Made by a program: the position numbers and the translations under genes. A DNA stretch of 63,601 nt, counting the filler, from Myxococcota bacterium (GTDB taxonomy: Bacteria; Myxococcota_C; UBA6777), in NCBI GenBank assembly GCA_023150835.1. It is 3 parts of 3 records of this genome, joined end to end, with 100 filler letters (N's around TTAATTAATTAA, not from the genome) between each part and the next. Parts side by side here need not be neighbours in the genome. Positions count along the whole stretch, not along the records: positions 27,032 to 53,655 come from JAKLKB010000094.1; 2 more parts are not named here. One strand, 5' to 3'. The notes under the pieces are model-generated. The model saw only the letters and a program-made list of their open reading frames with translations, was not told where the DNA came from and ran no database searches. Shown one piece after another: positions 1-63,601 of this stretch; the stretch's first letter is position 1, and every line of letters starts with the position of its first letter.

Positions 1-137
1 AAGTACGGAAAGTACGGAAAGTACGGAAAGTACGGAAAGTACGGAAAGTACGGAAAGTACGGAAAGTACGGAAAGTACGGAAAGTACGGAAAGTACGGAA
101 AGTACGGAAAGTACGGAAAGTACGGAAAGTACGGAAA
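1..137. repeat. Perfect 9-bp tandem repeat (AAGTACGGA)n, >=15 copies, truncated by window start
   Basis: Directly visible; ends about 10 bp from the mutS stop codon. Confidence 0.97.
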
Positions 138-146
138 TTGGTGTGA

Positions 147-2780
147 TCAAGGTGCTTTGGGTTCGGAGAGGCGCTTTTTCCAATTGTAGAGAAGTTGAAG
201 GGCTTCCATGGGAGAAAAGCCGTTGAGGTCGAGATCTTCGAGTTCGTCTTCGAGGAAGGAGCGAGTGGTTTCTTCGACGATGACGGGTGCAAAGAGGGAC
301 ATTTGGTTGCGGGTTTGTTGCATTTGGCGGAGGTTGCCGAGGTGTTCGGTGTTGGGGAGTTTCCCTTCTTCGAGAGAGGCGAGGATACGGATAGAACGGC
401 GGACAACGCTTGCGGGCATTCCAGCGAGGCGGGCGACTTGGATGCCGTAGGAGTGGTTGGTACCGCCTTCGACGAGGCGATGTAAGAAGGCGATATCTTT
501 GCCTTGTTCTTGGACAGCGATGCTCATATTGCGCAGTTGTGGGAGAGAGTGTTCGAGTTCGGTGAGTTCGTGGTAATGGGTGGCAAACAAGGTGCGGCAT
601 TGGGTGCGGTTGTGGAGGTGTTCTGCGACAGCCCACGCGATCGAGATCCCATCGAAGGTGCTGGTTCCTCGACCGATCTCGTCGAGGATGACGAGGCTTT
701 TGGAGGTTGCGTTGTGGAGGATATTGGCGGTTTCGGTCATCTCGACCATAAAGGTGGACTGTCCACTTGCGAGGTTGTCGGAGGCACCGACGCGGGTAAA
801 GATGCGATCGCAGATGCCCAAGGAGGCGGATTTGGCGGGGACAAAGCAGCCGATTTGGGCCATTAGAGCGATCAATGCGGCTTGGCGCATGATCGTGGAT
901 TTTCCCGACATATTGGGTCCAGTCAACAAGATAAACTGGCCTTTTTCGGGGTGCATGGACAAGTCGTTGGGGACAAAGCCGCCTGTGGGGAGCATCTGTT
1001 CGACGACGGGATGTCGGCCAGCTTCGATCTGGATCTCGGAGGTGTCGGAGAGAGTGGGGCGTGTGTAATCGTTGCGTACGGAGACTTCGGCAAAAGTGGA
1101 GAGCGCGTCGAGCGTAGCAAGCTGGTCTGCGAGTTTGCCGATGGCTGCGCTATGTTCGCAGACGCGGGTGCGCAGAGCAAAGAAAAGCTCTTGTTCGAGT
1201 TCCCATGCGCGCTCTTCGGCCCCCAAGATGCTCAGTTGGTAATCGTCGAGTTCTTCGGTGGTAAAGCGCTCTTCGTTGACGAGCGTTTGTTTGCGGCGGA
1301 AGTAATCAGGGACGAGGTGTCGGTTGGCTTTGGTGACAGAGAAGGAGTATCCGAGGTTTTTGTGAAATTTGAGGCCGAGTGAGCGGATGCCCGTTTTTTG
1401 GCGTTCGGCCTCCATGATCTGATCGAGTCCTTTTTTGCCGTCACGAGCGAGGGTGCGCTGTTTGTCGAGATCGGGATCAAAGCCTTCGCGGACAAAGCCC
1501 GGATCTTTGATCAAGGCGGGAGCATCGTCGTTGAGGACTTGTCGGATATCGGCAGCGACGTGATCGAGTGGATCCATCTTGAGGAAAGGGGCGAGGACTT
1601 CGTTTTGATGGGTGTGGAGAGGGTGGAGGAGCTGGAGGATCTGCGGGACGGCTTCAAGCGAGGTCCTCAAAGAAACAAGGTCTTTGGGTGAAGCGATCCC
1701 GGAGGAGACTTTTCCGTTGAGGCGCTCCATATCGGCGATGTACTTGAGGGAGGCGCGGAGATCTTCGCGGGCCATCCCTTGATGCACGAAGCACTCGACC
1801 ACATCAAGGCGTCGATGGATCCGCTCGGCGTGGATAAGCGGGTAAAGCAGCCATTGTTTGAGTTTTCGGCCCCCCATGCCTGTGACCGAGCGATCCAACA
1901 ACCCAAATAAAGCGTTTCGCCGTGTGCGCTCGCGCATACTCTCCAAGATCTCAAGATTGGAAAGCGTCGATTGATCGAGGATCATGTAATCTTGGATCTG
2001 GTAGGGTACCAACTTGGCGATGTGGGGTGGGTCGCTTTTTTGGGTTTCTTGGACATAACCGAGCAAGGCCGAAGCACAGCGCACCCCCGCATCCATCTCG
2101 ATGATCCCGAAACCTTCGAGGCTTGCGATCTGAAAATGGCGGCACAACCGCTGTTCTCCTTCGCGCAACGCAAACTCTCGTCCTTCGCGCCATGTCACGC
2201 GCAACTTGTCGAGGCGTGCCACAAACTCATCCGCGATCGGAGTCTCTTTTTGATCTTCGCTCATCAAGATCTCGCGAGGCTGGATGCGTTGAAGCTCCAT
2301 CAACAGATCTTCTGCGGGCAACTCCGTTGCACGAAACTCCCCCGTTGTCAGATCCAAACAACCCAATCCGCTGCTCTTTCGCGCAAAAAACACCGCTGCG
2401 ATGTAAAGGTTGGCGCGTGAGTCCAGATCATCCGAATCCAGCACCATCCCGGGCGTGACGATCCGCGTCACTTCGCGCCGAACCAGCCCCTTGGCTTGCT
2501 TTGCATCTTCCACCTGATCACAGATCACCACCGTATGGCCGTTTTCAACGAGCCGATTGATGTAGCTTCGGTGTGCGTGGTGTGGGATCCCCGCCATTGG
2601 GATATCCTCGTCCCCCGCTTTGTTGCGGCTGGTTAACGCGATCCCCAAAACATCCGAACAAGTCTCTGCATCCTCGTAAAACATCTCGAAGAAGTCGCCC
2701 ATTCGAAAAAAGATGATCGCTTCGGGGTATTGGACTTTGACTTCCATGTACTGGCGCATCATGGGTGTCAACTTTTCCAT
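147..2780 (-). CDS. mutS: DNA mismatch repair protein MutS
   Basis: TPMMRQY start region, FRMGDFFEMF mismatch-binding motif, P-loop TGPNMSGKST, DEIGRGTST, ATHYHEL; start placed at MEKLTP (ORF open to 2888). Confidence 0.97.
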   Translation of the reverse strand: MEKLTPMMRQYMEVKVQYPEAIIFFRMGDFFEMFYEDAETCSDVLGIALTSRNKAGDEDIPMAGIPHHAHRSYINRLVENGHTVVICDQVEDAKQAKGLVRREVTRIVTPGMVLDSDDLDSRANLYIAAVFFARKSSGLGCLDLTTGEFRATELPAEDLLMELQRIQPREILMSEDQKETPIADEFVARLDKLRVTWREGREFALREGEQRLCRHFQIASLEGFGIIEMDAGVRCASALLGYVQETQKSDPPHIAKLVPYQIQDYMILDQSTLSNLEILESMRERTRRNALFGLLDRSVTGMGGRKLKQWLLYPLIHAERIHRRLDVVECFVHQGMAREDLRASLKYIADMERLNGKVSSGIASPKDLVSLRTSLEAVPQILQLLHPLHTHQNEVLAPFLKMDPLDHVAADIRQVLNDDAPALIKDPGFVREGFDPDLDKQRTLARDGKKGLDQIMEAERQKTGIRSLGLKFHKNLGYSFSVTKANRHLVPDYFRRKQTLVNEERFTTEELDDYQLSILGAEERAWELEQELFFALRTRVCEHSAAIGKLADQLATLDALSTFAEVSVRNDYTRPTLSDTSEIQIEAGRHPVVEQMLPTGGFVPNDLSMHPEKGQFILLTGPNMSGKSTIMRQAALIALMAQIGCFVPAKSASLGICDRIFTRVGASDNLASGQSTFMVEMTETANILHNATSKSLVILDEIGRGTSTFDGISIAWAVAEHLHNRTQCRTLFATHYHELTELEHSLPQLRNMSIAVQEQGKDIAFLHRLVEGGTNHSYGIQVARLAGMPASVVRRSIRILASLEEGKLPNTEHLGNLRQMQQTRNQMSLFAPVIVEETTRSFLEDELEDLDLNGFSPMEALQLLYNWKKRLSEPKAP

Positions 2781-3259
2781 GTCGACTTGGAGCGGCGTTT
2801 GAGACGACAAGGTGGCTTCCTCCTTCGATTTGGGGGGCGGAGTCTCTCGCTTGGTTTGTTGTTGCGCGACACATCCATGCCTATACACAAGACCTGTCTT
2901 CTGTACAACAACACAATGTCACCCCGCGAACACGTCTTTCTTTTTCACCGGGTGACGCATGGCGGATGAAGAAAGGGTTGACCGTTGGGCGCGTCTGGCC
3001 CAAAATACCCACGTTTTGCAGCGATCTCTTGGATCGATGTGGTGCTTTTGTTTGCGGGCTTCTTGGCTTGCGGCTTGTCTTGGGCTATAGTCTGTTCTTC
3101 TTGTTGTACTGCGCTTTGCTCTTTTGTTTGCCGAGCGCCCTTCTTTGGTTGAAGGGGATGCCTTCTCCCTCGGCAAACACCGTCTGAAATCAGGTAGCGT
3201 TCGTCCTTCGGGGCGGACGAGCATTGAAACCCAACGCACGTAGACTCGGAGGCTTTTCG

Positions 3260-4117
3260 ATGGATGCCTTTCTTCTCACCGTGATGATCGCCGGTGGATT
3301 GGTTCTCGCTGTCGCGCTGCTCGCAATCATCGTCTCTCTCGTTGAATCCAGCGGACGCCGCAAGCGATTGCGTCAACTCCAAGAACTCCGTGAGGGGCCT
3401 TCTGCGTTGCGCTTGCCTAAACCTCCCTCCGCACCACCTCCACGCGCCTTTACCCCCCAACTTCCCGCGTTGGAGATCCCGTTCGATTCCCCCGCACCTC
3501 CCGCTCCCCGCGCCGCTCCAGCCAAACTGACCGAAGAGATCTCCTCGTTTCGTCCTGTTTCTTCGGCCCTTGACGATCTACCCCTCTCTCCCGTCGAAGC
3601 CGAACCTCCCGCCAAGCCCGCTGCCTTCACTCCCACAACCCGCTCCTATTCGCCCAAACAAACCCTGAGCTTTTTTCCCGATGACAACGACAACTCCCTC
3701 TCCGCTTTGACCTCTCCCGGCCAACGCGCTACCCCCATCGAAAGAGCCGTTGAACCCACACTCGACGAACCTCGCCATGATCTCGGACTCTCCGCTTCCG
3801 CGCCCCTGCCCCCCACCCCCAAGGCCCTCGCAAGCGAAAGCAAAAGCATCCTGTACCTTGATCCAGACTTTGAACTCGCCGAAGTCAAGCGCGTCTTGCG
3901 CATCTGGCAGATGACCCCCTCCGCCTCCGAAAACTTGCCCCCCAACCAGATGGGCCGCTGGCTGTGCGAAGACGGAACCCTTGTCGAACTGCTCGTCGGC
4001 GAAAAAGGCTACCCCTATCTCGATATCCGTGGCCCGATGGCCAATGACCTCGCTCGTTATCTCCCCCAAGATCTCCCCATCCGACCCGATCTCGCCAGCC
4101 TCGCCGAAATGAGCTAA
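3260..4117 (+). CDS. Hypothetical membrane-anchored Pro-rich protein
   Basis: GGAGG RBS before ATG 3260; N-terminal TM helix, Pro/Ser-rich linker, small globular C-terminal domain. Confidence 0.75.
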   Translation: MDAFLLTVMIAGGLVLAVALLAIIVSLVESSGRRKRLRQLQELREGPSALRLPKPPSAPPPRAFTPQLPALEIPFDSPAPPAPRAAPAKLTEEISSFRPVSSALDDLPLSPVEAEPPAKPAAFTPTTRSYSPKQTLSFFPDDNDNSLSALTSPGQRATPIERAVEPTLDEPRHDLGLSASAPLPPTPKALASESKSILYLDPDFELAEVKRVLRIWQMTPSASENLPPNQMGRWLCEDGTLVELLVGEKGYPYLDIRGPMANDLARYLPQDLPIRPDLASLAEMS

Positions 4118-4136
4118 CCCACAAAACATCCAACAG

Positions 4137-4307
4137 CTTATCGGGATACCTTTGGGGCAATGTACGGGCGGGGAGCGCCTTATCGGGATGCCTTTGGGGC
4201 AATGTACGGGCGGGGAGCGCCTTATCGGGATGCCTTTTGGGCAATGTACGGGCGGGGAGCGCCTTATCGGGATGCCTTTTGGGCAATGTACGGGCGGGGA
4301 GCGCCTT
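4137..4307. repeat. 42-bp tandem repeat, 4 copies
   Basis: Unit CTTATCGGGATGCCTTTGGGGCAATGTACGGGCGGGGAGCGC, no spacers. Confidence 0.95.
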
Positions 4308-4308
4308 G

Positions 4309-4437
4309 GACGAAACCCCCGCGTTCGCGGTAGTTCGAGCGAGAGAGTTGTTGGTGTGAAAAACGTTTGATTCGTTCGCCGATATGGGGGTCAAGGGAGC
4401 GGTGCTCCCTTGTGGGGTGTGGGGCAAAGCCCCACAA
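4309..4437 (+). repeat. Dispersed ~125-bp multi-hairpin element, copy A
   Basis: GTTCGCG...TGAAAAAC...GGGGTCAAGGGAGC-GGT-GCTCCCTTG-TGGGGT-GTGGGGC-AAA-GCCCCAC; homologous to copies at 26081, 31169, 40072, 45090. Confidence 0.85.
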
Positions 4438-4466
4438 CAACCAACAGCCTATTTATTTGATGGGGA

Positions 4467-7400
4467 TCAGGGGGTGGTGGGGCGTTTGGGGGTGGGGTGG
4501 GTGGTTTCTTTGGGGTGGTAGTAGAGGATAAGTTCTTTGGAGCCGACGAAGTGCTTGGTTTCGCGGGCAACGACGATGACGGAGTTTCGGCCTTTTTTGA
4601 GTTGAATGGGGAGGCTGAATTGGAGTTTGGGGAGGTTGCGCAGGGAGCGGTAGAAGATCTTGTCGCCGTTGACGAGGATATAGGTGTCAAGGAGAGGGAC
4701 GTTGTTTTGGATGGAGCCTTGGAGTCGGAAAGAGGGTGAGGTAAGGTGAAGGGGTTGGTTGGGGAGCTTGAAGGAGATCTCGGGCGTTTTGTACTGCCAG
4801 AGGGGGCTGACCTTTTGGGCGGAGGGGCTTGGTTTTTTGGCGAAGGGTTCGACGTCTCGGGCAAGGACCCAAAAGGTCAAGGGTGGTGCGGGATCGGGTT
4901 TGATGACATCGTTGGGTGGTGGGACGGGTTGGGTGATGGCCGAAGGGGGAAGGGAGACGCGATAGAAGGGTCCAAGGCGTCCGTTGGTGCGAAGGGCGGT
5001 GCCTTGTTTGGCGAAGGCGATCTTGGGGGCATCGAGGGCGGCACCGCTGAGGAGTCGGGTGGTGCGTTCGGAGACACGGATCCAGCGTTGTTTGATATCC
5101 ATGGGGGCGATATCTTCGTTGCGGATAGGGAGGTGGAGGCGATCTTGGACGGAGGTGAAGAGTTCGCCGTCCATGAGCTTGAGGCGGATATCGAGGGCTT
5201 TTTTCATGTAGACGTCTTTTTCGACGCGGAAGAGAAAAGAGCCTGTTCGCCATTGGTTGGGGGAGAGGGAGCCAAAGACAACACGACCTTGTTGGATAAA
5301 GAGTTCGCTGCCGCCTTCGTTGCTGATCTCGCCGACGAGTTGGAGGGATTTTCCGGGGCCTTGGTTTCGGACAGAGACGTGCATGGCAAAGGTTTCGCCG
5401 GGTTGGACGAGTCCATCGCCGTTGCCGTTGATCTCTTGGAGAAAATAAGAAAAGGCAAAATGAGGTCGTGGTAGCCCTTGTATAGGGAGGAGGAGGTTTT
5501 TGTTTTGTTGGAGTTTGTTGGAACCGAGGATGGATATCTCGATGGGATGGACTTGGGTGTTGACCCATTTGGGTAGTTTGATCTCAGCGGTCCATCGGCG
5601 TGTTTGTTTGGGCGGGACGTGTCCGAAGATAAACTCGCGTCGATTGAGGAACCAGAAGGAGGACTTGGTGACGGCGCGGACGCGGTAGGCAGGGGTTTTT
5701 GCGTTGTTTCGGAGGGTGATCTGGAGTTGATAAGCGCCACCTGCGAGGATGCGGCCATTTTGGAGTTTGGAGAAGGCTTTGTCTTTGTCTTTGCTGTCTT
5801 TGCCGTTGATGGGGATGAGTTTATAGGAGAGAGAGAGAGAAGGCGGTTCGGCGGGGGCTGTTTTCCACGAGATACCGATTTTTTTGAGGGCGGTGTGGAT
5901 CTTTTGTTTTTCGGCTTCTTTGGTTTTTTGGAGGAGAGGCAGAGCAGCGTTGTACATTTTGAGGCGCTCGGAGGACTCGGATTTGGAGAGGAGCGTGTGA
6001 GCGAGTTTGATCTCAAAGTCCATCTGGAGCTTTTTGTCTTCTTTGTAGTCGTCAGCGGCGGAGGGTTTCTTTTTTTCTTCGTTGTCGAGATAGCCGAGGC
6101 GGAACATGGCGGTGCGTTGTTCACGGACGCCTTTGAGGTAAGCGGGAAGTTTTTTGCCGTTGGTCTTGCGGGGTTTTTCTTCAAAAAGCTGCACTTGATC
6201 TTTGTGGATATGAACGGGACTGAGAGAGATATCAGGGGCGACGCCGATATCTTGGATGGAGATGTTTCCGGGGGTGAGGTATTGGGCGACGGTGAGTTTG
6301 AGGGCGGTGCGTTCGGGGCTAAAGCGCGAGATGATCGGATAAAGGATCTGGACAGTGCCTTTGCCGTAGGTGCGTTGTCCGAGGACGAGAGCACGGTTGT
6401 TGTTTTTGAGCGCGCCCGCGACGATCTCGGAAGCCGAAGCGGAGCCGTTGTTGACGAGGACAACGATGGGATAGTCGGGTTGTGTGTCGACGTAAGTGGC
6501 GTATCGCTCGCTGGGTGGGGAAGAACCGCCAGCGTGGGCAACGATCATGCCTTTGGAGAGGAAAGCGTCGGAGACACGGATGGCTTGGTCGAGGAGTCCG
6601 CCCGGGTTGTCGCGCAGGTCGAGGATCAAGCCACGCAGCTTTTTGACTTTGAGGGACATCCGTTCGAGAGCAGCGAGCATCTCGCTGGTGGTGTCTTGTT
6701 GGAAGTTTTTGATTTGGATGTAGGCGACGTCGTCTTCGAGCAGATGGGAACTGACGCTCTTGACGCGGATAATGGCGCGGACAAGACGAAAAGGGCGAGG
6801 CTGACTGAAGCTTTTGCGCATGACCCAGATCACGACGGGGGTTCCGGGATCACCGCGAAGTTTGTTGACGGCGGCGTTGAGGTCCATGTTGATGGTGGAT
6901 TCATCACCGATGCGGACAATGCGGTCTTTGGAGCGAAGTCCTGCGCGAGCCGCCGGGGTGTCGGGCATGGGGCTGACGATGGTGATGTAGCCTTCTTGAC
7001 TTTGGATCACGATGCCAAGGCCGCCGAACTTGCCGCTGGTGTGGATGTTCATGTCTTTGTAGAAAGAGGGCGGCAGAAAAGCGGTGTGGACATCGAGTGT
7101 GCGGAGCATACCGTTGATGGCGGAAAACTCGATATTTCGGAGTTTTACGTCACCGCGATAGTGCTGTTTGATAAAGGCAAAGACGGGTTGGAGTTGGTAG
7201 GGGACATCCGAGATGACGCGGGTGGGAGGAAGCGGAAAGGTTTTGGAGCGCTGATCGATATGGATCGTGACGCTGCTGTGGTCTTTGGCGAATTGGACCA
7301 TGATGGCGGGGACGGTGGATTGGAGTTGTTTGAGCGCCTCGTAGAGCATCTTTTGTGGGTTGACTTGTTGTGGGTCGACGTAGTTTTTTTCGACGAGCCA

Positions 7401-7556
7401 AACGACCTTTTTGACATAGAACATATCGGTGAAGCGGTAGCCCCCAAATTGGGCGTGTGCAGCAGGAACAAGAGAAACCCACGAGGGCGAAGTCCATCCG
7501 CCCCACAGGCTCAACGCAAAGAAGGCGATGAGCGCTGTTCGTGTACGTCGTTGCAT
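4467..7556 (-). CDS. S41 family carboxy-terminal processing protease with PDZ domain and long C-terminal extension (MXAN_5808-like)
   Basis: FGGLGI PDZ motif, DLRDNPGG, SASASEIV (catalytic Ser), TYGKGTVQ (Lys); signal peptide ending AHA; GGAGG RBS before ATG 7556. Confidence 0.92.
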   Translation of the reverse strand: MQRRTRTALIAFFALSLWGGWTSPSWVSLVPAAHAQFGGYRFTDMFYVKKVVWLVEKNYVDPQQVNPQKMLYEALKQLQSTVPAIMVQFAKDHSSVTIHIDQRSKTFPLPPTRVISDVPYQLQPVFAFIKQHYRGDVKLRNIEFSAINGMLRTLDVHTAFLPPSFYKDMNIHTSGKFGGLGIVIQSQEGYITIVSPMPDTPAARAGLRSKDRIVRIGDESTINMDLNAAVNKLRGDPGTPVVIWVMRKSFSQPRPFRLVRAIIRVKSVSSHLLEDDVAYIQIKNFQQDTTSEMLAALERMSLKVKKLRGLILDLRDNPGGLLDQAIRVSDAFLSKGMIVAHAGGSSPPSERYATYVDTQPDYPIVVLVNNGSASASEIVAGALKNNNRALVLGQRTYGKGTVQILYPIISRFSPERTALKLTVAQYLTPGNISIQDIGVAPDISLSPVHIHKDQVQLFEEKPRKTNGKKLPAYLKGVREQRTAMFRLGYLDNEEKKKPSAADDYKEDKKLQMDFEIKLAHTLLSKSESSERLKMYNAALPLLQKTKEAEKQKIHTALKKIGISWKTAPAEPPSLSLSYKLIPINGKDSKDKDKAFSKLQNGRILAGGAYQLQITLRNNAKTPAYRVRAVTKSSFWFLNRREFIFGHVPPKQTRRWTAEIKLPKWVNTQVHPIEISILGSNKLQQNKNLLLPIQGLPRPHFAFSYFLQEINGNGDGLVQPGETFAMHVSVRNQGPGKSLQLVGEISNEGGSELFIQQGRVVFGSLSPNQWRTGSFLFRVEKDVYMKKALDIRLKLMDGELFTSVQDRLHLPIRNEDIAPMDIKQRWIRVSERTTRLLSGAALDAPKIAFAKQGTALRTNGRLGPFYRVSLPPSAITQPVPPPNDVIKPDPAPPLTFWVLARDVEPFAKKPSPSAQKVSPLWQYKTPEISFKLPNQPLHLTSPSFRLQGSIQNNVPLLDTYILVNGDKIFYRSLRNLPKLQFSLPIQLKKGRNSVIVVARETKHFVGSKELILYYHPKETTHPTPKRPTTP

Positions 7557-7772
7557 CCGTGACCTCCGGTCTTGGAAAGAGCAAAGTTGCAGAGTGAACA
7601 CAAGCGGCAGCATAGCAGAGCGCCAACCGCTTGCGAAGGTGCTTTTGCTTGAACAAAAGCTCGCTTCAAAAGATGCCCAGCGTGGGCGACCGATGCAACA
7701 AGGTGGCGCAAAGCAGGTGGATTTGCAAGCGAGAACAGCAAAGCGGAGACCGCTGTTTGGAGGATGTTCGTA

Positions 7773-9209
7773 CTAGCGTTTGGGAGCGGCGAAGTGGGCG
7801 CAGGTTCCGAGGGCGATCTCAGCGGCTTCGAGGATGGATTCGGAGAGGGTGGGGTGAGCGTGGATGGTGTGTCCGATATCGTCGATGAAGGCGTCAAGTT
7901 CGAGAGCAAGAGTGCCTTCGCCGATGAGTTCGCCAGCTTGGGGTCCAGCGAGGTGGACACCGAGCAAGCGTTGGGAGTCGAGATCGACGACCACTTTGGT
8001 CAAGCCATCGGGTGCGCCAAGGGTCATGGCGCGCCCGGAGGCTTTGAGAGGGAAGACACCGACTTGGACGTTGTATCCGGCAGAACGGGCTTGGGCTTCG
8101 GTGAGGCCGACGGTAGCGATCTCGGGATCGGTAAACATCACCGCAGGGACGACGCGAACGTCGTAAGCAGCGGGATGTCCAGCGATCACTTCGGCGGCGA
8201 CTTTGGCTTCGCGGTAGGCTTTGTGTGCAAGCATCGGTTGTTCGGTGATGTCGCCGATCGCGAAGATGTGGGGGAGGGCGGTGCGCCGTTCGATATCGAC
8301 TTGGACAAAGCCTTGGGGGGTGGTTTGGAGGCCGATGGATGGGAGATCGAGAGCGGCGGTGTTGGGCCTTCGTCCGACCGCAACAAGGACTTTGTTTGCG
8401 GGAAGAGTGAGGCGCTTGCCGTCTTTGTCTTCGACGACGACTTCGCCGGGTTGACCGGCCTTTGCGGAGATGGCTTTGTGTTGGAGCAACACGTTGATAC
8501 CGAGTTGCTTGCAACGTTTGTTGAGCAGGGTGTTGATCTCGGGTTCGAGGCTGCCGCCAAGAAGCTGATCGAGCATCTCGACAACGGTGACATCGGAGCC
8601 GAGCTTGCGGTACGCGGTGCCGAGTTCAAGGCCGATGTATCCGCCCCCAATCACGACGAGCTTTTCGGGGACTTGTTCGAGGTCAAGGGCTTCGCGGCTG
8701 CCGATCACAAACTGTCCGTCGCAAGGCAGAAAGGGGAGTTCGATGGCGGTGGTTCCCGTGGCAAGGACAGCTTGTTGAAAGTCGATCATCGACGGGCGGC
8801 CATCCAACATGACCTCGACTTGGTGGGTTCCGACAAAGCGGGCTGTACCTTGCATGACGCGCACACCATTCATTTTTTGCATGGTGGCGACGCCGCCTGT
8901 AAGGCGTTTGACAACGCTGTCTTTCCACGCTTTGAGTTTGGGCATATCGAGACGTGGAGGCGAATCGATGTGGATGCCCATGCTGTCGGCGTGTCGGATA
9001 TGTTCCAAGGTTTCAGCCGCGTGGATCAGGGCTTTGGAGGGGATGCAGCCTTCGTTGAGGCAGACTCCACCGAGGCTTGCGCGGGACTCGACGAGGATCA
9101 CGTCTTTGCCCAGTTGAGCGAGGCGGATCGCACAGACGTATCCGCCCGGTCCAGCGCCGATCACGACAACATCACAAGCTTCGGAGGAATTGACGTTTCC
9201 TACAACCAT
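7773..9209 (-). CDS. lpdA: Dihydrolipoyl dehydrogenase (E3)
   Basis: GAGPGGY, GGVCLNEGCIPSK redox disulfide, GGGYIGLE, HAHPTLSE. Confidence 0.97.
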   Translation of the reverse strand: MVVGNVNSSEACDVVVIGAGPGGYVCAIRLAQLGKDVILVESRASLGGVCLNEGCIPSKALIHAAETLEHIRHADSMGIHIDSPPRLDMPKLKAWKDSVVKRLTGGVATMQKMNGVRVMQGTARFVGTHQVEVMLDGRPSMIDFQQAVLATGTTAIELPFLPCDGQFVIGSREALDLEQVPEKLVVIGGGYIGLELGTAYRKLGSDVTVVEMLDQLLGGSLEPEINTLLNKRCKQLGINVLLQHKAISAKAGQPGEVVVEDKDGKRLTLPANKVLVAVGRRPNTAALDLPSIGLQTTPQGFVQVDIERRTALPHIFAIGDITEQPMLAHKAYREAKVAAEVIAGHPAAYDVRVVPAVMFTDPEIATVGLTEAQARSAGYNVQVGVFPLKASGRAMTLGAPDGLTKVVVDLDSQRLLGVHLAGPQAGELIGEGTLALELDAFIDDIGHTIHAHPTLSESILEAAEIALGTCAHFAAPKR

Positions 9210-9221
9210 GATCTTTCCTTC

Positions 9222-10625
9222 CTAGAAGCGTGTGAAGAGGTAAGCGGGTTCAGCAAGCATCTCCGCAAGCGTGCGCATAAAACGCGCAGCATCGGCCCCG
9301 TCGATCAGTTGGTGATCGAAAGAAGTGCTGAGGTACATGCGTTTGCGGATGCAGATCTGCCCATCGACGACAGCGGGGCGATCTTCGATCTTGTGCAGTC
9401 CGAGGATCGCAAGTTCGGGATAGTTGATGATCGGGGTGGCAAAGACGCCACCGACAGGGCCGATGTTGGTGATGGTATAGCTACCACCGCGCATCTCTTC
9501 GATCTTGAGGGTGCGTTCGCGTGCGCGCTTTGCGAGGTCGCGGATCTCGCGGGCAAGCGTCAGGATATCTTTGCGATCCGCATCTTTGATCACGGGAACC
9601 ACGAGACCTTCGGGGGTGTCGACGGCGATCCCGATGTTGTAATATTTTTTGTAGAGGAGCTCGCCTTTTTGGGCGTCGTAGCTTGCGTTAAAGATCGGAA
9701 AGTCTTTGAGGCAAGCGATGGTGGCTTTGATAAAGAAGGGGAGCGGCGTCAGCTTGATATCGCGCTTGGCGAGGCTCTTTTTGGAGCCTTCGATATGCTC
9801 AAAAAGAGCCGTGACATCGGCTTCTTCGACGTGTGTGACATGCACAAGCTGTTGGCGCGAGATCGCCATCTGTTCGGCGATCTTGCGTCGGAGGAAAGTT
9901 TGTGGGACGCGCTCGACTGGGCCGTGTGTGGTGATCTCGATGTTTTTTGTCGGGGCTGCCGAAGTTGCGGGCGTTGTGGCCTCGACGGGGGCGCGAGCCG
10001 TGTAAGCTTGTGCGGGGGCTTCGATCTGTGCGGAGACTTGTTGGTGAATTGGGGCTGTGTGCGCAAAAGAGACCGAGGAGGGGCCGTTTGCAGCGGCTTG
10101 GATATCTTCGTCGGTGATGCGGCCACCGCGTCCTGTACCTTGGATGCGTGTGATGTCAACGCCCATCTGACGGGCGACAGCGCGAGTGTGGGGTGTCGCA
10201 AGGACATCTTGGGGGCGCTTTGCAGGCGCGGGGGCGACAGATGGGGCCGAAGCGACAGACGAAGCAGGAGCGGCAACAGAAGTCGATGCAGTTGTTTTGG
10301 CCGATGCAGCGGAGGTTTGAGCGGATGGTGCTGTTTTGGTTGCGGGCGCGTCGTGGTGAGCGGGGGCAGGCGCGGGAGCGGAGCCTTGGAGTTCAAAGAA
10401 GGCGATGGGATCGCCTACATGGATGATCTCACCGGGATTTCCTTTGAGTTGGGTGATGACGCCGCTCACAGGGGAGGGAAGTTCGACGACAGCCTTGTCC
10501 GTTTCGAAACGGACGAGGGGTTGGTCTTCTTTGATGGAATCACCGACTTTGGCGAGCCATTCGACAAGCTGGCCTTCGTGGATCCCTTCGCCGACATCAG
10601 GCAAGAGGAAGGTATATTGGGCCAT
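9222..10625 (-). CDS. pdhC: 2-oxoacid dehydrogenase E2, dihydrolipoamide acyltransferase
   Basis: Single lipoyl domain ETDKAVVE, E3-binding GTGRGGRI, catalytic DHQLIDG. Confidence 0.93.
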   Translation of the reverse strand: MAQYTFLLPDVGEGIHEGQLVEWLAKVGDSIKEDQPLVRFETDKAVVELPSPVSGVITQLKGNPGEIIHVGDPIAFFELQGSAPAPAPAHHDAPATKTAPSAQTSAASAKTTASTSVAAPASSVASAPSVAPAPAKRPQDVLATPHTRAVARQMGVDITRIQGTGRGGRITDEDIQAAANGPSSVSFAHTAPIHQQVSAQIEAPAQAYTARAPVEATTPATSAAPTKNIEITTHGPVERVPQTFLRRKIAEQMAISRQQLVHVTHVEEADVTALFEHIEGSKKSLAKRDIKLTPLPFFIKATIACLKDFPIFNASYDAQKGELLYKKYYNIGIAVDTPEGLVVPVIKDADRKDILTLAREIRDLAKRARERTLKIEEMRGGSYTITNIGPVGGVFATPIINYPELAILGLHKIEDRPAVVDGQICIRKRMYLSTSFDHQLIDGADAARFMRTLAEMLAEPAYLFTRF

Positions 10626-10626
10626 A

Positions 10627-11640
10627 TCAAAACTCCATCACAGAACGCGCTGCTTTGAGGACGCGCTTGGCATCGGGAAGATAGGCGAGTTCGGTTTTTG
10701 CGTAGGGCATGGGGGTATCGTAGCCCGTCACGCGACCGATGGGAGCCAGCAGATTCAACATGGCTTCATCGTTGGCGAGGGCGATGATCTCTGCGGCTAC
10801 ACCGCAGGTTCGAGGGCCTTCGTGAACCACGACGCAACGCCCCGTCTTTCGGATGGAGGTCAAGATGGTTTCTTGATCCATCGGCATGATGGTGCGCAAG
10901 TCGATCAACTCGCAGGAGACCCCTTCTTGTTTGAGGGTTTCGGTGGCTTCGAGCGCAGGGCGCATCATGGCTCCATAGGAGATGATCGTCAGATCGGAGC
11001 CTTGTTGGAGGATCTTGGCTTTGCCGATGGGGACGGTGTAAGCCTCGACAGGGATCTCTTCGCGAAAAGCGCGATAGATGCGTTTGGGTTCAAGGAAGAT
11101 CACGGGATCTTCGTCGCGGATCGCGCTGATCAACAGCCCTTTGGCGTCGTAAGGCGTACTGGGGATCACCACTTTGATCGACGGCGAATGTGCAAGCATC
11201 GCTTCGTAGGATTCGCTGTGGTGTTCGGGGGCATGGATCCCACCGCCATAAGGCATACGCACCACCATCGGGAGATTGTGTCTTCCACGAGTGCGCCAAC
11301 GATAACGCGCTGCATGCGCAAGCAACTGGTTGATGGCGGGGTAAATAAATCCCATAAACTGCATCTCGGCGACTGGGCGAAGTCCTCCAAGCGCCATCCC
11401 AATGGAAACGCCCACGATCCCGGATTCTGCGATCGGTGTGTCCATCACGCGCTCGTCACCAAAGCGCTCCCACAGTCCCTCTGTGGCGCGAAAGACACCA
11501 CCGTCTTTGCCGATATCTTCGCCCAACAGGACGACCGATGGATCGCGTTCCATCTCGACAAGCAGGGCATTGGCGACGGCTTGGACGAGAGTGGCGCGCA
11601 TCGTCTTTGTAGCAGAAGTCGTTTGTGCAGCTTGGCTCAT
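10627..11640 (-). CDS. pdhB: 2-oxoacid (pyruvate/branched-chain) dehydrogenase E1 beta
   Basis: GEDIG..GGVFRAT, DTPIAESG, EHHSES; overlaps the pdhA stop by 4 nt. Confidence 0.94.
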   Translation of the reverse strand: MSQAAQTTSATKTMRATLVQAVANALLVEMERDPSVVLLGEDIGKDGGVFRATEGLWERFGDERVMDTPIAESGIVGVSIGMALGGLRPVAEMQFMGFIYPAINQLLAHAARYRWRTRGRHNLPMVVRMPYGGGIHAPEHHSESYEAMLAHSPSIKVVIPSTPYDAKGLLISAIRDEDPVIFLEPKRIYRAFREEIPVEAYTVPIGKAKILQQGSDLTIISYGAMMRPALEATETLKQEGVSCELIDLRTIMPMDQETILTSIRKTGRCVVVHEGPRTCGVAAEIIALANDEAMLNLLAPIGRVTGYDTPMPYAKTELAYLPDAKRVLKAARSVMEF

Positions 11641-12716
11641 GCGAGGTTCTCCTTCATGTCCTGCATCTGTTTACGAAGATGTTGAGGCATCTCGCCGCTA
11701 AAGGCTTGGCGGAAGGTTTCGAGGGGATCGGGTTTGGGGAGGTTTTCACGGTCTTCGACTTCTTTGGCGACTTCTGCGGCGATCTCTTCTTCCCACGTCT
11801 TGATCTGTTCGTCTGTGAGCTTCTTTTTGCTGCGCAGATAGGCATCGAGGCGTGCGATCGGATCGCGTGGCTTCCATGCTTCAACTTCGGCTGGATCGCG
11901 GTACTTCGTCGCATCATCGGCGGTGGTGTGGTCTTGCATACGGAAGGTGACGGCTTCCAACAGATACGGACCTTTGCCCGAACGAGCGTGATCTAGCGCT
12001 TCTTTGGTGGCTTGATAAGCCGCCATCACGTCGTTGCCATCGAATTGAAGTCCGGGGATCCCGTAGGCGATGCTCTTTTGAGCAAGCGTCGGAGAAGCCG
12101 TCTGCTTGTGGCGCGGTACGCTGATCGCCCACTGGTTGTTTTGGACGATGATTACAACAGGCGCACGAAAGGCCCCCGCAAAGTTGCAACCCTCGTGGAA
12201 GTCGCCTTCCGAAGTTCCGCCATCTCCAATAAATCCCAATACCGCACGATCTTCTTTGCGCTTGGCAAACGCCATCGCCATCCCCACCGCATGAAGGGTC
12301 TGTGATCCGACGGGAACGCAGATCGGTAGGCTGTTGACGCCTTCTGGGAAGACACAACCCCGCTCGTCACCGTTCCAATAGGTGATGATCTTCGACCCGG
12401 GAACGCCCCGCGCCATCATGATCCCTTGCTCGCGAAACGACGGAACCAGCCAGTCTTGCTTTTCCATCGCATAAGCTGCGCCGATCTGCGTGGCTTCTTG
12501 GCCGATCAAACTTGCGTACGTCCCCAAGCGACCTGTTCGCTGCAGGGCCAGTGCTTTTTCATCAAAGCGCCGAAAAAACAACATCCAACGGTACATCTCC
12601 AGCAGTCGATCGTCGTCGAGTCCTGCGGGTACGCCGATCGACTTATCGACTTTGCCCTTCTCGTCGAGGATCTGGAGATGTTCGATCTTCGCTTCAAAGG
12701 CTACTTTTCGAGGCAT
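11637..12716 (-). CDS. pdhA: 2-oxoacid (pyruvate/branched-chain) dehydrogenase E1 alpha
   Basis: GQEA, GDGGTSEGDF...NNQWAIS ThDP motif, HTTADD; AGGAG RBS. Confidence 0.94.
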   Translation of the reverse strand: MPRKVAFEAKIEHLQILDEKGKVDKSIGVPAGLDDDRLLEMYRWMLFFRRFDEKALALQRTGRLGTYASLIGQEATQIGAAYAMEKQDWLVPSFREQGIMMARGVPGSKIITYWNGDERGCVFPEGVNSLPICVPVGSQTLHAVGMAMAFAKRKEDRAVLGFIGDGGTSEGDFHEGCNFAGAFRAPVVIIVQNNQWAISVPRHKQTASPTLAQKSIAYGIPGLQFDGNDVMAAYQATKEALDHARSGKGPYLLEAVTFRMQDHTTADDATKYRDPAEVEAWKPRDPIARLDAYLRSKKKLTDEQIKTWEEEIAAEVAKEVEDRENLPKPDPLETFRQAFSGEMPQHLRKQMQDMKENLA

Positions 12717-13202
12717 GCGCTTCTCCTGATGATATCCTTTATTTTATTTCGTGAGACTTTGTAGGCACTTGGAATGTGGTAATTACGTACCCCTTGGATC
12801 GGGGCCGCAGAAAATCGGTGATGCCGATGGGGCCTTGTATCGTGCTTTTTCGCACGCCTCTAGGCACCCAAGCACCGATCCCCTCCAGCCGATCTGCTGC
12901 CCGTGTCTTTCCAGACAACCGATGGGGTAGACGTGCTGAAGAGCGCGGACTCTCCGAGAGAAAGAAGTGCCGTCAGGCGGTCTGTTTGCCGCAAAGTCGC
13001 GCAAGTCTTAACATGACACCCCCGCCTTGTAAAGCCTTTTCGCCTGACCTTCCCCGTATATTGAACAACAGTTCAACAAGTCTCTTGGACTTCCTTTCGT
13101 GTAACGCGGTGGGTTGGGTGGAAGCCATGTTTTTACGGAACTCCGGCGCGGTGGGACTTATACGATATCCGAGTGAAGTGTTCCTACGGAACTCCTATGC
13201 GA

Positions 13203-13886
13203 TCAAAAATGCCCGACAAAAGCGAATCCGAGGTTGGTTCCTTCGGTTGCAGAAGCCGAGAAGGTCGGAACGATGGTGAAGGGCATCACTTCGGCGAGGC
13301 GACTCGGTTGTTTCAACCCAGCCACGAGGTTGACGATGCTCCACGCCAAAGCACCCAGCCCCAAGAGAGTCAACCCGATGTGTCCAAGCCACCCGATCTC
13401 CGAGATGTTGCCTGTGTCCAGAACAAACCACATCGTGCCCCAAGCCAGCGCGATCGTCGAAGCGACAATTCCGATGATGCCCCAGACTCTTTTGTGCAAG
13501 AGGTTCTTGCCGATCGAGACGATCAATTGTGCGAGCATCACGCCCAGATGAACGGGCATGGTTGTGAACAGCGATACAAACAGCCCAAGATTCGTGAACG
13601 GCAGCTTTGAGTTCAGGTGTATTGTGTCGAGAAGCTCGTGGGAGTGGGCATCGTTGGGCGTGGAGGGGGTCGGAAACCAAGCGCGTTGGAAGCGAGTGTG
13701 GAGTTCGGCAGGTTTGGAAAGACGCGCAAGCAAGGGGCGTTCAAGCCAAGCGGGTTGAGTGGCCGAAGTGCGCGGAGTGTCGGCTTGCGCGGGAGTCGCC
13801 CAAAGCAGTGCAACGCTCCAACACAACACCACCCACAACAAACGGACAGGCACCGACAAACCAAGAACAGAGATCGGTTTCCGCAT
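13203..13886 (-). CDS. Hypothetical exported/membrane protein
   Basis: Signal peptide ending AQA, three hydrophobic segments, C-terminal Phe; closely follows the crotonase gene. Confidence 0.7.
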   Translation of the reverse strand: MRKPISVLGLSVPVRLLWVVLCWSVALLWATPAQADTPRTSATQPAWLERPLLARLSKPAELHTRFQRAWFPTPSTPNDAHSHELLDTIHLNSKLPFTNLGLFVSLFTTMPVHLGVMLAQLIVSIGKNLLHKRVWGIIGIVASTIALAWGTMWFVLDTGNISEIGWLGHIGLTLLGLGALAWSIVNLVAGLKQPSRLAEVMPFTIVPTFSASATEGTNLGFAFVGHF

Positions 13887-13919
13887 GAAAACTCCTGTGG
13901 CAAAGGGCGCGCTTTTACG

Positions 13920-14726
13920 CTACATACCCTTGTAATCGCCTTTGCGCTTTTCAAAGAAAGCGGCGAGAGCTTCGGTGAAGTCTTGGGAAGCGATGGTTTG
14001 GGCGAAGTGTAAGGCGTCGTCTTCGGTATCGAGGTTATCTTCTTTGGTGATCTCGCGGAAGACCGATTTGATGGTGCGCATCGCCATCGGTGGTTTGCTT
14101 GCGAGAGCGAGGGCCAAGCGTTCGGCTTGTTCGTCTTCTTGCCCTTCGCCGACTTGATAAAACGCCCGATCGGGTAGAGAGCCGATCTGGACTTTTTCGC
14201 CGACCATCGCCAAGCGACGCGCCCAAGGTAGCCCAAACTCCCGCACCACCCGAGGCAAGATGCCCCATCCAAGATGAAGGCCACGATCGATCTCGGGAAA
14301 GCTCAAGCGAGCGCTTGGATGGGCCACGCGAAAATCCGACGCTGTGATCAGACACGCCCCACCACCGATCGCATGCCCTCGCAAGGCCGCCACCGTCGGC
14401 ATCGGCAAACTGATCCATCCCTCGATCACTTGTTGCCCAAGCTTTGCAAAGCGCATCCGTTCTGTCCGTCCCTCCGTCATCAACGCTACTAATTCTTCAT
14501 CGTTAAGATCGACGCCTTGGCAAAAGTCTTCTCCTGTGGACCACAACAACACAGCACGCACCCACTCGTCTTGCGCGAGTGCATGGACGATATCATTCAA
14601 TCGTTCAAGTGCTGCGATATTCAAACGATTGCCGGGGGGCCGATCCAGCCGCAGCTTGACCACATGCTCCGCGCTCTCTACCCGCCAACCCGCACCCGAA
14701 TAACTCTCCCATTCATCCGCTCTCAT
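13920..14726 (-). CDS. Enoyl-CoA hydratase/isomerase (crotonase) family protein
   Basis: LDRPPGN, FCQGVDL oxyanion motif, AIGGG..DFR, FPE, AFFEKRK; AGGAG RBS. Confidence 0.92.
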   Translation of the reverse strand: MRADEWESYSGAGWRVESAEHVVKLRLDRPPGNRLNIAALERLNDIVHALAQDEWVRAVLLWSTGEDFCQGVDLNDEELVALMTEGRTERMRFAKLGQQVIEGWISLPMPTVAALRGHAIGGGACLITASDFRVAHPSARLSFPEIDRGLHLGWGILPRVVREFGLPWARRLAMVGEKVQIGSLPDRAFYQVGEGQEDEQAERLALALASKPPMAMRTIKSVFREITKEDNLDTEDDALHFAQTIASQDFTEALAAFFEKRKGDYKGM

Positions 14727-14850
14727 CGGCTCTCTCTCCTTTGTTTTGGATTCTCCAAGCTACAATACTTGCTCGTCTTTGCGCAACTGCTCCTTTGGAT
14801 GGTACGATATCCGAGCGAATTGTGATCGCGATGCCAACGCGATCCGCTGT

Positions 14851-15002
14851 AATTGCCCTGTTTTTGGGCAGCCACAGGGGGCTGCCCCTACGTTTTACGA
14901 CGATACGATGGGCGGATCTTGTATGAAATTGCCCTGTTTTTGGGCAGCCACAGGGGGCTGCCCCTACGTTTTACGACGATACGATGGGCGGATCTTGTAT
15001 GA
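14851..15002. repeat. GTAG-type REP module, two 76-bp tandem copies
   Basis: GGGCAGCC-ACAGG-GGGCTGCCC-CTAC hairpin with CTAC foot, repeated with period 76. Confidence 0.85.
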
Positions 15003-15327
15003 GTGTCGCTTGTTGGATCGGTTTGGTGGGGCGCGGCTCCCCACCTCGCGTGATCCTGATCTGTGATCTCGGTGTGCATAAAATTATGCGAAATAAGCGA
15101 CGACCTATACAGCCCGATGCACCGTTGATTTCGCCGTTCGTGGTGTGAAATCGAGAGATCTTGATCAGATATCCGTCTTGACATTTTCTTTTGTTTCACT
15201 ATATCCCCCGCCCATCTTCCTTTTGATCAACAGCGAATGCTTGTGTTTGGCTTGTTGTGTTTGGACTCCAGCGTAGCAGAGAGTGGCGCGTATGGGGTGT
15301 TTCTTTGGCCTTTGGAGGGGCTTTACG

Positions 15328-16548
15328 ATGAAAAGATTCCGCGTGTTGTTGTGGGCGATGTTGTTGTCTTCTGTGAGCGTCGTGGCTTGCGGAGAAGAAT
15401 CGTTGGAGCGCCAAGCTGCGCCGTTGGCGATGACTTCGGTTCCTTCTTGGCTGCGTTATTTCCCGAATGATTGGGCTTGCGATCAGACGATGAAAGGCCG
15501 ATTTGTGGGAATCGATAGCGCGCATATGTACCGTTTCCCCGGAAAACTCGGCTATCGCTATACGTTTCATTTCAAAGCGACGTACCATCCGTCCAACGGC
15601 GCAGCGATCGCGATCTATACGCTCGACAACGGCGCACGCGTCGCTTACACCCGCGCTTCTTACAAAAACGAAGTGAGCGTCACCTACCAAGCCACCCGCA
15701 ATGTCGCTTATCTCGTGGCTGTGTATAGCTTGTGGCCTCGCACAACGGGAACGTACTCCTTGCACGCTGCTTGCGTCCGTACCCAATACTGCCTCGAATA
15801 CGAAACCGCAGACGAACAAGGCCAATCCTACCGCAATCTCTACGCGATCAACGTCTCTTCCGAAGCCGAAGCAAAACAACATCTCGCAAACGTCGGACCC
15901 ATCGTCACTTCCACCGTTCGCGAAGGCTCTTGCGCAAGCCAAAGCACCGCTTGCCCCTATTACTACGCCCCGATCTGCGCTGACACACCCGCTCCCCAAG
16001 GAACGCACAGCAACGTCTGCGCATTGCGCGCCCACATCCGCCAACAAGCCGGTGAAACCGGCCAATGGAAAGGTCATTGGGAAAAAGGTGTATGCAATCC
16101 AGAAGGTCAATTCTGCGGTGGTATCGCTGGTTTGCCTTGCCCCGAAGGTTACCAATGCGTTCTCGATGGCACCTATCCCGATGCTGGCGGAAAATGCAAA
16201 AAGACCGCTGTGTGCGATCCAACCAAGCCCGGTTATGATCCCTCCCAATGCCCCGTCGCTTGCAAACACGATTGTGATTGCGTTCGCATCGGTCGCGTTT
16301 GTCACGAAGGCTTCTGTGCTCCCCTTCGCCGCGCCAACTTCTGCACGTCTTGCACCGACGTCAACTGCAAAAAAGGTGAACCCTGTCTCCAACCCAACGA
16401 TGCCATCGGCATCTGCACTTGCACCGTTTCGGGTTGCCCCCAAGGTCAACTCTGCTGCACAGGCGGCGCTCGTCCCGCTCCCGGCATCGATCCTTATGCT
16501 TGTATGCCGATCGATCCTGCCACCAACTCTTGCCCTCTCCTTCCGTAA
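15328..16548 (+). CDS. Cys-rich lipoprotein (PPC-like N-terminal domain, Kazal-like and CGGIAG modules)
   Basis: GGAGG RBS, lipobox VVAC, CPYYYAPIC..HSNVC, FCGGIAGLPCPEGYQC. Confidence 0.85.
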   Translation: MKRFRVLLWAMLLSSVSVVACGEESLERQAAPLAMTSVPSWLRYFPNDWACDQTMKGRFVGIDSAHMYRFPGKLGYRYTFHFKATYHPSNGAAIAIYTLDNGARVAYTRASYKNEVSVTYQATRNVAYLVAVYSLWPRTTGTYSLHAACVRTQYCLEYETADEQGQSYRNLYAINVSSEAEAKQHLANVGPIVTSTVREGSCASQSTACPYYYAPICADTPAPQGTHSNVCALRAHIRQQAGETGQWKGHWEKGVCNPEGQFCGGIAGLPCPEGYQCVLDGTYPDAGGKCKKTAVCDPTKPGYDPSQCPVACKHDCDCVRIGRVCHEGFCAPLRRANFCTSCTDVNCKKGEPCLQPNDAIGICTCTVSGCPQGQLCCTGGARPAPGIDPYACMPIDPATNSCPLLP

Positions 16549-16741
16549 TCTTCCTTCCCTCTCCCTGCGACGCTCGCAAAGCCTCGCTGCTGCCGCGAGG
16601 GGGAGGAAGGCAGAAAGTCTGAGCGCACAGAGATACCCCGCCGCCGTACTTTCCGTGGACTCTTCTTTTCGATATCCTCTGCGTGATGCCCGCGTTTTGT
16701 ACCCATGTAAGAGGGGGCCAGATGTGGCTTAACAAGGCGCG

Positions 16742-16800
16742 TATGGGGGCTGCCCCTACATCTTTACGATCACACAACGGGCGGATCTCGTATCGTATGA
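16742..16800. repeat. Partial GTAG-type REP module
   Basis: GGGGGCTGCCCCTAC followed by ACGATCACACAACGGGCGGATCTCGTAT, shared with the 26703 and 63350 arrays. Confidence 0.75.
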
Positions 16801-16848
16801 TAAAAGACCTGCAAACACGGGGCTTTTTGTTCGCAAGCGGCTCCTTCT

Positions 16849-19029
16849 TCAAGAGAGGCCGAATTCTTTGCCTTGTTTGGCGCGCATGATGCGGGCGTAA
16901 AGTGGGGGGGCGATGCGGGAGAGCAGGTAAGACATCTTGGAGAGGGTGGAGGGAAGAAGCAGATCTTGTCGTTGTTCGATGGCAACGGCGATGGCGTCGG
17001 CGAGTTGCTCTGGGGAAGCGATCTGGCCGATGGTTTCGCGGATCTTGCTTTGTGTGCGTTGGCCGTTTCCTGAGAGAGCGTTTTGTTCGATGGCGGTTTG
17101 GGTGAAGGAGGGGCAGACCAACAGGACGTGGACGCCTGCGTCTTCGAGTTCAGCGCGCAAAGAGTCGAAGAATCCGTGGAGTGCGTGTTTGCTTGCGGCG
17201 TACCCTGTGCGTCCGATAAGGGGAGCAAAGCCCGCGACACTCGATATCGTTGCGATGGTGCCTTTGCGGGCCTTGAGGCTTGGGAGTGCGCATTGTGTGC
17301 AATGAACGGCCCCAAAGAAGTTGACATCCATTACGCGGTGAAGGACTTCGGCGCGTGTTTCGGAAAGCAGGCTGCGGTGGGTGATCCCCGCGTTGTTGAT
17401 CAGGATATCGATGGCCCCCCAATGCCCAAAGATCGCGTCGAAGGTGCGTTGACAAGCCGACAGATCGCGGATGTCGCAAACATACGTGAGTACTTCGCTG
17501 CCTTGTTCTGCGACCCTCCGACTTGTTTCGATCAAGCCCGTCTCCTCGACATCAAGCAGCGCAAGGCGGTGGTTCGGTTGCCCAAAGCGCAAGGCGAGAG
17601 CTCGCCCGATCCCTCCCGCTGCACCCGTGATCACGACGACTTTTGAAACCGAAACAGCGGAGGATGCGTGTTGTTTCGACGAAGAGGTCGATGCAGCGGA
17701 GGATGCGTGTTGTTTCGACGAAGAGGTCGATGCAGCGGAGGATGCGTGTTGTTTCGACGAAGAGGTCGATGCAGCGGAGGATGCGTGTTGTTTCGACGAA
17801 GAGGCCGATGCAGCGGGAAGAGGGGGAGATGTTCCCTGTTTGCTTTGGAGGTAGAGGAAGAAGACTTCGCGGGATGTTTTTTGGGGGGTATAGCCGAGAT
17901 CGCGTTTGAGCCGTTCGTTCGAGAGGACAGGGCGGTGTTTGAGGAACAAGATCTGTTCGGGTCCGTACTGCGTCAGATTCCATCGCTTGAGGTGAGTGAG
18001 CGATTGTTCGAGTAGAGCGGGAGGGAGCGCGACATAGGGTTTTCCAAGAAGTTTTGCGATCTCGCGCAGAGTGAGGATGCCGTCACCGATTAGATTGTAG
18101 ATGCCTGTTTTCGGGGTATGGATGCCGATCAGGAGGGCCTGCACGACGTCTTGATCCCAGACAAATTGGAAGGGGACGGTGGAGCCTCTGAGACCTGTGA
18201 TGATCGGCTTTTCAAAGATATCGGTGATTTGATTGGAAACGGACGCGCCAAGGATGGTTCCGGGGCGCAAGATAAGCTGTTGAAGTTGAGGGGATTGTGC
18301 GCGCACTTGCGCGAGATACTCTTCCACAAGCCGCTTGTGATCCGAATAGGCGAAGACCTGATTTCCACGCAGAGGGCAATCCTCGGTGAGTAGGGGAGGA
18401 TTGTCGGGGTGATAGCCATAAGCCGCACCGCTGCTTGTGACGATCAGTTTTTTTCCTTGGTGGGCAAGGAAAGCGCGAACGACATTTTTTGTGCCTTCGA
18501 CATCTACCGCGTATTGAAAGGCCCGATCCATGCCCTTGGGCGGAGTCACGATCGAAGCGAGGTGGACGAGCGTATCGATCTTGTATCGCGCAAACACACC
18601 CGCGATCGAAGGATCACGGATATCTTGTTGAAGATAGGTGATGCCGTCGATGCGTTCGGACTGATCAGGGATTCGGATATCCATCGCAACGATGGTGTGG
18701 AATCCCCTCGGCTCCTGCGCCAACGCACGCAAGAGCAAACGACCGATGTATCCGCCCGCACCTGTAATCAATAACGCACTCCGCTGCTCGGTTCTTTGCG
18801 GATCGCAAAACTCCATTAGGCCGTCTGTTGTGGACTGTTCTTGTCTTCTTTGCGTGCTTTGCGTGCTTTGCGTGCTTTGCGTGCTTTGCGTGCTTTGCGT
18901 GCTTTGCGTGCTTTCCGTGTTTTCCGTGTTTAGCGAAGGGCGGGACTCCATTAGGCCGTCTGCTGTGGACTGTTCTTGTCTTCTTTCCGTGTTTTCCGTG
19001 TTTTCCGTGGACAGGTTTGGGTTGGTCAT
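16849..19029 (-). CDS. Fusion of an extended SDR (NAD-dependent epimerase/dehydratase) and a classical SDR oxidoreductase
   Basis: TGAGGYIG and YSDHK in the N-domain; TGAAGGIG, NNAG, YAASK in the C-domain; joined by a repeat-encoded linker. Confidence 0.88.
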   Translation of the reverse strand: MTNPNLSTENTENTERRQEQSTADGLMESRPSLNTENTESTQSTQSTQSTQSTQSTQSTQRRQEQSTTDGLMEFCDPQRTEQRSALLITGAGGYIGRLLLRALAQEPRGFHTIVAMDIRIPDQSERIDGITYLQQDIRDPSIAGVFARYKIDTLVHLASIVTPPKGMDRAFQYAVDVEGTKNVVRAFLAHQGKKLIVTSSGAAYGYHPDNPPLLTEDCPLRGNQVFAYSDHKRLVEEYLAQVRAQSPQLQQLILRPGTILGASVSNQITDIFEKPIITGLRGSTVPFQFVWDQDVVQALLIGIHTPKTGIYNLIGDGILTLREIAKLLGKPYVALPPALLEQSLTHLKRWNLTQYGPEQILFLKHRPVLSNERLKRDLGYTPQKTSREVFFLYLQSKQGTSPPLPAASASSSKQHASSAASTSSSKQHASSAASTSSSKQHASSAASTSSSKQHASSAVSVSKVVVITGAAGGIGRALALRFGQPNHRLALLDVEETGLIETSRRVAEQGSEVLTYVCDIRDLSACQRTFDAIFGHWGAIDILINNAGITHRSLLSETRAEVLHRVMDVNFFGAVHCTQCALPSLKARKGTIATISSVAGFAPLIGRTGYAASKHALHGFFDSLRAELEDAGVHVLLVCPSFTQTAIEQNALSGNGQRTQSKIRETIGQIASPEQLADAIAVAIEQRQDLLLPSTLSKMSYLLSRIAPPLYARIMRAKQGKEFGLS
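17655..17817. repeat. Intragenic 39-bp tandem repeat, 4 copies, encoding the linker (ASSAASTSSSKQH)n
   Basis: Unit CAGCGGAGGATGCGTGTTGTTTCGACGAAGAGGTCGATG. Confidence 0.93.
18848..18915. repeat. Intragenic 9-bp repeat (TTTGCGTGC)x7 encoding (STQ)n
   Basis: Directly visible, within a duplicated N-terminal segment. Confidence 0.92.
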
Positions 19030-19087
19030 TATCGTTTCTCTCGGGTGTTGGGGGGGGGAGGAAGTTTTCCGAAAGAGCGGGGGGGGA

Positions 19088-20848
19088 TTAGCCAGCGGGT
19101 TCTTGGTGCATATCCTTGAAGGTTTTGAGATTGGGAGCCCACATATGTTTGGTGGGGTCGACGTCGACGTGGATCACGGAGCAACGGCCCGAAGATTGTG
19201 CGCGTTCGAGGGCTTCGCGCAGACCGAATGGATCGGCGACTCGTTCACCATAAGCGCCCATTGCGCGGGCGAGTTGGTCAAATTCGATCTCATGCAGATC
19301 GGTGTTGATGGTTTCTTCGGGGCTGAGGGATTTCATCAGCAAGGTTTTGAGGGGTTTGAGGGCGAATTGTTGGTTGATCTTGACCATGCCCCACTGTTTG
19401 TCGCAGAGGACGAGGTAGATAATGGGGAGATGATTTCGGACAGCGGTTTCGATCTCTTGCATGTGAAAGCCCATCGCACCGTCACCGATGATGCAATAGA
19501 CTTGGCGTTGGGGGTAGGCGATTTGCGCGCCGATGGCTTGGGAGACACCCGCACCGAGCATGCCCATTTTGGGGGTTCCGACGAGGGCGTTGGGTGTGCG
19601 GACTTGGTGGAAAAAGTGCGCCCAGATCGAGGTATTTCCGCCGTCGATCACGATAATCGCGTCATCATCAAAGAAGTCTCGGCAAGCGACGGGTACATGG
19701 GCGGGGTGCATGGGGATGGCGTGATCTTGGAGCATCTTGTCGAGTTCTTGTCGGCGCTTTTGCGTGTTTTGGAGGATGCTTTGTCGGGCTTGTTGGCGGT
19801 GGGAAGGGATGGCGGGATGGAGGCGTTCGAGTTCCTTGTTGAGGGCTTGGAGGAAAGTCTTGCAATCGGCTTGGATGGCGAGGTCGATGGGGCGGATATT
19901 TCCGAGGATCTCGGGATCGATATCAACTTGGATCATCTTTTGTTCGTTGGGTTTGGCCCAATAGGGGGCTTTGCCCCACCAATCGGTTTCACCGAGTCGG
20001 GAGCCTAGAACAAGCACGATGTCGGCCTTGTTTCGGGCTTCTGCGACGGCGTCCACATAGTGCATATGGGCGAGGCCCTCGGTGCGTTCGTCCAAAGCGG
20101 CGCGTGCAGCCCAACTGGTGGTGATCGTGGCTTGGAGTAGGCGTGCGGTTTCTTGAAGTTCGGCGAAGGCTTGGGCATGGATTACGCCTGAACCAACGTG
20201 GAGAAGGGGCTGTTTGGCATCCATGAGCATACGGCAAGCTGCGTGGATTTGGGTGGTGGTGGGGGCCAAGGGTTCAAGGACGCGGTAGCTGCTTGGGGAG
20301 CGAAACCATGTCGGATCGAGATCGTAGGTGGTATTCATGATATCTTCGGGGACATCGAGGTGTACGACGCCCGGGCGTCCTGTAAAACTGATCCGCAGCG
20401 CACGTCGCATCAGCTCTGCCACGCGGTCGATCGAGGGGACTGCGCAGCTCCATTTGGTCATGGGGCGGGTGACATCGACTTGGGGGAAGTATTGGTAAGT
20501 GCCGCCGCGTTCGGGATAGCTGATCCCTGTGCGGCGGGAACTTGTGATCAACAAAACGCGGTGGCCTTCGGCCTGTTCGACGGCGACGCCGGGGAGGATA
20601 TTGGCGACTCCGGGTCCGTTGCTTGCCATACACACGCCCAAACCTCCCGTGAGTCGGGCATAAGCGCCAGCCATGTGCGCTGCGCAAGTTTCATGGCGTG
20701 GGGAGATCAAAGCGATCCCGTTTTCTTCGAGCGTAGAGTAAAAGCCAAAATAAGTTCCATCGATGATGCCGAATACGTGCTTGACGCCTTCTGCGGCCAA
20801 CATCCGAGAGAGGATCTCACCGCCTTTGATCTTGTTTGGTTTTGCCAT
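19088..20848 (-). CDS. Thiamine-diphosphate-dependent enzyme (acetolactate synthase / 2-hydroxyacyl-CoA lyase-like family)
   Basis: RHE catalytic Glu, GPGVAN, GRPGVVHLDVPED, GDGAMGF...E ThDP motif; start set at MAKPNK. Confidence 0.9.
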   Translation of the reverse strand: MAKPNKIKGGEILSRMLAAEGVKHVFGIIDGTYFGFYSTLEENGIALISPRHETCAAHMAGAYARLTGGLGVCMASNGPGVANILPGVAVEQAEGHRVLLITSSRRTGISYPERGGTYQYFPQVDVTRPMTKWSCAVPSIDRVAELMRRALRISFTGRPGVVHLDVPEDIMNTTYDLDPTWFRSPSSYRVLEPLAPTTTQIHAACRMLMDAKQPLLHVGSGVIHAQAFAELQETARLLQATITTSWAARAALDERTEGLAHMHYVDAVAEARNKADIVLVLGSRLGETDWWGKAPYWAKPNEQKMIQVDIDPEILGNIRPIDLAIQADCKTFLQALNKELERLHPAIPSHRQQARQSILQNTQKRRQELDKMLQDHAIPMHPAHVPVACRDFFDDDAIIVIDGGNTSIWAHFFHQVRTPNALVGTPKMGMLGAGVSQAIGAQIAYPQRQVYCIIGDGAMGFHMQEIETAVRNHLPIIYLVLCDKQWGMVKINQQFALKPLKTLLMKSLSPEETINTDLHEIEFDQLARAMGAYGERVADPFGLREALERAQSSGRCSVIHVDVDPTKHMWAPNLKTFKDMHQEPAG

Positions 20849-21088
20849 CTGTTGTTCTTTCTTTTGCAGGGTGCGCCCCTGTTGAGTGGAGGTCGTTGGA
20901 GCAGTGTGTACCGAGGAGCATCTTCGGAAACGCTGCTTCTTTCGCGCAGTTTCAGGTCGTCGGATCATATACCGAGGGGCATGTGCGATGAGAGCCGATG
21001 TTCTCGGCAAGACGGGCGAGATAGAGATATCTGAGAAATCAGCAAACGTCACCAAGAGAGACGTGGGGATCTTCTTGGAAATATCGCC

Positions 21089-21118
21089 AAGATAGCAGCC
21101 TTTCCAAAAAAGGGTCAA
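21089..21118 (-). promoter_or_regulatory. Putative sigma70 promoter for the ThDP/SDR operon
   Basis: Minus strand TTGACC-N18-TATCTT with TGn extended -10. Confidence 0.5.
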
Positions 21119-21161
21119 GGCATTTTTCTCGACAAAAGCGCAGCGGGCGCAGAGAAGAGGC

Positions 21162-21190
21162 TTGACAGAGTGCAGGATGCTCCCTACAGT
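21162..21190 (+). promoter_or_regulatory. Putative sigma70 promoter for the XRE gene
   Basis: TTGACA-N17-TACAGT, about 80 bp before ATG 21268. Confidence 0.65.
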
Positions 21191-21267
21191 CGGCCTTTCT
21201 GTGATCTTTTCGAGGCCCACCTTGCTGCTTTGGGTGAGGTGTGGGCGTGTCGGTGGCATAGGACAAC

Positions 21268-22107
21268 ATGGCCGTATTGAAAGACTTTCCTGCGCGTGTG
21301 CGTGCGAGACGCGAAGCGATGGGCTACACAGCCGAAGAACTCGCAGCCCATATCGGGGTCCAAGGCTCGTTTGTGGAGCGGATCGAAGAGGGGACGTATA
21401 TCCCAAAGCCCGATGTTGCGAGGCGTTTGGCGTATGCTCTTGAAGAAGCCGAAAACGACTACATGGAATGGGCCGGGCAACGGCTGTCTGCGGTCGAAAA
21501 ACCTCCGCCCAAACCTGCCCCTCGTCCTCGATATCCCGAAGCCCGCGAAGCCTTGATCGAGCTTTGCGAAGACCCCGAAGCGGCGCGCCAACTGTTTAGT
21601 GGCTCGTCGATCGGCCCCCTCGAAGCAGCCCTCTACGGTCTTTTGATCGACGGGATGTCGCAGCGGATGGCCGATTTTGGCTTTTGGGGATTCCTCCCGC
21701 CCTCGGACCCCTCGCGAGCCAACCAAGCCTCCGCGATCGATGGACCCCTCTTGCTCGAAGCCTTTTTCGAGATGCTGATCCATCCCGAAGGCGAGGCCGC
21801 CGATTACAAAAAAGTGTTCTCAGAGATGCTCGTTTCGTGGGCCTACGGCCCCGCACCCCACCACATCCTTGCACGCTTTCCTGACGGCCAACAACGCAGC
21901 TTTCGTCTCGCGTTGGTCGATCAACAAGGCTCCATTATCCCCGCCCTTCATCCCGAAGACCCCTTCTATGCGCTTTATCGTATGCTAACGCCTGTTCAAC
22001 GCGCCGATATCGCCGAGATTACCCGCGTCTTTCTTCGTCGCGATGGGCGACTCGAGATCCAAGCCGCACTCGAAGCACTCACCCGCTGGCACAAGATCCC
22101 TCGTTGA
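21268..22107 (+). CDS. XRE-family HTH transcriptional regulator with uncharacterised C-terminal domain
   Basis: RVRARREAMGYTAEELAAHIGVQGSFVERIEEG...P HTH_3 pattern. Confidence 0.82.
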   Translation: MAVLKDFPARVRARREAMGYTAEELAAHIGVQGSFVERIEEGTYIPKPDVARRLAYALEEAENDYMEWAGQRLSAVEKPPPKPAPRPRYPEAREALIELCEDPEAARQLFSGSSIGPLEAALYGLLIDGMSQRMADFGFWGFLPPSDPSRANQASAIDGPLLLEAFFEMLIHPEGEAADYKKVFSEMLVSWAYGPAPHHILARFPDGQQRSFRLALVDQQGSIIPALHPEDPFYALYRMLTPVQRADIAEITRVFLRRDGRLEIQAALEALTRWHKIPR

Positions 22108-22186
22108 TCCGTCCTTCCCCGCTGGCACAAGATCCCTCGTTGATCCGTCCTTCCCCGCTGGCACAAGCTCCCTCGTTGCTCCGTCC
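22082..22186. repeat. 36-bp tandem repeat, 3 copies; first copy contains the XRE stop codon
   Basis: Unit CCCGCTGGCACAAGATCCCTCGTTGATCCGTCCTTC. Confidence 0.93.
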
Positions 22187-22199
22187 GTTGTGTACATAA

Positions 22200-22285
22200 A
22201 GAGGTAGGGGCAGCCACAGGGGGCTGCCCAATAGTCGGGCGTTTACGTACTATCCTTTGCTGTGTGCATCGCTCGGATATCGTAT
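22200..22285. repeat. GTAG-type REP module
   Basis: GTAGGGGCAGCCACAGGGGGCTGCCC plus conserved tail ending CTCGGATATCGTAT. Confidence 0.82.
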
Positions 22286-22296
22286 CTCTCGCAGAC

Positions 22297-22860
22297 CTAA
22301 GCAAGGGCCTCTTTGATGCGCTGTTCGACTTCTTGGACAGTCCCCATGCCGTCGATCTTTTTGATCTTGCCGGTGCCTGCGTAATAGCCGATCAGGGGGG
22401 AGGTTTGTTCGTTGTAGACGCTGAGTCGTTTGCGGATGGTGGCTTCGTTGTCGTCGCTGCGACCTTCGATCTCAGCGCGTTTGAGGAGCCGTTGGACGAC
22501 GGCTTCTTCGTCGACTTCGAGGAGAACGACGGCATAGAGGGGGGCATGGAGTTCTTGAAGGAGTTGATCGAGGGCTTGGGCTTGGGCGGTCGTGCGGGGG
22601 AATCCATCAAAGAGGACGCGGATATCGGCCATCTGTTGAAGTTCAGCGCGGACCATCCCGATGATCACGTCGTCGGAGACGAGCTTTCCAGCGTCCATAA
22701 TCTGCTTGGCTTGGACGCCAAGATCAGTGCCACGTCGGACATGATCGCGGAGCATATCACCTGTGGAAAGTTGCTTGAGTTGGCGATTTTCGCAGATCTT
22801 GGTAGCTTGCGTGCCTTTGCCTGCGCCGGGTGGACCCATAAAGATCAAGGTTTCATTCAT
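22297..22860 (-). CDS. adk: Adenylate kinase (short LID type)
   Basis: GPPGAGKGTQ, STGDMLR, DGFPRT, GRSDD. Confidence 0.96.
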   Translation of the reverse strand: MNETLIFMGPPGAGKGTQATKICENRQLKQLSTGDMLRDHVRRGTDLGVQAKQIMDAGKLVSDDVIIGMVRAELQQMADIRVLFDGFPRTTAQAQALDQLLQELHAPLYAVVLLEVDEEAVVQRLLKRAEIEGRSDDNEATIRKRLSVYNEQTSPLIGYYAGTGKIKKIDGMGTVQEVEQRIKEALA

Positions 22861-22886
22861 CAAAAAAAACTCCTTCAAGCAAGGGG

Positions 22887-23927
22887 TTAACGCATCTCGG
22901 CCATCAAGGCTTGCAGGCTTTCAGGGCTTGGGCGTAGAGCTTCGGGGGCTTGGAAGGCGAGAGGGGTTTCGACCGTTCCAAGGAGGCTGTGCAGATCGCG
23001 GAGGTTGTTGTTGATGTAGAGCAGGCCGGTGATCAGTTCTTTGTTGACTTGGGCGTCGCGGAGGACTTTGATGGCTTGTGTAAAGTCCGTGGGGTCATGG
23101 CCTTTTTCAAGCTTTTTGAGGGTGATCCATGAGTCATCGTGGAGCTTGACTTGTTTGCGCTCGCCTTCGGCGTATTCGTCGATGGTGATCTCTTGATAAG
23201 CAGGGACGTGTGTAATGTCGTGGAGTGTGATCTTGTTGTCTTTTCCGAAGGGATAACTTTTCGTCGAGGACTCGTGGTTATTGAAGGTCACGCAAGGGCT
23301 GATGATATCGAGGATTGCGGTGCCTTTGTAGCTAAATGCGGCTTTGAGCAAGGTCTCGACTTGGCGTGGATCTCCTGCAAAAGAGCGAGCGACAAATCCG
23401 CAGCTTCCGATGATGGCTTCGAGGCAGATATCGATGGGGGGGAGGTCGTTGATTCCGGCGTATTTGAGCGTTTGGCCTTCGTCAGCGGTGGCGGAGAATT
23501 GGCCTTTGGTCAGGCCGTAGACACCGTTGTTTTCGATGATATAGACCATCGGTACATTGCGGCGAAGCAGGTGTTTGAATTGACCAAGGCCGATGGAGGC
23601 GGTGTCGCCGTCGCCGCTAACGGCGATGGTGATCAGGTTGTGGTTGGCGGCCATCGCTCCTGTCGCAACGCTCGGCATCCGTCCGTGAAGCGAGTTAAAG
23701 GCGTGGGAACGTCCGAGAAAATAGGCGGGGCTTTTGGAGGAGCAACCGATACCGCTGAATTTGACGGTACGTTGGGGGGGAAGGCTCAGGTCATACGCGA
23801 CGTTCATGATGCGTGCGCTGACGGAGTCGTGGCCGCAGCCCTTGCAAAGTGTCGAGGGAAGGCCCTTATAGTCGTTTTTTTCGAGCCCGACGGCGTTGGT
23901 TTTGAGGGTTTCGGTGACGTCTGACAT
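22887..23927 (-). CDS. korB: 2-oxoacid:ferredoxin oxidoreductase beta subunit
   Basis: LCKGCGH, SGIGCS, LHGR, SGDGD, NNGVYGLTKGQFS, SPCVTFN. Confidence 0.94.
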   Translation of the reverse strand: MSDVTETLKTNAVGLEKNDYKGLPSTLCKGCGHDSVSARIMNVAYDLSLPPQRTVKFSGIGCSSKSPAYFLGRSHAFNSLHGRMPSVATGAMAANHNLITIAVSGDGDTASIGLGQFKHLLRRNVPMVYIIENNGVYGLTKGQFSATADEGQTLKYAGINDLPPIDICLEAIIGSCGFVARSFAGDPRQVETLLKAAFSYKGTAILDIISPCVTFNNHESSTKSYPFGKDNKITLHDITHVPAYQEITIDEYAEGERKQVKLHDDSWITLKKLEKGHDPTDFTQAIKVLRDAQVNKELITGLLYINNNLRDLHSLLGTVETPLAFQAPEALRPSPESLQALMAEMR

Positions 23928-23942
23928 GGTGAGATCTCCTGA

Positions 23943-25799
23943 TCAAGCAAGGGCTTGGAGAAAGCGTTGGTGGGTCGTTTTGAGTTGTTCTTGGATCCAC
24001 GAAGCGCTGAGCGGCATCCCGTTTTGGCGGGATATGGAGATCAAGCGTGTGGCGTAAGCGGGATATTCTTGCAAGAGGATCCCGTGCATCTGTCCGTTGA
24101 AGTTGTTTTCGATCACATAGATGCGTTCGTAGGCATCGAGGAATTCGCCGATCTCTGGGCTGGTGGGGAGTGCGCGGATACGCAGATAATCAAAGCGCAG
24201 TCCATCTTGTTTGAGCAGATCGACGGCTTCGAGAATGGATTGGTGGTTGGTGCCAAAGGAAACGACGGCGATATCACCGCCTTGCTGTCGGACGATCTCG
24301 GGCTTGGGGACGTGTTGGCGTGCCGTGTCGAATTTGCGGCGAAGACGGATCATATTGGTTTCCCAATCTTCGGAACGCTCGCTATATGCGGCCTTTTCAT
24401 TGTGTCCCGTTCCGCGTGTAAAGTAGCCCGCCGTTGGGTGCTCCGTACCCGGGAGGGTGCGGTATGTCACACCATCGCCGTCCACATCGACGTATCGGCC
24501 CCATTTTCCGCCGAGTTCTTGGAGTTGTTCAGCGGAAAGGACTTTGCCGCGATTCATCGGGGTTTCGGGATAGGTGAAGGACTTGGACATCCACACGTTC
24601 ATGCCGAGATCGAGGTCGCTGAGAACAAAGACGGGGGTTTGGAAGAACTCTGCAAGGTCAAAAGATTTGTAGCCGAACTCGAAACATTCGGAGGGATCGT
24701 GCGGAAGCAAGATGATGTGGCGGGTATCCCCATGACCGAGGCGATAGGTGAAGGCGAGATCGCCTTGGGAAGTGCGGGTGGGAAGTCCTGTCGAGGGTCC
24801 GACGCGCTGAACATCCCAGATCACGGCGGGGATCTCGGCTTGGTAGGCGTAGCTTGTAAACTCCGCCATCAAGGAGATCCCGGGTCCCGAAGTCGAAGTC
24901 ATCGCACGTGCACCCGCCCAACCTGCCCCAAGCGTCATCCCGATCGCCGAAAGCTCATCTTCGGCTTGGATCACAGCATACGTTGCTTTGCCGGTCTTCG
25001 GGTCTTTTCGGAGCTTGGGCAAGTATTCGTTGATCCCGTCCGCAAGGCTCGTGGCGGGTGTGATCGGATACCATGCAAGAACACTCACGCCCCCATACAC
25101 GCTGCCAAGCGCCGCTGCTGCGTTTCCTTCGATCAAGATCATATCGCGGTTGCCGCCTTCGATGCGGTTGACCCAATAAGGATCGCGCTTGACGCAGTTG
25201 TTTCGCGCATAATCTGCCGCCAGATCGACCATCTGCATATTCAGATCGACGGCTTTTTGTTTGCCCGAAAAGTGCGTATCCAACGCGCTGCGGATCGCGC
25301 TGCGTTCGATCCCCAAAAGCTCCGCCATCATCCCCACATACACCATATTGGTGATGTATTCGCGCAAGTTCGGAGCAACACCGCTTTGCTTGACCAGATC
25401 TTTGACCGGCATCGCATAATAAACAACGTCTTCGCGATCTTCTTTGACAGGCAACGCATTGTCATAAAACACCACCCCCCCCGAAGGCACCGCAGCAAGG
25501 TCTTCAGCAAGGGTCTTGGCATTCAACGTCACCAAGATATCCCACGTGTCTCGATATCCCACATGCCCCGTGTGATTCAATCGAATGCGATACCACGTCG
25601 GAAGCCCCTGAATGTTCGAGGGAAACAGGTTCTTTCCCGACACAGGAATCCCCATCCGAAACATCGCTCGAAACAACGCGATGTTCGAGGTTTGGCTCCC
25701 TGTCCCGTTGGTCGTTGCCACGTTGATGCAAAAGTCATTGATCTGGCGTGCTTCTTGGGCCGTATTTTGCGGTTCGGAGGCTTGGCTGGTCTCGGTCAT
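23943..25799 (-). CDS. korA: 2-oxoacid:ferredoxin oxidoreductase alpha subunit
   Basis: NGTGSQ, FPSNIQG, YPITPAT, QAEDE, TSGPGISLM, QRVGPSTGLPT. Confidence 0.94.
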   Translation of the reverse strand: MTETSQASEPQNTAQEARQINDFCINVATTNGTGSQTSNIALFRAMFRMGIPVSGKNLFPSNIQGLPTWYRIRLNHTGHVGYRDTWDILVTLNAKTLAEDLAAVPSGGVVFYDNALPVKEDREDVVYYAMPVKDLVKQSGVAPNLREYITNMVYVGMMAELLGIERSAIRSALDTHFSGKQKAVDLNMQMVDLAADYARNNCVKRDPYWVNRIEGGNRDMILIEGNAAAALGSVYGGVSVLAWYPITPATSLADGINEYLPKLRKDPKTGKATYAVIQAEDELSAIGMTLGAGWAGARAMTSTSGPGISLMAEFTSYAYQAEIPAVIWDVQRVGPSTGLPTRTSQGDLAFTYRLGHGDTRHIILLPHDPSECFEFGYKSFDLAEFFQTPVFVLSDLDLGMNVWMSKSFTYPETPMNRGKVLSAEQLQELGGKWGRYVDVDGDGVTYRTLPGTEHPTAGYFTRGTGHNEKAAYSERSEDWETNMIRLRRKFDTARQHVPKPEIVRQQGGDIAVVSFGTNHQSILEAVDLLKQDGLRFDYLRIRALPTSPEIGEFLDAYERIYVIENNFNGQMHGILLQEYPAYATRLISISRQNGMPLSASWIQEQLKTTHQRFLQALA

Positions 25800-26080
25800 A
25801 AGTTCGCGATCCTTTCTTCTCTGGCGCGTATGAACAGGCGTTCAAACGATGTAGTATGTTTCACGGGGGTACGCAAGATCCTACAAAACAGAACGCCATG
25901 ACTCGAACTGGGGTTGGGTGGCGTTGGGGTGTGGGGAACCTCGTGAGGTGTTATAGCCCACCCACAAAGTCCAACGCAAGAGCCACGTTTTTTTCCGTCG
26001 TATCGGTTCTCTTTGCGCTCTTTTACGCTTGTGGGTGGGTGGAATGGGTGGAATGGGTAGAATGGGCGGATGTCTTGATC

Positions 26081-26209
26081 TTGTGGGGTTCCACCCCACG
26101 CCCCGCAAGGGACCATCGGCCCCTTGACCCCGTATTGGTGGGGTGATCGATCGTGTTTCAAACAAACAGCCTCAACGCGAGAAGTGGCGCGAACACGGGG
26201 GTTTTCGTC
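26081..26209 (-). repeat. Dispersed ~125-bp multi-hairpin element, copy B (most diverged full copy)
   Basis: Reverse complement reads GACGAAAACCCCCGTGTTCGCG...TGAAACAC...GGGGTCAAGGGGCC-GAT-GGTCCCTTG...GTGGGGT-GGA-ACCCCAC. Confidence 0.82.
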
Positions 26210-26235
26210 AACCCCGCCACTCCTACCCCATCCCA

Positions 26236-26616
26236 TTTCAGGTTTCCCTTTGAGGCTGCGGGGAACGCTCGGAGGCGCTCAGGTTTCCCTTTGAGGCTGC
26301 GGGGAACGCTCGGAGGCGCTCAGGTTTCCCTTTGAGGCTGCGGGGAACGCTCGGAGGCGTTCAGGTTCGTTGAACGGCAAAAAAAAAGGCGACTGTGCCA
26401 TTTTGGTTTGCATAAATACAAAATTGAAGCACCATTGTTCCAAAAAGGTTTCTAGTAAAGCCTTGCGGGATTTTTGGGCGGCGTTCAGGTTTCCCTTTGA
26501 GGCCGTAGGGAGCGCTCGAAGGCGTTCAGGTTCCTTGAAGAGGCCGTAGAGAGCGCTCGAAGGCGTTCAGGTTTCCCTTTGAGACCGCAGGGAGCGCTCG
26601 AAGGCGTTCAGGTTTC
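26236..26616. repeat. Two blocks of 41-bp direct repeats (about 3 + 3 copies) separated by a ~110-bp AT-rich core
   Basis: TCAGG starts at 26238, 26279, 26320, 26361 and 26485, 26526, 26567, 26608. Confidence 0.9.
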
Positions 26617-26629
26617 GTATGAGACATCG

Positions 26630-26690
26630 GCCGATACGGGGTCAAGGGAGCCGCGCTCTGTGGCGGGGCGTGGGGTGACACCGGACAAAA
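26630..26690 (+). repeat. Partial, degenerate copy of the multi-hairpin element (3' half)
   Basis: GATACGGGGTCAAGGGAGCCGCGCTC...GGGGCGTGGGGT. Confidence 0.7.
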
Positions 26691-26702
26691 ACCATTCGAA
26701 TG

Positions 26703-26931
26703 CGTAATACGAGATCCGCCCGTTGTGTGATCGTAAGGACGTAGGGGCAGACCCCTGTGTCTGCCCAATCATAGGGCGTCTACGTGTTCTCCTTTGCGGT
26801 GTACGGCACTCGGATATCGTATAATACGAGATCCGCCCGTTGTGTGATCGTAAGGACGTAGGGGCAGACCCCTGTGTCTGCCCAATCATAGGGCGTCTAC
26901 GTGTTCTCCTTTGCGGTGTACGGCACTCGGA
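26703..26931. repeat. GTAG-type REP module, two 117-bp tandem copies, running into contig end
   Basis: GTAGGGGCAGACCCCTGTGTCTGCCC at 26741 and 26858. Confidence 0.88.
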
Positions 26932-27031
26932 NNNNNNNNNNNNNNNNNNNNNNNNNNNNNNNNNNNNNNNNNNNNTTAATTAATTAANNNNNNNNNNNNN
27001 NNNNNNNNNNNNNNNNNNNNNNNNNNNNNNN
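26932..27031. other. Artificial contig linker
   Basis: N44-TTAATTAATTAA-N44, stop codons in all six frames. Confidence 0.98.
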
Positions 27032-28002
27032 CCAAAAAGGCCGTAGCTTACATTTTCCAAAATACCTTTCCAATCGCCTTCTTTGTAGCATCCGCTTGGG
27101 GTGAGTGGATCTGTATAAGGCAGAGAACAAAATCCCGCACTCGGCGAGAACAATGGGCGATTCGTTGCATCTTTCTGAAGGTTTTGGATATCCACTTGGA
27201 TGACGATACCGCCGATGATGCTTAATAATCCGACTCCAGCGACAACGGCACCTGATATCAGCAAAGCACGTGAACCGCTTTGGCGCGCAACCCGCTCCTG
27301 TTCAAATTGGAGATAAGCCCCTTCAACACGCTGAAAGATCAGCGAAAGTTTCTTTTGCGTTTTTTTGATCTGGCGCTTGTTTTGAGCGGCGTCTTCTTGG
27401 ACGGCCTTAAGCTTTTGGATCGCTCCCATCGACTTTGCAAGCCGCGCTTGCAATAAACGCATATCTTTTTGATTTTGCTTGGCAAAACGCAACAACGCGA
27501 TGTAGATCTTGGCGCTTTGGATGGTGCCTTCTAAGTCGCGTTCGAGGCTAAGCGAGGCTTGAAGTTGAAGTTGCCCGCGAATATTCGACTGTTCCGCCAT
27601 CTGTTGATAAAGCAGATTGTAGCGTTTGAGATAGGCGTGTGCCTTCTGTAAAGCTTCGACAGCCACCGCGTAAGATTGTGTGTGCGCGTCAAAATGTGAC
27701 GGCGACTCGAACGTCCCGATATCACGAACGGGTGGGAGTTTGCCTTTGTATTGATAAAACTTCGACCACATCATCCACAGCCAAAGCCGATACATCTGTT
27801 GCTTTTCAGGTTCCATCGCGCCGCGTTCGCTCAAAAAAGCCTGTTCCATCCGCTCGATCGCACGTTGCCATTGTTGCATCTCTCCAAGAGCAAGAGCCTC
27901 ACGGGCCATCAGCAAAAAAGACGCTGTCTTTTGATCCTTTGCCGCTGCCCACGCCAACGAAGAACACAACCACAAGAGCAGTCCAAAGCCCAAAATACGC
28001 AT
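27032..28002 (-). CDS. Hypothetical exported protein (TPR-like helices, coiled coil, C-terminal TM); 3' end truncated by gap
   Basis: Signal peptide ending AWA; hydrophobic ALLISGAVVAGVGLLSIIGGIVI; ORF runs into Ns. Confidence 0.75.
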
Positions 28003-28159
28003 CTTCACCAAACCTCACTTGCTCTGTTCGTCGTTACGAACGCACGATACTTGCTCTATCCGTCGCTACGCACACACGATGCACAACGCAACATACACCA
28101 AGATCCACAAAAAAAGAAACGCCCTCCTCCGAGAAAAAACAACACACACAAGCGATCCT

Positions 28160-28909
28160 TTAAGGGCGGGGAGAAGAGGTCGAAGGCTTCGTGGAAGAAG
28201 AGATCGAAGACGGGCGAGTCGATAAGGAAGGCCTCGGCAAGGGGCGCAGCGATGAGGGGGTGGTCTGTGGTTTTTTGCTGTTTGTCATGGCCGATGGATG
28301 TAGGGTTTCAAACGGCATCGGTCGAGAGTACAAAGAAAGATCCGCGTCGAATTGATAACAATCGCGGATCATCCGTAGAGATTGGGCTGCAAGAACACAA
28401 CGCACCCGTCTTCGGCGGTTCTCAGGGCTTTCTTTTTTAGAAGAGGCCAATTTTTTTGACGGAGCCGCTATCTTCGAAGCATCGGACCTTTGTGATGTAG
28501 GCGTTGCCTTCGAAGCCTCGAACCTTTTTGGCGAAGCGGCTCCATTCGAAGCGTCGGGCTTTTGTGACGAGGCCGTGGTGTGGGCTGCATCAGTTTTTTT
28601 CTTTGGAGGCTCCGTCGTCTCGACAGTACAGAGCGCAAGAGCGCGCTGCTTGCCTTGTTTTGAACGCAAACGCTTTTGTTCCTCCTCCAACACATCCGCT
28701 TGTTTTTTTTGGGCTTTGGTGGCCTTTGGAGATGCAGCTTGCAAAAGAGCCGACTGTGCTTCTTTTTCAACGATACGCAAGATATGTTCGTAAGTTTTGC
28801 TACACAACAACGAAGGATGCGAGGGATTCTTCTTTTTCCCACAAGCCACAAGCACAAAAGCAAGGAAAAAAACAAATCCCAAAGAACCCACACGGACAAA
28901 GGACGACAT
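28160..28909 (-). CDS. Hypothetical lipoprotein
   Basis: AAGGAG RBS, lipobox LVAC-GKKK, Lys/Ser-rich low-complexity segments. Confidence 0.75.
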   Translation of the reverse strand: MSSFVRVGSLGFVFFLAFVLVACGKKKNPSHPSLLCSKTYEHILRIVEKEAQSALLQAASPKATKAQKKQADVLEEEQKRLRSKQGKQRALALCTVETTEPPKKKTDAAHTTASSQKPDASNGAASPKRFEASKATPTSQRSDASKIAAPSKKLASSKKESPENRRRRVRCVLAAQSLRMIRDCYQFDADLSLYSRPMPFETLHPSAMTNSKKPQTTPSSLRPLPRPSLSTRPSSISSSTKPSTSSPRP

Positions 28910-28968
28910 CAACGATCTCCTTATCGACCGAATAGAAAAGTTTCGATATCCAGAACAGACCGCATTCT

Positions 28969-30972
28969 TTACAGCTTGATAAAAGCCAAGATCATCCCTG
29001 TGATGCTTTCTCCTGCGATCACACCCGCAGCAAGGACGATAAGGAACCGTTCGGACCACTTAGGAGCCAAACGAGAGATCGCCAAAGCGATGATCCCGCC
29101 AAAGAAAAAAGACATCGAGTAAAACGCAGGGATCACAAACGCCAAGCCGATACTCGCAGGGCTGGGAACCCATGTTTTGAGATGTTTCGGCAAAACTTTT
29201 TCCAAGACAGCCAAGATCATCCCCGCTACTCCGGCATAAAAGATCGCAACAAGACTTCCGGGAGGCATATTGCTCAGGCCCTTTTTGAAGACCTCTGCAA
29301 CCGCCATCCACTGCGCGACAGCGGGCGCGGCCCATTCTTCCGTCATCAACATACCCTTTGGATCGGGGATCAACAACAAATAGGCAGCAGATCCCGCAAG
29401 CGCCCCCGACAAGACACCAAAAAACTGCGCAATGGCCTGATAACGCGGCGAAGCGCCGATCAGCGCACCTGTCTTCAAGTCATGCAAAAGATCCGCACAT
29501 TGGCTGGCTGCCCCACCCGTCACACCCGCTGCCATCAGGTTCGCGCTGACGTTGCCCGGGTCCAACACACCGAAAGTTAGCTGCGTCACTTTACCCATCG
29601 GCCCAACGGGTGTAATGCCCGTCTCCCCGGAAACGCGGCCTGCAACCACCGCAAGCAAAAAGCTCAACAACACACCAAACGTCGCGATGCCCGTCCCGAT
29701 GCCAAACAACCAGCTCTGGCAGATCACCGACATCGCCAAAGTGACGACCAAGCCTGATAAAAACCAAGCACGCGGTACATCGTGTGAAGCCCCCCTATCT
29801 TGAACCTCTTGATCCGACCGACGTCCGCCTTGAAACACCGCCAACACCGAGCGCCAAGAAAAAGCAAACGAAGTCAACGCTGCGACCACCATCATCGAAA
29901 CTCCCGGCCACAGCAACCACTTCAACATCGGTCCATAAAACGAGGCACTCGGATCAACGACGGTCACAAGACCCCACGGATCAAGCGCACGCATCGGATA
30001 CGCCACAAATCCAGCCTCCACCGCATAAGGGCCCACAACCGTCCAAGCAACCACCGCCCCAAGCAAGATCGAAACACACGCCCGCAGACCGATCAACATC
30101 CCCACCGCGACCATCATCGTGCTCGGATCAAAAGCAAAAGATACCTGCGAAAAAGACAACGAAGAGATCCCCGCAGCTTGCATCTTTGCCCCCACAGGAA
30201 AAGACCCAAACATCGGGAGATTTTTGATCTTCCAGATCGCCACCGCGATCTTTGCAAGCGAAGCTGCCAACGCCCCACCCAACAGCATCTTGACGCGCTG
30301 CATAGCCTCGTCACCGCGAGCATACATCTGTTTGAGCGTTTCTGCCGTCGCAATCCCACTAGGGAAGGGCAGTTTGTCGACCACCAACATTTGACGCCGC
30401 AAACCGATCGCCACCACCACCCCCACGCAGGCCACCGAAAACACCCACACCGAAAGGATCGTCCAAGAAAAGCTCTGCCCTGTCATGATCGTCAACGCAG
30501 GGATCGGCGCAACCAAACCCGCAGACGAGATCATCGCAGCACTCGAAGCTGCCGTCTGGTTGACGTTGTTTTCGTAGATATTCCATTCACGCGAACCCGT
30601 TAGACTCGAAAAAGCTTGCCAAAAACCGTAGCTCAAAAGAGCCGCAGTTACCGACATATTGAAGCCCCAGCCGATCTTCAAACCGCTATAGATATTGCAC
30701 AACGACAACAACGCACCGATAAACATCCCTGTAGCGATCGCACGCACCGTAAGTTGCGGGGTGGACAAATCCAGCGGAGGGAACGTGGTTTCTGCAACGA
30801 CAGCGCTTTGCTCAGAGGCAGACCGCAGCGTTGGTGTTTGTGAGTTGCTCTCTTGTTTAGGATGGCTGGTCTGTTTCTTCGGACGAGCAGAAGGCGGTAT
30901 TTGCGATGCGTTCGCTCTCGGCTTATTTTTTTTGGGCTTCTTCGTCAAAATCTTTTCCTCCGTGTTGTCCAT
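28969..30972 (-). CDS. OPT/YSL family oligopeptide transporter
   Basis: QLTVRA, YSGLKIGW, ENNVNQT, LPFPSG.ATA, DLKTG.LIGASPR; many TM helices. Confidence 0.92.
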   Translation of the reverse strand: MDNTEEKILTKKPKKNKPRANASQIPPSARPKKQTSHPKQESNSQTPTLRSASEQSAVVAETTFPPLDLSTPQLTVRAIATGMFIGALLSLCNIYSGLKIGWGFNMSVTAALLSYGFWQAFSSLTGSREWNIYENNVNQTAASSAAMISSAGLVAPIPALTIMTGQSFSWTILSVWVFSVACVGVVVAIGLRRQMLVVDKLPFPSGIATAETLKQMYARGDEAMQRVKMLLGGALAASLAKIAVAIWKIKNLPMFGSFPVGAKMQAAGISSLSFSQVSFAFDPSTMMVAVGMLIGLRACVSILLGAVVAWTVVGPYAVEAGFVAYPMRALDPWGLVTVVDPSASFYGPMLKWLLWPGVSMMVVAALTSFAFSWRSVLAVFQGGRRSDQEVQDRGASHDVPRAWFLSGLVVTLAMSVICQSWLFGIGTGIATFGVLLSFLLAVVAGRVSGETGITPVGPMGKVTQLTFGVLDPGNVSANLMAAGVTGGAASQCADLLHDLKTGALIGASPRYQAIAQFFGVLSGALAGSAAYLLLIPDPKGMLMTEEWAAPAVAQWMAVAEVFKKGLSNMPPGSLVAIFYAGVAGMILAVLEKVLPKHLKTWVPSPASIGLAFVIPAFYSMSFFFGGIIALAISRLAPKWSERFLIVLAAGVIAGESITGMILAFIKL

Positions 30973-31034
30973 GCCTTCGACAAGATCGAAAGTAAAAACC
31001 AAAGCCTCACGGATATACACAACCCACCCTTCTA

Positions 31035-31150
31035 ACGCAAGCATCACACAAGAGACGCAAGCGTCACACAAGAGACGCAAGCATCACACAAGAGACGCAA
31101 GCATCACACAAGAGACGCAAGCATCACACAAGAGACGCAAGCATCACACA
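31035..31150. repeat. 20-bp tandem repeat, about 6 copies
   Basis: Unit ACGCAAGCATCACACAAGAG, upstream of the OPT gene. Confidence 0.93.
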
Positions 31151-31168
31151 GCACCAACCCAACAAAGA

Positions 31169-31293
31169 AACAAAGTCCGTGTTCGCTGTGCTTCAAGCGG
31201 CTGCGTCGTTTGATTGAAAAACGACTGTTCTCCCCATCAATACGGGGTCAAGGGAGCCGCGCTCCCTTGCGGGGTGTGGGGCAGCGCCCCACA
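31169..31293 (+). repeat. Dispersed ~125-bp multi-hairpin element, copy C
   Basis: GTGTTCGC..TTCAAGCG...TGAAAAAC...AATACGGGGTCAAGGGAGCCGCGCTCCCTTGCGGGGTGTGGGGCAGCGCCCCAC. Confidence 0.87.
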
Positions 31294-31362
31294 GGCGTTA
31301 GGCTAAGCGGAGGAAAGCCCCCCACCCCGCCCTCCCCCGTGAACAGGGGAGGGAGCGAAAGT

Positions 31363-31419
31363 CAAAACCATCCACCCACAAAACCATCCACCCACAAAAC
31401 CATCCACCCACAAAACCAT
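31363..31419. repeat. 16-bp tandem repeat, 3.5 copies
   Basis: Unit CAAAACCATCCACCCA, just downstream of the SirB1-like stop. Confidence 0.9.
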
Positions 31420-31440
31420 TCAAGAGCGCAAGTCCTGACA

Positions 31441-32310
31441 TCAATTCATCGAGTGTTTCTGATGATATAGCGATGTAAGATGGTACGTAGCGAGTTGTGC
31501 TTCTTTGGTGTTGGGGTAGCGTTGGGAAAGAAGTTCTGCGTCTTCGAGAGCTTGATCGATGTAGCCGAAGCGTTCGGCGATCTGCATACAAGCCATTAAA
31601 GCTGTCGGTTCGTGCGATGTCAGCGACCAAAGAAAGCGATGGATGCGATAAAAAGGGATCACCTCTTGTTGCTTTAAGTACGCATAACTCAGATTGCGCA
31701 AGATCCGCTCCAAGATATTGCGCGTGGGAGTGACATCAAGAAAGCGTTCCTCCCAGAAGGCCCGTCCGTGTGAGAGCGAGCGGAAACGCTCTTTGCATTC
31801 TTCACGAGACAGGATCTCTCCACCATGAAACGCATCAACAAAAACGCCCTTCTCTCCGCCCACCCGAACAAGAAAATGCCCCGGCATACCGACGCCTTCG
31901 ACACGAAAACCTGCGCGCTGCCCTACTTCCATCCACACCACCCCAAGCGATATCGGCAGCCCTCGACGGCGCAAGATCACACGCGAGATATAGCTATTTT
32001 GGGGCTGATGATACGACTCGGTGTCTCCTTGAAGATCCATCTCTTCGACCAACACGCGACGCAAGACTTCGGCTTGTGCATGGGGTTGAGCGCACTCCTC
32101 GGTCATCTGCACACGTTCTCCCCAAGCCGCAAGCTGTTCCAAACACACGGAACGATCCGAAGCATCGGCACGTTCCAAATACAACAACGCCTCAAGCAGT
32201 GCGTGTTGCAAAGTCGCCTTCAAAAACGACGCCAGCGCTTTATCGTCCGCTGGCGACCACAAGACATCTTCCGAGACTTCGCGGATCATCGGTTTTTCTT
32301 CCTTCGCCAT
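31441..32310 (-). CDS. SirB1 family (transglutaminase-like) protein with TPR tail
   Basis: GDTESY..PQNSY...V..RRRGLPISL, GVGMPGHFLV, VDAFHGG, RILRNL; start uncertain (32310 or 32289). Confidence 0.88.
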   Translation of the reverse strand: MAKEEKPMIREVSEDVLWSPADDKALASFLKATLQHALLEALLYLERADASDRSVCLEQLAAWGERVQMTEECAQPHAQAEVLRRVLVEEMDLQGDTESYHQPQNSYISRVILRRRGLPISLGVVWMEVGQRAGFRVEGVGMPGHFLVRVGGEKGVFVDAFHGGEILSREECKERFRSLSHGRAFWEERFLDVTPTRNILERILRNLSYAYLKQQEVIPFYRIHRFLWSLTSHEPTALMACMQIAERFGYIDQALEDAELLSQRYPNTKEAQLATYHLTSLYHQKHSMN

Positions 32311-32469
32311 CCTGCCAAAACAGCCACCCACACGCCACGACCCCAAAACGTTCACGCCAAAACGCTGGCCGTCTAAGCGCGATGTTTTCCTGCTTTTGTG
32401 ACGCGAAGACAAGCCACTTAGCCCACAGCACAGCAACATGGGATGCGACAAGACCGAAGACAAGGAACC

Positions 32470-32498
32470 TTGACAAAGCATTGCGCGCAAGGTATTCA
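32470..32498 (+). promoter_or_regulatory. Putative sigma70 promoter of the elb-like operon with a palindrome in the spacer
   Basis: TTGACA-N17-TATTCA; TTGCGCGCAA at 32481-32490. Confidence 0.45.
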
Positions 32499-32655
32499 CG
32501 CAACGAAATTTCGCTTCGGATGGAGGGCAAAACAGTTTGCTTTTCCCCGAAGGTTGGGCGATTTCATCAGGAACCATCAGAAGCGCCCTCTCATCCTGCG
32601 TGCGATGGATCGGGGGGAAAGCCGCGATCACAAGAGAAAGAAGAGAGAGCAGAGG

Positions 32656-33333
32656 ATGTCCGCAAGCTATTTTGACGTCGATGGGACGTTGGTTCGCACC
32701 AACCTGATCCACCCAACGCTGTATTACCTACGCGCCCAAGCCAACCCCATCAAATCCTTCAAAATGCTTGCACGCGCCTTTTCTCGCGGACCCGCGATGG
32801 CCCTTGCAGAACTTCGAGATCGGCGTCTGTTTAACGAGATGCTCTATGCCTCTTTTGAAGGCATGACCGAAGATCGTTTGCGCCTCTTTTCCGAAGAGAT
32901 CCACGAAGAGGTGTTAAAGCCACAACTTTACAAAGGTGCGCGAGATCTGATCCAGCGCAGCCTCGACAAAGGACACGAAGTCGTCCTTATATCGGGCGCT
33001 TTAGAAGTCGTACTCGAACACTTTGCCAAAGAAGTCGGCGCGCAGACGATCATCGCCAACCGCCTCGAAGTCAAAAACCACCGATTGACGGGAAAAATGT
33101 TGCGTCCAATTGTTGCAGGCCCAGAAAAGGCTCTCTTAATCCGACAACACGCAGCAGAAAAAGGATACGATCTCAACCACTGCAACGCGTATTCGGATTC
33201 TTACTCGGATGTGCCGATGCTGTCAGTGGTCGGTCACCCTGCCGCCGTCAATCCAGATGCAAAGCTCAAACAACTTGCGTTGGCCTACCAGTGGCCGATC
33301 GTTGATCTCGACGCAGGTAACGAGCGCAACTAA
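32656..33333 (+). CDS. HAD-IB family hydrolase (phosphoserine-phosphatase-like)
   Basis: FDVDGTL motif I, ISG motif II, YSDSYSD motif IV, VNPD. Confidence 0.92.
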   Translation: MSASYFDVDGTLVRTNLIHPTLYYLRAQANPIKSFKMLARAFSRGPAMALAELRDRRLFNEMLYASFEGMTEDRLRLFSEEIHEEVLKPQLYKGARDLIQRSLDKGHEVVLISGALEVVLEHFAKEVGAQTIIANRLEVKNHRLTGKMLRPIVAGPEKALLIRQHAAEKGYDLNHCNAYSDSYSDVPMLSVVGHPAAVNPDAKLKQLALAYQWPIVDLDAGNERN

Positions 33334-33416
33334 CCCTCTTCACTTCGGATCGATCGCCCTCCCCTCCTTGGAGGCTCGATCCCTGCAACGCGAATGTTGA
33401 AACAAGGCCAATCCCC

Positions 33417-34994
33417 ATGATCAATCACCCCTCTGTTTCTTATATCGACAACCACTCTGTTCCTCGTGTGATCTTCGCTGGGACACGCCTGATCGAAGTA
33501 GACCTTCCGGTTGGAACCCGCGTGATCTACCCCAATCCACCGCTTGAACCGCTCAAAGACGTCGATGCAGCCATCCGCTACGCGATCAACCACCCCCACA
33601 ACGCAGAGCCGTTGTATGCACGCTTAAAGCCCGGAATGAAGGTCTTTATCGCGGTCGACGATATCTCGCTCTCGCTGCCTCCGATGAAACAACCCGATGT
33701 GCGAGAGCGCATCTTACACATCGTTCTCGCCTTGCTTGCAGATTACGGCATCGACGATATCGAGATATGCGTCGCAACTTCGTTTCACCGCCGCATGACC
33801 GCTGCAGAAGTCCGTCACATGGTCGGAGACAAGATCTTCAAAGCATATTGGCCTGATCGGCTCTACAACCATGATGCCGAAGACAAGGACAATATGGAGT
33901 ACCTTGGAACAACCGATCATGGCGAAGAAGTCGAACTTAACAAACGCGCCGTTCAATCGGACTTGATCATCTACGTGAACCTCAACTTTGTGCCGATGGA
34001 TGGGGGACACAAATCGGTGAGCGTCGGTCTGTGCGGATACCGCAGCCTCAAAGCACACCACAATCCCAAAGTCATGCGCAAGTGCCATAGCTATATGGAC
34101 CCCGCCTCTTCCGAGCTCAACACCAGCGTCGAGCGGATGGGCAAACTCGCGAACAAACATCTCAATGTTTTTACGATCGAAACCACCGTCAATACGAAGA
34201 TGTTTGATGATCCGCTTTCCTTTTTGATGAAACAAGAAGACCGCTGGAACAGCGCCGAGCGCTTTGGATGCAAAGCGATGATCAAAACACTCGATGCCTT
34301 GCCTCAAATGGCGCGACAAAAGATCTTTGAGCGCGTCCACGCTCCCTACGGTGTGACGGGCGTTAACGCAGGCGAGACTGAGGCCACGCACAAAAAAACC
34401 CTCAAACGCGGCTTTGAACAGTTCTCCGTCCCCGTACAAGGACAGGCCGATATCTTGGTTTCAGGCATACCATACATCTCCCCTTACAACGTCAACGCCT
34501 ACCTCAATCCGCTGCTTGTGACGGTCATGGCCGAAGGCTACCTCTTTAATATGTACCGAGGAAAGCCGCTATTGAAAAAAGGCGGAACCATGATCATCAC
34601 CCACCCTTGTACAGACTACTTCGATCATGCGCAACACGCCCCATACATCGAGTTTGTCCACCGCCTACTCCCTCAAACACGCGATGCCATGAAGCTGCAT
34701 CACATGGAAGAAGACTTTGCTTCTAACCCCGCCTACATCGAGATGTATCGACGCGGACAAGCCTATCACCCCGCGCATCCGTTCTTTATGTGGTACTGGG
34801 GCGAAGCAGGACGCCAACACCGAGGCCGTGTGATCGTCGTAGGAGCCGACAATAGCTACATCCCGGAGCTACTTGGTTACGAAACAGCCAACAGCATGCA
34901 CGAAGCCCTTGAGATGGCCCAAGATACCGCGCCGCCCTCTCCACAGATCACACTACTCCACGTCCCGCCTATCTTGATCGCGGATGTGACCTGA
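33417..34994 (+). CDS. Lactate racemase (LarA/DUF2088) domain protein
   Basis: AINHP, VDD, HRRMT, YNHDA, LGTT..GEEVELN, GGHKS; context matches myxobacterial elb clusters. Confidence 0.85.
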   Translation: MINHPSVSYIDNHSVPRVIFAGTRLIEVDLPVGTRVIYPNPPLEPLKDVDAAIRYAINHPHNAEPLYARLKPGMKVFIAVDDISLSLPPMKQPDVRERILHIVLALLADYGIDDIEICVATSFHRRMTAAEVRHMVGDKIFKAYWPDRLYNHDAEDKDNMEYLGTTDHGEEVELNKRAVQSDLIIYVNLNFVPMDGGHKSVSVGLCGYRSLKAHHNPKVMRKCHSYMDPASSELNTSVERMGKLANKHLNVFTIETTVNTKMFDDPLSFLMKQEDRWNSAERFGCKAMIKTLDALPQMARQKIFERVHAPYGVTGVNAGETEATHKKTLKRGFEQFSVPVQGQADILVSGIPYISPYNVNAYLNPLLVTVMAEGYLFNMYRGKPLLKKGGTMIITHPCTDYFDHAQHAPYIEFVHRLLPQTRDAMKLHHMEEDFASNPAYIEMYRRGQAYHPAHPFFMWYWGEAGRQHRGRVIVVGADNSYIPELLGYETANSMHEALEMAQDTAPPSPQITLLHVPPILIADVT

Positions 34995-35184
34995 TCGACC
35001 TCGATCGTCGCAGATACGGCATGATCGACATCGAGCATCGCAGATGTGACCTGATCGACCTCAAGCATCGCAGATGTGACATGATCGACCTCAAGCATCG
35101 CAGATGTGACCTGATCGACCTTGAGCATCACAGATGTGACCTGATCGACCTTGAGCATCACAGATGTGACCTGATCGGCCTCGA
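34978..35184. repeat. 30-bp tandem repeat, about 7 copies; first copy is the end of the LarA-like gene
   Basis: Unit TCGCAGATGTGACCTGATCGACCTCAAGCA. Confidence 0.92.
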
Positions 35185-35273
35185 CGCAAAACCTCGCAAG
35201 CAGTCCCAACAACACACAAACAAGATACCTACGCCGCGCCCGACACAAGCGGCATTTGCTGACGGTGATTTCG

Positions 35274-38200
35274 ATGAAGACAAAACATAGCCAGCCTCTC
35301 CCCATCAAAACGACGCCCTCCACCCCGTCGTTCGAGCTTCAAAACAACGAAACCCTCGATGTAGAGGCAACGTTCCGAGGAAAAAACATCGTTGTCGTCG
35401 GAGGAACAGGCTTTTTGGGGAAAGTTTGGGTGTCGATGTTGCTTCATCGCTACCCTGATATCGGGCGTTTGTATCTGATGGTGCGCGCACGTCCTCATCT
35501 TTCCTCCGAGCAACGCTTTTGGCGCGAGATCGCCTCTTCCGAAGTCTTTCGGCCCCTACGCGAAAAGTACCAAGACAAAGCAGACGCTTTTCTCAAAGCA
35601 AAGATCCTCCCGATCGACGGCGATGTGTCGAAGCCCCGATGCGGGATCTCGCAAGAGCTTCAAGATGAACTACGCAGCCAAGCCCATGTCGTCGTGAACG
35701 TCGCGGGTGTTGTGGACTTCAATCCTCCCATCGACGAAGCCCTTCATGTCAACTGTTTTGGTGTGATCCACTTGATCGAACTGTGCCGAACGCTCGGCGA
35801 TCTGCCGCTTTTGCACACCAGCACTTGTTATGTCGCAGGCAACCGAGACGGCAATATCCCCGAGATCGATCCGCGCAGCTTTCCCTTCCCCTACTGCGAA
35901 AAGATCGACCCAACACACTGGGATCCCGAACGCGAGATCCAAGAAGGGCACCGGCTGACCGATCACGCAAAGCGCGAAGCCAGCGAGGCCTACCGTGAGT
36001 CCGAGTTTTTGACCACCGCCAAGGAAAACCTCAACCGCAAAGGCGAACCTTGCCGTGGTCCCGCACTTCAAGACGAGTTCGAACGCATCAAAAAGAAATT
36101 CATCGAAGAGATGCTCAGCGACGAAGGCGGAAAACGTGCGAATCACTGGGGCTGGACAAACACTTACACTTACAGCAAAAGCATCGGCGAACAGCTTTTG
36201 ATGCAATCAGGATTGCGCGCCACCATCGTTCGGCCTTCGATCGTCGAGTCTTGCGTCGAGTATCCTTTTCCCGGATGGAACGAAGGGATCAACACTTCTG
36301 CGCCGCTAATCTACATCATCGTGCATGGTGGAGCGACGATCTTCCCCGGTCGTTGGGACGTGATCCTCGATATCATCCCCAACGATATGGTCTGTGCAGG
36401 GATGATCTTTGCACTCGCTGCATTGATCGCCAACAAGCACAAGCCGGTCTATCAGTTGGCCTCAGGCGACACCAACCCTTTGATCATGAACCGCTCCATC
36501 GAATTATGCTCTCTTTACAAACATCGGATGCTGCGTAAAAAACCGCTGAGTAGTCCGCTACAACAGGCCATCCAATCCCTCTACGGTTCAGAAGGTGTGT
36601 CTGTCGATGATTTCGAGCGCTACGGGGTTCCCGCTTACAGTCGATGGGCCAAAGGGCTCTCCAAGATCACCCGAGAAGTCGGCAAGATCCCGGGTCTTGG
36701 CTTCTTGCGCGGTAGTGCAAAGCAGCTTGAACAAGCGTCGATCTCGTTGAAAAAGACGGCAGGGATCTTCAAAACGTTTATGCCGTTTATCTACGATCGG
36801 CGCTATCGTTTTGAAACCCGCAACACCCGAGAGCTTTATGCGATGCTCACACCACAAGATCGCGCCAAACTGCCTTGGACACCCGAAGCGATCGACTGGT
36901 ACAATTACTTTCTCGACACCCATATCCCCGGCCTCGAAAATTGGGTCCGCCCGCTGATCGAAGACAAGCTGCGCAAGACACTCAAGCCACTGCGCGCACA
37001 TGCCGATCTTGTCGCCATGATCGATGAAGTCGTAGACGATAACCCCTACGGTGTAGCCTTTCAAAAGCTCGTCGACGGGCGTCTCGAATCTGTGATGTAC
37101 CGAGAATTTCGCGCCAGCGCACGCCGCATCGCAGGGATGCTCCAAGCCGAAGGCATCACACGCGGCGATCGTGTCTTGCTTGCGGGAGCCAACAGCCCGA
37201 CGTGGCCGATCGCTTATTTTGGTATCCTTTACGCGGGAGCCACGGCTGTTCCGCTCGATCCCGACCTCGGAGCCGAACGCCTCCACACTCTCTTTCAATC
37301 TTCCAAAGCCCGCTTTGCGATCTGGGATCAAGCCTTTTATCGGGATGCTGGACACGTCCTCGTCGGAAATGGCGTGCAACCCGACCATCCGCCCGTCCCC
37401 TTCTTGCTTTTTGAAGATATCGAACAAAACAAACTTCCCGATCATCCTTACCAAGACGTGACGATCGATCCCGAAGATATCGCCAGCTTGATCTTTACCA
37501 GCGGCACAACGGGCCAGCCCAAGGGCGTGATGCTGACGCATACCAACTTCACCAAGATCCGCGCCTCCCTTGTTCCGCTGTTTCCGCTCAAACACCACGA
37601 CAGCGCCCTTTCTTTGTTGCCGCTCCATCACACCTTTGAGTTCACTTGCGGCCTCTTGCTTCCGCTCTCTTGCGGTGCGCGCATCACTTATCTCGAAGAA
37701 CTCAACGGCGACAACCTGATCACTGCACTCAAAGAAGCCCAAGTGACGGCTCTTGTCGGCGTTCCTGCCCTCTGGCAACTGCTCGCCAAACGCCTGCGTT
37801 CTCGCATCAAAGAACGTGGCGCTTTGCTCGAAAACCTATTTGACAACCTGCTCCAATTCAACCGCAGCATCGGAAAGATGACGGGGATCGATCTCGGAAA
37901 AACGCTGTTTGCCCCGATCCATGCGCAGCTTGGTGGACATCTGCGTTACTTGATCTCTGGCGGAGCAGCCCTGCCCAAAGAAACGCAAGAACTCTTTAAC
38001 GGCCTTGGTCTCCATCTTGCCGAAGGATACGGCCTGACCGAAGCCGCTCCTGTTCTCACCGTCGCCAAAGGCGGCCCCAACGAAAAGCTCGGACACGTCG
38101 GAAAACCCATCCCGGGCGTCGAAGTGCGCATCCACGATCCAAACAACGAAGGTATCGGCGAGATCATCGCACGCGGCCCAAACGTCATGGCTGGCTACGC

Positions 38201-40046
38201 CGACAATCCCGAAGCCACCGCTGCGGTCCTTGATCAAGACGGCTGGCTCCATACAGGCGACATCGGAAAGTTCGATCACAAGGGGCGTTTGACCATCGTG
38301 GGGCGTTCCAAAGAAGTGATCATCACCAGCAACGGAGAGAACGTCTATCCCGACGATCTCGAAGACATGATCGGCCTTCCTCGATCCATCAAAGAACTCG
38401 TCGTACTCGGCATCAGCGACGAGAGAAACACCGAAAAAGTTGCGATCATGGCCGTCCCTGCGTATGGAAAAGAAGCAGACGACCCATCGTTCACCTACGA
38501 ACAAGCCCTTCTCAAGGCCCGAACCGATCTCCATGACCGCTTCAAAAAACTGCCTTCTCACAGCCGCCCAAGCGTCATCCACTTCCAACCCGAAGCACTA
38601 CCGCGCACCGCCTCACGCAAAGTCAAGCGCAAAGAAGTCCGCGCATTGCTCGAAAAGATGGAGGCTCAACACGAGATCCAAGGCATCGAGACAACGGGCG
38701 AGATCTCCACGCAACTGATCAAAACGGTGGCGCGCCTCGCTGGCATCTCTTCGGAAAAGATCAAAGCAGAGACGCGCCTTGCTGCCGATCTCGGCCTTGA
38801 CTCCTTGATGATGGGTGAGCTCCACGCCGAACTGGAAAGGATGCTCGATCGCCGCATCAAAGCCGACGAACTCTCTTCTTACGAAACCATCGACGAGATC
38901 CAACGTTATCTTCAACGTACAGCAGGCGAACAGATCAGCCTCCACAACAGCGCCGATGTCTGGCTTGAAGAAGAGGCCGAAGACCACGACAAAAACACCA
39001 CGCCCCCGATCCTTCCCCGCGTCGTCCAAGACACCGTGAAAGATGTCCTACGCAACGTACAAGAAAGCTTTTACACAAGCGTCATGGACACCAAAGTGTA
39101 CGGACGCGCCAACATCCCGCACAACCGCCCCACCCTGATCGCAGCCAACCACGCAAGCCACCTTGATACGGGCCTTGTTCGCACAGCCCTCGGCTCCTAC
39201 GGCGATCAACTCGTCACTCTCGGCGCACAAGATTATTTCTTCAAAGACGATCTCCGCCGCTTCTACTTTGAAAACTTTACCAACGTCGTTCCCGTCGATC
39301 GCAAGGGCGGTTTTGACAAAAGCCTTGAGGCAGCTCGCAACGTCCTACGCGAGGGCAAGACGCTGTTGATCTTCCCCGAAGGAACCCGCAGCAAAGACGG
39401 CTCCATCGCTGCGTTTAAACCGGGCATCGGCTATCTCGCCCAAGAATTCGACCTCGATATCCTCCCGATCTACCTGAGCGGAACGTACCAAAGTATGCCC
39501 AAAGGCCGCGCCGTACCGACCAAACGCAAACTGCGTGCTTATATCGGCGCTCCCCTCGATATCGAACAACTCAAAGCCCTCGTCCAAGGTCGCGAGATCC
39601 CCGAAGCTTCGCGCATCCTTACACACATCATCCAAACGGCGATCGAACACTTGCGCGATAAAAAGCGCTTCGATCTCGCCGCCTACGAGATCCCCAAAAC
39701 CAAAGAAAAAGAAGACAAACCCGAAGATATCGTCCCTGCTCTGTTTGCTTACCTCAAAGATCGCTTTAACCAAAAAGAAGTCGAAGAACCTCTCTGCTTC
39801 TACTTCACCCTCGGCGAAGATGCCCAAAGCAAGTGGAGTATCGAGATCGGCAAACAAAGCTGCGCGATCCATCCCGGCAAACCCTCCCAAGGTGCCGCCG
39901 ATTGCGTCCTCAAGACCTCTCCCGAGATCTTCCGACAGATCGTCAAAGAGTCCTATGTTCCCGATCCCGATATGTTCTTTTCTGGACAGATCAAATCCAA
40001 CAATCCTTTCTTACTCCAACACTTCGTTCGGATCTTTAACCTGTAG
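35274..40046 (+). CDS. elbD: ElbD-like multifunctional enzyme: fatty acyl reductase, acyl-CoA synthetase/adenylation, ACP, PlsC acyltransferase, SCP2-like domain
   Basis: GGTGFLG, STCYV and YTYSK (FAR); FTSGTTGQPKG, YGLTE, TGDIG (AMP-binding); LGLDSL (Ppant Ser); NHASHLD and FPEGTRS (PlsC); C-terminal ADCVLKTS...FFSGQIK. Confidence 0.9.
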   Translation: MKTKHSQPLPIKTTPSTPSFELQNNETLDVEATFRGKNIVVVGGTGFLGKVWVSMLLHRYPDIGRLYLMVRARPHLSSEQRFWREIASSEVFRPLREKYQDKADAFLKAKILPIDGDVSKPRCGISQELQDELRSQAHVVVNVAGVVDFNPPIDEALHVNCFGVIHLIELCRTLGDLPLLHTSTCYVAGNRDGNIPEIDPRSFPFPYCEKIDPTHWDPEREIQEGHRLTDHAKREASEAYRESEFLTTAKENLNRKGEPCRGPALQDEFERIKKKFIEEMLSDEGGKRANHWGWTNTYTYSKSIGEQLLMQSGLRATIVRPSIVESCVEYPFPGWNEGINTSAPLIYIIVHGGATIFPGRWDVILDIIPNDMVCAGMIFALAALIANKHKPVYQLASGDTNPLIMNRSIELCSLYKHRMLRKKPLSSPLQQAIQSLYGSEGVSVDDFERYGVPAYSRWAKGLSKITREVGKIPGLGFLRGSAKQLEQASISLKKTAGIFKTFMPFIYDRRYRFETRNTRELYAMLTPQDRAKLPWTPEAIDWYNYFLDTHIPGLENWVRPLIEDKLRKTLKPLRAHADLVAMIDEVVDDNPYGVAFQKLVDGRLESVMYREFRASARRIAGMLQAEGITRGDRVLLAGANSPTWPIAYFGILYAGATAVPLDPDLGAERLHTLFQSSKARFAIWDQAFYRDAGHVLVGNGVQPDHPPVPFLLFEDIEQNKLPDHPYQDVTIDPEDIASLIFTSGTTGQPKGVMLTHTNFTKIRASLVPLFPLKHHDSALSLLPLHHTFEFTCGLLLPLSCGARITYLEELNGDNLITALKEAQVTALVGVPALWQLLAKRLRSRIKERGALLENLFDNLLQFNRSIGKMTGIDLGKTLFAPIHAQLGGHLRYLISGGAALPKETQELFNGLGLHLAEGYGLTEAAPVLTVAKGGPNEKLGHVGKPIPGVEVRIHDPNNEGIGEIIARGPNVMAGYADNPEATAAVLDQDGWLHTGDIGKFDHKGRLTIVGRSKEVIITSNGENVYPDDLEDMIGLPRSIKELVVLGISDERNTEKVAIMAVPAYGKEADDPSFTYEQALLKARTDLHDRFKKLPSHSRPSVIHFQPEALPRTASRKVKRKEVRALLEKMEAQHEIQGIETTGEISTQLIKTVARLAGISSEKIKAETRLAADLGLDSLMMGELHAELERMLDRRIKADELSSYETIDEIQRYLQRTAGEQISLHNSADVWLEEEAEDHDKNTTPPILPRVVQDTVKDVLRNVQESFYTSVMDTKVYGRANIPHNRPTLIAANHASHLDTGLVRTALGSYGDQLVTLGAQDYFFKDDLRRFYFENFTNVVPVDRKGGFDKSLEAARNVLREGKTLLIFPEGTRSKDGSIAAFKPGIGYLAQEFDLDILPIYLSGTYQSMPKGRAVPTKRKLRAYIGAPLDIEQLKALVQGREIPEASRILTHIIQTAIEHLRDKKRFDLAAYEIPKTKEKEDKPEDIVPALFAYLKDRFNQKEVEEPLCFYFTLGEDAQSKWSIEIGKQSCAIHPGKPSQGAADCVLKTSPEIFRQIVKESYVPDPDMFFSGQIKSNNPFLLQHFVRIFNL

Positions 40047-40071
40047 ATGGGACCTACACGATTGGGTTTGT

Positions 40072-40198
40072 TTTGCGGGGTTTGACCCCACACCCCACAA
40101 GGGAGCACGGCTCCCTTGACCCCGTGTTTGGCGAACAGAGCAAAGTTTTTCAACCCAGCAGCTCTGTCGCTTGAAGCGACACGAACACCGCTTTTTTG
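40072..40198 (-). repeat. Dispersed ~125-bp multi-hairpin element, copy D
   Basis: Reverse complement GTGTTCGTG..TTCAAGCG...TGAAAAAC...GGGGTCAAGGGAGCCGTGCTCCCTTGTGGGGTGTGGGGTCAAACCCCGC. Confidence 0.87.
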
Positions 40199-40215
40199 AT
40201 AGTTGCGTCACTCCT

Positions 40216-40333
40216 ATAGGACTTACGCAGCTCGATACGAAAAAGGCCCATGTTCGGGCGCGGGCGGTTCGCGAACCGCCCCTACAACGGGTTGATTCTT
40301 CACGCTTTCCCTCTTCCACTGCGTAACTCCTAT
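40216..40333. mobile_element. Candidate 118-bp MITE-like element with 15-bp terminal inverted repeats enclosing a GTAG-type REP
   Basis: ATAGGACTTACGCAG ... CTGCGTAACTCCTAT (1 mismatch); internal GGGCGGTTCGCGAACCGCCCCTAC at 40262-40285. Confidence 0.5.
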
Positions 40334-40360
40334 CCTACTGTAAAGAAAGGGATACGACGG

Positions 40361-41461
40361 ATGGCAACCTACTTCGTCACAGGAGCGACAGGCTTTTTGG
40401 GCGCGCATCTTGTGGATGCGCTGCTTGCTGCGGGGCATCAAGTGATCGCTCTTGTGCGCCAACCTCACCCACCACTCACCCAAAAAGGCGTACATACCGT
40501 CCTTGGCGATATCCTCGATATCGAAAGCGTCCGCGCTGCACTACGAACGCTATCCGCCCCATTCGACGGACTTTTTCACGCAGCAGGAAAAGTCTCCCGC
40601 GATCCTGACGATACACTCGCGATGACCCGCATGAACCACCACGGCACACGCAATACACTCAAGGCCGCCAAAGAAGCCGGCATCCCTCGCGTCGTCCATC
40701 TCAGCACTTCAGGAACCGTCGCCATCCGAGAAAAGCCCTCCCCCCTGCCCAACGAGACCTCCCCCACTCCACTCAAACTGCTTGGTCGACTTCCCTATTA
40801 CCGCTCCAAACTCTATGCAGAAGAAGACGCCCTACGCATGAATACTCCCGATTTTGCGGTGGTATCGCTGAATCCCTCTCTTCTGCTTGGCCCGGGCGAT
40901 ATCACAGGAGCCTCCACCAAAGAAGTCCGCCTCTTCCTCGAAGAAAAGATCCCCGCCCTGCCCTCGGGTGGTCTGTCTTTTGTCGATGTTCGCGATGTCG
41001 CCGATATCGCGGTAAGCGCGATCGAAAAAGCCCGCCCCGGGCAACGCTATCTGCTCGGTGGAGCCAATATGACCTTCGCGGACTTTTTTGGCCGCCTCGA
41101 ACGCGTCTCAGGGATCAAAGCCCCCACTCTCCCGATGCCCAAAGACGCCCTCCTTTCCGACCTCAGCCATCGCCTTTTCAAACGAGCCTCCGAAGCTCTC
41201 GGCCACAAGATCCATGTCCTCGACAGCGAGATCGATCAATCCCGTTATTTCTGGTATCTTGACGATACCCGCGCCCGCAAAGAACTCGACTTCAAAACCC
41301 GCGAACCCATGCAAACCCTTTACGACACGGTACAGGATCTTCGCACACGCGGCATCGTCTGGCCCACAGACGACACACCTTCCCTCGATACCAACGCTTG
41401 GCAAGACGACCTGCTTTCCGCCTCATGGCTGCGACAGATCCAAGGCAAAACCGCTCCATGA
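40361..41461 (+). CDS. NAD-dependent epimerase/dehydratase (ElbE/HpnA-like)
   Basis: TGATGFLG, FHAAG, YYRSK, LGPGD, FVDVRDVA. Confidence 0.9.
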   Translation: MATYFVTGATGFLGAHLVDALLAAGHQVIALVRQPHPPLTQKGVHTVLGDILDIESVRAALRTLSAPFDGLFHAAGKVSRDPDDTLAMTRMNHHGTRNTLKAAKEAGIPRVVHLSTSGTVAIREKPSPLPNETSPTPLKLLGRLPYYRSKLYAEEDALRMNTPDFAVVSLNPSLLLGPGDITGASTKEVRLFLEEKIPALPSGGLSFVDVRDVADIAVSAIEKARPGQRYLLGGANMTFADFFGRLERVSGIKAPTLPMPKDALLSDLSHRLFKRASEALGHKIHVLDSEIDQSRYFWYLDDTRARKELDFKTREPMQTLYDTVQDLRTRGIVWPTDDTPSLDTNAWQDDLLSASWLRQIQGKTAP

Positions 41462-42411
41462 AAACCGCACTGATTATTAACCCGCAGTCAGGGGGAGGAC
41501 GGACGCTTCGTCTCTGGCCGCAACTTGAACCCATGATCCGTCACTTTTTACCCGATGCAACGCCCCTTTGGACCGAGCAGATCGGACACGCTTGCACACT
41601 TGCCCAACAAGCCGCTTTTGAAGGTGCGGATCTTGTGATCGCCGTCGGCGGTGACGGCACACTCAACGAAGTCGTCAACGGCTTAATGCGACACCAAAGC
41701 GAGGCCATACGTACCAAAACACCGGATCTGGGGCTTTTTCCACAGGGTACAGGCGGCGATTTTCGCCGTTCGCTTGGCCTCGATCCGACACCCGCCAGCT
41801 ATCTCCAACGCCTCGCTCAGCCACGCACACGCAACCTCGATATCGGCAATCTGCGTTTTCTCGATCACGAAGGCACCCCAACGCAACGATATTTTGTCAA
41901 CGTCGCCTCGGTCGGGCTGGGCGGACTGGTCGATCAGCAGATCCAGCACACACGCAGCTCCAATGCCCAACGTGCCTACCTCGCCGCTTCCTTGCATGCG
42001 CTTCGAGACAACGTCTTGGCTCCGCTTCACATCGAGATCGCAGCACCACACGCCCCGACGACGCGCACCCAACAGCAACTACACTCTCGCAATCTGGCGA
42101 TCTGCAATGCCCGATTCTTCGGCGGCGGGATGCAGATCGCTCCCCATGCACGACCTGATGACGGGCTTTTTGATGTCGTCAACTTTGCCCACCCTTCCCG
42201 CCTTCATCTCATCCCCTTGCTCCCCTCCCTCTACGAGGGCAAACACCTCACACGGGCGCACGTCCAATCTTTTCGTGCTGCCGACCTCCACATCACACTC
42301 GCTGATCCCGACCTCGCCGATCGCGTCCTCCTTGATGTGGACGGTGAGGCCCTTGGCCGCCTCCCCCTTCGCGTCGAAATGATACCTTCCGCCCTTCGCT
42401 TGCGCCTTTGA
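41458..42411 (+). CDS. Diacylglycerol/lipid kinase family protein (YegS/DagK-like)
   Basis: INPQSG, VGGDGTLNEV, GTGGDF, FGGG, DGLFDV, DVDGE; ATGA overlap with upstream gene. Confidence 0.92.
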   Translation: MKTALIINPQSGGGRTLRLWPQLEPMIRHFLPDATPLWTEQIGHACTLAQQAAFEGADLVIAVGGDGTLNEVVNGLMRHQSEAIRTKTPDLGLFPQGTGGDFRRSLGLDPTPASYLQRLAQPRTRNLDIGNLRFLDHEGTPTQRYFVNVASVGLGGLVDQQIQHTRSSNAQRAYLAASLHALRDNVLAPLHIEIAAPHAPTTRTQQQLHSRNLAICNARFFGGGMQIAPHARPDDGLFDVVNFAHPSRLHLIPLLPSLYEGKHLTRAHVQSFRAADLHITLADPDLADRVLLDVDGEALGRLPLRVEMIPSALRLRL

Positions 42412-42443
42412 TCACCCAAAAAACACAAGCCCCACTCTCGCCG

Positions 42444-44990
42444 CTAATACTTCAAGCGCGCCCACAGCATCATATCGAATTTTTCTTGGGGATAGAGCAA
42501 CACGTTGTTCGCGTCGTAGTTATCGCGATTTAGAAGATTACTCAAACGCAAGATCAGATCGAGATGCCCAAAGATCCGCTGCACTTGGAAAGTAAAGTAA
42601 GACTGAATAAACCAAGGCGTCTCCAACGCAGGATCGTCTGCCGCCGTCCAGTTCGGCACAGTCTGCCCTCCCGGAAGTGTCCCTGTCATGGTAAAGGCGA
42701 TCGCTGGAGTCTTTTTGGGACTCGCCACCGTCATCCCCAATGAAAAGACCAGATCGATGGGCTTGAGGCGCAGCTTGTAAGACGCCATCAAGTTCGCCGT
42801 CAACCACGCCGCATAATCGGGGGCTTGGAAGAACTTGGTTTCTCCGTTCGCTTGGGTGTTTTGGAAGAACACCCCGAAACTGGCACGCACATTCAAACCA
42901 CGCACAAAAAACAAGCGTAGCTCGGCTTCTCCGCCGTAAGTGTAAAGATCCCCTTCGTTGGCTTTTTGACGAAAGGCTGCGGTCGGATCAGGCCGTTGTG
43001 ACTCAGGAAAGCTTTCGGCAGATTCAAGCGGGTCTCCTGCTTTCCGCACAGCGTAAGCGATGAGGTTTCGGAAATAAGAAAAATACCCGTTGAGGCTGAC
43101 CGCCATCACGTTTCGGCGCGACCAACCCAACTGAAGCTCCCCAGTATGCACGCTCTCAGGTGCCACCTTTGGATTCCCGTAAAAGTTATTCTTGCGATAA
43201 AAATACAGATCGTGAAACGACGGCGCTTTGAAGGCGTTGCCGTAGAGCAGCTTGGTATAAAAACCACCCCCCGGCGTCAAAACCACCGCAGCACGGGGCG
43301 TTGCCACAAACCCATACCGTTGGTCGTAGTCGACACGCCCCCCTAAAGTAAACTCCACAAACTGCCCCACTTTGTATTGTAGTTGCAAAAAGCCGCTGGC
43401 ATGGATGTTATCGAAAAACGGATCGCTGATCTTGTCGGCTTGCCAAACCTCGGGAAAGTAAAATCGCAAGAGGTTCACGTACTCGAAATCAAAACCGACC
43501 GTCGCAGAAAGCCCCCGAACGATCTGCGCGCTCAACTGCCCGCCCGCTTCGACACGCACATCACGCGCTGCCAGCTTCACAATTCGACGCTTCGTCGGAT
43601 CGAATGCCTGTTCCTCGTATTGTGCGCCATCAATAAACTGATAATGATCAAACGACGACCACAACACCAACTGCCCCCAAGAACCCAACAACGTTGCCCA
43701 CGCAAGACGCACAAAGTGCCGATCTGTCGAAAGACGTGTATCGTCCCCGTCGAGATTGCTAAAGCTACTCATCGGCCCCGTCGGATCATAGCGGCTTTGG
43801 TGATAAGTTAAGTTCCAACCCCGCCAAGTGATCTGCGTAAAGAAATTTTGCGAGTAACTTCGATCTCCCAACGGGATGTGGCGGATCGGAGTGCCTCCCT
43901 TCAAGTTCAAAAACTCGTAGATCGGAGCCAAGATCGGGCTACGGTTCTCGTTCACCATCGAAAAAGAGGCCCGAAAATTCAAGCCGCCAAAGACTTCTTG
44001 CCCGCCCTGTAACGTCAAAAAGCTGCTTTGACTCAGAGGACTCCCGCCGATCGTTCCTGACAAGCCCTTGAGATCCGTTCCTGTCTTGGTGATGATGTTG
44101 ATCACGCCGCTAAGAGCGTTTGCGCCCCAAAGAGCCGAACCCGGGCCTCGGATGATCTCGATCCGCTTGATGTTGTCGATGCTAACCCAAGATGAATTGA
44201 TATAGTTCCGAAAGAACTGCCGCCATGCCATGATATGACCGTCCAACAACACCACGATCTTCTCTCCATAAGAGATCCGTGGATTGACGCCCCGCATCCC
44301 GATATCCGGCCAGTGACCGTTGTTATTGATATCGATCCCCACCACATAACGCATCAAGTCCAGCAAAGAACGATGCCCGCTGTCTCGGATATCCGCCTCC
44401 GTAATAACCGTCACCACCGCAGGCGCACTTTGGATGCGTTCTTCTTTCCTCGATGCTGTAAAGACTTTGCCTTCTTCTTCGCCGAATTCCTCTTCGTCTG
44501 TGCTTGGTGCTGTCGGCGCATCTCCCGCGATAGTTGGTGCATCCCCCACCGTAATCTGAGAGGGCGATGCTTCGGACGCAAACAACGCCACAGGTTTTTT
44601 GTTGACGTCCACCCCCCGCACATAATACTCCATCGCAGGCTTACGGACTTGGATACTCTCCAAGATCATCCGATAGCGATCTCCCCCAAACAACGTCATC
44701 CGCGAGCAAAGATAACGCACCTCGCCTTTTCGTCGAAAGCAAAAAGACACCTCGTCGAGATCATCGTTGTTCGTGATCTGCCCCTCCAGCACATAGCGCG
44801 TCCCCGCCTGTAGTCGTTGCGGAGGCTTGTGAACAAAAGCCAATTTCTCGGCTTTCCCTTCAGCGGATGCTGTTTTCCCCGCAAATAGCGCCATACAAAC
44901 AACCATAGACGCCCACACTCCCACAAAACAGGCCCCGTTTTTCAAGAGAGATCCCAAGATAGCTCTTTCCCACTCAAACGCTCGGTGCAT
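42444..44990 (-). CDS. TonB-dependent receptor with N-terminal extension
   Basis: TASRKEE..AP..VTVIT, NIKRIEIIRGPGSALWGANALSGVINIITK plug motif, FKAPSF, NLLN, terminal aromatic residue; start uncertain. Confidence 0.92.
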   Translation of the reverse strand: MHRAFEWERAILGSLLKNGACFVGVWASMVVCMALFAGKTASAEGKAEKLAFVHKPPQRLQAGTRYVLEGQITNNDDLDEVSFCFRRKGEVRYLCSRMTLFGGDRYRMILESIQVRKPAMEYYVRGVDVNKKPVALFASEASPSQITVGDAPTIAGDAPTAPSTDEEEFGEEEGKVFTASRKEERIQSAPAVVTVITEADIRDSGHRSLLDLMRYVVGIDINNNGHWPDIGMRGVNPRISYGEKIVVLLDGHIMAWRQFFRNYINSSWVSIDNIKRIEIIRGPGSALWGANALSGVINIITKTGTDLKGLSGTIGGSPLSQSSFLTLQGGQEVFGGLNFRASFSMVNENRSPILAPIYEFLNLKGGTPIRHIPLGDRSYSQNFFTQITWRGWNLTYHQSRYDPTGPMSSFSNLDGDDTRLSTDRHFVRLAWATLLGSWGQLVLWSSFDHYQFIDGAQYEEQAFDPTKRRIVKLAARDVRVEAGGQLSAQIVRGLSATVGFDFEYVNLLRFYFPEVWQADKISDPFFDNIHASGFLQLQYKVGQFVEFTLGGRVDYDQRYGFVATPRAAVVLTPGGGFYTKLLYGNAFKAPSFHDLYFYRKNNFYGNPKVAPESVHTGELQLGWSRRNVMAVSLNGYFSYFRNLIAYAVRKAGDPLESAESFPESQRPDPTAAFRQKANEGDLYTYGGEAELRLFFVRGLNVRASFGVFFQNTQANGETKFFQAPDYAAWLTANLMASYKLRLKPIDLVFSLGMTVASPKKTPAIAFTMTGTLPGGQTVPNWTAADDPALETPWFIQSYFTFQVQRIFGHLDLILRLSNLLNRDNYDANNVLLYPQEKFDMMLWARLKY

Positions 44991-45089
44991 CAGCTTCTCC
45001 CTCTTTTGCGATTAGGCAATTGCACAAACCAACACCCCATTGTACGACGACGTCTCTCGCGTTCTATCGCTTCGGCCTCACGCGATGGC

Positions 45090-45216
45090 CAAAAAAAGCC
45101 GTCTTCGCGCCGTTTCAAGCGACAGAGTTGCCAGTTTGAAAAACGTATGTTTTCTTCGCCAACGCGGGGTCAAGGGAGCCGCGCTCCCTTGTGGGGTGTG
45201 GGGCAACGCCCCACAA
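45090..45216 (+). repeat. Dispersed ~125-bp multi-hairpin element, copy E
   Basis: TTCGCG..TTCAAGCG...TGAAAAAC...GGGGTCAAGGGAGCCGCGCTCCCTTGTGGGGTGTGGGGCAACGCCCCAC. Confidence 0.87.
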
Positions 45217-45386
45217 CACCATCCGACTGCGTCTCTCGTTTTCTATCGAACTCGAATCAAAAACGGTTTTAGCACGAATCACACACCGTAGACAACGAGT
45301 TTTTTCTGCTCGTCTTGCCAAAGACAAAAAAGAAAGATACACAAAGAACCACTCCACACCTCTTCATTCTGCCAAAGGATATCGAG

Positions 45387-46298
45387 ATGCCCCAACAAAA
45401 GATCCCCACGCCACCCCACAACAACAACGACGCCGCTGCCTCCAAGAGCGCGGAACTTACAAGCCCGCTGCTCCAACGCCCGCTCCCTCCACGCCATCAC
45501 GCCAAACTTAAAACCTACCTGCTCGGGATGTTGCATCTCCCACGTCTACTCGAAGGCCCCGCAGCCCTGCCGATGCGCCAGATCGTTCAACGAGCCATCA
45601 TAGACGCACAGATCCTCACCGATGCTGGTTTCGACGCCCTGATCATCGAGAACTTTGGCGACACTCCTTTTTACCCCGATCAAGTCCCTCCCCACACTGT
45701 CTCCGCGATCACACGCGTTGCCTGTGCTGTTCAAGACGCCCTCCATCAACGCCATGCGTCTCCCCCTCACCTCGGGATCAATGTTTTGCGCAACGATGCT
45801 GTCGCGGCCCTTTCGATCGCTGCGGCGAGCGATGCAGCGTTTGTACGCATCAACGTCCACAGCGGAGCCATGATCACCGATCAAGGTATCATCGAAGGAA
45901 AAGCTCACATCACCCTACGCCTTCGCCAACAGATCGCCCCCAACGTACGGATACTCGCCGATATCCGAGTCAAACATGCCGCGCCTATCGCTCCGCGCTT
46001 ACCTGCCGACGAAGCCCTCGATACATGGCAACGCGCCCATGCCGATGGCATCGTCCTTTCAGGCTCACACACAGGCTCTCCCACCAACCCCCGAACCCTC
46101 CAAGAACTCCGCGAAGCACTCCCCGAATGCCCCCTTTACATCGGCTCGGGCGCAACCATCGAACAACTGCCCAACCTCCTCCCCCATGCTACGGGGCTTA
46201 TCGTTGGGACATCGCTCAAATACAACGGCATCTCCACCGAAGCCGTCGATCCCCAACGAGCCGAAGCCTTTGTGCGCGCTGTCCACAACCACCCATAA
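45387..46298 (+). CDS. btpA: BtpA/SgcQ family protein
   Basis: GMLHL, IENFGDTPF, GINVLRND, TDQGIIEG, VKHA, GSG, VGTSLK; start uncertain. Confidence 0.9.
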   Translation: MPQQKIPTPPHNNNDAAASKSAELTSPLLQRPLPPRHHAKLKTYLLGMLHLPRLLEGPAALPMRQIVQRAIIDAQILTDAGFDALIIENFGDTPFYPDQVPPHTVSAITRVACAVQDALHQRHASPPHLGINVLRNDAVAALSIAAASDAAFVRINVHSGAMITDQGIIEGKAHITLRLRQQIAPNVRILADIRVKHAAPIAPRLPADEALDTWQRAHADGIVLSGSHTGSPTNPRTLQELREALPECPLYIGSGATIEQLPNLLPHATGLIVGTSLKYNGISTEAVDPQRAEAFVRAVHNHP

Positions 46299-46306
46299 CC
46301 CGATCA

Positions 46307-46672
46307 ATCCGCCTGTTTTGGCACCACCGACCACCCAAAAAACCTGTCATCCGCCTGTTTTGGCACCACCGACCACCCAAATAACCTGTCATCAGCTTGT
46401 TTTGGCACCACCGACCACCCAAATAACCTGTCATCAGCTTGTTTTGGCACCACCGACCACCCCAAAGGACCTGTCATCCGCTTGTTTTGGCACCACCGAC
46501 CACCCAAATAGCCTGTCATCCGCTTGTTTTGGCACCACCGACCACCCAAATAGCCTGTCATCAGCTTGTTTTGGCACCACCGACCACCCAAATAACCTGT
46601 CATCCGCTTGTTTTGGCACCACCGACCACCCAAATAACCTGTCATCAGCTTGTTTTGGCACCACCGACCACC
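46307..46672. repeat. 42-bp tandem repeat, 9 copies (one 43 bp), no unique spacers
   Basis: TGTTTTGGCACCACCGACCAC at 46314, 46356, 46398, 46440, 46483, 46525, 46567, 46609, 46651. Confidence 0.96.
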
Positions 46673-46752
46673 GCTGCGACGCTTGCGCTTTTCGTGCATT
46701 TGTGGAAACGTCACCCACCCACCCAAGCCACCCAAGCATGGAGGCCTCTGTC

Positions 46753-47682
46753 ATGACATCCAACATCATCGAAGTCGTCCCCTTACGCTACGATGTCGCT
46801 TTCAAAAAAGCCTTCGGCCAAGTCGATGTCTTTAACGCCTTTGTCCGCGACGTCCTCGACATCGAATTTGAAGTCGATGAGGTGATCCAAGAGTACAGCT
46901 ACCACGAGCAGATCGGTCGCGTAAAGCTCAAGTACAACCTGTTCGCCGAAGACAAACAACGCCGCGTCATCGTTGAAGTTCAACATGCTTACGAGTCCGA
47001 TTTTTTCGACCGCTTTCTTTATTACCACCTCGTAGGCATGATCGAACAAGTCCACAACTTCCGTGACTACCGCTTCCAAAAGACCGTCTACACCATCGTC
47101 CTTCTCACCAGTCTCCCCAAAGATACCGAACGCCTCTTTGGCACACTCAACGTCTCGTTCCAATCCATCGACGAATACCAACACGAACATCGCCTCTTTC
47201 CCCACCGCCTGATCTTCCTCAACCCCAACCTTCTCAACGAACGCATCTCTCCCAATGTCCGCCTCTGGCTTCAAGCCGTCCAAGACTCCCTCGATAACTC
47301 TGTCGATCTTTCCGCCTATCAACAGCACCCCACCCTCCAACGCGCCTTCCTCTCTGTCCAAAAGCAAGCCTTCTCCCCCGAAGACTTCGCAAAGCTGAAA
47401 GACGAAGCCGCTTGGGAACTCACCAAACAACTCAGCCGCGAAGAAGGCCACAAAGAAGGCCGCGAAGAAGGCCGCGAAGAAGGCCGCGAAGAAGGCCGCG
47501 AAGAAGGCCGCAAAGAAGGCCACAAAGAAGTCGCCAAAAACCTACTCGCCCAACACCTCCCACACAACCTGATCGCCAACGCCACCGGTCTTTCCCTCCA
47601 AGAGATCGCCGATCTCGCACCTTCCACTTCGCCTCCGCCGCCCCCCACAAAAACCACGTCCTCCCGCAAGAAAAAAACCTAA
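46753..47682 (+). CDS. Rpn-family / PD-(D/E)XK nuclease (putative transposase-like) protein
   Basis: GGAGG RBS; D.AFKK.F, IVEVQ, F..RF.YY, (EEGR)n repeats, C-terminal IA.ATGLS.QEI. Confidence 0.88.
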   Translation: MTSNIIEVVPLRYDVAFKKAFGQVDVFNAFVRDVLDIEFEVDEVIQEYSYHEQIGRVKLKYNLFAEDKQRRVIVEVQHAYESDFFDRFLYYHLVGMIEQVHNFRDYRFQKTVYTIVLLTSLPKDTERLFGTLNVSFQSIDEYQHEHRLFPHRLIFLNPNLLNERISPNVRLWLQAVQDSLDNSVDLSAYQQHPTLQRAFLSVQKQAFSPEDFAKLKDEAAWELTKQLSREEGHKEGREEGREEGREEGREEGRKEGHKEVAKNLLAQHLPHNLIANATGLSLQEIADLAPSTSPPPPPTKTTSSRKKKT

Positions 47683-47694
47683 GCCATCGAGAAC

Positions 47695-48876
47695 TTACGC
47701 ACTTTTCAACGCCTCGATCAAGCGCCCAGCTTCTTCGTAAGAGGCCGATCCTTTGGGACTGATCGATTGCACCTGTTGGGCGAGATCACTTGCTTCTTTG
47801 GGCTGGCTTTGCAGAGCATGACAAAGAGCGAGATTCAACAACGGCTCTGGGCGCTGTGGGGCGAGGCGTTGTGCTTGGCACAAACAACCCATCGCTTCTT
47901 CGTAGCGATGCAAGTGCAACCACAACTGCCCGAGGCCATTGTGAGCTTGCCATGCCCGAGGTTCGCGGCGGATCGCCGAAAGATAGAAATCTTCGGCATC
48001 TTCGGCTTTTTGCAACACTTGGTACACCTCACCGAGATGAAAGTGGACCTCCCAACGTTCTGGCTCCATCGCCAAGGCATCCAAAAAAGCCTGTTCGGCT
48101 TGTTCAAACCGCCCCAACATCAACAAACATCGGCCCTGCAACAAGATATCCGAATGGTTCCCCCGCGATCTCCTGAGAGCCTCCGCTTGTTCCAAAGCAA
48201 GCGCGGGCTGTTGAGAAGCAAGAAACATCTCATACAAGCGTTCTCGCAATCCTTCGGGATCAGCGACGACTTGCGCGCCTTCCTGATACAGCTTGATCGC
48301 TTGATCCAGCTTGCCTGCCTGTTGCAAGACGGCTCCCAACTGAAGATACGTCCCCAAACGACGGGGGTCGCGCAGCAGAGCTTCTGTCCAAACGCGGATC
48401 GCCTCACCTTTTCGGCCTTTGTCGAGCCATAGCTGCCCCAAAACATCGTAATGCGGCAGATGATCGGGATCCAAAGCAACACAGCGACGGGCAGCTTCGA
48501 TCGCGTCTTCTTGCCGCTCTACCGAACGATACGCCAAGGCAAGGTTGGCGTAGATCAACGCCAATCCCGGGGCCAAAGCTCGCGCACGTTCCAACACCTC
48601 TACCGCTTCATCTGGCTTTCCGCGCCTCAAACACAATAGCCCTTCCAAGGCTATCGCTTCGGCATCTTCGGGATCAGCCTCCAACAAGACCCGCAGATGG
48701 ATCTCTGCATCGTGCGGCTGCTGCTGGATCAAGGCGATCCGCGCCAAACAACGACGCGCTTCTTGCCAATCTTCGGGCGTCTGCAACGCACACAAAAAAT
48801 ACGTCTTGGCTTCCGCCAAAGCCCCTCGCTGGAGTGCGATCTGCCCCATCTCCAGCGCACTTTCATCTGCTTTCAT
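47695..48876 (-). CDS. Tetratricopeptide repeat protein
   Basis: About 10 TPR-like units, e.g. LGAVLQQAGKLDQAIKLYQEG. Confidence 0.9.
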   Translation of the reverse strand: MKADESALEMGQIALQRGALAEAKTYFLCALQTPEDWQEARRCLARIALIQQQPHDAEIHLRVLLEADPEDAEAIALEGLLCLRRGKPDEAVEVLERARALAPGLALIYANLALAYRSVERQEDAIEAARRCVALDPDHLPHYDVLGQLWLDKGRKGEAIRVWTEALLRDPRRLGTYLQLGAVLQQAGKLDQAIKLYQEGAQVVADPEGLRERLYEMFLASQQPALALEQAEALRRSRGNHSDILLQGRCLLMLGRFEQAEQAFLDALAMEPERWEVHFHLGEVYQVLQKAEDAEDFYLSAIRREPRAWQAHNGLGQLWLHLHRYEEAMGCLCQAQRLAPQRPEPLLNLALCHALQSQPKEASDLAQQVQSISPKGSASYEEAGRLIEALKSA

Positions 48877-48979
48877 GCTTTCTTCCTTTCCACCCAAATC
48901 GAAAAAACAACGAACCCTCAAAAACAACGTGCGTCAAGATGCCTCTTTCGCCCCAAACCACCCTCCCAAGGAGTACACG

Positions 48980-49555
48980 ATGGCTGTTTTCATCCGACAC
49001 AAAAGCACAAACCCTGCATCGCTCCTCAAACGCCTACCCAAGGCCCAGATCATTGACGTCACCTCGAAAGGCGGATCACCTTGGGTACGTTTTAGTCCGT
49101 TCTATCCGCTTGGCGATATCCCTGTTCCTTTCTCAACAGGCCATACCAGCCGATCTGTCGAAGGGATCTGGCAAGCCCTCAAGGTCTTTGAACACCGCGA
49201 CGTCGATCCCCACAAACTCACGATCACGGACATGAAGGGACTCAAGCGCACTGTCCGCAGTTTTGGCGCAGTCCTCGGACATCGCAACGGACTTCACGGC
49301 AACGAACTCTTGCCCTACATCAAGGCACGATACACGATCTACCTTCCGACTTATCGGTGGGCACTCGATCACAAACTCCAAACAGAAGTCGCCGCCCTGC
49401 TCGATATCATGCAACACCATGATCTTGTACTCCTTGATTACGAAACCAACGAAGATATCGACGATCCACGCAAACCGCTTTCCCACGCAGGGCTGATCAA
49501 ACGCTACCTCGAAAACACATGGCCGATCTCCGACGCCCCCTCTACAGCGCAATAA
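48980..49555 (+). CDS. DUF6939-like protein
   Basis: AAGGAG RBS; DVTSK, SPFYP.G.IPVPFS, VEGIWQ.LKVFE, KRTVR.FG...GH, LLDYETN, PLSHA. Confidence 0.8.
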   Translation: MAVFIRHKSTNPASLLKRLPKAQIIDVTSKGGSPWVRFSPFYPLGDIPVPFSTGHTSRSVEGIWQALKVFEHRDVDPHKLTITDMKGLKRTVRSFGAVLGHRNGLHGNELLPYIKARYTIYLPTYRWALDHKLQTEVAALLDIMQHHDLVLLDYETNEDIDDPRKPLSHAGLIKRYLENTWPISDAPSTAQ

Positions 49556-49705
49556 CCGCCTTTTCACAACGCGGCTCCCGCAATATCCGCCTCCTCAAAA
49601 CGCGGCTCCCGCAATATCCGCCTCCTCAAAACGCGGCTCCCGCAATATCCGCCTTCTCAAAACGCGGCTCCTATATGACCGATGCCTTTTCACAACGCGG
49701 CTCCC
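49548..49705. repeat. 31-bp tandem repeat, about 4.5 copies; first copy contains the DUF6939 stop codon
   Basis: Unit CGCAATATCCGCCTCCTCAAAACGCGGCTCC. Confidence 0.9.
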
Positions 49706-49767
49706 GAAGCACCCGCCTTCTAACAGCCCCTCCCCGATGCGTCAAGTCACTCCGGTGAACTGTAAGG

Positions 49768-49795
49768 TTGCAACCCGCGCCGAGATCGGTATACT
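49768..49795 (+). promoter_or_regulatory. Putative sigma70 promoter upstream of the AGCS gene
   Basis: TTGCAA-N16-TATACT. Confidence 0.5.
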
Positions 49796-50034
49796 CCCCT
49801 AATTTTGGCTGGCGATATCGCCCGAAACAACCGCCTAACACGAGGGAGGCTTTTTGATGAACGGAGCCCAGCGAGATCACTGGACAACCACGGCTCCGCT
49901 TCCCCGTCAACCCCAAGCACCCCTTCCCACCAAGCCCCATGCCCGATAACATACCCTTCACTTGCGTTATGGCGAAAATCTCCGCACCCAGCGCAACCCG
50001 CTCGGCGCTAAACCACGAAACGACGGACAATTCG

Positions 50035-51834
50035 ATGAAACGAACCTACGCATGGCTCCTTTGTTGGTTGATGCTTTTTCTGCCCTTCGCCGCTTCGGCA
50101 AAGCCGACTCCACCGCCCGTTCCGCCAAGCCAAGGCGCTTCGCGCCCCACCGCACCTCGACAAACGCCTCCATTCCAACGCTTGGCCTCCCCCAACACCC
50201 CAGCCCAAAAAGCCTACACGCAACCCGGCCCTGCACCCCAAGCCGTTTCCCAACAAAACTTTGTGATCGTCGGCTTTGCTCGGATCGTTCAAACCCTCGA
50301 ACTGATCGTCTTTTTCTCGATCTTTGGATTTCCCTTGATCGTTCTCGTACTCGTCAGCGGCGCGCTTTACTTTACCTTCCAATTGCGCTTCATCAACCTC
50401 TTTGGGTTCAAACACGCCATCGACATCGTGCGCGGAAAATATGATAACCCCGAAGACAAGGGCGAGATCTCTCACTTCCAAGCCCTGAACGCCGCACTCA
50501 GCGCAACTGTCGGCCTTGGCAACATCGCAGGCGTCGCACTGGCTGTAGGCATGGGTGGCCCCGGGGCCGTCTTTTGGATGCTGTTTATCGCTTTCTTCGG
50601 GATGACCGCCAAGTTTGTCGAGTGCATGATGGCGCAATCTTATCGGCACATCGATGAAAACGGACACGTTCGCGGCGGCCCGATGTACTACCTCTCCGAA
50701 GGTCTCGAAAAATACGGTTACTCGACCCTTGGAAAATTTCTCAGCGTGTTTTTTGCGATCTGCATCATCGGTGGAGCTTTTGGCGGCGGAAATATGTTCC
50801 AAAGCAACCAATCTTACGAGATCGTCGCCGATCAAATCCCCTTTTTCCAAGGCAGAGCATGGCTGTTTGGACTCGCACTTGCGGGACTTGTCGCGTTGGT
50901 TGTTCTTGGAGGGATCAAGCGCATCGGCGCAGCCGCATCCGCCATCGTCCCGTTTATGGTTGTGCTGTACATCTTCACAAGCCTCTACATCATCTTGGCC
51001 CATGCAGATCGTATCCCCAGCATGATCCGCTTGATTGTCTCTTCTGCTTTCCAAGGCGAAGCCATCTTTGGAGGCTTTTTGGGAGCGATGGTTGCGGGCT
51101 TTCGACGTGCGGCCTTCTCCAACGAAGCCGGCATCGGCTCCGCCGCCATCGCTCACTCCGCCGCCAAAACCGATCAACCCGCACGCGAAGGCTTTGTTGC
51201 TCTCCTTGAACCCTTCATCGACACTGTCGTGATCTGCATGATGACCGCTTGCGTGATCCTGATCACTGCCCCCGAAAACGTCTCTCTCAAAAAGCTCCGT
51301 TCTTCCCAACACAAGGTCTACAACGCCAAGCTGCGACTGGAATCTCTCAAAAAACAAGCTGCAACACTCGCCCCTACCGACAAAACCGCCGCCGCTGCTT
51401 TCCAACAACGCGAACGCATCGCCTTATCCGCCCTCCAAAACGCCGAAGCCGAACACAAACAACACCAAAAAGGAACAGAACTCACCAGCCGCGCTTTTGA
51501 AAGCGTCGTGCCTTGGTTTCCTTACCTGCTCGCGCTCGCGGTGTTTTTGTTCGCTTATTCCACCATGATCTCGTGGAGCTACTACGGCGAGCAAGGATGG
51601 GAATTTTTGTTCGGTGCGCGATCGATCTCGATCTATCGTTTGCTTTTTCTCGGAGCCGTTGTCCTCGGTAGCGTCAGCCGAATCGGCGTTGTCCTCGACT
51701 TCAGCGATATGATGATCCTGCTTTGCGCCTTTCCCAATATGATCGGGCTTTTTCTGATGCGAAAAGAGGTCAAAGCCAAGGTGGACGACTACTGGAAAAA
51801 ATACAAAAACAACGAATTCAAAACGTTTCGCTAA
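50035..51834 (+). CDS. Alanine/glycine:cation symporter (AGCS family)
   Basis: GEISHFQAL, ATVGLGNIAGVA, GGPGAVFWM, GGPMYY, FSNEAG.GSA.IAH, EPFIDT, WSYYG. Confidence 0.94.
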   Translation: MKRTYAWLLCWLMLFLPFAASAKPTPPPVPPSQGASRPTAPRQTPPFQRLASPNTPAQKAYTQPGPAPQAVSQQNFVIVGFARIVQTLELIVFFSIFGFPLIVLVLVSGALYFTFQLRFINLFGFKHAIDIVRGKYDNPEDKGEISHFQALNAALSATVGLGNIAGVALAVGMGGPGAVFWMLFIAFFGMTAKFVECMMAQSYRHIDENGHVRGGPMYYLSEGLEKYGYSTLGKFLSVFFAICIIGGAFGGGNMFQSNQSYEIVADQIPFFQGRAWLFGLALAGLVALVVLGGIKRIGAAASAIVPFMVVLYIFTSLYIILAHADRIPSMIRLIVSSAFQGEAIFGGFLGAMVAGFRRAAFSNEAGIGSAAIAHSAAKTDQPAREGFVALLEPFIDTVVICMMTACVILITAPENVSLKKLRSSQHKVYNAKLRLESLKKQAATLAPTDKTAAAAFQQRERIALSALQNAEAEHKQHQKGTELTSRAFESVVPWFPYLLALAVFLFAYSTMISWSYYGEQGWEFLFGARSISIYRLLFLGAVVLGSVSRIGVVLDFSDMMILLCAFPNMIGLFLMRKEVKAKVDDYWKKYKNNEFKTFR

Positions 51835-51844
51835 AACAACGCGA

Positions 51845-52174
51845 TCAGATGGCGGTCATCTGCTCGAATCCACCGACAAAACGTTCGGACGGCAACAGAT
51901 GCGGACGCGAGATTGTCGTTGTGACGGACGTTTCGGGCAGCGATCCTTGCGTTTGAAGGGCGCTCACGCGTACATCATCCTCGTGAAAGCGCGAGCGGGT
52001 CGTTTTCGAGGGATCGCAGCCTTCGTCGAAACGTGCGCGGCGTGTTCCACCGTTGGCTTGGACAGGGTCGCCCTGAGACGCTCCAAAACGAGAAGCACCC
52101 CCTTGAAGCTTGCAAAGCATCAATTGTTGTTGGCGTGCGGTGCGTTGGTGTTGGAGAAGTGGCAATTGGTTCAT
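51845..52174 (-). CDS. Hypothetical 109-aa protein
   Basis: Strong AGGAGGT RBS before ATG 52174; converges on the AGCS stop; no recognisable domain. Confidence 0.5.
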   Translation of the reverse strand: MNQLPLLQHQRTARQQQLMLCKLQGGASRFGASQGDPVQANGGTRRARFDEGCDPSKTTRSRFHEDDVRVSALQTQGSLPETSVTTTISRPHLLPSERFVGGFEQMTAI

Positions 52175-52375
52175 GGCGGGACCTCCTATACAAGCCTCGT
52201 GATCAAGCCCAACGAGGACTTTTTTGTGATGAGATAGCAAAATTGTTTTGGATAAGCTGGAACATTTCGCACAAACTCAGCAGGGCAGATCATGCCCACT
52301 CTTTCCTTTGGAAGCATTGCAGCATCAAAAGAACCGCAAGCAACGCACCATAAACGAAGCAGAAAAATGCACGAG

Positions 52376-52434
52376 TGTTTACCCTCGCGATAACACCCTC
52401 ACGCCGTTTACCCTCGCGATAACACCCTCACGCC
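52376..52434. repeat. 29-bp direct repeat, 2 copies
   Basis: GTTTACCCTCGCGATAACACCCTCACGCC twice in a divergent intergenic region. Confidence 0.85.
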
Positions 52435-52535
52435 GGATTGTCGACAGCAAGCAATGAAAGGACGTTGCGCATCGTTGATTCAGGCGAATGCGAAAGGATG
52501 GCCGCTTTTTTAGAACGTTCAAAAAGAGGATCTCC

Positions 52536-52565
52536 TTGACGGTCTGCTGCTTGCGTCTCTATACT
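52536..52565 (+). promoter_or_regulatory. Putative sigma70 promoter
   Basis: TTGACG-N18-TATACT; near-palindrome TTTTTAGAACGTTCAAAAA just upstream. Confidence 0.55.
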
Positions 52566-52742
52566 CACAACCCACAACATAAACCCAAATCATCCACAAA
52601 AGCAAAATGCAACCTTGTTCCTTTTCTTTGATGGGCGGATGAAGCCTAGCTTTCCGCCAACCAAAAAGGCCGATACCTCTCTTCTTTCCTATCACAAACG
52701 CATCACGAAACTTTTTTCTCCACCCATCACCCGAGCGGGATC

Positions 52743-53655
52743 ATGACCCCAAAAACCAAAGAAAACGAAACGCTTTCTCCCCTTTCCACCTCTCTGTCTT
52801 TTGGCTTGATTCAGCCCCTGCAAGCGTGGAAAGACGTGATCCGCAGTCGTGCGTTTTCTTTGCTGTATCGGCTTTTTGTGCGTTTTTTACTGATCTCCAC
52901 CTTTCTTGCGAGCGCCTACTTCATGGGGTGGACAGAACGCGATCAAGAATCCTTGGGCTGGCTGTTGGCGCGCTTGATGATCTTCCCCTTGCTTGGGCTT
53001 GGTTTGTGGCTTTATGCTCGTCAGATCCAGATGCCTCCCCAGCTTTTGCGCTGGATCATGTTGGCTCCTCTTGGGTTTTTTGTGGATACGCTTCGTCACC
53101 TCGCGGTTTGGTGGATCACCTTGATCGCCTTTCTTGCGATCGGTGTAGGCAGTTTGCTGTTTCATGCGCGCTTTGACAAAACACTCCAACGCGCTCAGCG
53201 CTTCCGCCAAACCGCCCTCGATATCACCATCTTGCTGGTGATCCTTTCCCAACTCTTCTTACCCCGAAAGATCTTTGCCGCCCTGATGGCCTTTATACCG
53301 CTCGTTGCGTTGATCGTCTTCTACAACTTCATCCTCGAACGCGATCGCCTCATGCGCGCCAAAGCCCTCGAACTCCGCGATCCACCCCGTTGGTTGCTCC
53401 GCGCCAACCGCCTGATCCCCTCCAGCACCTACCTCTTTTTGCTCCTACCCGCCTTTCTCTTCGCCGAAGCCATCCTCTTCCAAGCCTTTGACCAAACTTT
53501 TCAAAACGAGCGCATCCTCCAAACCAGCCGCACCAAACGACACCGCAATCCCGCTACAGCCTCTTCTGCCTCCTCCCTCCCCCCCAAGCCACACCGCAAA
53601 CCCCCTACAGCCTCTTCTGCACCCTCCGCACCCTCCCTCCCCTCCGCACCCTCCC
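52743..53655 (+). CDS. Hypothetical multi-pass membrane protein; 3' end truncated by gap
   Basis: About 7 hydrophobic segments, then a Pro/Ser repeat linker running into Ns. Confidence 0.75.
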
Positions 53656-53755
53656 NNNNNNNNNNNNNNNNNNNNNNNNNNNNNNNNNNNNNNNNNNNNT
53701 TAATTAATTAANNNNNNNNNNNNNNNNNNNNNNNNNNNNNNNNNNNNNNNNNNNN
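53656..53755. other. Artificial contig linker
   Basis: N44-TTAATTAATTAA-N44. Confidence 0.98.
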
Positions 53756-53889
53756 CGCTTGAGGCTCTTTCCCTTGTCATCCGTAACAATTGTAAAATCA
53801 GTTCGCGTCGAAAACGACCGTCAACATGGCAACACAATACTCCCGATCCTCTTGTTGTTTCCGATGTCATTGCTTAACCTGATGCCAAT

Positions 53890-54044
53890 GGGGCGGTTCG
53901 CGAACCGCCCCTACATCTTGCGGTAACGGAATACACGGATATCGTATGAGTTATCGTAAAGATGTGGGGGCCGCCACAGGAGGCTGCCCGATAATAGGTC
54001 GTCTACGTACTCTCCGTTGTGTGTACATCACTCGGGTATCGTAT
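53890..54044. repeat. REP cluster: GTAG-type hairpin plus a degenerate REP module
   Basis: GGGGCGGTTCGCGAACCGCCCCTAC (same as 40262) and GTGGGGGCCGCCACAGGAGGCTGCCC...CTCGGGTATCGTAT. Confidence 0.75.
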
Positions 54045-55927
54045 TAGCGGCAGCGGCGAACGCATCGATTGCGAGAGGCAGAGGCAGATCGCAGGCACGA
54101 TTTCTTACAGCGTCGGTTTCGTCGGCAAGTTCGACTGCATCGGCGTTTTTGTTTGTGAAAGACCGCACGACAACGGCGTTTACAAACGCCCACGCACCGA
54201 GAGATACAACGTCGTCGCAAACGGCGATTGCGCGAGCGTTTGCACTTGTCCGCACAGGACGGTGCAGGATTCGCTTGGAGGGTGGGGGTAGAAGTGTTTG
54301 TCTGGGGATTTTGTGCGGAAGGATCGGGGCGTTGCGAAGAAGGGATCGGAGGAAGCGCCGTTGTAGGCGCGTGGGAGGGCGGGAGGTCGGGGACGGAGAG
54401 GCCGGGTTCTTTAATGAGAGCCTTTCCAAAGCGCGCCATGCCGGAAAGCTCGTCAGAGGGGGAAGGGACAGAGGGCAACGGAGCGAGGGAGTAAGAAGCA
54501 TCGCAGGACAGGAGACAGCGTTGACGGCGGGACTGTCGGGCTTTTCCGCGATGGCGACGTTTGCAGGCTGAGCGGCACTTTGTTGCGGGGCGTTTGAGTG
54601 TGCGTGAAAGCAAGGCGTATTCGCGGCGAAGAGCTTTGTAAGAAGGATCGATTGCAAGGGCCGTAGCAAGGAGTTTTTTGGCGGAGGCAAAGCGTTTGCG
54701 TTTGCGCAGTCGGGTGAGACTTTTGAGGGTGTTTTGAAAGGCGGCAGTTCGGGTTTGTGTGCGCAATCGAGCCAATTGTCTGTGGACGTGTGTATCGGGC
54801 GGGATGGTCGCGAGTTTATGAAAGACTTCGCTGTAGCGGCTGCCGTTGTAGGCAGAACGCGCAGCGGCAAGCGTGCTTTGGGCCGTGATCTCGCGTTCTG
54901 CGTAGGCTTGGAGGGCTTGGGCGCGTCGTCGGATCGCGGGATCTTCGGTGCTTTGTGCGACAACACGAAAACTGCGCAAGGCGATCTCCCAACGCGCTTG
55001 GCGCGCAGCCTCCACCGCCAACAAATAACGCCGCTGGTGCATCGCTTCGTCTTCTTTTTTTTCTTGTTTGGCGAGCACAGCAGGATCGATGCGTGGGCGC
55101 GGTGGCGGGGGAGCTTCTTTTTGAAGTTCGCGAAAGATCATGACGCTCAAAGCCACGATCGCAAGGGCCAACAGGAACAAGATCGATCCCAAAGCCAAGC
55201 GAAATCCACCTCCCAATCCGACTTCGTCGCCACGCATCTGCACCGCAAGCGATACGTTTCCATCCGAAGAAGCCGACGTTCTGGGCGATTCAGCATCAAA
55301 GGCTGCGCGATGACGTGAATCTTTGAAGGTCGATATCACAGGCTCTTCGGCGACCCTCTGACCTAGCGCATCACCGTAAGCGTGTGTCTCGTGGCGTTTG
55401 GGTGGCCTTGCCCAAGCGTCGGGAAGTTCCATCGCTGACAGATCGGAGACAGCGTTTGGAGGAGGCGGAGCATCGGGCAACGTGGGTTTGTTCGATGCGG
55501 AAGGCGGCCATCCATCGGCATGAGGGGGGGGCGAACGAGTAGGAGCGGGCGAACGAGTAGGAGCGGATCTTGCCCAAGCATCGGCAAGCTGCATCTCTTC
55601 AACAGGTTGTCTTTCTCGATAATCGGTCCGTTGCATCCCGACAGGAGGCTGCGATGCTCCGTCGAGCTTTGTTAAACCAAGGGCGTGTCCAAGCGAACGA
55701 GTCGCAGGGTCAAGCCCCAAGGTTTCTTCGTCCGTCAGTTCGTAAGGCTTTGCAGGTGGCGGTATATCGAGACTTTTGGTCTCGTCCATCTCGGGGAGTT
55801 GGTACGCACGCCCAGCGATCTGTGCGGGAGGAAGAAAAGAAGATGGATCCGCCTTTTTCGCAGAATCGAAGTGCGTGGCGTCGAAGTCTGTGTTTTCGTA
55901 CTGTGGATCTTCGTCGTATTGGGGCAT
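54044..55927 (-). CDS. Hypothetical single-pass membrane protein: acidic/Pro-rich N-terminus, TPR-like helices, Cys/Arg-rich C-terminal modules
   Basis: TM LALGSILFLLALAIVALSVMIF; repeated CxxxC motifs in the tail; co-oriented 4 bp after the Nudix gene. Confidence 0.8.
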   Translation of the reverse strand: MPQYDEDPQYENTDFDATHFDSAKKADPSSFLPPAQIAGRAYQLPEMDETKSLDIPPPAKPYELTDEETLGLDPATRSLGHALGLTKLDGASQPPVGMQRTDYRERQPVEEMQLADAWARSAPTRSPAPTRSPPPHADGWPPSASNKPTLPDAPPPPNAVSDLSAMELPDAWARPPKRHETHAYGDALGQRVAEEPVISTFKDSRHRAAFDAESPRTSASSDGNVSLAVQMRGDEVGLGGGFRLALGSILFLLALAIVALSVMIFRELQKEAPPPPRPRIDPAVLAKQEKKEDEAMHQRRYLLAVEAARQARWEIALRSFRVVAQSTEDPAIRRRAQALQAYAEREITAQSTLAAARSAYNGSRYSEVFHKLATIPPDTHVHRQLARLRTQTRTAAFQNTLKSLTRLRKRKRFASAKKLLATALAIDPSYKALRREYALLSRTLKRPATKCRSACKRRHRGKARQSRRQRCLLSCDASYSLAPLPSVPSPSDELSGMARFGKALIKEPGLSVPDLPPSHAPTTALPPIPSSQRPDPSAQNPQTNTSTPTLQANPAPSCADKCKRSRNRRLRRRCISRCVGVCKRRCRAVFHKQKRRCSRTCRRNRRCKKSCLRSASASRNRCVRRCR

Positions 55928-55931
55928 CGAT

Positions 55932-56711
55932 CTACTCGCTACTCGGGTCCAAAGCGCGGGCAGACCGAGACGGGTGATGTCCGCGTAGGTTCGAGGGGCT
56001 TTGCCAGAAGAGGCGTGCTTGCATCTCTGCCGGAAGTTCTAGGAGTTCGGGCGAAGCAGTCGATCCGACAGGCAGAGAACCAAAGACTTGTTCCAAAAAC
56101 GTTTTTAAGATGCGTGCCGTCGCTCCCCAGATCGCGTGCGTTTCTCGCCAGCGAAAGACATAGACCTCATGTTCGTGTTCGCCTGCTCGCACTCGATGGT
56201 AAAGATGCAAGATACCCGGGGCGATGAGTTCGTGAAGTGGGACGGTGAAGATCTCTTCGATCTCGTCGGGGTTGGGAGCAAACGGATGTTGGGGCTGAAG
56301 AAGCCCAACAAACGGCGAGATCCGATAACCTGCGATGCTAAAGGATTCGGGCAAGCGGCCAAAGATGTGGATCTGTTCGGTGGGAACGCCGATCTCTTCG
56401 TACGTTTCGCGCAAGGCCGCAGCTTCGGGATGCGGGTCTTCGGGATCCAGACGCCCTCCCGGGAAGGAGATCTCGCCTTTGTGCGCAGAAACACGCTGGC
56501 TGCGGCGCGTAAAAAGGATATGCCAACACGCATCAACTTCAAGCAACGGCAACAAGACCGCTGAGGGACGTAAGTGGATCTGCTCCATCAATGGGGCGAG
56601 TTCAGGATCGACGATCGGGCTGTCCTGTAGCTTCGATCGGATCAGTTCGGTCGTGATCTCGGGCAGTCGATCAGCGTTTTTGGAAAAAGCAGGTCGCTCC
56701 TCGCGCATCAT
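55932..56711 (-). CDS. Nudix CoA pyrophosphatase (NudL/PCD1-like)
   Basis: SAVL, LFTRRS..V.AH.GEISFPGG (NuCoA motif), AALRETYEEIG Nudix box, IWGATA; AAGGAG RBS. Confidence 0.93.
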   Translation of the reverse strand: MMREERPAFSKNADRLPEITTELIRSKLQDSPIVDPELAPLMEQIHLRPSAVLLPLLEVDACWHILFTRRSQRVSAHKGEISFPGGRLDPEDPHPEAAALRETYEEIGVPTEQIHIFGRLPESFSIAGYRISPFVGLLQPQHPFAPNPDEIEEIFTVPLHELIAPGILHLYHRVRAGEHEHEVYVFRWRETHAIWGATARILKTFLEQVFGSLPVGSTASPELLELPAEMQARLFWQSPSNLRGHHPSRSARALDPSSE

Positions 56712-56748
56712 CCGCTCCTTTGGCTTCGCTTGATGGTTTGCAAAAAGA

Positions 56749-58698
56749 TCACAGGCAGACCGATTGCCCTTGCACTTCTTCACAAGTCAAGCTGTTCGGG
56801 GAACAAGCCCCGTTTGAGCAAGGCGCAAAACAAGCCTGACCTTGTCCCAAGTTGAGGCACTTCTGACCGCTCGCGCAAGAGGCCCCTGCGGCCTTGTCGC
56901 AGTCGGCATGACAACGCCAGCGGTAGGGCGTAAGAGGATCACCTGCACAGCGAAACGCTTGTTCGCAAGGGAGAGTCTCGTCAAGACAAAGCCCGTCCTG
57001 CGGCTGTTTTTGAGAAGAAACGCAACGCCCCGACTCAGCGAAGAGTTTGCGAACACAACGCGAATCTGCCGAACAAAACGAGCTTTTGGAAAGATCGCAA
57101 GTATTCGCATCTGTTCCTCCGCAAACGTAGGCTGTGACCTCCGCAAACCACACACAAGCGATCGGACCCGAGCAAGGTGCGGGAGCGGTCGGATCACAGG
57201 GCCGAAAACAACGGCCTTGATCACCCGTCGCGATACAATGCAAGCCACGTTGGCAGCGCTCTTTGGCTGGCGCAAGCGGCGAAGGCGTACACACCTCATT
57301 TTGAGGGCGCTCTCCCAGTTGTGTCGGGACAGGCTGGCAGCGATCTGCGCTGCATTGAAGGGGTGTCGGGCAAGGGCCGTTGGCACAACTTGCCGAACAA
57401 AAACGCTGCCCTTGCGATCCAAAAGGCAAACATGCCTGCCCTGCGGAGCAATCGCTTTCTTGTTGACAAGACGAAAGACAAAAGAACGGACCCACGGGCG
57501 TTTCGCCAAGGCATGAAAGCCCCTTGGCACAAAGCGCTCCACCATCACAAGACCCACCCGTCGGAACTTCTTTGCGAAAACAAGCCTTGCGATCCGTTGC
57601 CCACACGTAGCAGATCTCGGTTTGGGCGTTGCATAATTTTTCGTCCGCTTTGCAATCTTTGAGGCAGACTTGGGCTTTGTTTGGCAGAGAAACACATGAC
57701 AGCCCTTGTGCGCAACGCACCGTCGCATCACAAGGTAAATTCTCTTGCACTTCGGGGAGGCAAAGCGAGTACAGCACTTCGCCTCGGCTGTTGCGAAAAG
57801 GAACGCAGGCTTCACCTGTTGCGCAAGGCGTTCCGCCATCGCATCCTTTTCGGCAGCGCTTGTTGAGGTTATCGCCGACGCAGCGAAGCCCCGTTCCACA
57901 CAAACGCGGCCCCGAACACGGTGCGCCCGCACCATCCGACTGGATCACACACGCGTTGACGCTCTGTGCAGGGTCGGAAAGAGGGGTGACTGTTCCACAC
58001 CAGCCTTGTTTTCCTGAGGCCGCACAATCGGCAGCCGCAGCACATCGCCGCAAACAGACGCCTGCGGTGGCGTCAGCAAGGCGCGCACACAGGTGATCTT
58101 TGGGGCAAGCCAAGCCATGACGACAAGGCTCGTTGGCTTCGACGGTGGGCATACAAGCATGGCGGGTAGGCTGGTTGGTTTCAGCATCCAAGACGATCTC
58201 ACAGGCTTGATCTGCTTGGCAGGACGGGGCATTCGGCTCACAAGCCTTTCGACACACCCCCACCGATGGGCGTAGATCATAGACACACACAGCGTCTTTT
58301 TCACAACGATCTTGGGAAAGCGCGGTGCGTGCGGGATCGCAGCTTTGACCGATCTTGCGTTGGCCTTCTTTGGGGGTCGAGCCTTCGGGGGGGATCAGCC
58401 GATCAGGCCGCTCGACCGAAGGTTCCGGCCAGACCTGATCAGGCCACGTCGGAGGTTCGGGCTGTGTACTCTGTTCGCTGCCTTCGGGGATGGCCTCGCT
58501 GTCTTTCTCTACGCTGCCATCGCTGCTTGCGATGCACTTTTGCTCAGCGCAACGCTCGCCCGCTTTACAGTCCGCATCCTGCTGGCAAGTCTGCACCGCA
58601 CGCTCACAACCAAGCAAAGGCATCGCCCAAATCACACAACAAAAGAACAAAAATCCACGCATCCATCGCACTCTTGTAAGGCTGTACTTGTTCTGCAA
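56749..58698 (-). CDS. Cys-rich repeat lipoprotein
   Basis: Lipobox LLGC; many C-x5-C-x4-C disulfide modules typical of myxobacterial surface proteins; start uncertain. Confidence 0.85.
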   Translation of the reverse strand: MQNKYSLTRVRWMRGFLFFCCVIWAMPLLGCERAVQTCQQDADCKAGERCAEQKCIASSDGSVEKDSEAIPEGSEQSTQPEPPTWPDQVWPEPSVERPDRLIPPEGSTPKEGQRKIGQSCDPARTALSQDRCEKDAVCVYDLRPSVGVCRKACEPNAPSCQADQACEIVLDAETNQPTRHACMPTVEANEPCRHGLACPKDHLCARLADATAGVCLRRCAAAADCAASGKQGWCGTVTPLSDPAQSVNACVIQSDGAGAPCSGPRLCGTGLRCVGDNLNKRCRKGCDGGTPCATGEACVPFRNSRGEVLYSLCLPEVQENLPCDATVRCAQGLSCVSLPNKAQVCLKDCKADEKLCNAQTEICYVWATDRKACFRKEVPTGGSCDGGALCAKGLSCLGETPVGPFFCLSSCQQESDCSAGQACLPFGSQGQRFCSASCANGPCPTPLQCSADRCQPVPTQLGERPQNEVCTPSPLAPAKERCQRGLHCIATGDQGRCFRPCDPTAPAPCSGPIACVWFAEVTAYVCGGTDANTCDLSKSSFCSADSRCVRKLFAESGRCVSSQKQPQDGLCLDETLPCEQAFRCAGDPLTPYRWRCHADCDKAAGASCASGQKCLNLGQGQACFAPCSNGACSPNSLTCEEVQGQSVCL

Positions 58699-58759
58699 AG
58701 CATTGCTCCGATCTATCGAATCTTGCGCTTGTATCGCAAGGTGTCATTTCTTTCGGATA

Positions 58760-59272
58760 TCAATCGCGTCCACAGGTATCGGGGATATCGAGAAACTGGA
58801 CACGATCACCGCGTGCGATCTTGTGTGTTTTGCTAAAGAAGGCGTTGACCTCCAACAGATATCGTGCGCTCACCCCCACTCCTCGGGGAGTTTCGTCGAA
58901 GGGTTTGGCATTTTCGACGATCCCGACGATCTCTTTGTTGTGAGAGATGTGGAGCATATCCAGCGGGATCTGGGTATTTTTCATCCAGAAACTCAAGTAT
59001 TCATCGCGTGGAAAGATGAACAACATCCCGCCATACTCCGCAAGCATCTTGCGATACATCAAGCCTTGTTGGCGCGTTGGATCATCACACGCAAGTTCGA
59101 CAAGTACGGTGATCTCTTTTCCTTCGCTGTTGGTGAGCATCACACGCGGCACAGCGTTGGGACGTTGCGGTGTGCAACTTTGGCATTGGGACTGCGTGGC
59201 GGTACAACTCACCAACCCCAACCACAACAACAAACAACACGCGTCTCGCAGATGACGTATTCTCCGCCTCAT
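58760..59272 (-). CDS. DUF192 family protein (probable lipoprotein)
   Basis: VELA....RQQGLMYR, GMLFIF, FWMKNT.IPLDM, LLEVNA; lipobox LVSC. Confidence 0.92.
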   Translation of the reverse strand: MRRRIRHLRDACCLLLWLGLVSCTATQSQCQSCTPQRPNAVPRVMLTNSEGKEITVLVELACDDPTRQQGLMYRKMLAEYGGMLFIFPRDEYLSFWMKNTQIPLDMLHISHNKEIVGIVENAKPFDETPRGVGVSARYLLEVNAFFSKTHKIARGDRVQFLDIPDTCGRD

Positions 59273-59555
59273 CAGCCCTCTCTCATCTCTCATCCATTGT
59301 TTTTGCACAGCACTCCGACCAAAACAACGCGAACCACAAAGAAATTAGGGTATAGCCCAAAGAAAGGTCGGTGCATAGAGTGCGCTGCTTGCAAGGCTGG
59401 CCGCTCTCGCCAAAAGCCGCTTCACACCGAGCAGCGCACGCCCCAAAAATGCAAAGGCGTTGCCATCTTACCGCTTTGCGGCTAGGATAACCAACGATGT
59501 AACAAGGCAGCACCACGCTGCACACAAGGATTTTCACACACAAGGATCTCGCGTT

Positions 59556-61196
<1,641 letters not shown>

Positions 61197-61296
61197 CCCC
61201 ACCATCCTACACATCACACAAGATGCCCCGCCATGCTCAACCGCCCCAAGATGCGGTCTGTTGCGGTCGCGGTGTTCTTTTTTCGGAGGTCAAACC

Positions 61297-63300
61297 ATGA
61301 TGCGCTCTGTTGTTTTTCTCGGGGTTTTGTGGCTTGCAAGCACTTCTTCGGCTTGGGCGCAAACGCAGTTTCGCTATCCCATGACCACCAGCGGGACGTA
61401 CATCACAGCCTACCGCGATAACGACCGAAACAGCGGCACGATGAAAGATTGGAATGGTGGCAAAAAAACCTACGACAACCACAGCGGCAGCGATTATGGG
61501 ATCGGCGGTTTTCCCGGGATGGACAACGGTGTGTGGATCGTCGCAGGTGCCGATGGGACCGTCGATGCAGCAAGTGACGGACAAGCCGACCGCTGCACCT
61601 CGGGTAGCTGTTCCCCTTGCAACGGAAACTATGTGCGCATCCGCCACGCAGACGGCAAACAAACCTACTACCTCCACATGAAAAAAGGCAGCGTCAAAGT
61701 CAAAGTCGGCCAACAAGTCAAATGCGGCGATCAGTTGGGACTTGTCGGATCGAGCGGCTGCTCCACAGGCCCCCACCTACACTTCCAAGTCAACGTCAAC
61801 TCCACAAGCCGCGATCCCTTTCTCAACAGCGACTGGGTCGATCGCGGTCCCTACCTCGGCCACCCATCCACCCAATGCAAGGGCGGAACCACTCCCCCTC
61901 CGCCTCCTCCCCCGACTTGTGACTACATCAAAACGGCCCGACTTGGCGGCGGCGATCTGAATATCCGCCCCAGTTCCAACACCAGCCAACCCGCCGTCGG
62001 CACCGTCCCCGAAGGCACCTGCCTCAAAGTCGAAGCCCGTACCAACACAGGCCAAGATATCTTCGGAAACACCAACTGGTTCAAGATCACCCACAACGGC
62101 AAAACAGGCTGGATATCTGCGTATTATGCCGATTGTTCGGACTGTGGTGGCGCTCCGCCTCCACCCCCCGAATGTACCGCAGGTCAAACCCAAGCCTGCT
62201 ACACAGGCCCCGCAGAAGCCCGTGGCAAGGGAATTTGTAAAGAAGGAAAGCGCACCTGTAGCAACGGCAAATGGGGCGCTTGCGAAGGTAGCGTCACCCC
62301 CACCAACGAAGAATGCGACGGCAAAGACAACAATTGCGATGGTAAAGTCGACGAAGAACTTAGTCGCCAATGCTACAGCGGCCCCGCAGGAACCCTCGGC
62401 ATCGGCTCCTGCCAAGAAGGTATTCAGCTTTGCACCAACGGCTCATGGTCTGCTTGTATCGGTGAAGTCGCCCCCTCCGCCCAAGAGATCTGCGACAACG
62501 GAAAAGACGACAACTGCGACGGCAAAGTCGACGAAGGCTGCGCAAGTACCGGCCAATGCACCGACGGGCAAACGCAGGAGTGTTTCACAGGCCCGATCGA
62601 CCGCGCCAACGTCGGCCCCTGCAAAGCCGGCAAGCAAACCTGCCAAGGCGGAAAATGGGGAACTTGTCAAGGTGAAGTCCTGCCCGCAGCATCCGAGATC
62701 TGCGCAAACGGCATCGACGACAACTGCAACGGTGCCGTCGACGAAGGTTGCGGTACACCGACCAATTGCGAAGACAAAGACGGCGATGGCTATGGCGTAG
62801 GTGCGGCCTGCACAGGCCCCCAAGACTGCAATGACAACGATCCCAACATCCATCCCAACGCCACCGAGATCTGCGGCAACGGCATCGACGAAGACTGCAA
62901 AGACGGCGACCGTCCTTGCGGTTCCAAAAAAGAGATCGGTGAAAAAGACTGCAAAAGCCCCGATGACTGCAAAAGCGGACTATGCGTCACCCTCAACGGT
63001 GAAAACCGCTGTTCGACCCGATGCACCGAGCGCGCCGAATGTCCCGCAGACTACGACTGCATCGACAAAACCGCTTGCTGGCCCCGCAAAACCACAACCC
63101 CCAACACAGCCTGTAAAACCGATCAAGAGTGTGTCGCCACGCAGATCTGCCAATCTGGAAAGTGCATCGACGGCTCCTCCGCTCGCGGTTGTGGCTGTCA
63201 TGCCCCTGCACCCGCCTCTTCGGATCATCTGTTCTTTTTGTTTGGCCTGCTTCTCCTGCTCTTGATCCCCCGTCGCTCCTCACATCACACAAAGCCCTAA
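61297..63300 (+). CDS. Exported M23 metallopeptidase with SH3b domain, Cys/Asp-rich repeats and MYXO-CTERM-like tail
   Basis: GGAGG RBS; HSGSD (HxxxD), GNYV.I.H, YLHM, STGPHLHF (HxH); SH3b WFKI...GKTGWIS; GCGC-TM-RR. Confidence 0.92.
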   Translation: MMRSVVFLGVLWLASTSSAWAQTQFRYPMTTSGTYITAYRDNDRNSGTMKDWNGGKKTYDNHSGSDYGIGGFPGMDNGVWIVAGADGTVDAASDGQADRCTSGSCSPCNGNYVRIRHADGKQTYYLHMKKGSVKVKVGQQVKCGDQLGLVGSSGCSTGPHLHFQVNVNSTSRDPFLNSDWVDRGPYLGHPSTQCKGGTTPPPPPPPTCDYIKTARLGGGDLNIRPSSNTSQPAVGTVPEGTCLKVEARTNTGQDIFGNTNWFKITHNGKTGWISAYYADCSDCGGAPPPPPECTAGQTQACYTGPAEARGKGICKEGKRTCSNGKWGACEGSVTPTNEECDGKDNNCDGKVDEELSRQCYSGPAGTLGIGSCQEGIQLCTNGSWSACIGEVAPSAQEICDNGKDDNCDGKVDEGCASTGQCTDGQTQECFTGPIDRANVGPCKAGKQTCQGGKWGTCQGEVLPAASEICANGIDDNCNGAVDEGCGTPTNCEDKDGDGYGVGAACTGPQDCNDNDPNIHPNATEICGNGIDEDCKDGDRPCGSKKEIGEKDCKSPDDCKSGLCVTLNGENRCSTRCTERAECPADYDCIDKTACWPRKTTTPNTACKTDQECVATQICQSGKCIDGSSARGCGCHAPAPASSDHLFFLFGLLLLLLIPRRSSHHTKP

Positions 63301-63349
63301 AAACCTCGATTCGTCCCATCCATAGGGGGTCAAGGGCCGTCAGTCCCTT

Positions 63350-63601
63350 TCACGATCACACAACGGGCGGATCTCGTGTTCGACGCCCTATGATCGGGCA
63401 TACACAGGGGTCTGCCCCTACGTCCTTACGCTCACACAACGGGCGGCTCTCGTATTCGATGCCCTATGATCGGGCAGACGCAGGGGTCTGCCCCTACACA
63501 TTTACGCTCACACAACGGGCGGATCTCGTGTTCGACGCCCTATGCTCGGGCAGACACAGGGGTCTGCCCCTACACATTTATGCTCACACAACGGGTGGAT
63601 C
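63350..63601. repeat. GTAG-type REP array, 76-bp period, at least 3.3 copies, truncated by window end
   Basis: GGGCAGACACAGGGGTCTGCCCCTAC alternating with CACACAACGGGCGGATCTCGT. Confidence 0.9.

Follow-up and report, generated by a model that had tools for sequence, protein, structure and literature searches.

The operon at positions 32656-42411 of the DNA that we analysed (a stretch of 63,601 nucleotides, hereafter the window, made of three contigs joined with runs of N) is a variant of the known elb ether-lipid system, in which elbA is absent and a sixth function, that of a lipid kinase, has been gained. It comes from the MAG of an uncultured activated-sludge Myxococcota bacterium. We infer with moderate confidence, from sequence and genomic context, that the kinase would act on a product of the elb pathway, phosphorylating a neutral glycerol ether and returning it to phospholipid synthesis. 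All five genes, elbB, elbC, elbD, elbE and the kinase gene, lie on a single contig and read in the same direction (+ strand); their positions agree, exactly or within a small margin, with those of a preliminary description of this DNA. That description called the locus a five-gene elb-like cluster; the gene count holds, but the five genes of Myxococcus xanthus are elbA-E, whereas here elbA is missing and the kinase gene is the fifth. The features are as follows.

32656..33333, + strand: elbB-like HAD-IB phosphohydrolase, 225 aa (Pfam HAD and TIGR01490)
33417..34994, + strand: elbC-like LarA homologue, 525 aa (Pfam Lar_N and NF052592)
34947..35216, no strand: 30-nt tandem repeat, seven overlapping register copies, filling the elbC-elbD spacer (repeat search)
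35256..40046, + strand: elbD-like multidomain enzyme, 1596 aa (Pfam domain order)
40065..40197, no strand: copy of a dispersed repeat of ~130 nt in the elbD-elbE spacer (repeat search)
40361..41461, + strand: elbE-like extended SDR, 366 aa, start ATG 40361 (Pfam Epimerase)
41458..42411, + strand: YegS/DgkB-family soluble lipid kinase, 317 aa (DAGK_cat and YegS_C)
42444..44990, - strand: convergent TonB-dependent receptor gene (Pfam Plug and TonB_dep_Rec_b-barrel)

The first three spacers are not tight (83 nt for elbB-elbC, ~260 nt for elbC-elbD and ~314 nt for elbD-elbE). Both DNA and RNA contigs break at the 30-nt tandem repeat. The ~130-nt repeat has inverted and direct copies at 31169-31293 and 45091-45215 and at least 40 scored copies genome-wide (648 first-look candidates) at 79-85% identity; in a DNA run, depth at its copy in the elbD-elbE spacer is ~525x, against 10-14x on the flanks. 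At the last junction (ccATGAaa, 41456-41463), the kinase ATG at 41458 overlaps the elbE TGA stop at 41459-41461 by 4 nt, just as the preliminary description had read it. In the closest relative (L009, 96% identical) a 49-nt indel has produced a 45-nt spacer in place of the overlap. Assembled metatranscriptome contigs, obtained in three runs on one sample and free of strand or transcript-end information, start at about 32531 and span elbB to elbE, and two of them (41109-41808 and 40752-41540) bridge the elbE-kinase junction. RNA contigs extend only to about 41945, leaving the 3' half of the kinase gene uncovered. The TonB-dependent receptor gene, which has no RNA contig against about 10x in the DNA run, is the operon boundary and lies outside the operon.

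The elbD product starts at a TTG (35256), with an ATG at codon 7, and combines a NAD_binding_4/'male sterility' reductase, AMP-binding, PP-binding and Acyltransferase domains in this order (Pfam; residues 48-381, 606-981, 1153-1219 and 1280-1407). These correspond to a fatty-acyl reductase, an acyl-AMP ligase, an ACP and a PlsC-type acyltransferase, followed by a C-terminal SCP2-fold domain. The motifs GxTGFxGK, Y304xxxK308, TSGTTGxPK, D-S1183-L and H1299xxxxD1304 are invariant in 12 orthologues. An Aas or wax-ester identity of the large enzyme was considered and rejected: Aas models score far under their cut-offs, the four-domain order is that of ElbD, and the elbBCDE synteny is found in cultured Cystobacterineae as well; ElbD was also the assignment made in the preliminary description. 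The fifth domain, formed by the C-terminal 156 aa, has a predicted SCP2 fold (pLDDT 92; Foldseek matches to SCP-2L and SdsA1 at 6e-6). ElbD proteins of the Cystobacterineae type lack it, ending near window residue 1450-1480, and identity to their representatives is only about 38-40%.

The elbB product matches PF12710 (HAD, 6e-37) and TIGR01490 (HAD-IB, 145 bits against a cut-off of 98), and its orthologues occupy the same position in 40 or more loci. Its motif I, 'FDVDGT', falls at residues 6-11 with the start at ATG 32656. A possible alternative start in the same frame lies further 5' (ATG 32443), but it would place the DxDxT motif far from the N-terminus. The elbC product is a putative nickel-pincer-nucleotide-dependent isomerase, matching Lar_N (Pfam, 2e-39), NF052592 (NCBIfam 'NPN-dependent hydroxyacid isomerase, LarAH14/15/16 family'; cut-off 740, score 808 bits) and, as closest solved structure, 9q2u, a 'LarA-like NPN cofactor-utilizing enzyme' (2e-35). 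It is 52-74% identical to the product of the gene immediately 5' of elbD in Archangium, Hyalangium, Vitiosangium and Polyangia loci, and larC, the gene for cofactor insertion, occurs at another site of the same genome. The elbE product (Epimerase 3e-30, 3Beta_HSD 3e-15; HpnA-like model 196 bits, under the cut-off of 368) contains 'TGATGFLG' and 'YYRSK', and an elbE orthologue stands immediately 3' of elbD in nearly all loci. The order elbB-C-D-E recurs in 6 of the 11 loci of a first set, in many of the 80 loci of a larger one, and in cultured Hyalangium versicolor, Archangium lansingense, A. minus and Vitiosangium sp. Judged by homology and gene order, the locus is thus an elbBCDE operon, orthologous and syntenic with the elb operons of cultured myxobacteria.

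The kinase matches DAGK_cat (3e-27) and YegS_C (3e-32) in Pfam, has GGDGT at 64-68 and 'VDGE' at about 295, and passes TIGR00147 at subfamily level (136 bits against a cut-off of 119), while every NCBIfam equivalog model tried, including those of the DgkB type and YegS, scores below its cut-off. The DAGK_cat superfamily takes in sphingosine, ceramide and acylglycerol kinases. The closest solved relatives are 4wer (4e-21), Staphylococcus aureus DgkB (2qv7, 8e-17) and YegS, and the best NCBIfam names, 'lipid kinase' and 'diacylglycerol kinase', agree with them. These relatives would fit a general diacylglycerol (or monoacylglycerol) kinase that recycles ester-linked DAG into phosphatidic acid and shares its expression with the elb genes only through membrane-lipid homeostasis, having no ether-specific role. 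We regard this as unlikely, in part because the genome holds three other DAGK_cat genes, one of which, the full-length YegS-type paralogue L101 of another clade, could serve the housekeeping role.

The preliminary description asked how often such a kinase is attached to elb loci; the linkage is real, but it is found in a minority. A kinase lies directly 3' of elbE in 11 of 104 assessable ElbD loci, and 91 of the 104 have none within about 5-7 kb, nor does any of 51 mostly Cystobacterineae-type loci, the group of the characterised M. xanthus system. An ElbD-side survey of 91 loci (58 assessable negatives, 20 too short for judgement) gave a kinase HMM hit immediately 3' of elbE at 11 loci and, at 2 others, a hit 4.3-5.3 kb further downstream. 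When the search started from the kinase instead, each of the best 4 of 80 relatives (41-49% identity) was preceded immediately by elbD-elbE. With the window and two of the kinase-side loci included, there are 14 distinct elbE-kinase pairs, 13 of them at other species-level loci, so the linkage does extend to relatives. Seven pairs share the 4-nt overlap ([A/G]TGA), six have spacers of 14-85 nt and one a spacer of 728 nt. The recurrence after elbE, the shared overlap and a single lineage that tracks ElbD rule against a chance neighbour. The overlap in half of the pairs also suggests a stoichiometric partnership between ElbE and the kinase, which would not be expected of a general DAG kinase.

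In phylogenetic trees the window kinase falls into a clade supported at SH-aLRT 100 (24 of 93 rows in one tree, 26 of 83 in another), comprising 11 elbE-adjacent members, two nearby ones and the unlinked orthologues of Sorangium, Polyangium and Minicystis. The branching order within this clade follows that of the ElbD tree: the lineage occurs only in genomes whose elbDE is of the Polyangia or Nannocystaceae type and has diverged in parallel with ElbD, again unlike what a general DAG kinase would lead one to expect. Two genomes of the large kinase-less ElbD clade yielded no orthologue of the kinase, their best matches (36-37% identity) belonging to another clade. On the other hand, in Sorangium, Polyangium and Minicystis the orthologue is separated from elbDE by roughly 100-150 kb or sits on a different contig. 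The linkage is therefore dispensable, and the orthologues function unlinked, as a general DAG kinase could.

Might the adjacency be nothing more than inherited synteny of a functionally unrelated gene? A single origin of all myxobacterial elbE-adjacent kinases was not rejected in the AU test (p-AU 0.573), the constrained tree having the higher likelihood, and thus the linkage may be one old inherited event rather than repeated recruitment; moreover, the linkage state changes at least 7 times on the ElbD tree, with repeated loss. Both observations would suit an unrelated neighbour. However, adjacency persists at kinase identities down to 33-49% (ElbD about 45-55%), while every locus examined has different genes 3' of the kinase (TonB receptor, YceI, LuxR-type, DUF899, Kelch, ParA, GGDEF, ApbA, ADH). 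By this comparison the conserved block stops at the kinase. Among 82 downstream ORFs of kinase-less loci, no other kinase family or recurrent lipid gene occupies the post-elbE slot. The recurring stop/start overlap argues in the same direction, as do a related but separate kinase clade that, in two genomes of Aridibacter (Acidobacteriota), adjoins an ElbD-like gene without the reductase part, and an independent report from sponge symbionts (bioRxiv 10.64898/2026.06.23.733905). We therefore consider an unrelated neighbour very improbable.

In the reading that we prefer, phosphorylation of an elb product, the substrate would most likely be a neutral glycerol ether formed at or after the ElbE step, probably the product of ElbE itself, with 1-O-alkylglycerol and 1-O-alkyl-2-acylglycerol as candidates. 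Phosphorylation at sn-3 by the kinase, at the expense of ATP, would give a compound that might be a substrate for the acyltransferase domain of ElbD, or might take the place of phosphatidic acid, as its ether analogue, in CDP-activated synthesis of head groups, or both. Since most elb clusters have no kinase, the step would be one of accessory routing or salvage rather than of ether-bond chemistry. If true, this hints at a version of the pathway that passes through an unphosphorylated ether-glycerol needing re-phosphorylation. The preliminary description had the kinase opposing the HAD phosphatase, an idea that gained no specific support: the kinase travels with elbE and elbD, and elbB is in the locus for only about half of the kinase-linked cases. 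The superfamily's breadth and weak PDB matches to sphingosine kinase 1 and AGK leave some room for a different lipid, related to the pathway or not, for instance a fatty alcohol released by the reductase domain of ElbD and made into an alkyl phosphate donor, or a ceramide or sphingoid base. Yet an alkyl-donor kinase should be universal in elb clusters, and this one is absent from most, including the mostly Cystobacterineae-type loci; we know of no DAGK_cat enzyme that uses a simple fatty alcohol, and Pfam reveals no sphingolipid gene in the locus. Such substrates appear improbable.

The M. xanthus operon, elbABCDE (MXAN_1531-MXAN_1527; Lorenzen et al. 2014, via PMC9131029 and PMC13012113), encodes an SDR, a HAD protein, a protein of unknown function, FAR-ACS-ACP-AT and a second SDR, and the operon descriptions in these two articles list no kinase, in line with the preliminary description. 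The two systems share the phylum, elbB (HAD), an unassigned or LarA-like elbC, elbD and elbE (SDR), and their ElbD proteins share domain order and motifs; the window differs by the YegS-type kinase after elbE and the additional SCP2-fold domain. A search of the 93%-complete genome, run without a positive control, found no CarF-type desaturase, so the products are probably alkyl rather than vinyl ether lipids.

The kinase is an addition relative to the M. xanthus operon as described in those articles; kinases beside elb-like clusters are not wholly new. A 2026 preprint (Loureiro et al., bioRxiv 10.64898/2026.06.23.733905) reports that, in sponge symbionts, glycerol-3-phosphate acyltransferases and DAG kinases adjoin the elb-like clusters of clades 1 and 2. 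These clusters, like that of the window, are centred on elbD/elbB with variable accessory genes, but their hosts are Poribacteria and Acidobacteriota, and the relevant text of the preprint gives the kinase one sentence, as phosphatidic acid precursor supply (a reading that favours a general DAG kinase), with no analysis there of linkage, phylogeny or coupling to elbE. DgkB (S. aureus, 2qv7) and YegS (E. coli/Salmonella, 2bon, 2jgr, 2p1r) share with the window kinase DAGK_cat, the YegS_C beta-sandwich, the GGDGT nucleotide-binding motif and the C-terminal 'DGE' motif; E-values of only 1e-14 to 1e-21, the missed equivalog cut-offs and a different genomic context set it apart. A precedent for the preferred reading comes from animal ACAD10, in which, according to a preprint (PMC13596139), a HAD phosphatase and a kinase act as 1-O-alkyl-2-acetyl-G3P phosphatase and 1-O-alkylglycerol kinase, and sn-2 discrimination is argued to limit futile cycling. 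What the two systems share is a HAD-type phosphatase encoded alongside a lipid kinase in an ether-lipid setting. However, the fold of the ACAD10 kinase is an atypical, protein-kinase-like one rather than DAGK_cat, the HAD domain of ACAD10 is EPHX2-like rather than HAD-IB, and both domains reside in one polypeptide serving salvage and PAF synthesis; the likeness is therefore best regarded as analogy, not homology.

The five-gene region lies entirely on one contig of a 7.56-Mb genome that is 93% complete. N runs at 26932-27031 and 53656-53755 separate the three contigs of the window, and genes across them are not necessarily neighbours. As the preliminary description had proposed, 32656-42411 holds five co-oriented ORFs, whose families we assigned with Pfam and NCBIfam, and the kinase start codon overlaps the stop of the preceding SDR gene in an ATGA junction.

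Genes of the elb-like cluster (window positions 32656-42411, + strand)
First ORF, + strand: HAD-IB hydrolase (elbB); TIGR01490, 145 bits against a cut-off of 98
Second ORF, + strand: LarA homologue (elbC); NF052592 'LarAH14/15/16', 808 against a cut-off of 740
Third ORF, + strand: elbD, product of 1596 aa; reductase, AMP-binding, PP-binding and Acyltransferase domains, in this order
Fourth ORF, + strand, stop at 41459-41461: extended SDR (elbE), by Pfam/NCBIfam
Fifth ORF, + strand, ATG at 41458: kinase; DAGK_cat and YegS_C, TIGR00147 135.9 bits against 118.65

The remaining junctions are loose (83 nt, ~260 nt and ~314 nt), and repeats occupy the two long ones. A 30-nt tandem repeat (34947-35216; unit about ATCGCAGATGTGACCTGATCGACCTCAAGC, 7 register copies) runs from the last elbC codons through the elbC-elbD spacer, and both DNA and RNA assemblies break there. 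The elbD-elbE spacer contains, at 40065-40197, a dispersed repeat of ~130 nt with a palindromic core, also present at 31169-31293 and 45091-45215. Genome-wide, at least 40 scored copies (648 first-look candidates) share 79-85% identity, with depth ~40-fold in excess in the DNA run, and the repeat looks like a MITE/REP-type element. Further tandem repeats lie at 31015-31170 (20 nt), 46223-46718 (42 nt), 47411-47554 (12 nt) and 49548-49735 (31 nt); the second and third of these fall inside an ORF (45976-47682) with a weak PD-(D/E)XK_2 transposase-like match. Promoter and terminator scans returned no more sites than shuffled sequence did.

The ElbD product carries reductase (48-381), ligase (606-981), ACP (1153-1219) and PlsC-type acyltransferase (1280-1407) Pfam domains, in the order expected of ElbD. 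The Rossmann GxxGxxG, YxxxK, A-domain TSGTTGxPK, ACP serine and HX4D motifs are all invariant in an alignment of 12 sequences. The alternative proposed for this protein was an acyl-ACP synthetase/lysophospholipid acyltransferase of the Aas type. The Aas models match the ligase part only and score far below their cut-offs (PRK08633, 230 vs 1221; PRK06814, 177 vs 1349). The domain order also speaks against Aas, which places the acyltransferase N-terminal to the ligase and has no reductase. The closest relative, another Myxococcota MAG, has a 96% identical ElbD and a six-gene neighbourhood of identical make-up. The order HAD, LarA-like, ElbD, SDR recurs in Polyangia loci and in the cultured Hyalangium versicolor, Archangium lansingense, A. 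minus and Vitiosangium sp. The closest named Cystobacterineae ElbD proteins are 38-40% identical over ~1450 residues. The final scan of genomes matched Archangium, Hyalangium, Vitiosangium and a Myxococcus sp. MAG but not M. xanthus, whose ElbD (MXAN_1528) was compared by its published description. Taken together, gene order, ElbD motifs and the low Aas scores identify the cluster, at the level of sequence, as an elbBCDE operon without elbA.

ElbD also has a fifth domain. Its C-terminal 156 residues (~1441-1596; window 39576-40043) are modelled with an SCP2 lipid-carrier fold (pLDDT 92), for which Foldseek matches include human SCP-2L, the SCP2 domain of the alkylsulfatase SdsA1 and UbiJ (E 6e-6 upward); Pfam alone gives E 0.013. 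This domain is conserved in Polyangia-type ElbD (alignment A3), and Cystobacterineae-type ElbD proteins stop before it. ElbC, in turn, is by its family model a putative member of the LarA superfamily of NPN-dependent 2-hydroxyacid isomerases, and the LarA-like genes of the cultured Hyalangium, Archangium and Vitiosangium loci are 52-53% identical to it; its best solved relative is 9q2u, a 'LarA-like NPN cofactor-utilizing enzyme' (2e-35). LarC (PF01969, 4e-137), which inserts nickel into the LarA cofactor, has its gene at another place in the genome, as do three further DAGK_cat genes (contig positions for larC and these genes, C167:30693-32198 and C52:522-908). One of the three is a full-length YegS-type paralogue that falls in a different clade from the kinase behind elbE. 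A search for the CarF/PEDS1 family found no match in the window's genome and none in the control genomes either, so this negative does not demonstrate absence of such a desaturase.

The kinase itself belongs to the YegS/Rv2252/BmrU family, with DAGK_cat and YegS_C domains and a TIGR00147 score over the cut-off. GGDG[T/S] was found in 24/24 kinases examined and, by a simple pattern search, a C-terminal 'DGE' in 19/24; the window kinase has both GGDGT and DGE. Although of this family, it falls below the equivalog cut-offs for DgkB or YegS proper (PRK13057, 122/274; PRK13054, 110/284; PRK11914, 99/302; TIGR03702, 92/387), and judged from these models it is a YegS/DgkB family member at the subfamily level only.

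How consistently is this kinase associated with elb genes? We surveyed 91 ElbD loci and then 51 more, mostly of Cystobacterineae type, using a kinase HMM made with 81 relatives. In 11 loci the kinase is the gene directly behind elbE; in 2 others it lies farther downstream, at 4.3-5.3 kb. It is missing from 58 + 33 = 91 loci that extend 1.5 kb or more past elbE, and 20 + 18 = 38 loci were too short for judgement (the 33/18 split was counted from the survey table). This amounts to 11/104 assessable loci with a directly linked kinase, and 0/51 in the second, mostly Cystobacterineae-type set. Since the surveyed loci are the best-scoring subset (best 80 plus 62) of ~560 pattern hits, the linked fraction is not a census. 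Viewed from the kinase side, elbD-elbE are immediately upstream in 4/4 best of 80 relatives (41-49% identity), and one further relative has convergent elbDE ~4.4 kb off. With no contig counted twice, the elbE-kinase pairs number 14, among them those of Plesiocystis pacifica SIR-1 and Enhygromyxa salina SWB007. Their junctions are 4-nt overlaps (ATGA or GTGA) in 7/14, spacers of 14-85 nt in 6/14 and a 728-nt spacer in 1/14. Between the window (41456-41461) and the locus of its closest relative (L009, 9852-9899), a 49-nt indel, readable in either direction, switches between the 45-nt spacer of the relative and the 4-nt overlap of the window. The gene 3' of the kinase differs in every locus examined, and the conserved block therefore ends at the kinase.

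Loci without the kinase do not appear to replace it. Among 82 ORFs downstream of elbE in such loci, we found neither a different kinase family nor any lipid gene that recurs; the sole kinase domains were those of Sorangium histidine kinases. An M48 peptidase recurs in 6 of these loci and FolB in 2, which looks like local synteny. Other arrangements of related genes were also seen. In two Aridibacter genomes (Acidobacteriota; loci L030, 6149-11667, and L033), a compact lipid cluster runs from a PlsC-like acyltransferase through a 216-aa ORF and a YegS-type kinase to a 904-aa ligase-acyltransferase, an ElbD-like enzyme without the reductase domain, and the kinase stop lies 10 nt 5' of the start of this last gene. 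In Minicystis rosea (locus L120, 12945-16517), the gene directly behind elbE encodes a 1191-aa carboxylic-acid-reductase-like protein (AMP-binding, PP-binding, NAD_binding_4), which places a second module for fatty-acyl reduction next to the elb genes.

In an IQ-TREE analysis of 93 kinases, the window protein falls in a clade (SH-aLRT 100) that comprises 11 elbE-adjacent kinases, 2 nearby ones, 10 from Sorangium and one from a contig labelled Actinomycetota. We then added the best kinases from five genomes in which elbDE have no neighbouring kinase. Those of Polyangium jinanense and Minicystis rosea belong to the clade of the window kinase as relocated orthologues, the Minicystis kinase lying ~150 kb from elbD; those of two genomes of the large kinase-less ElbD clade and of one Cystobacterineae genome fall outside it, the orthologue being absent. 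In the ElbD FastTree (93 rows), linked loci are found on the two basal branches of Polyangia type and within a 13-row clade of Polyangiaceae; none occurs in a 35-row clade, and at least 7 state changes are needed. Repeated recruitment within Myxococcota would agree with the free kinase tree, in which the Nannocystaceae kinases stand apart. However, the AU test does not reject a single clade (p-AU 0.573), and the tree constrained to unite Nannocystaceae with the main kinase clade is 5.76 log-likelihood units better than the free tree. Most simply, the kinase was recruited behind elbE once, long ago, and was relocated and lost several times afterwards.

The genes are also seen in RNA. Sequencing runs of activated sludge and wastewater from 10 studies contain the stretch, and metatranscriptome contigs (3 runs, one sample) cover elbB-elbC, elbD and elbE. 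Two RNA contigs, 41109-41808 and 40752-41540, span the elbE-kinase junction, consistent with co-transcription of the two genes; this evidence comes from one sample, as assembled contigs that show neither strand nor transcript ends, and their cover ends near 41945. The RNA runs do not cover 41945-42411 (the kinase 3' half) or 31948-32421, regions on which the contigs alone say nothing. RNA contigs are likewise absent over 42376-44745, a convergent TonB receptor gene where the DNA run reaches ~10x, which argues against DNA carry-over.

What might the kinase do? The preliminary description had it opposing the HAD phosphatase, a role that finds no specific support, as only about half of the kinase-linked loci contain elbB. 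The constant place of the kinase behind elbE suggests that its substrate is what ElbE produces. Being, in this proposal, an accessory enzyme, the kinase would not be part of ether-bond formation. By analogy with the animal ether-lipid pathway, ElbE may be a reductase yielding a glycerol ether, which the kinase would then phosphorylate. PlsC-type acyltransferases normally use lysophosphatidate-like acceptors, and the phosphorylated ether could be used by the PlsC-type domain of ElbD or by CDP-diacylglycerol synthase. We put forward tentatively, as a possibility rather than an expectation, that the elbE-linked kinase is a bacterial 1-O-alkylglycerol/alkylacylglycerol kinase of a fold unrelated to that of ACAD10, the recently assigned animal enzyme; its tight pairing with ElbE would in that case mean that the ElbD route runs via a free, unphosphorylated glycerol ether. 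On such a route, ElbB would strip the phosphate early, ElbE would reduce and the kinase would restore the phosphate. Were this true, it would constrain the mechanism of AGPS-independent ether-bond formation, open since 2014. An ether-glycerol kinase would also represent a second, non-homologous route to alkylglycerol phosphorylation beside ACAD10; a general DAG kinase would make the arrangement a routine operon variant. An accessory kinase paired with elbE in a defined lineage is a testable hint on the intermediate leaving ElbE, and two cultivable organisms, Plesiocystis pacifica SIR-1 and Enhygromyxa salina, carry the arrangement.

The 2022 review (PMC9131029), where it discusses ElbD-type ether-bond formation without an AGPS enzyme, treats it as unresolved and leaves the roles of ElbB, ElbC and ElbE unassigned. 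One sentence of a 2026 preprint (bioRxiv 10.64898/2026.06.23.733905) states that DAG kinases adjoin elb-like clusters in sponge symbionts, where they are taken to supply precursors. Our search for literature on elb-linked kinases found no analysis of the elbE-kinase pair beyond that sentence, and the top 10 matches for alkylglycerols in Nannocystis or myxobacteria gave nothing useful. Relative to the literature found, the analysis of the pair is new, while the presence of DAG kinases near elb-like clusters had already been mentioned.

Finally, the window operon can be set against known systems. As described in the operon passages of PMC9131029 and PMC13012113, the M. xanthus operon MXAN_1531-1527 comprises elbA (SDR), elbB (HAD), elbC (unknown), elbD (FAR-ACS-ACP-AT) and elbE (SDR), and alkyl ether lipids need elbD and probably elbE. 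These passages list no kinase, in keeping with the suggestion that the characterised cluster lacks one. The window operon differs from elbABCDE in having no elbA and in having a kinase behind elbE. The enzymes may differ as well: four domains are listed for M. xanthus ElbD in the review, and the SCP2-fold domain is not among them. In animals, ACAD10 is described (PMC13596139) as joining an ether-lipid HAD phosphatase to a 1-O-alkylglycerol kinase. Its kinase is of the APH-type fold with an HYDxK motif, whereas the window kinase matches only DAGK_cat and YegS_C, so the analogy is functional only. With that difference in kinase fold, ACAD10, as described there, is a functional precedent for pairing a phosphatase with a kinase in the metabolism of ether lipids.
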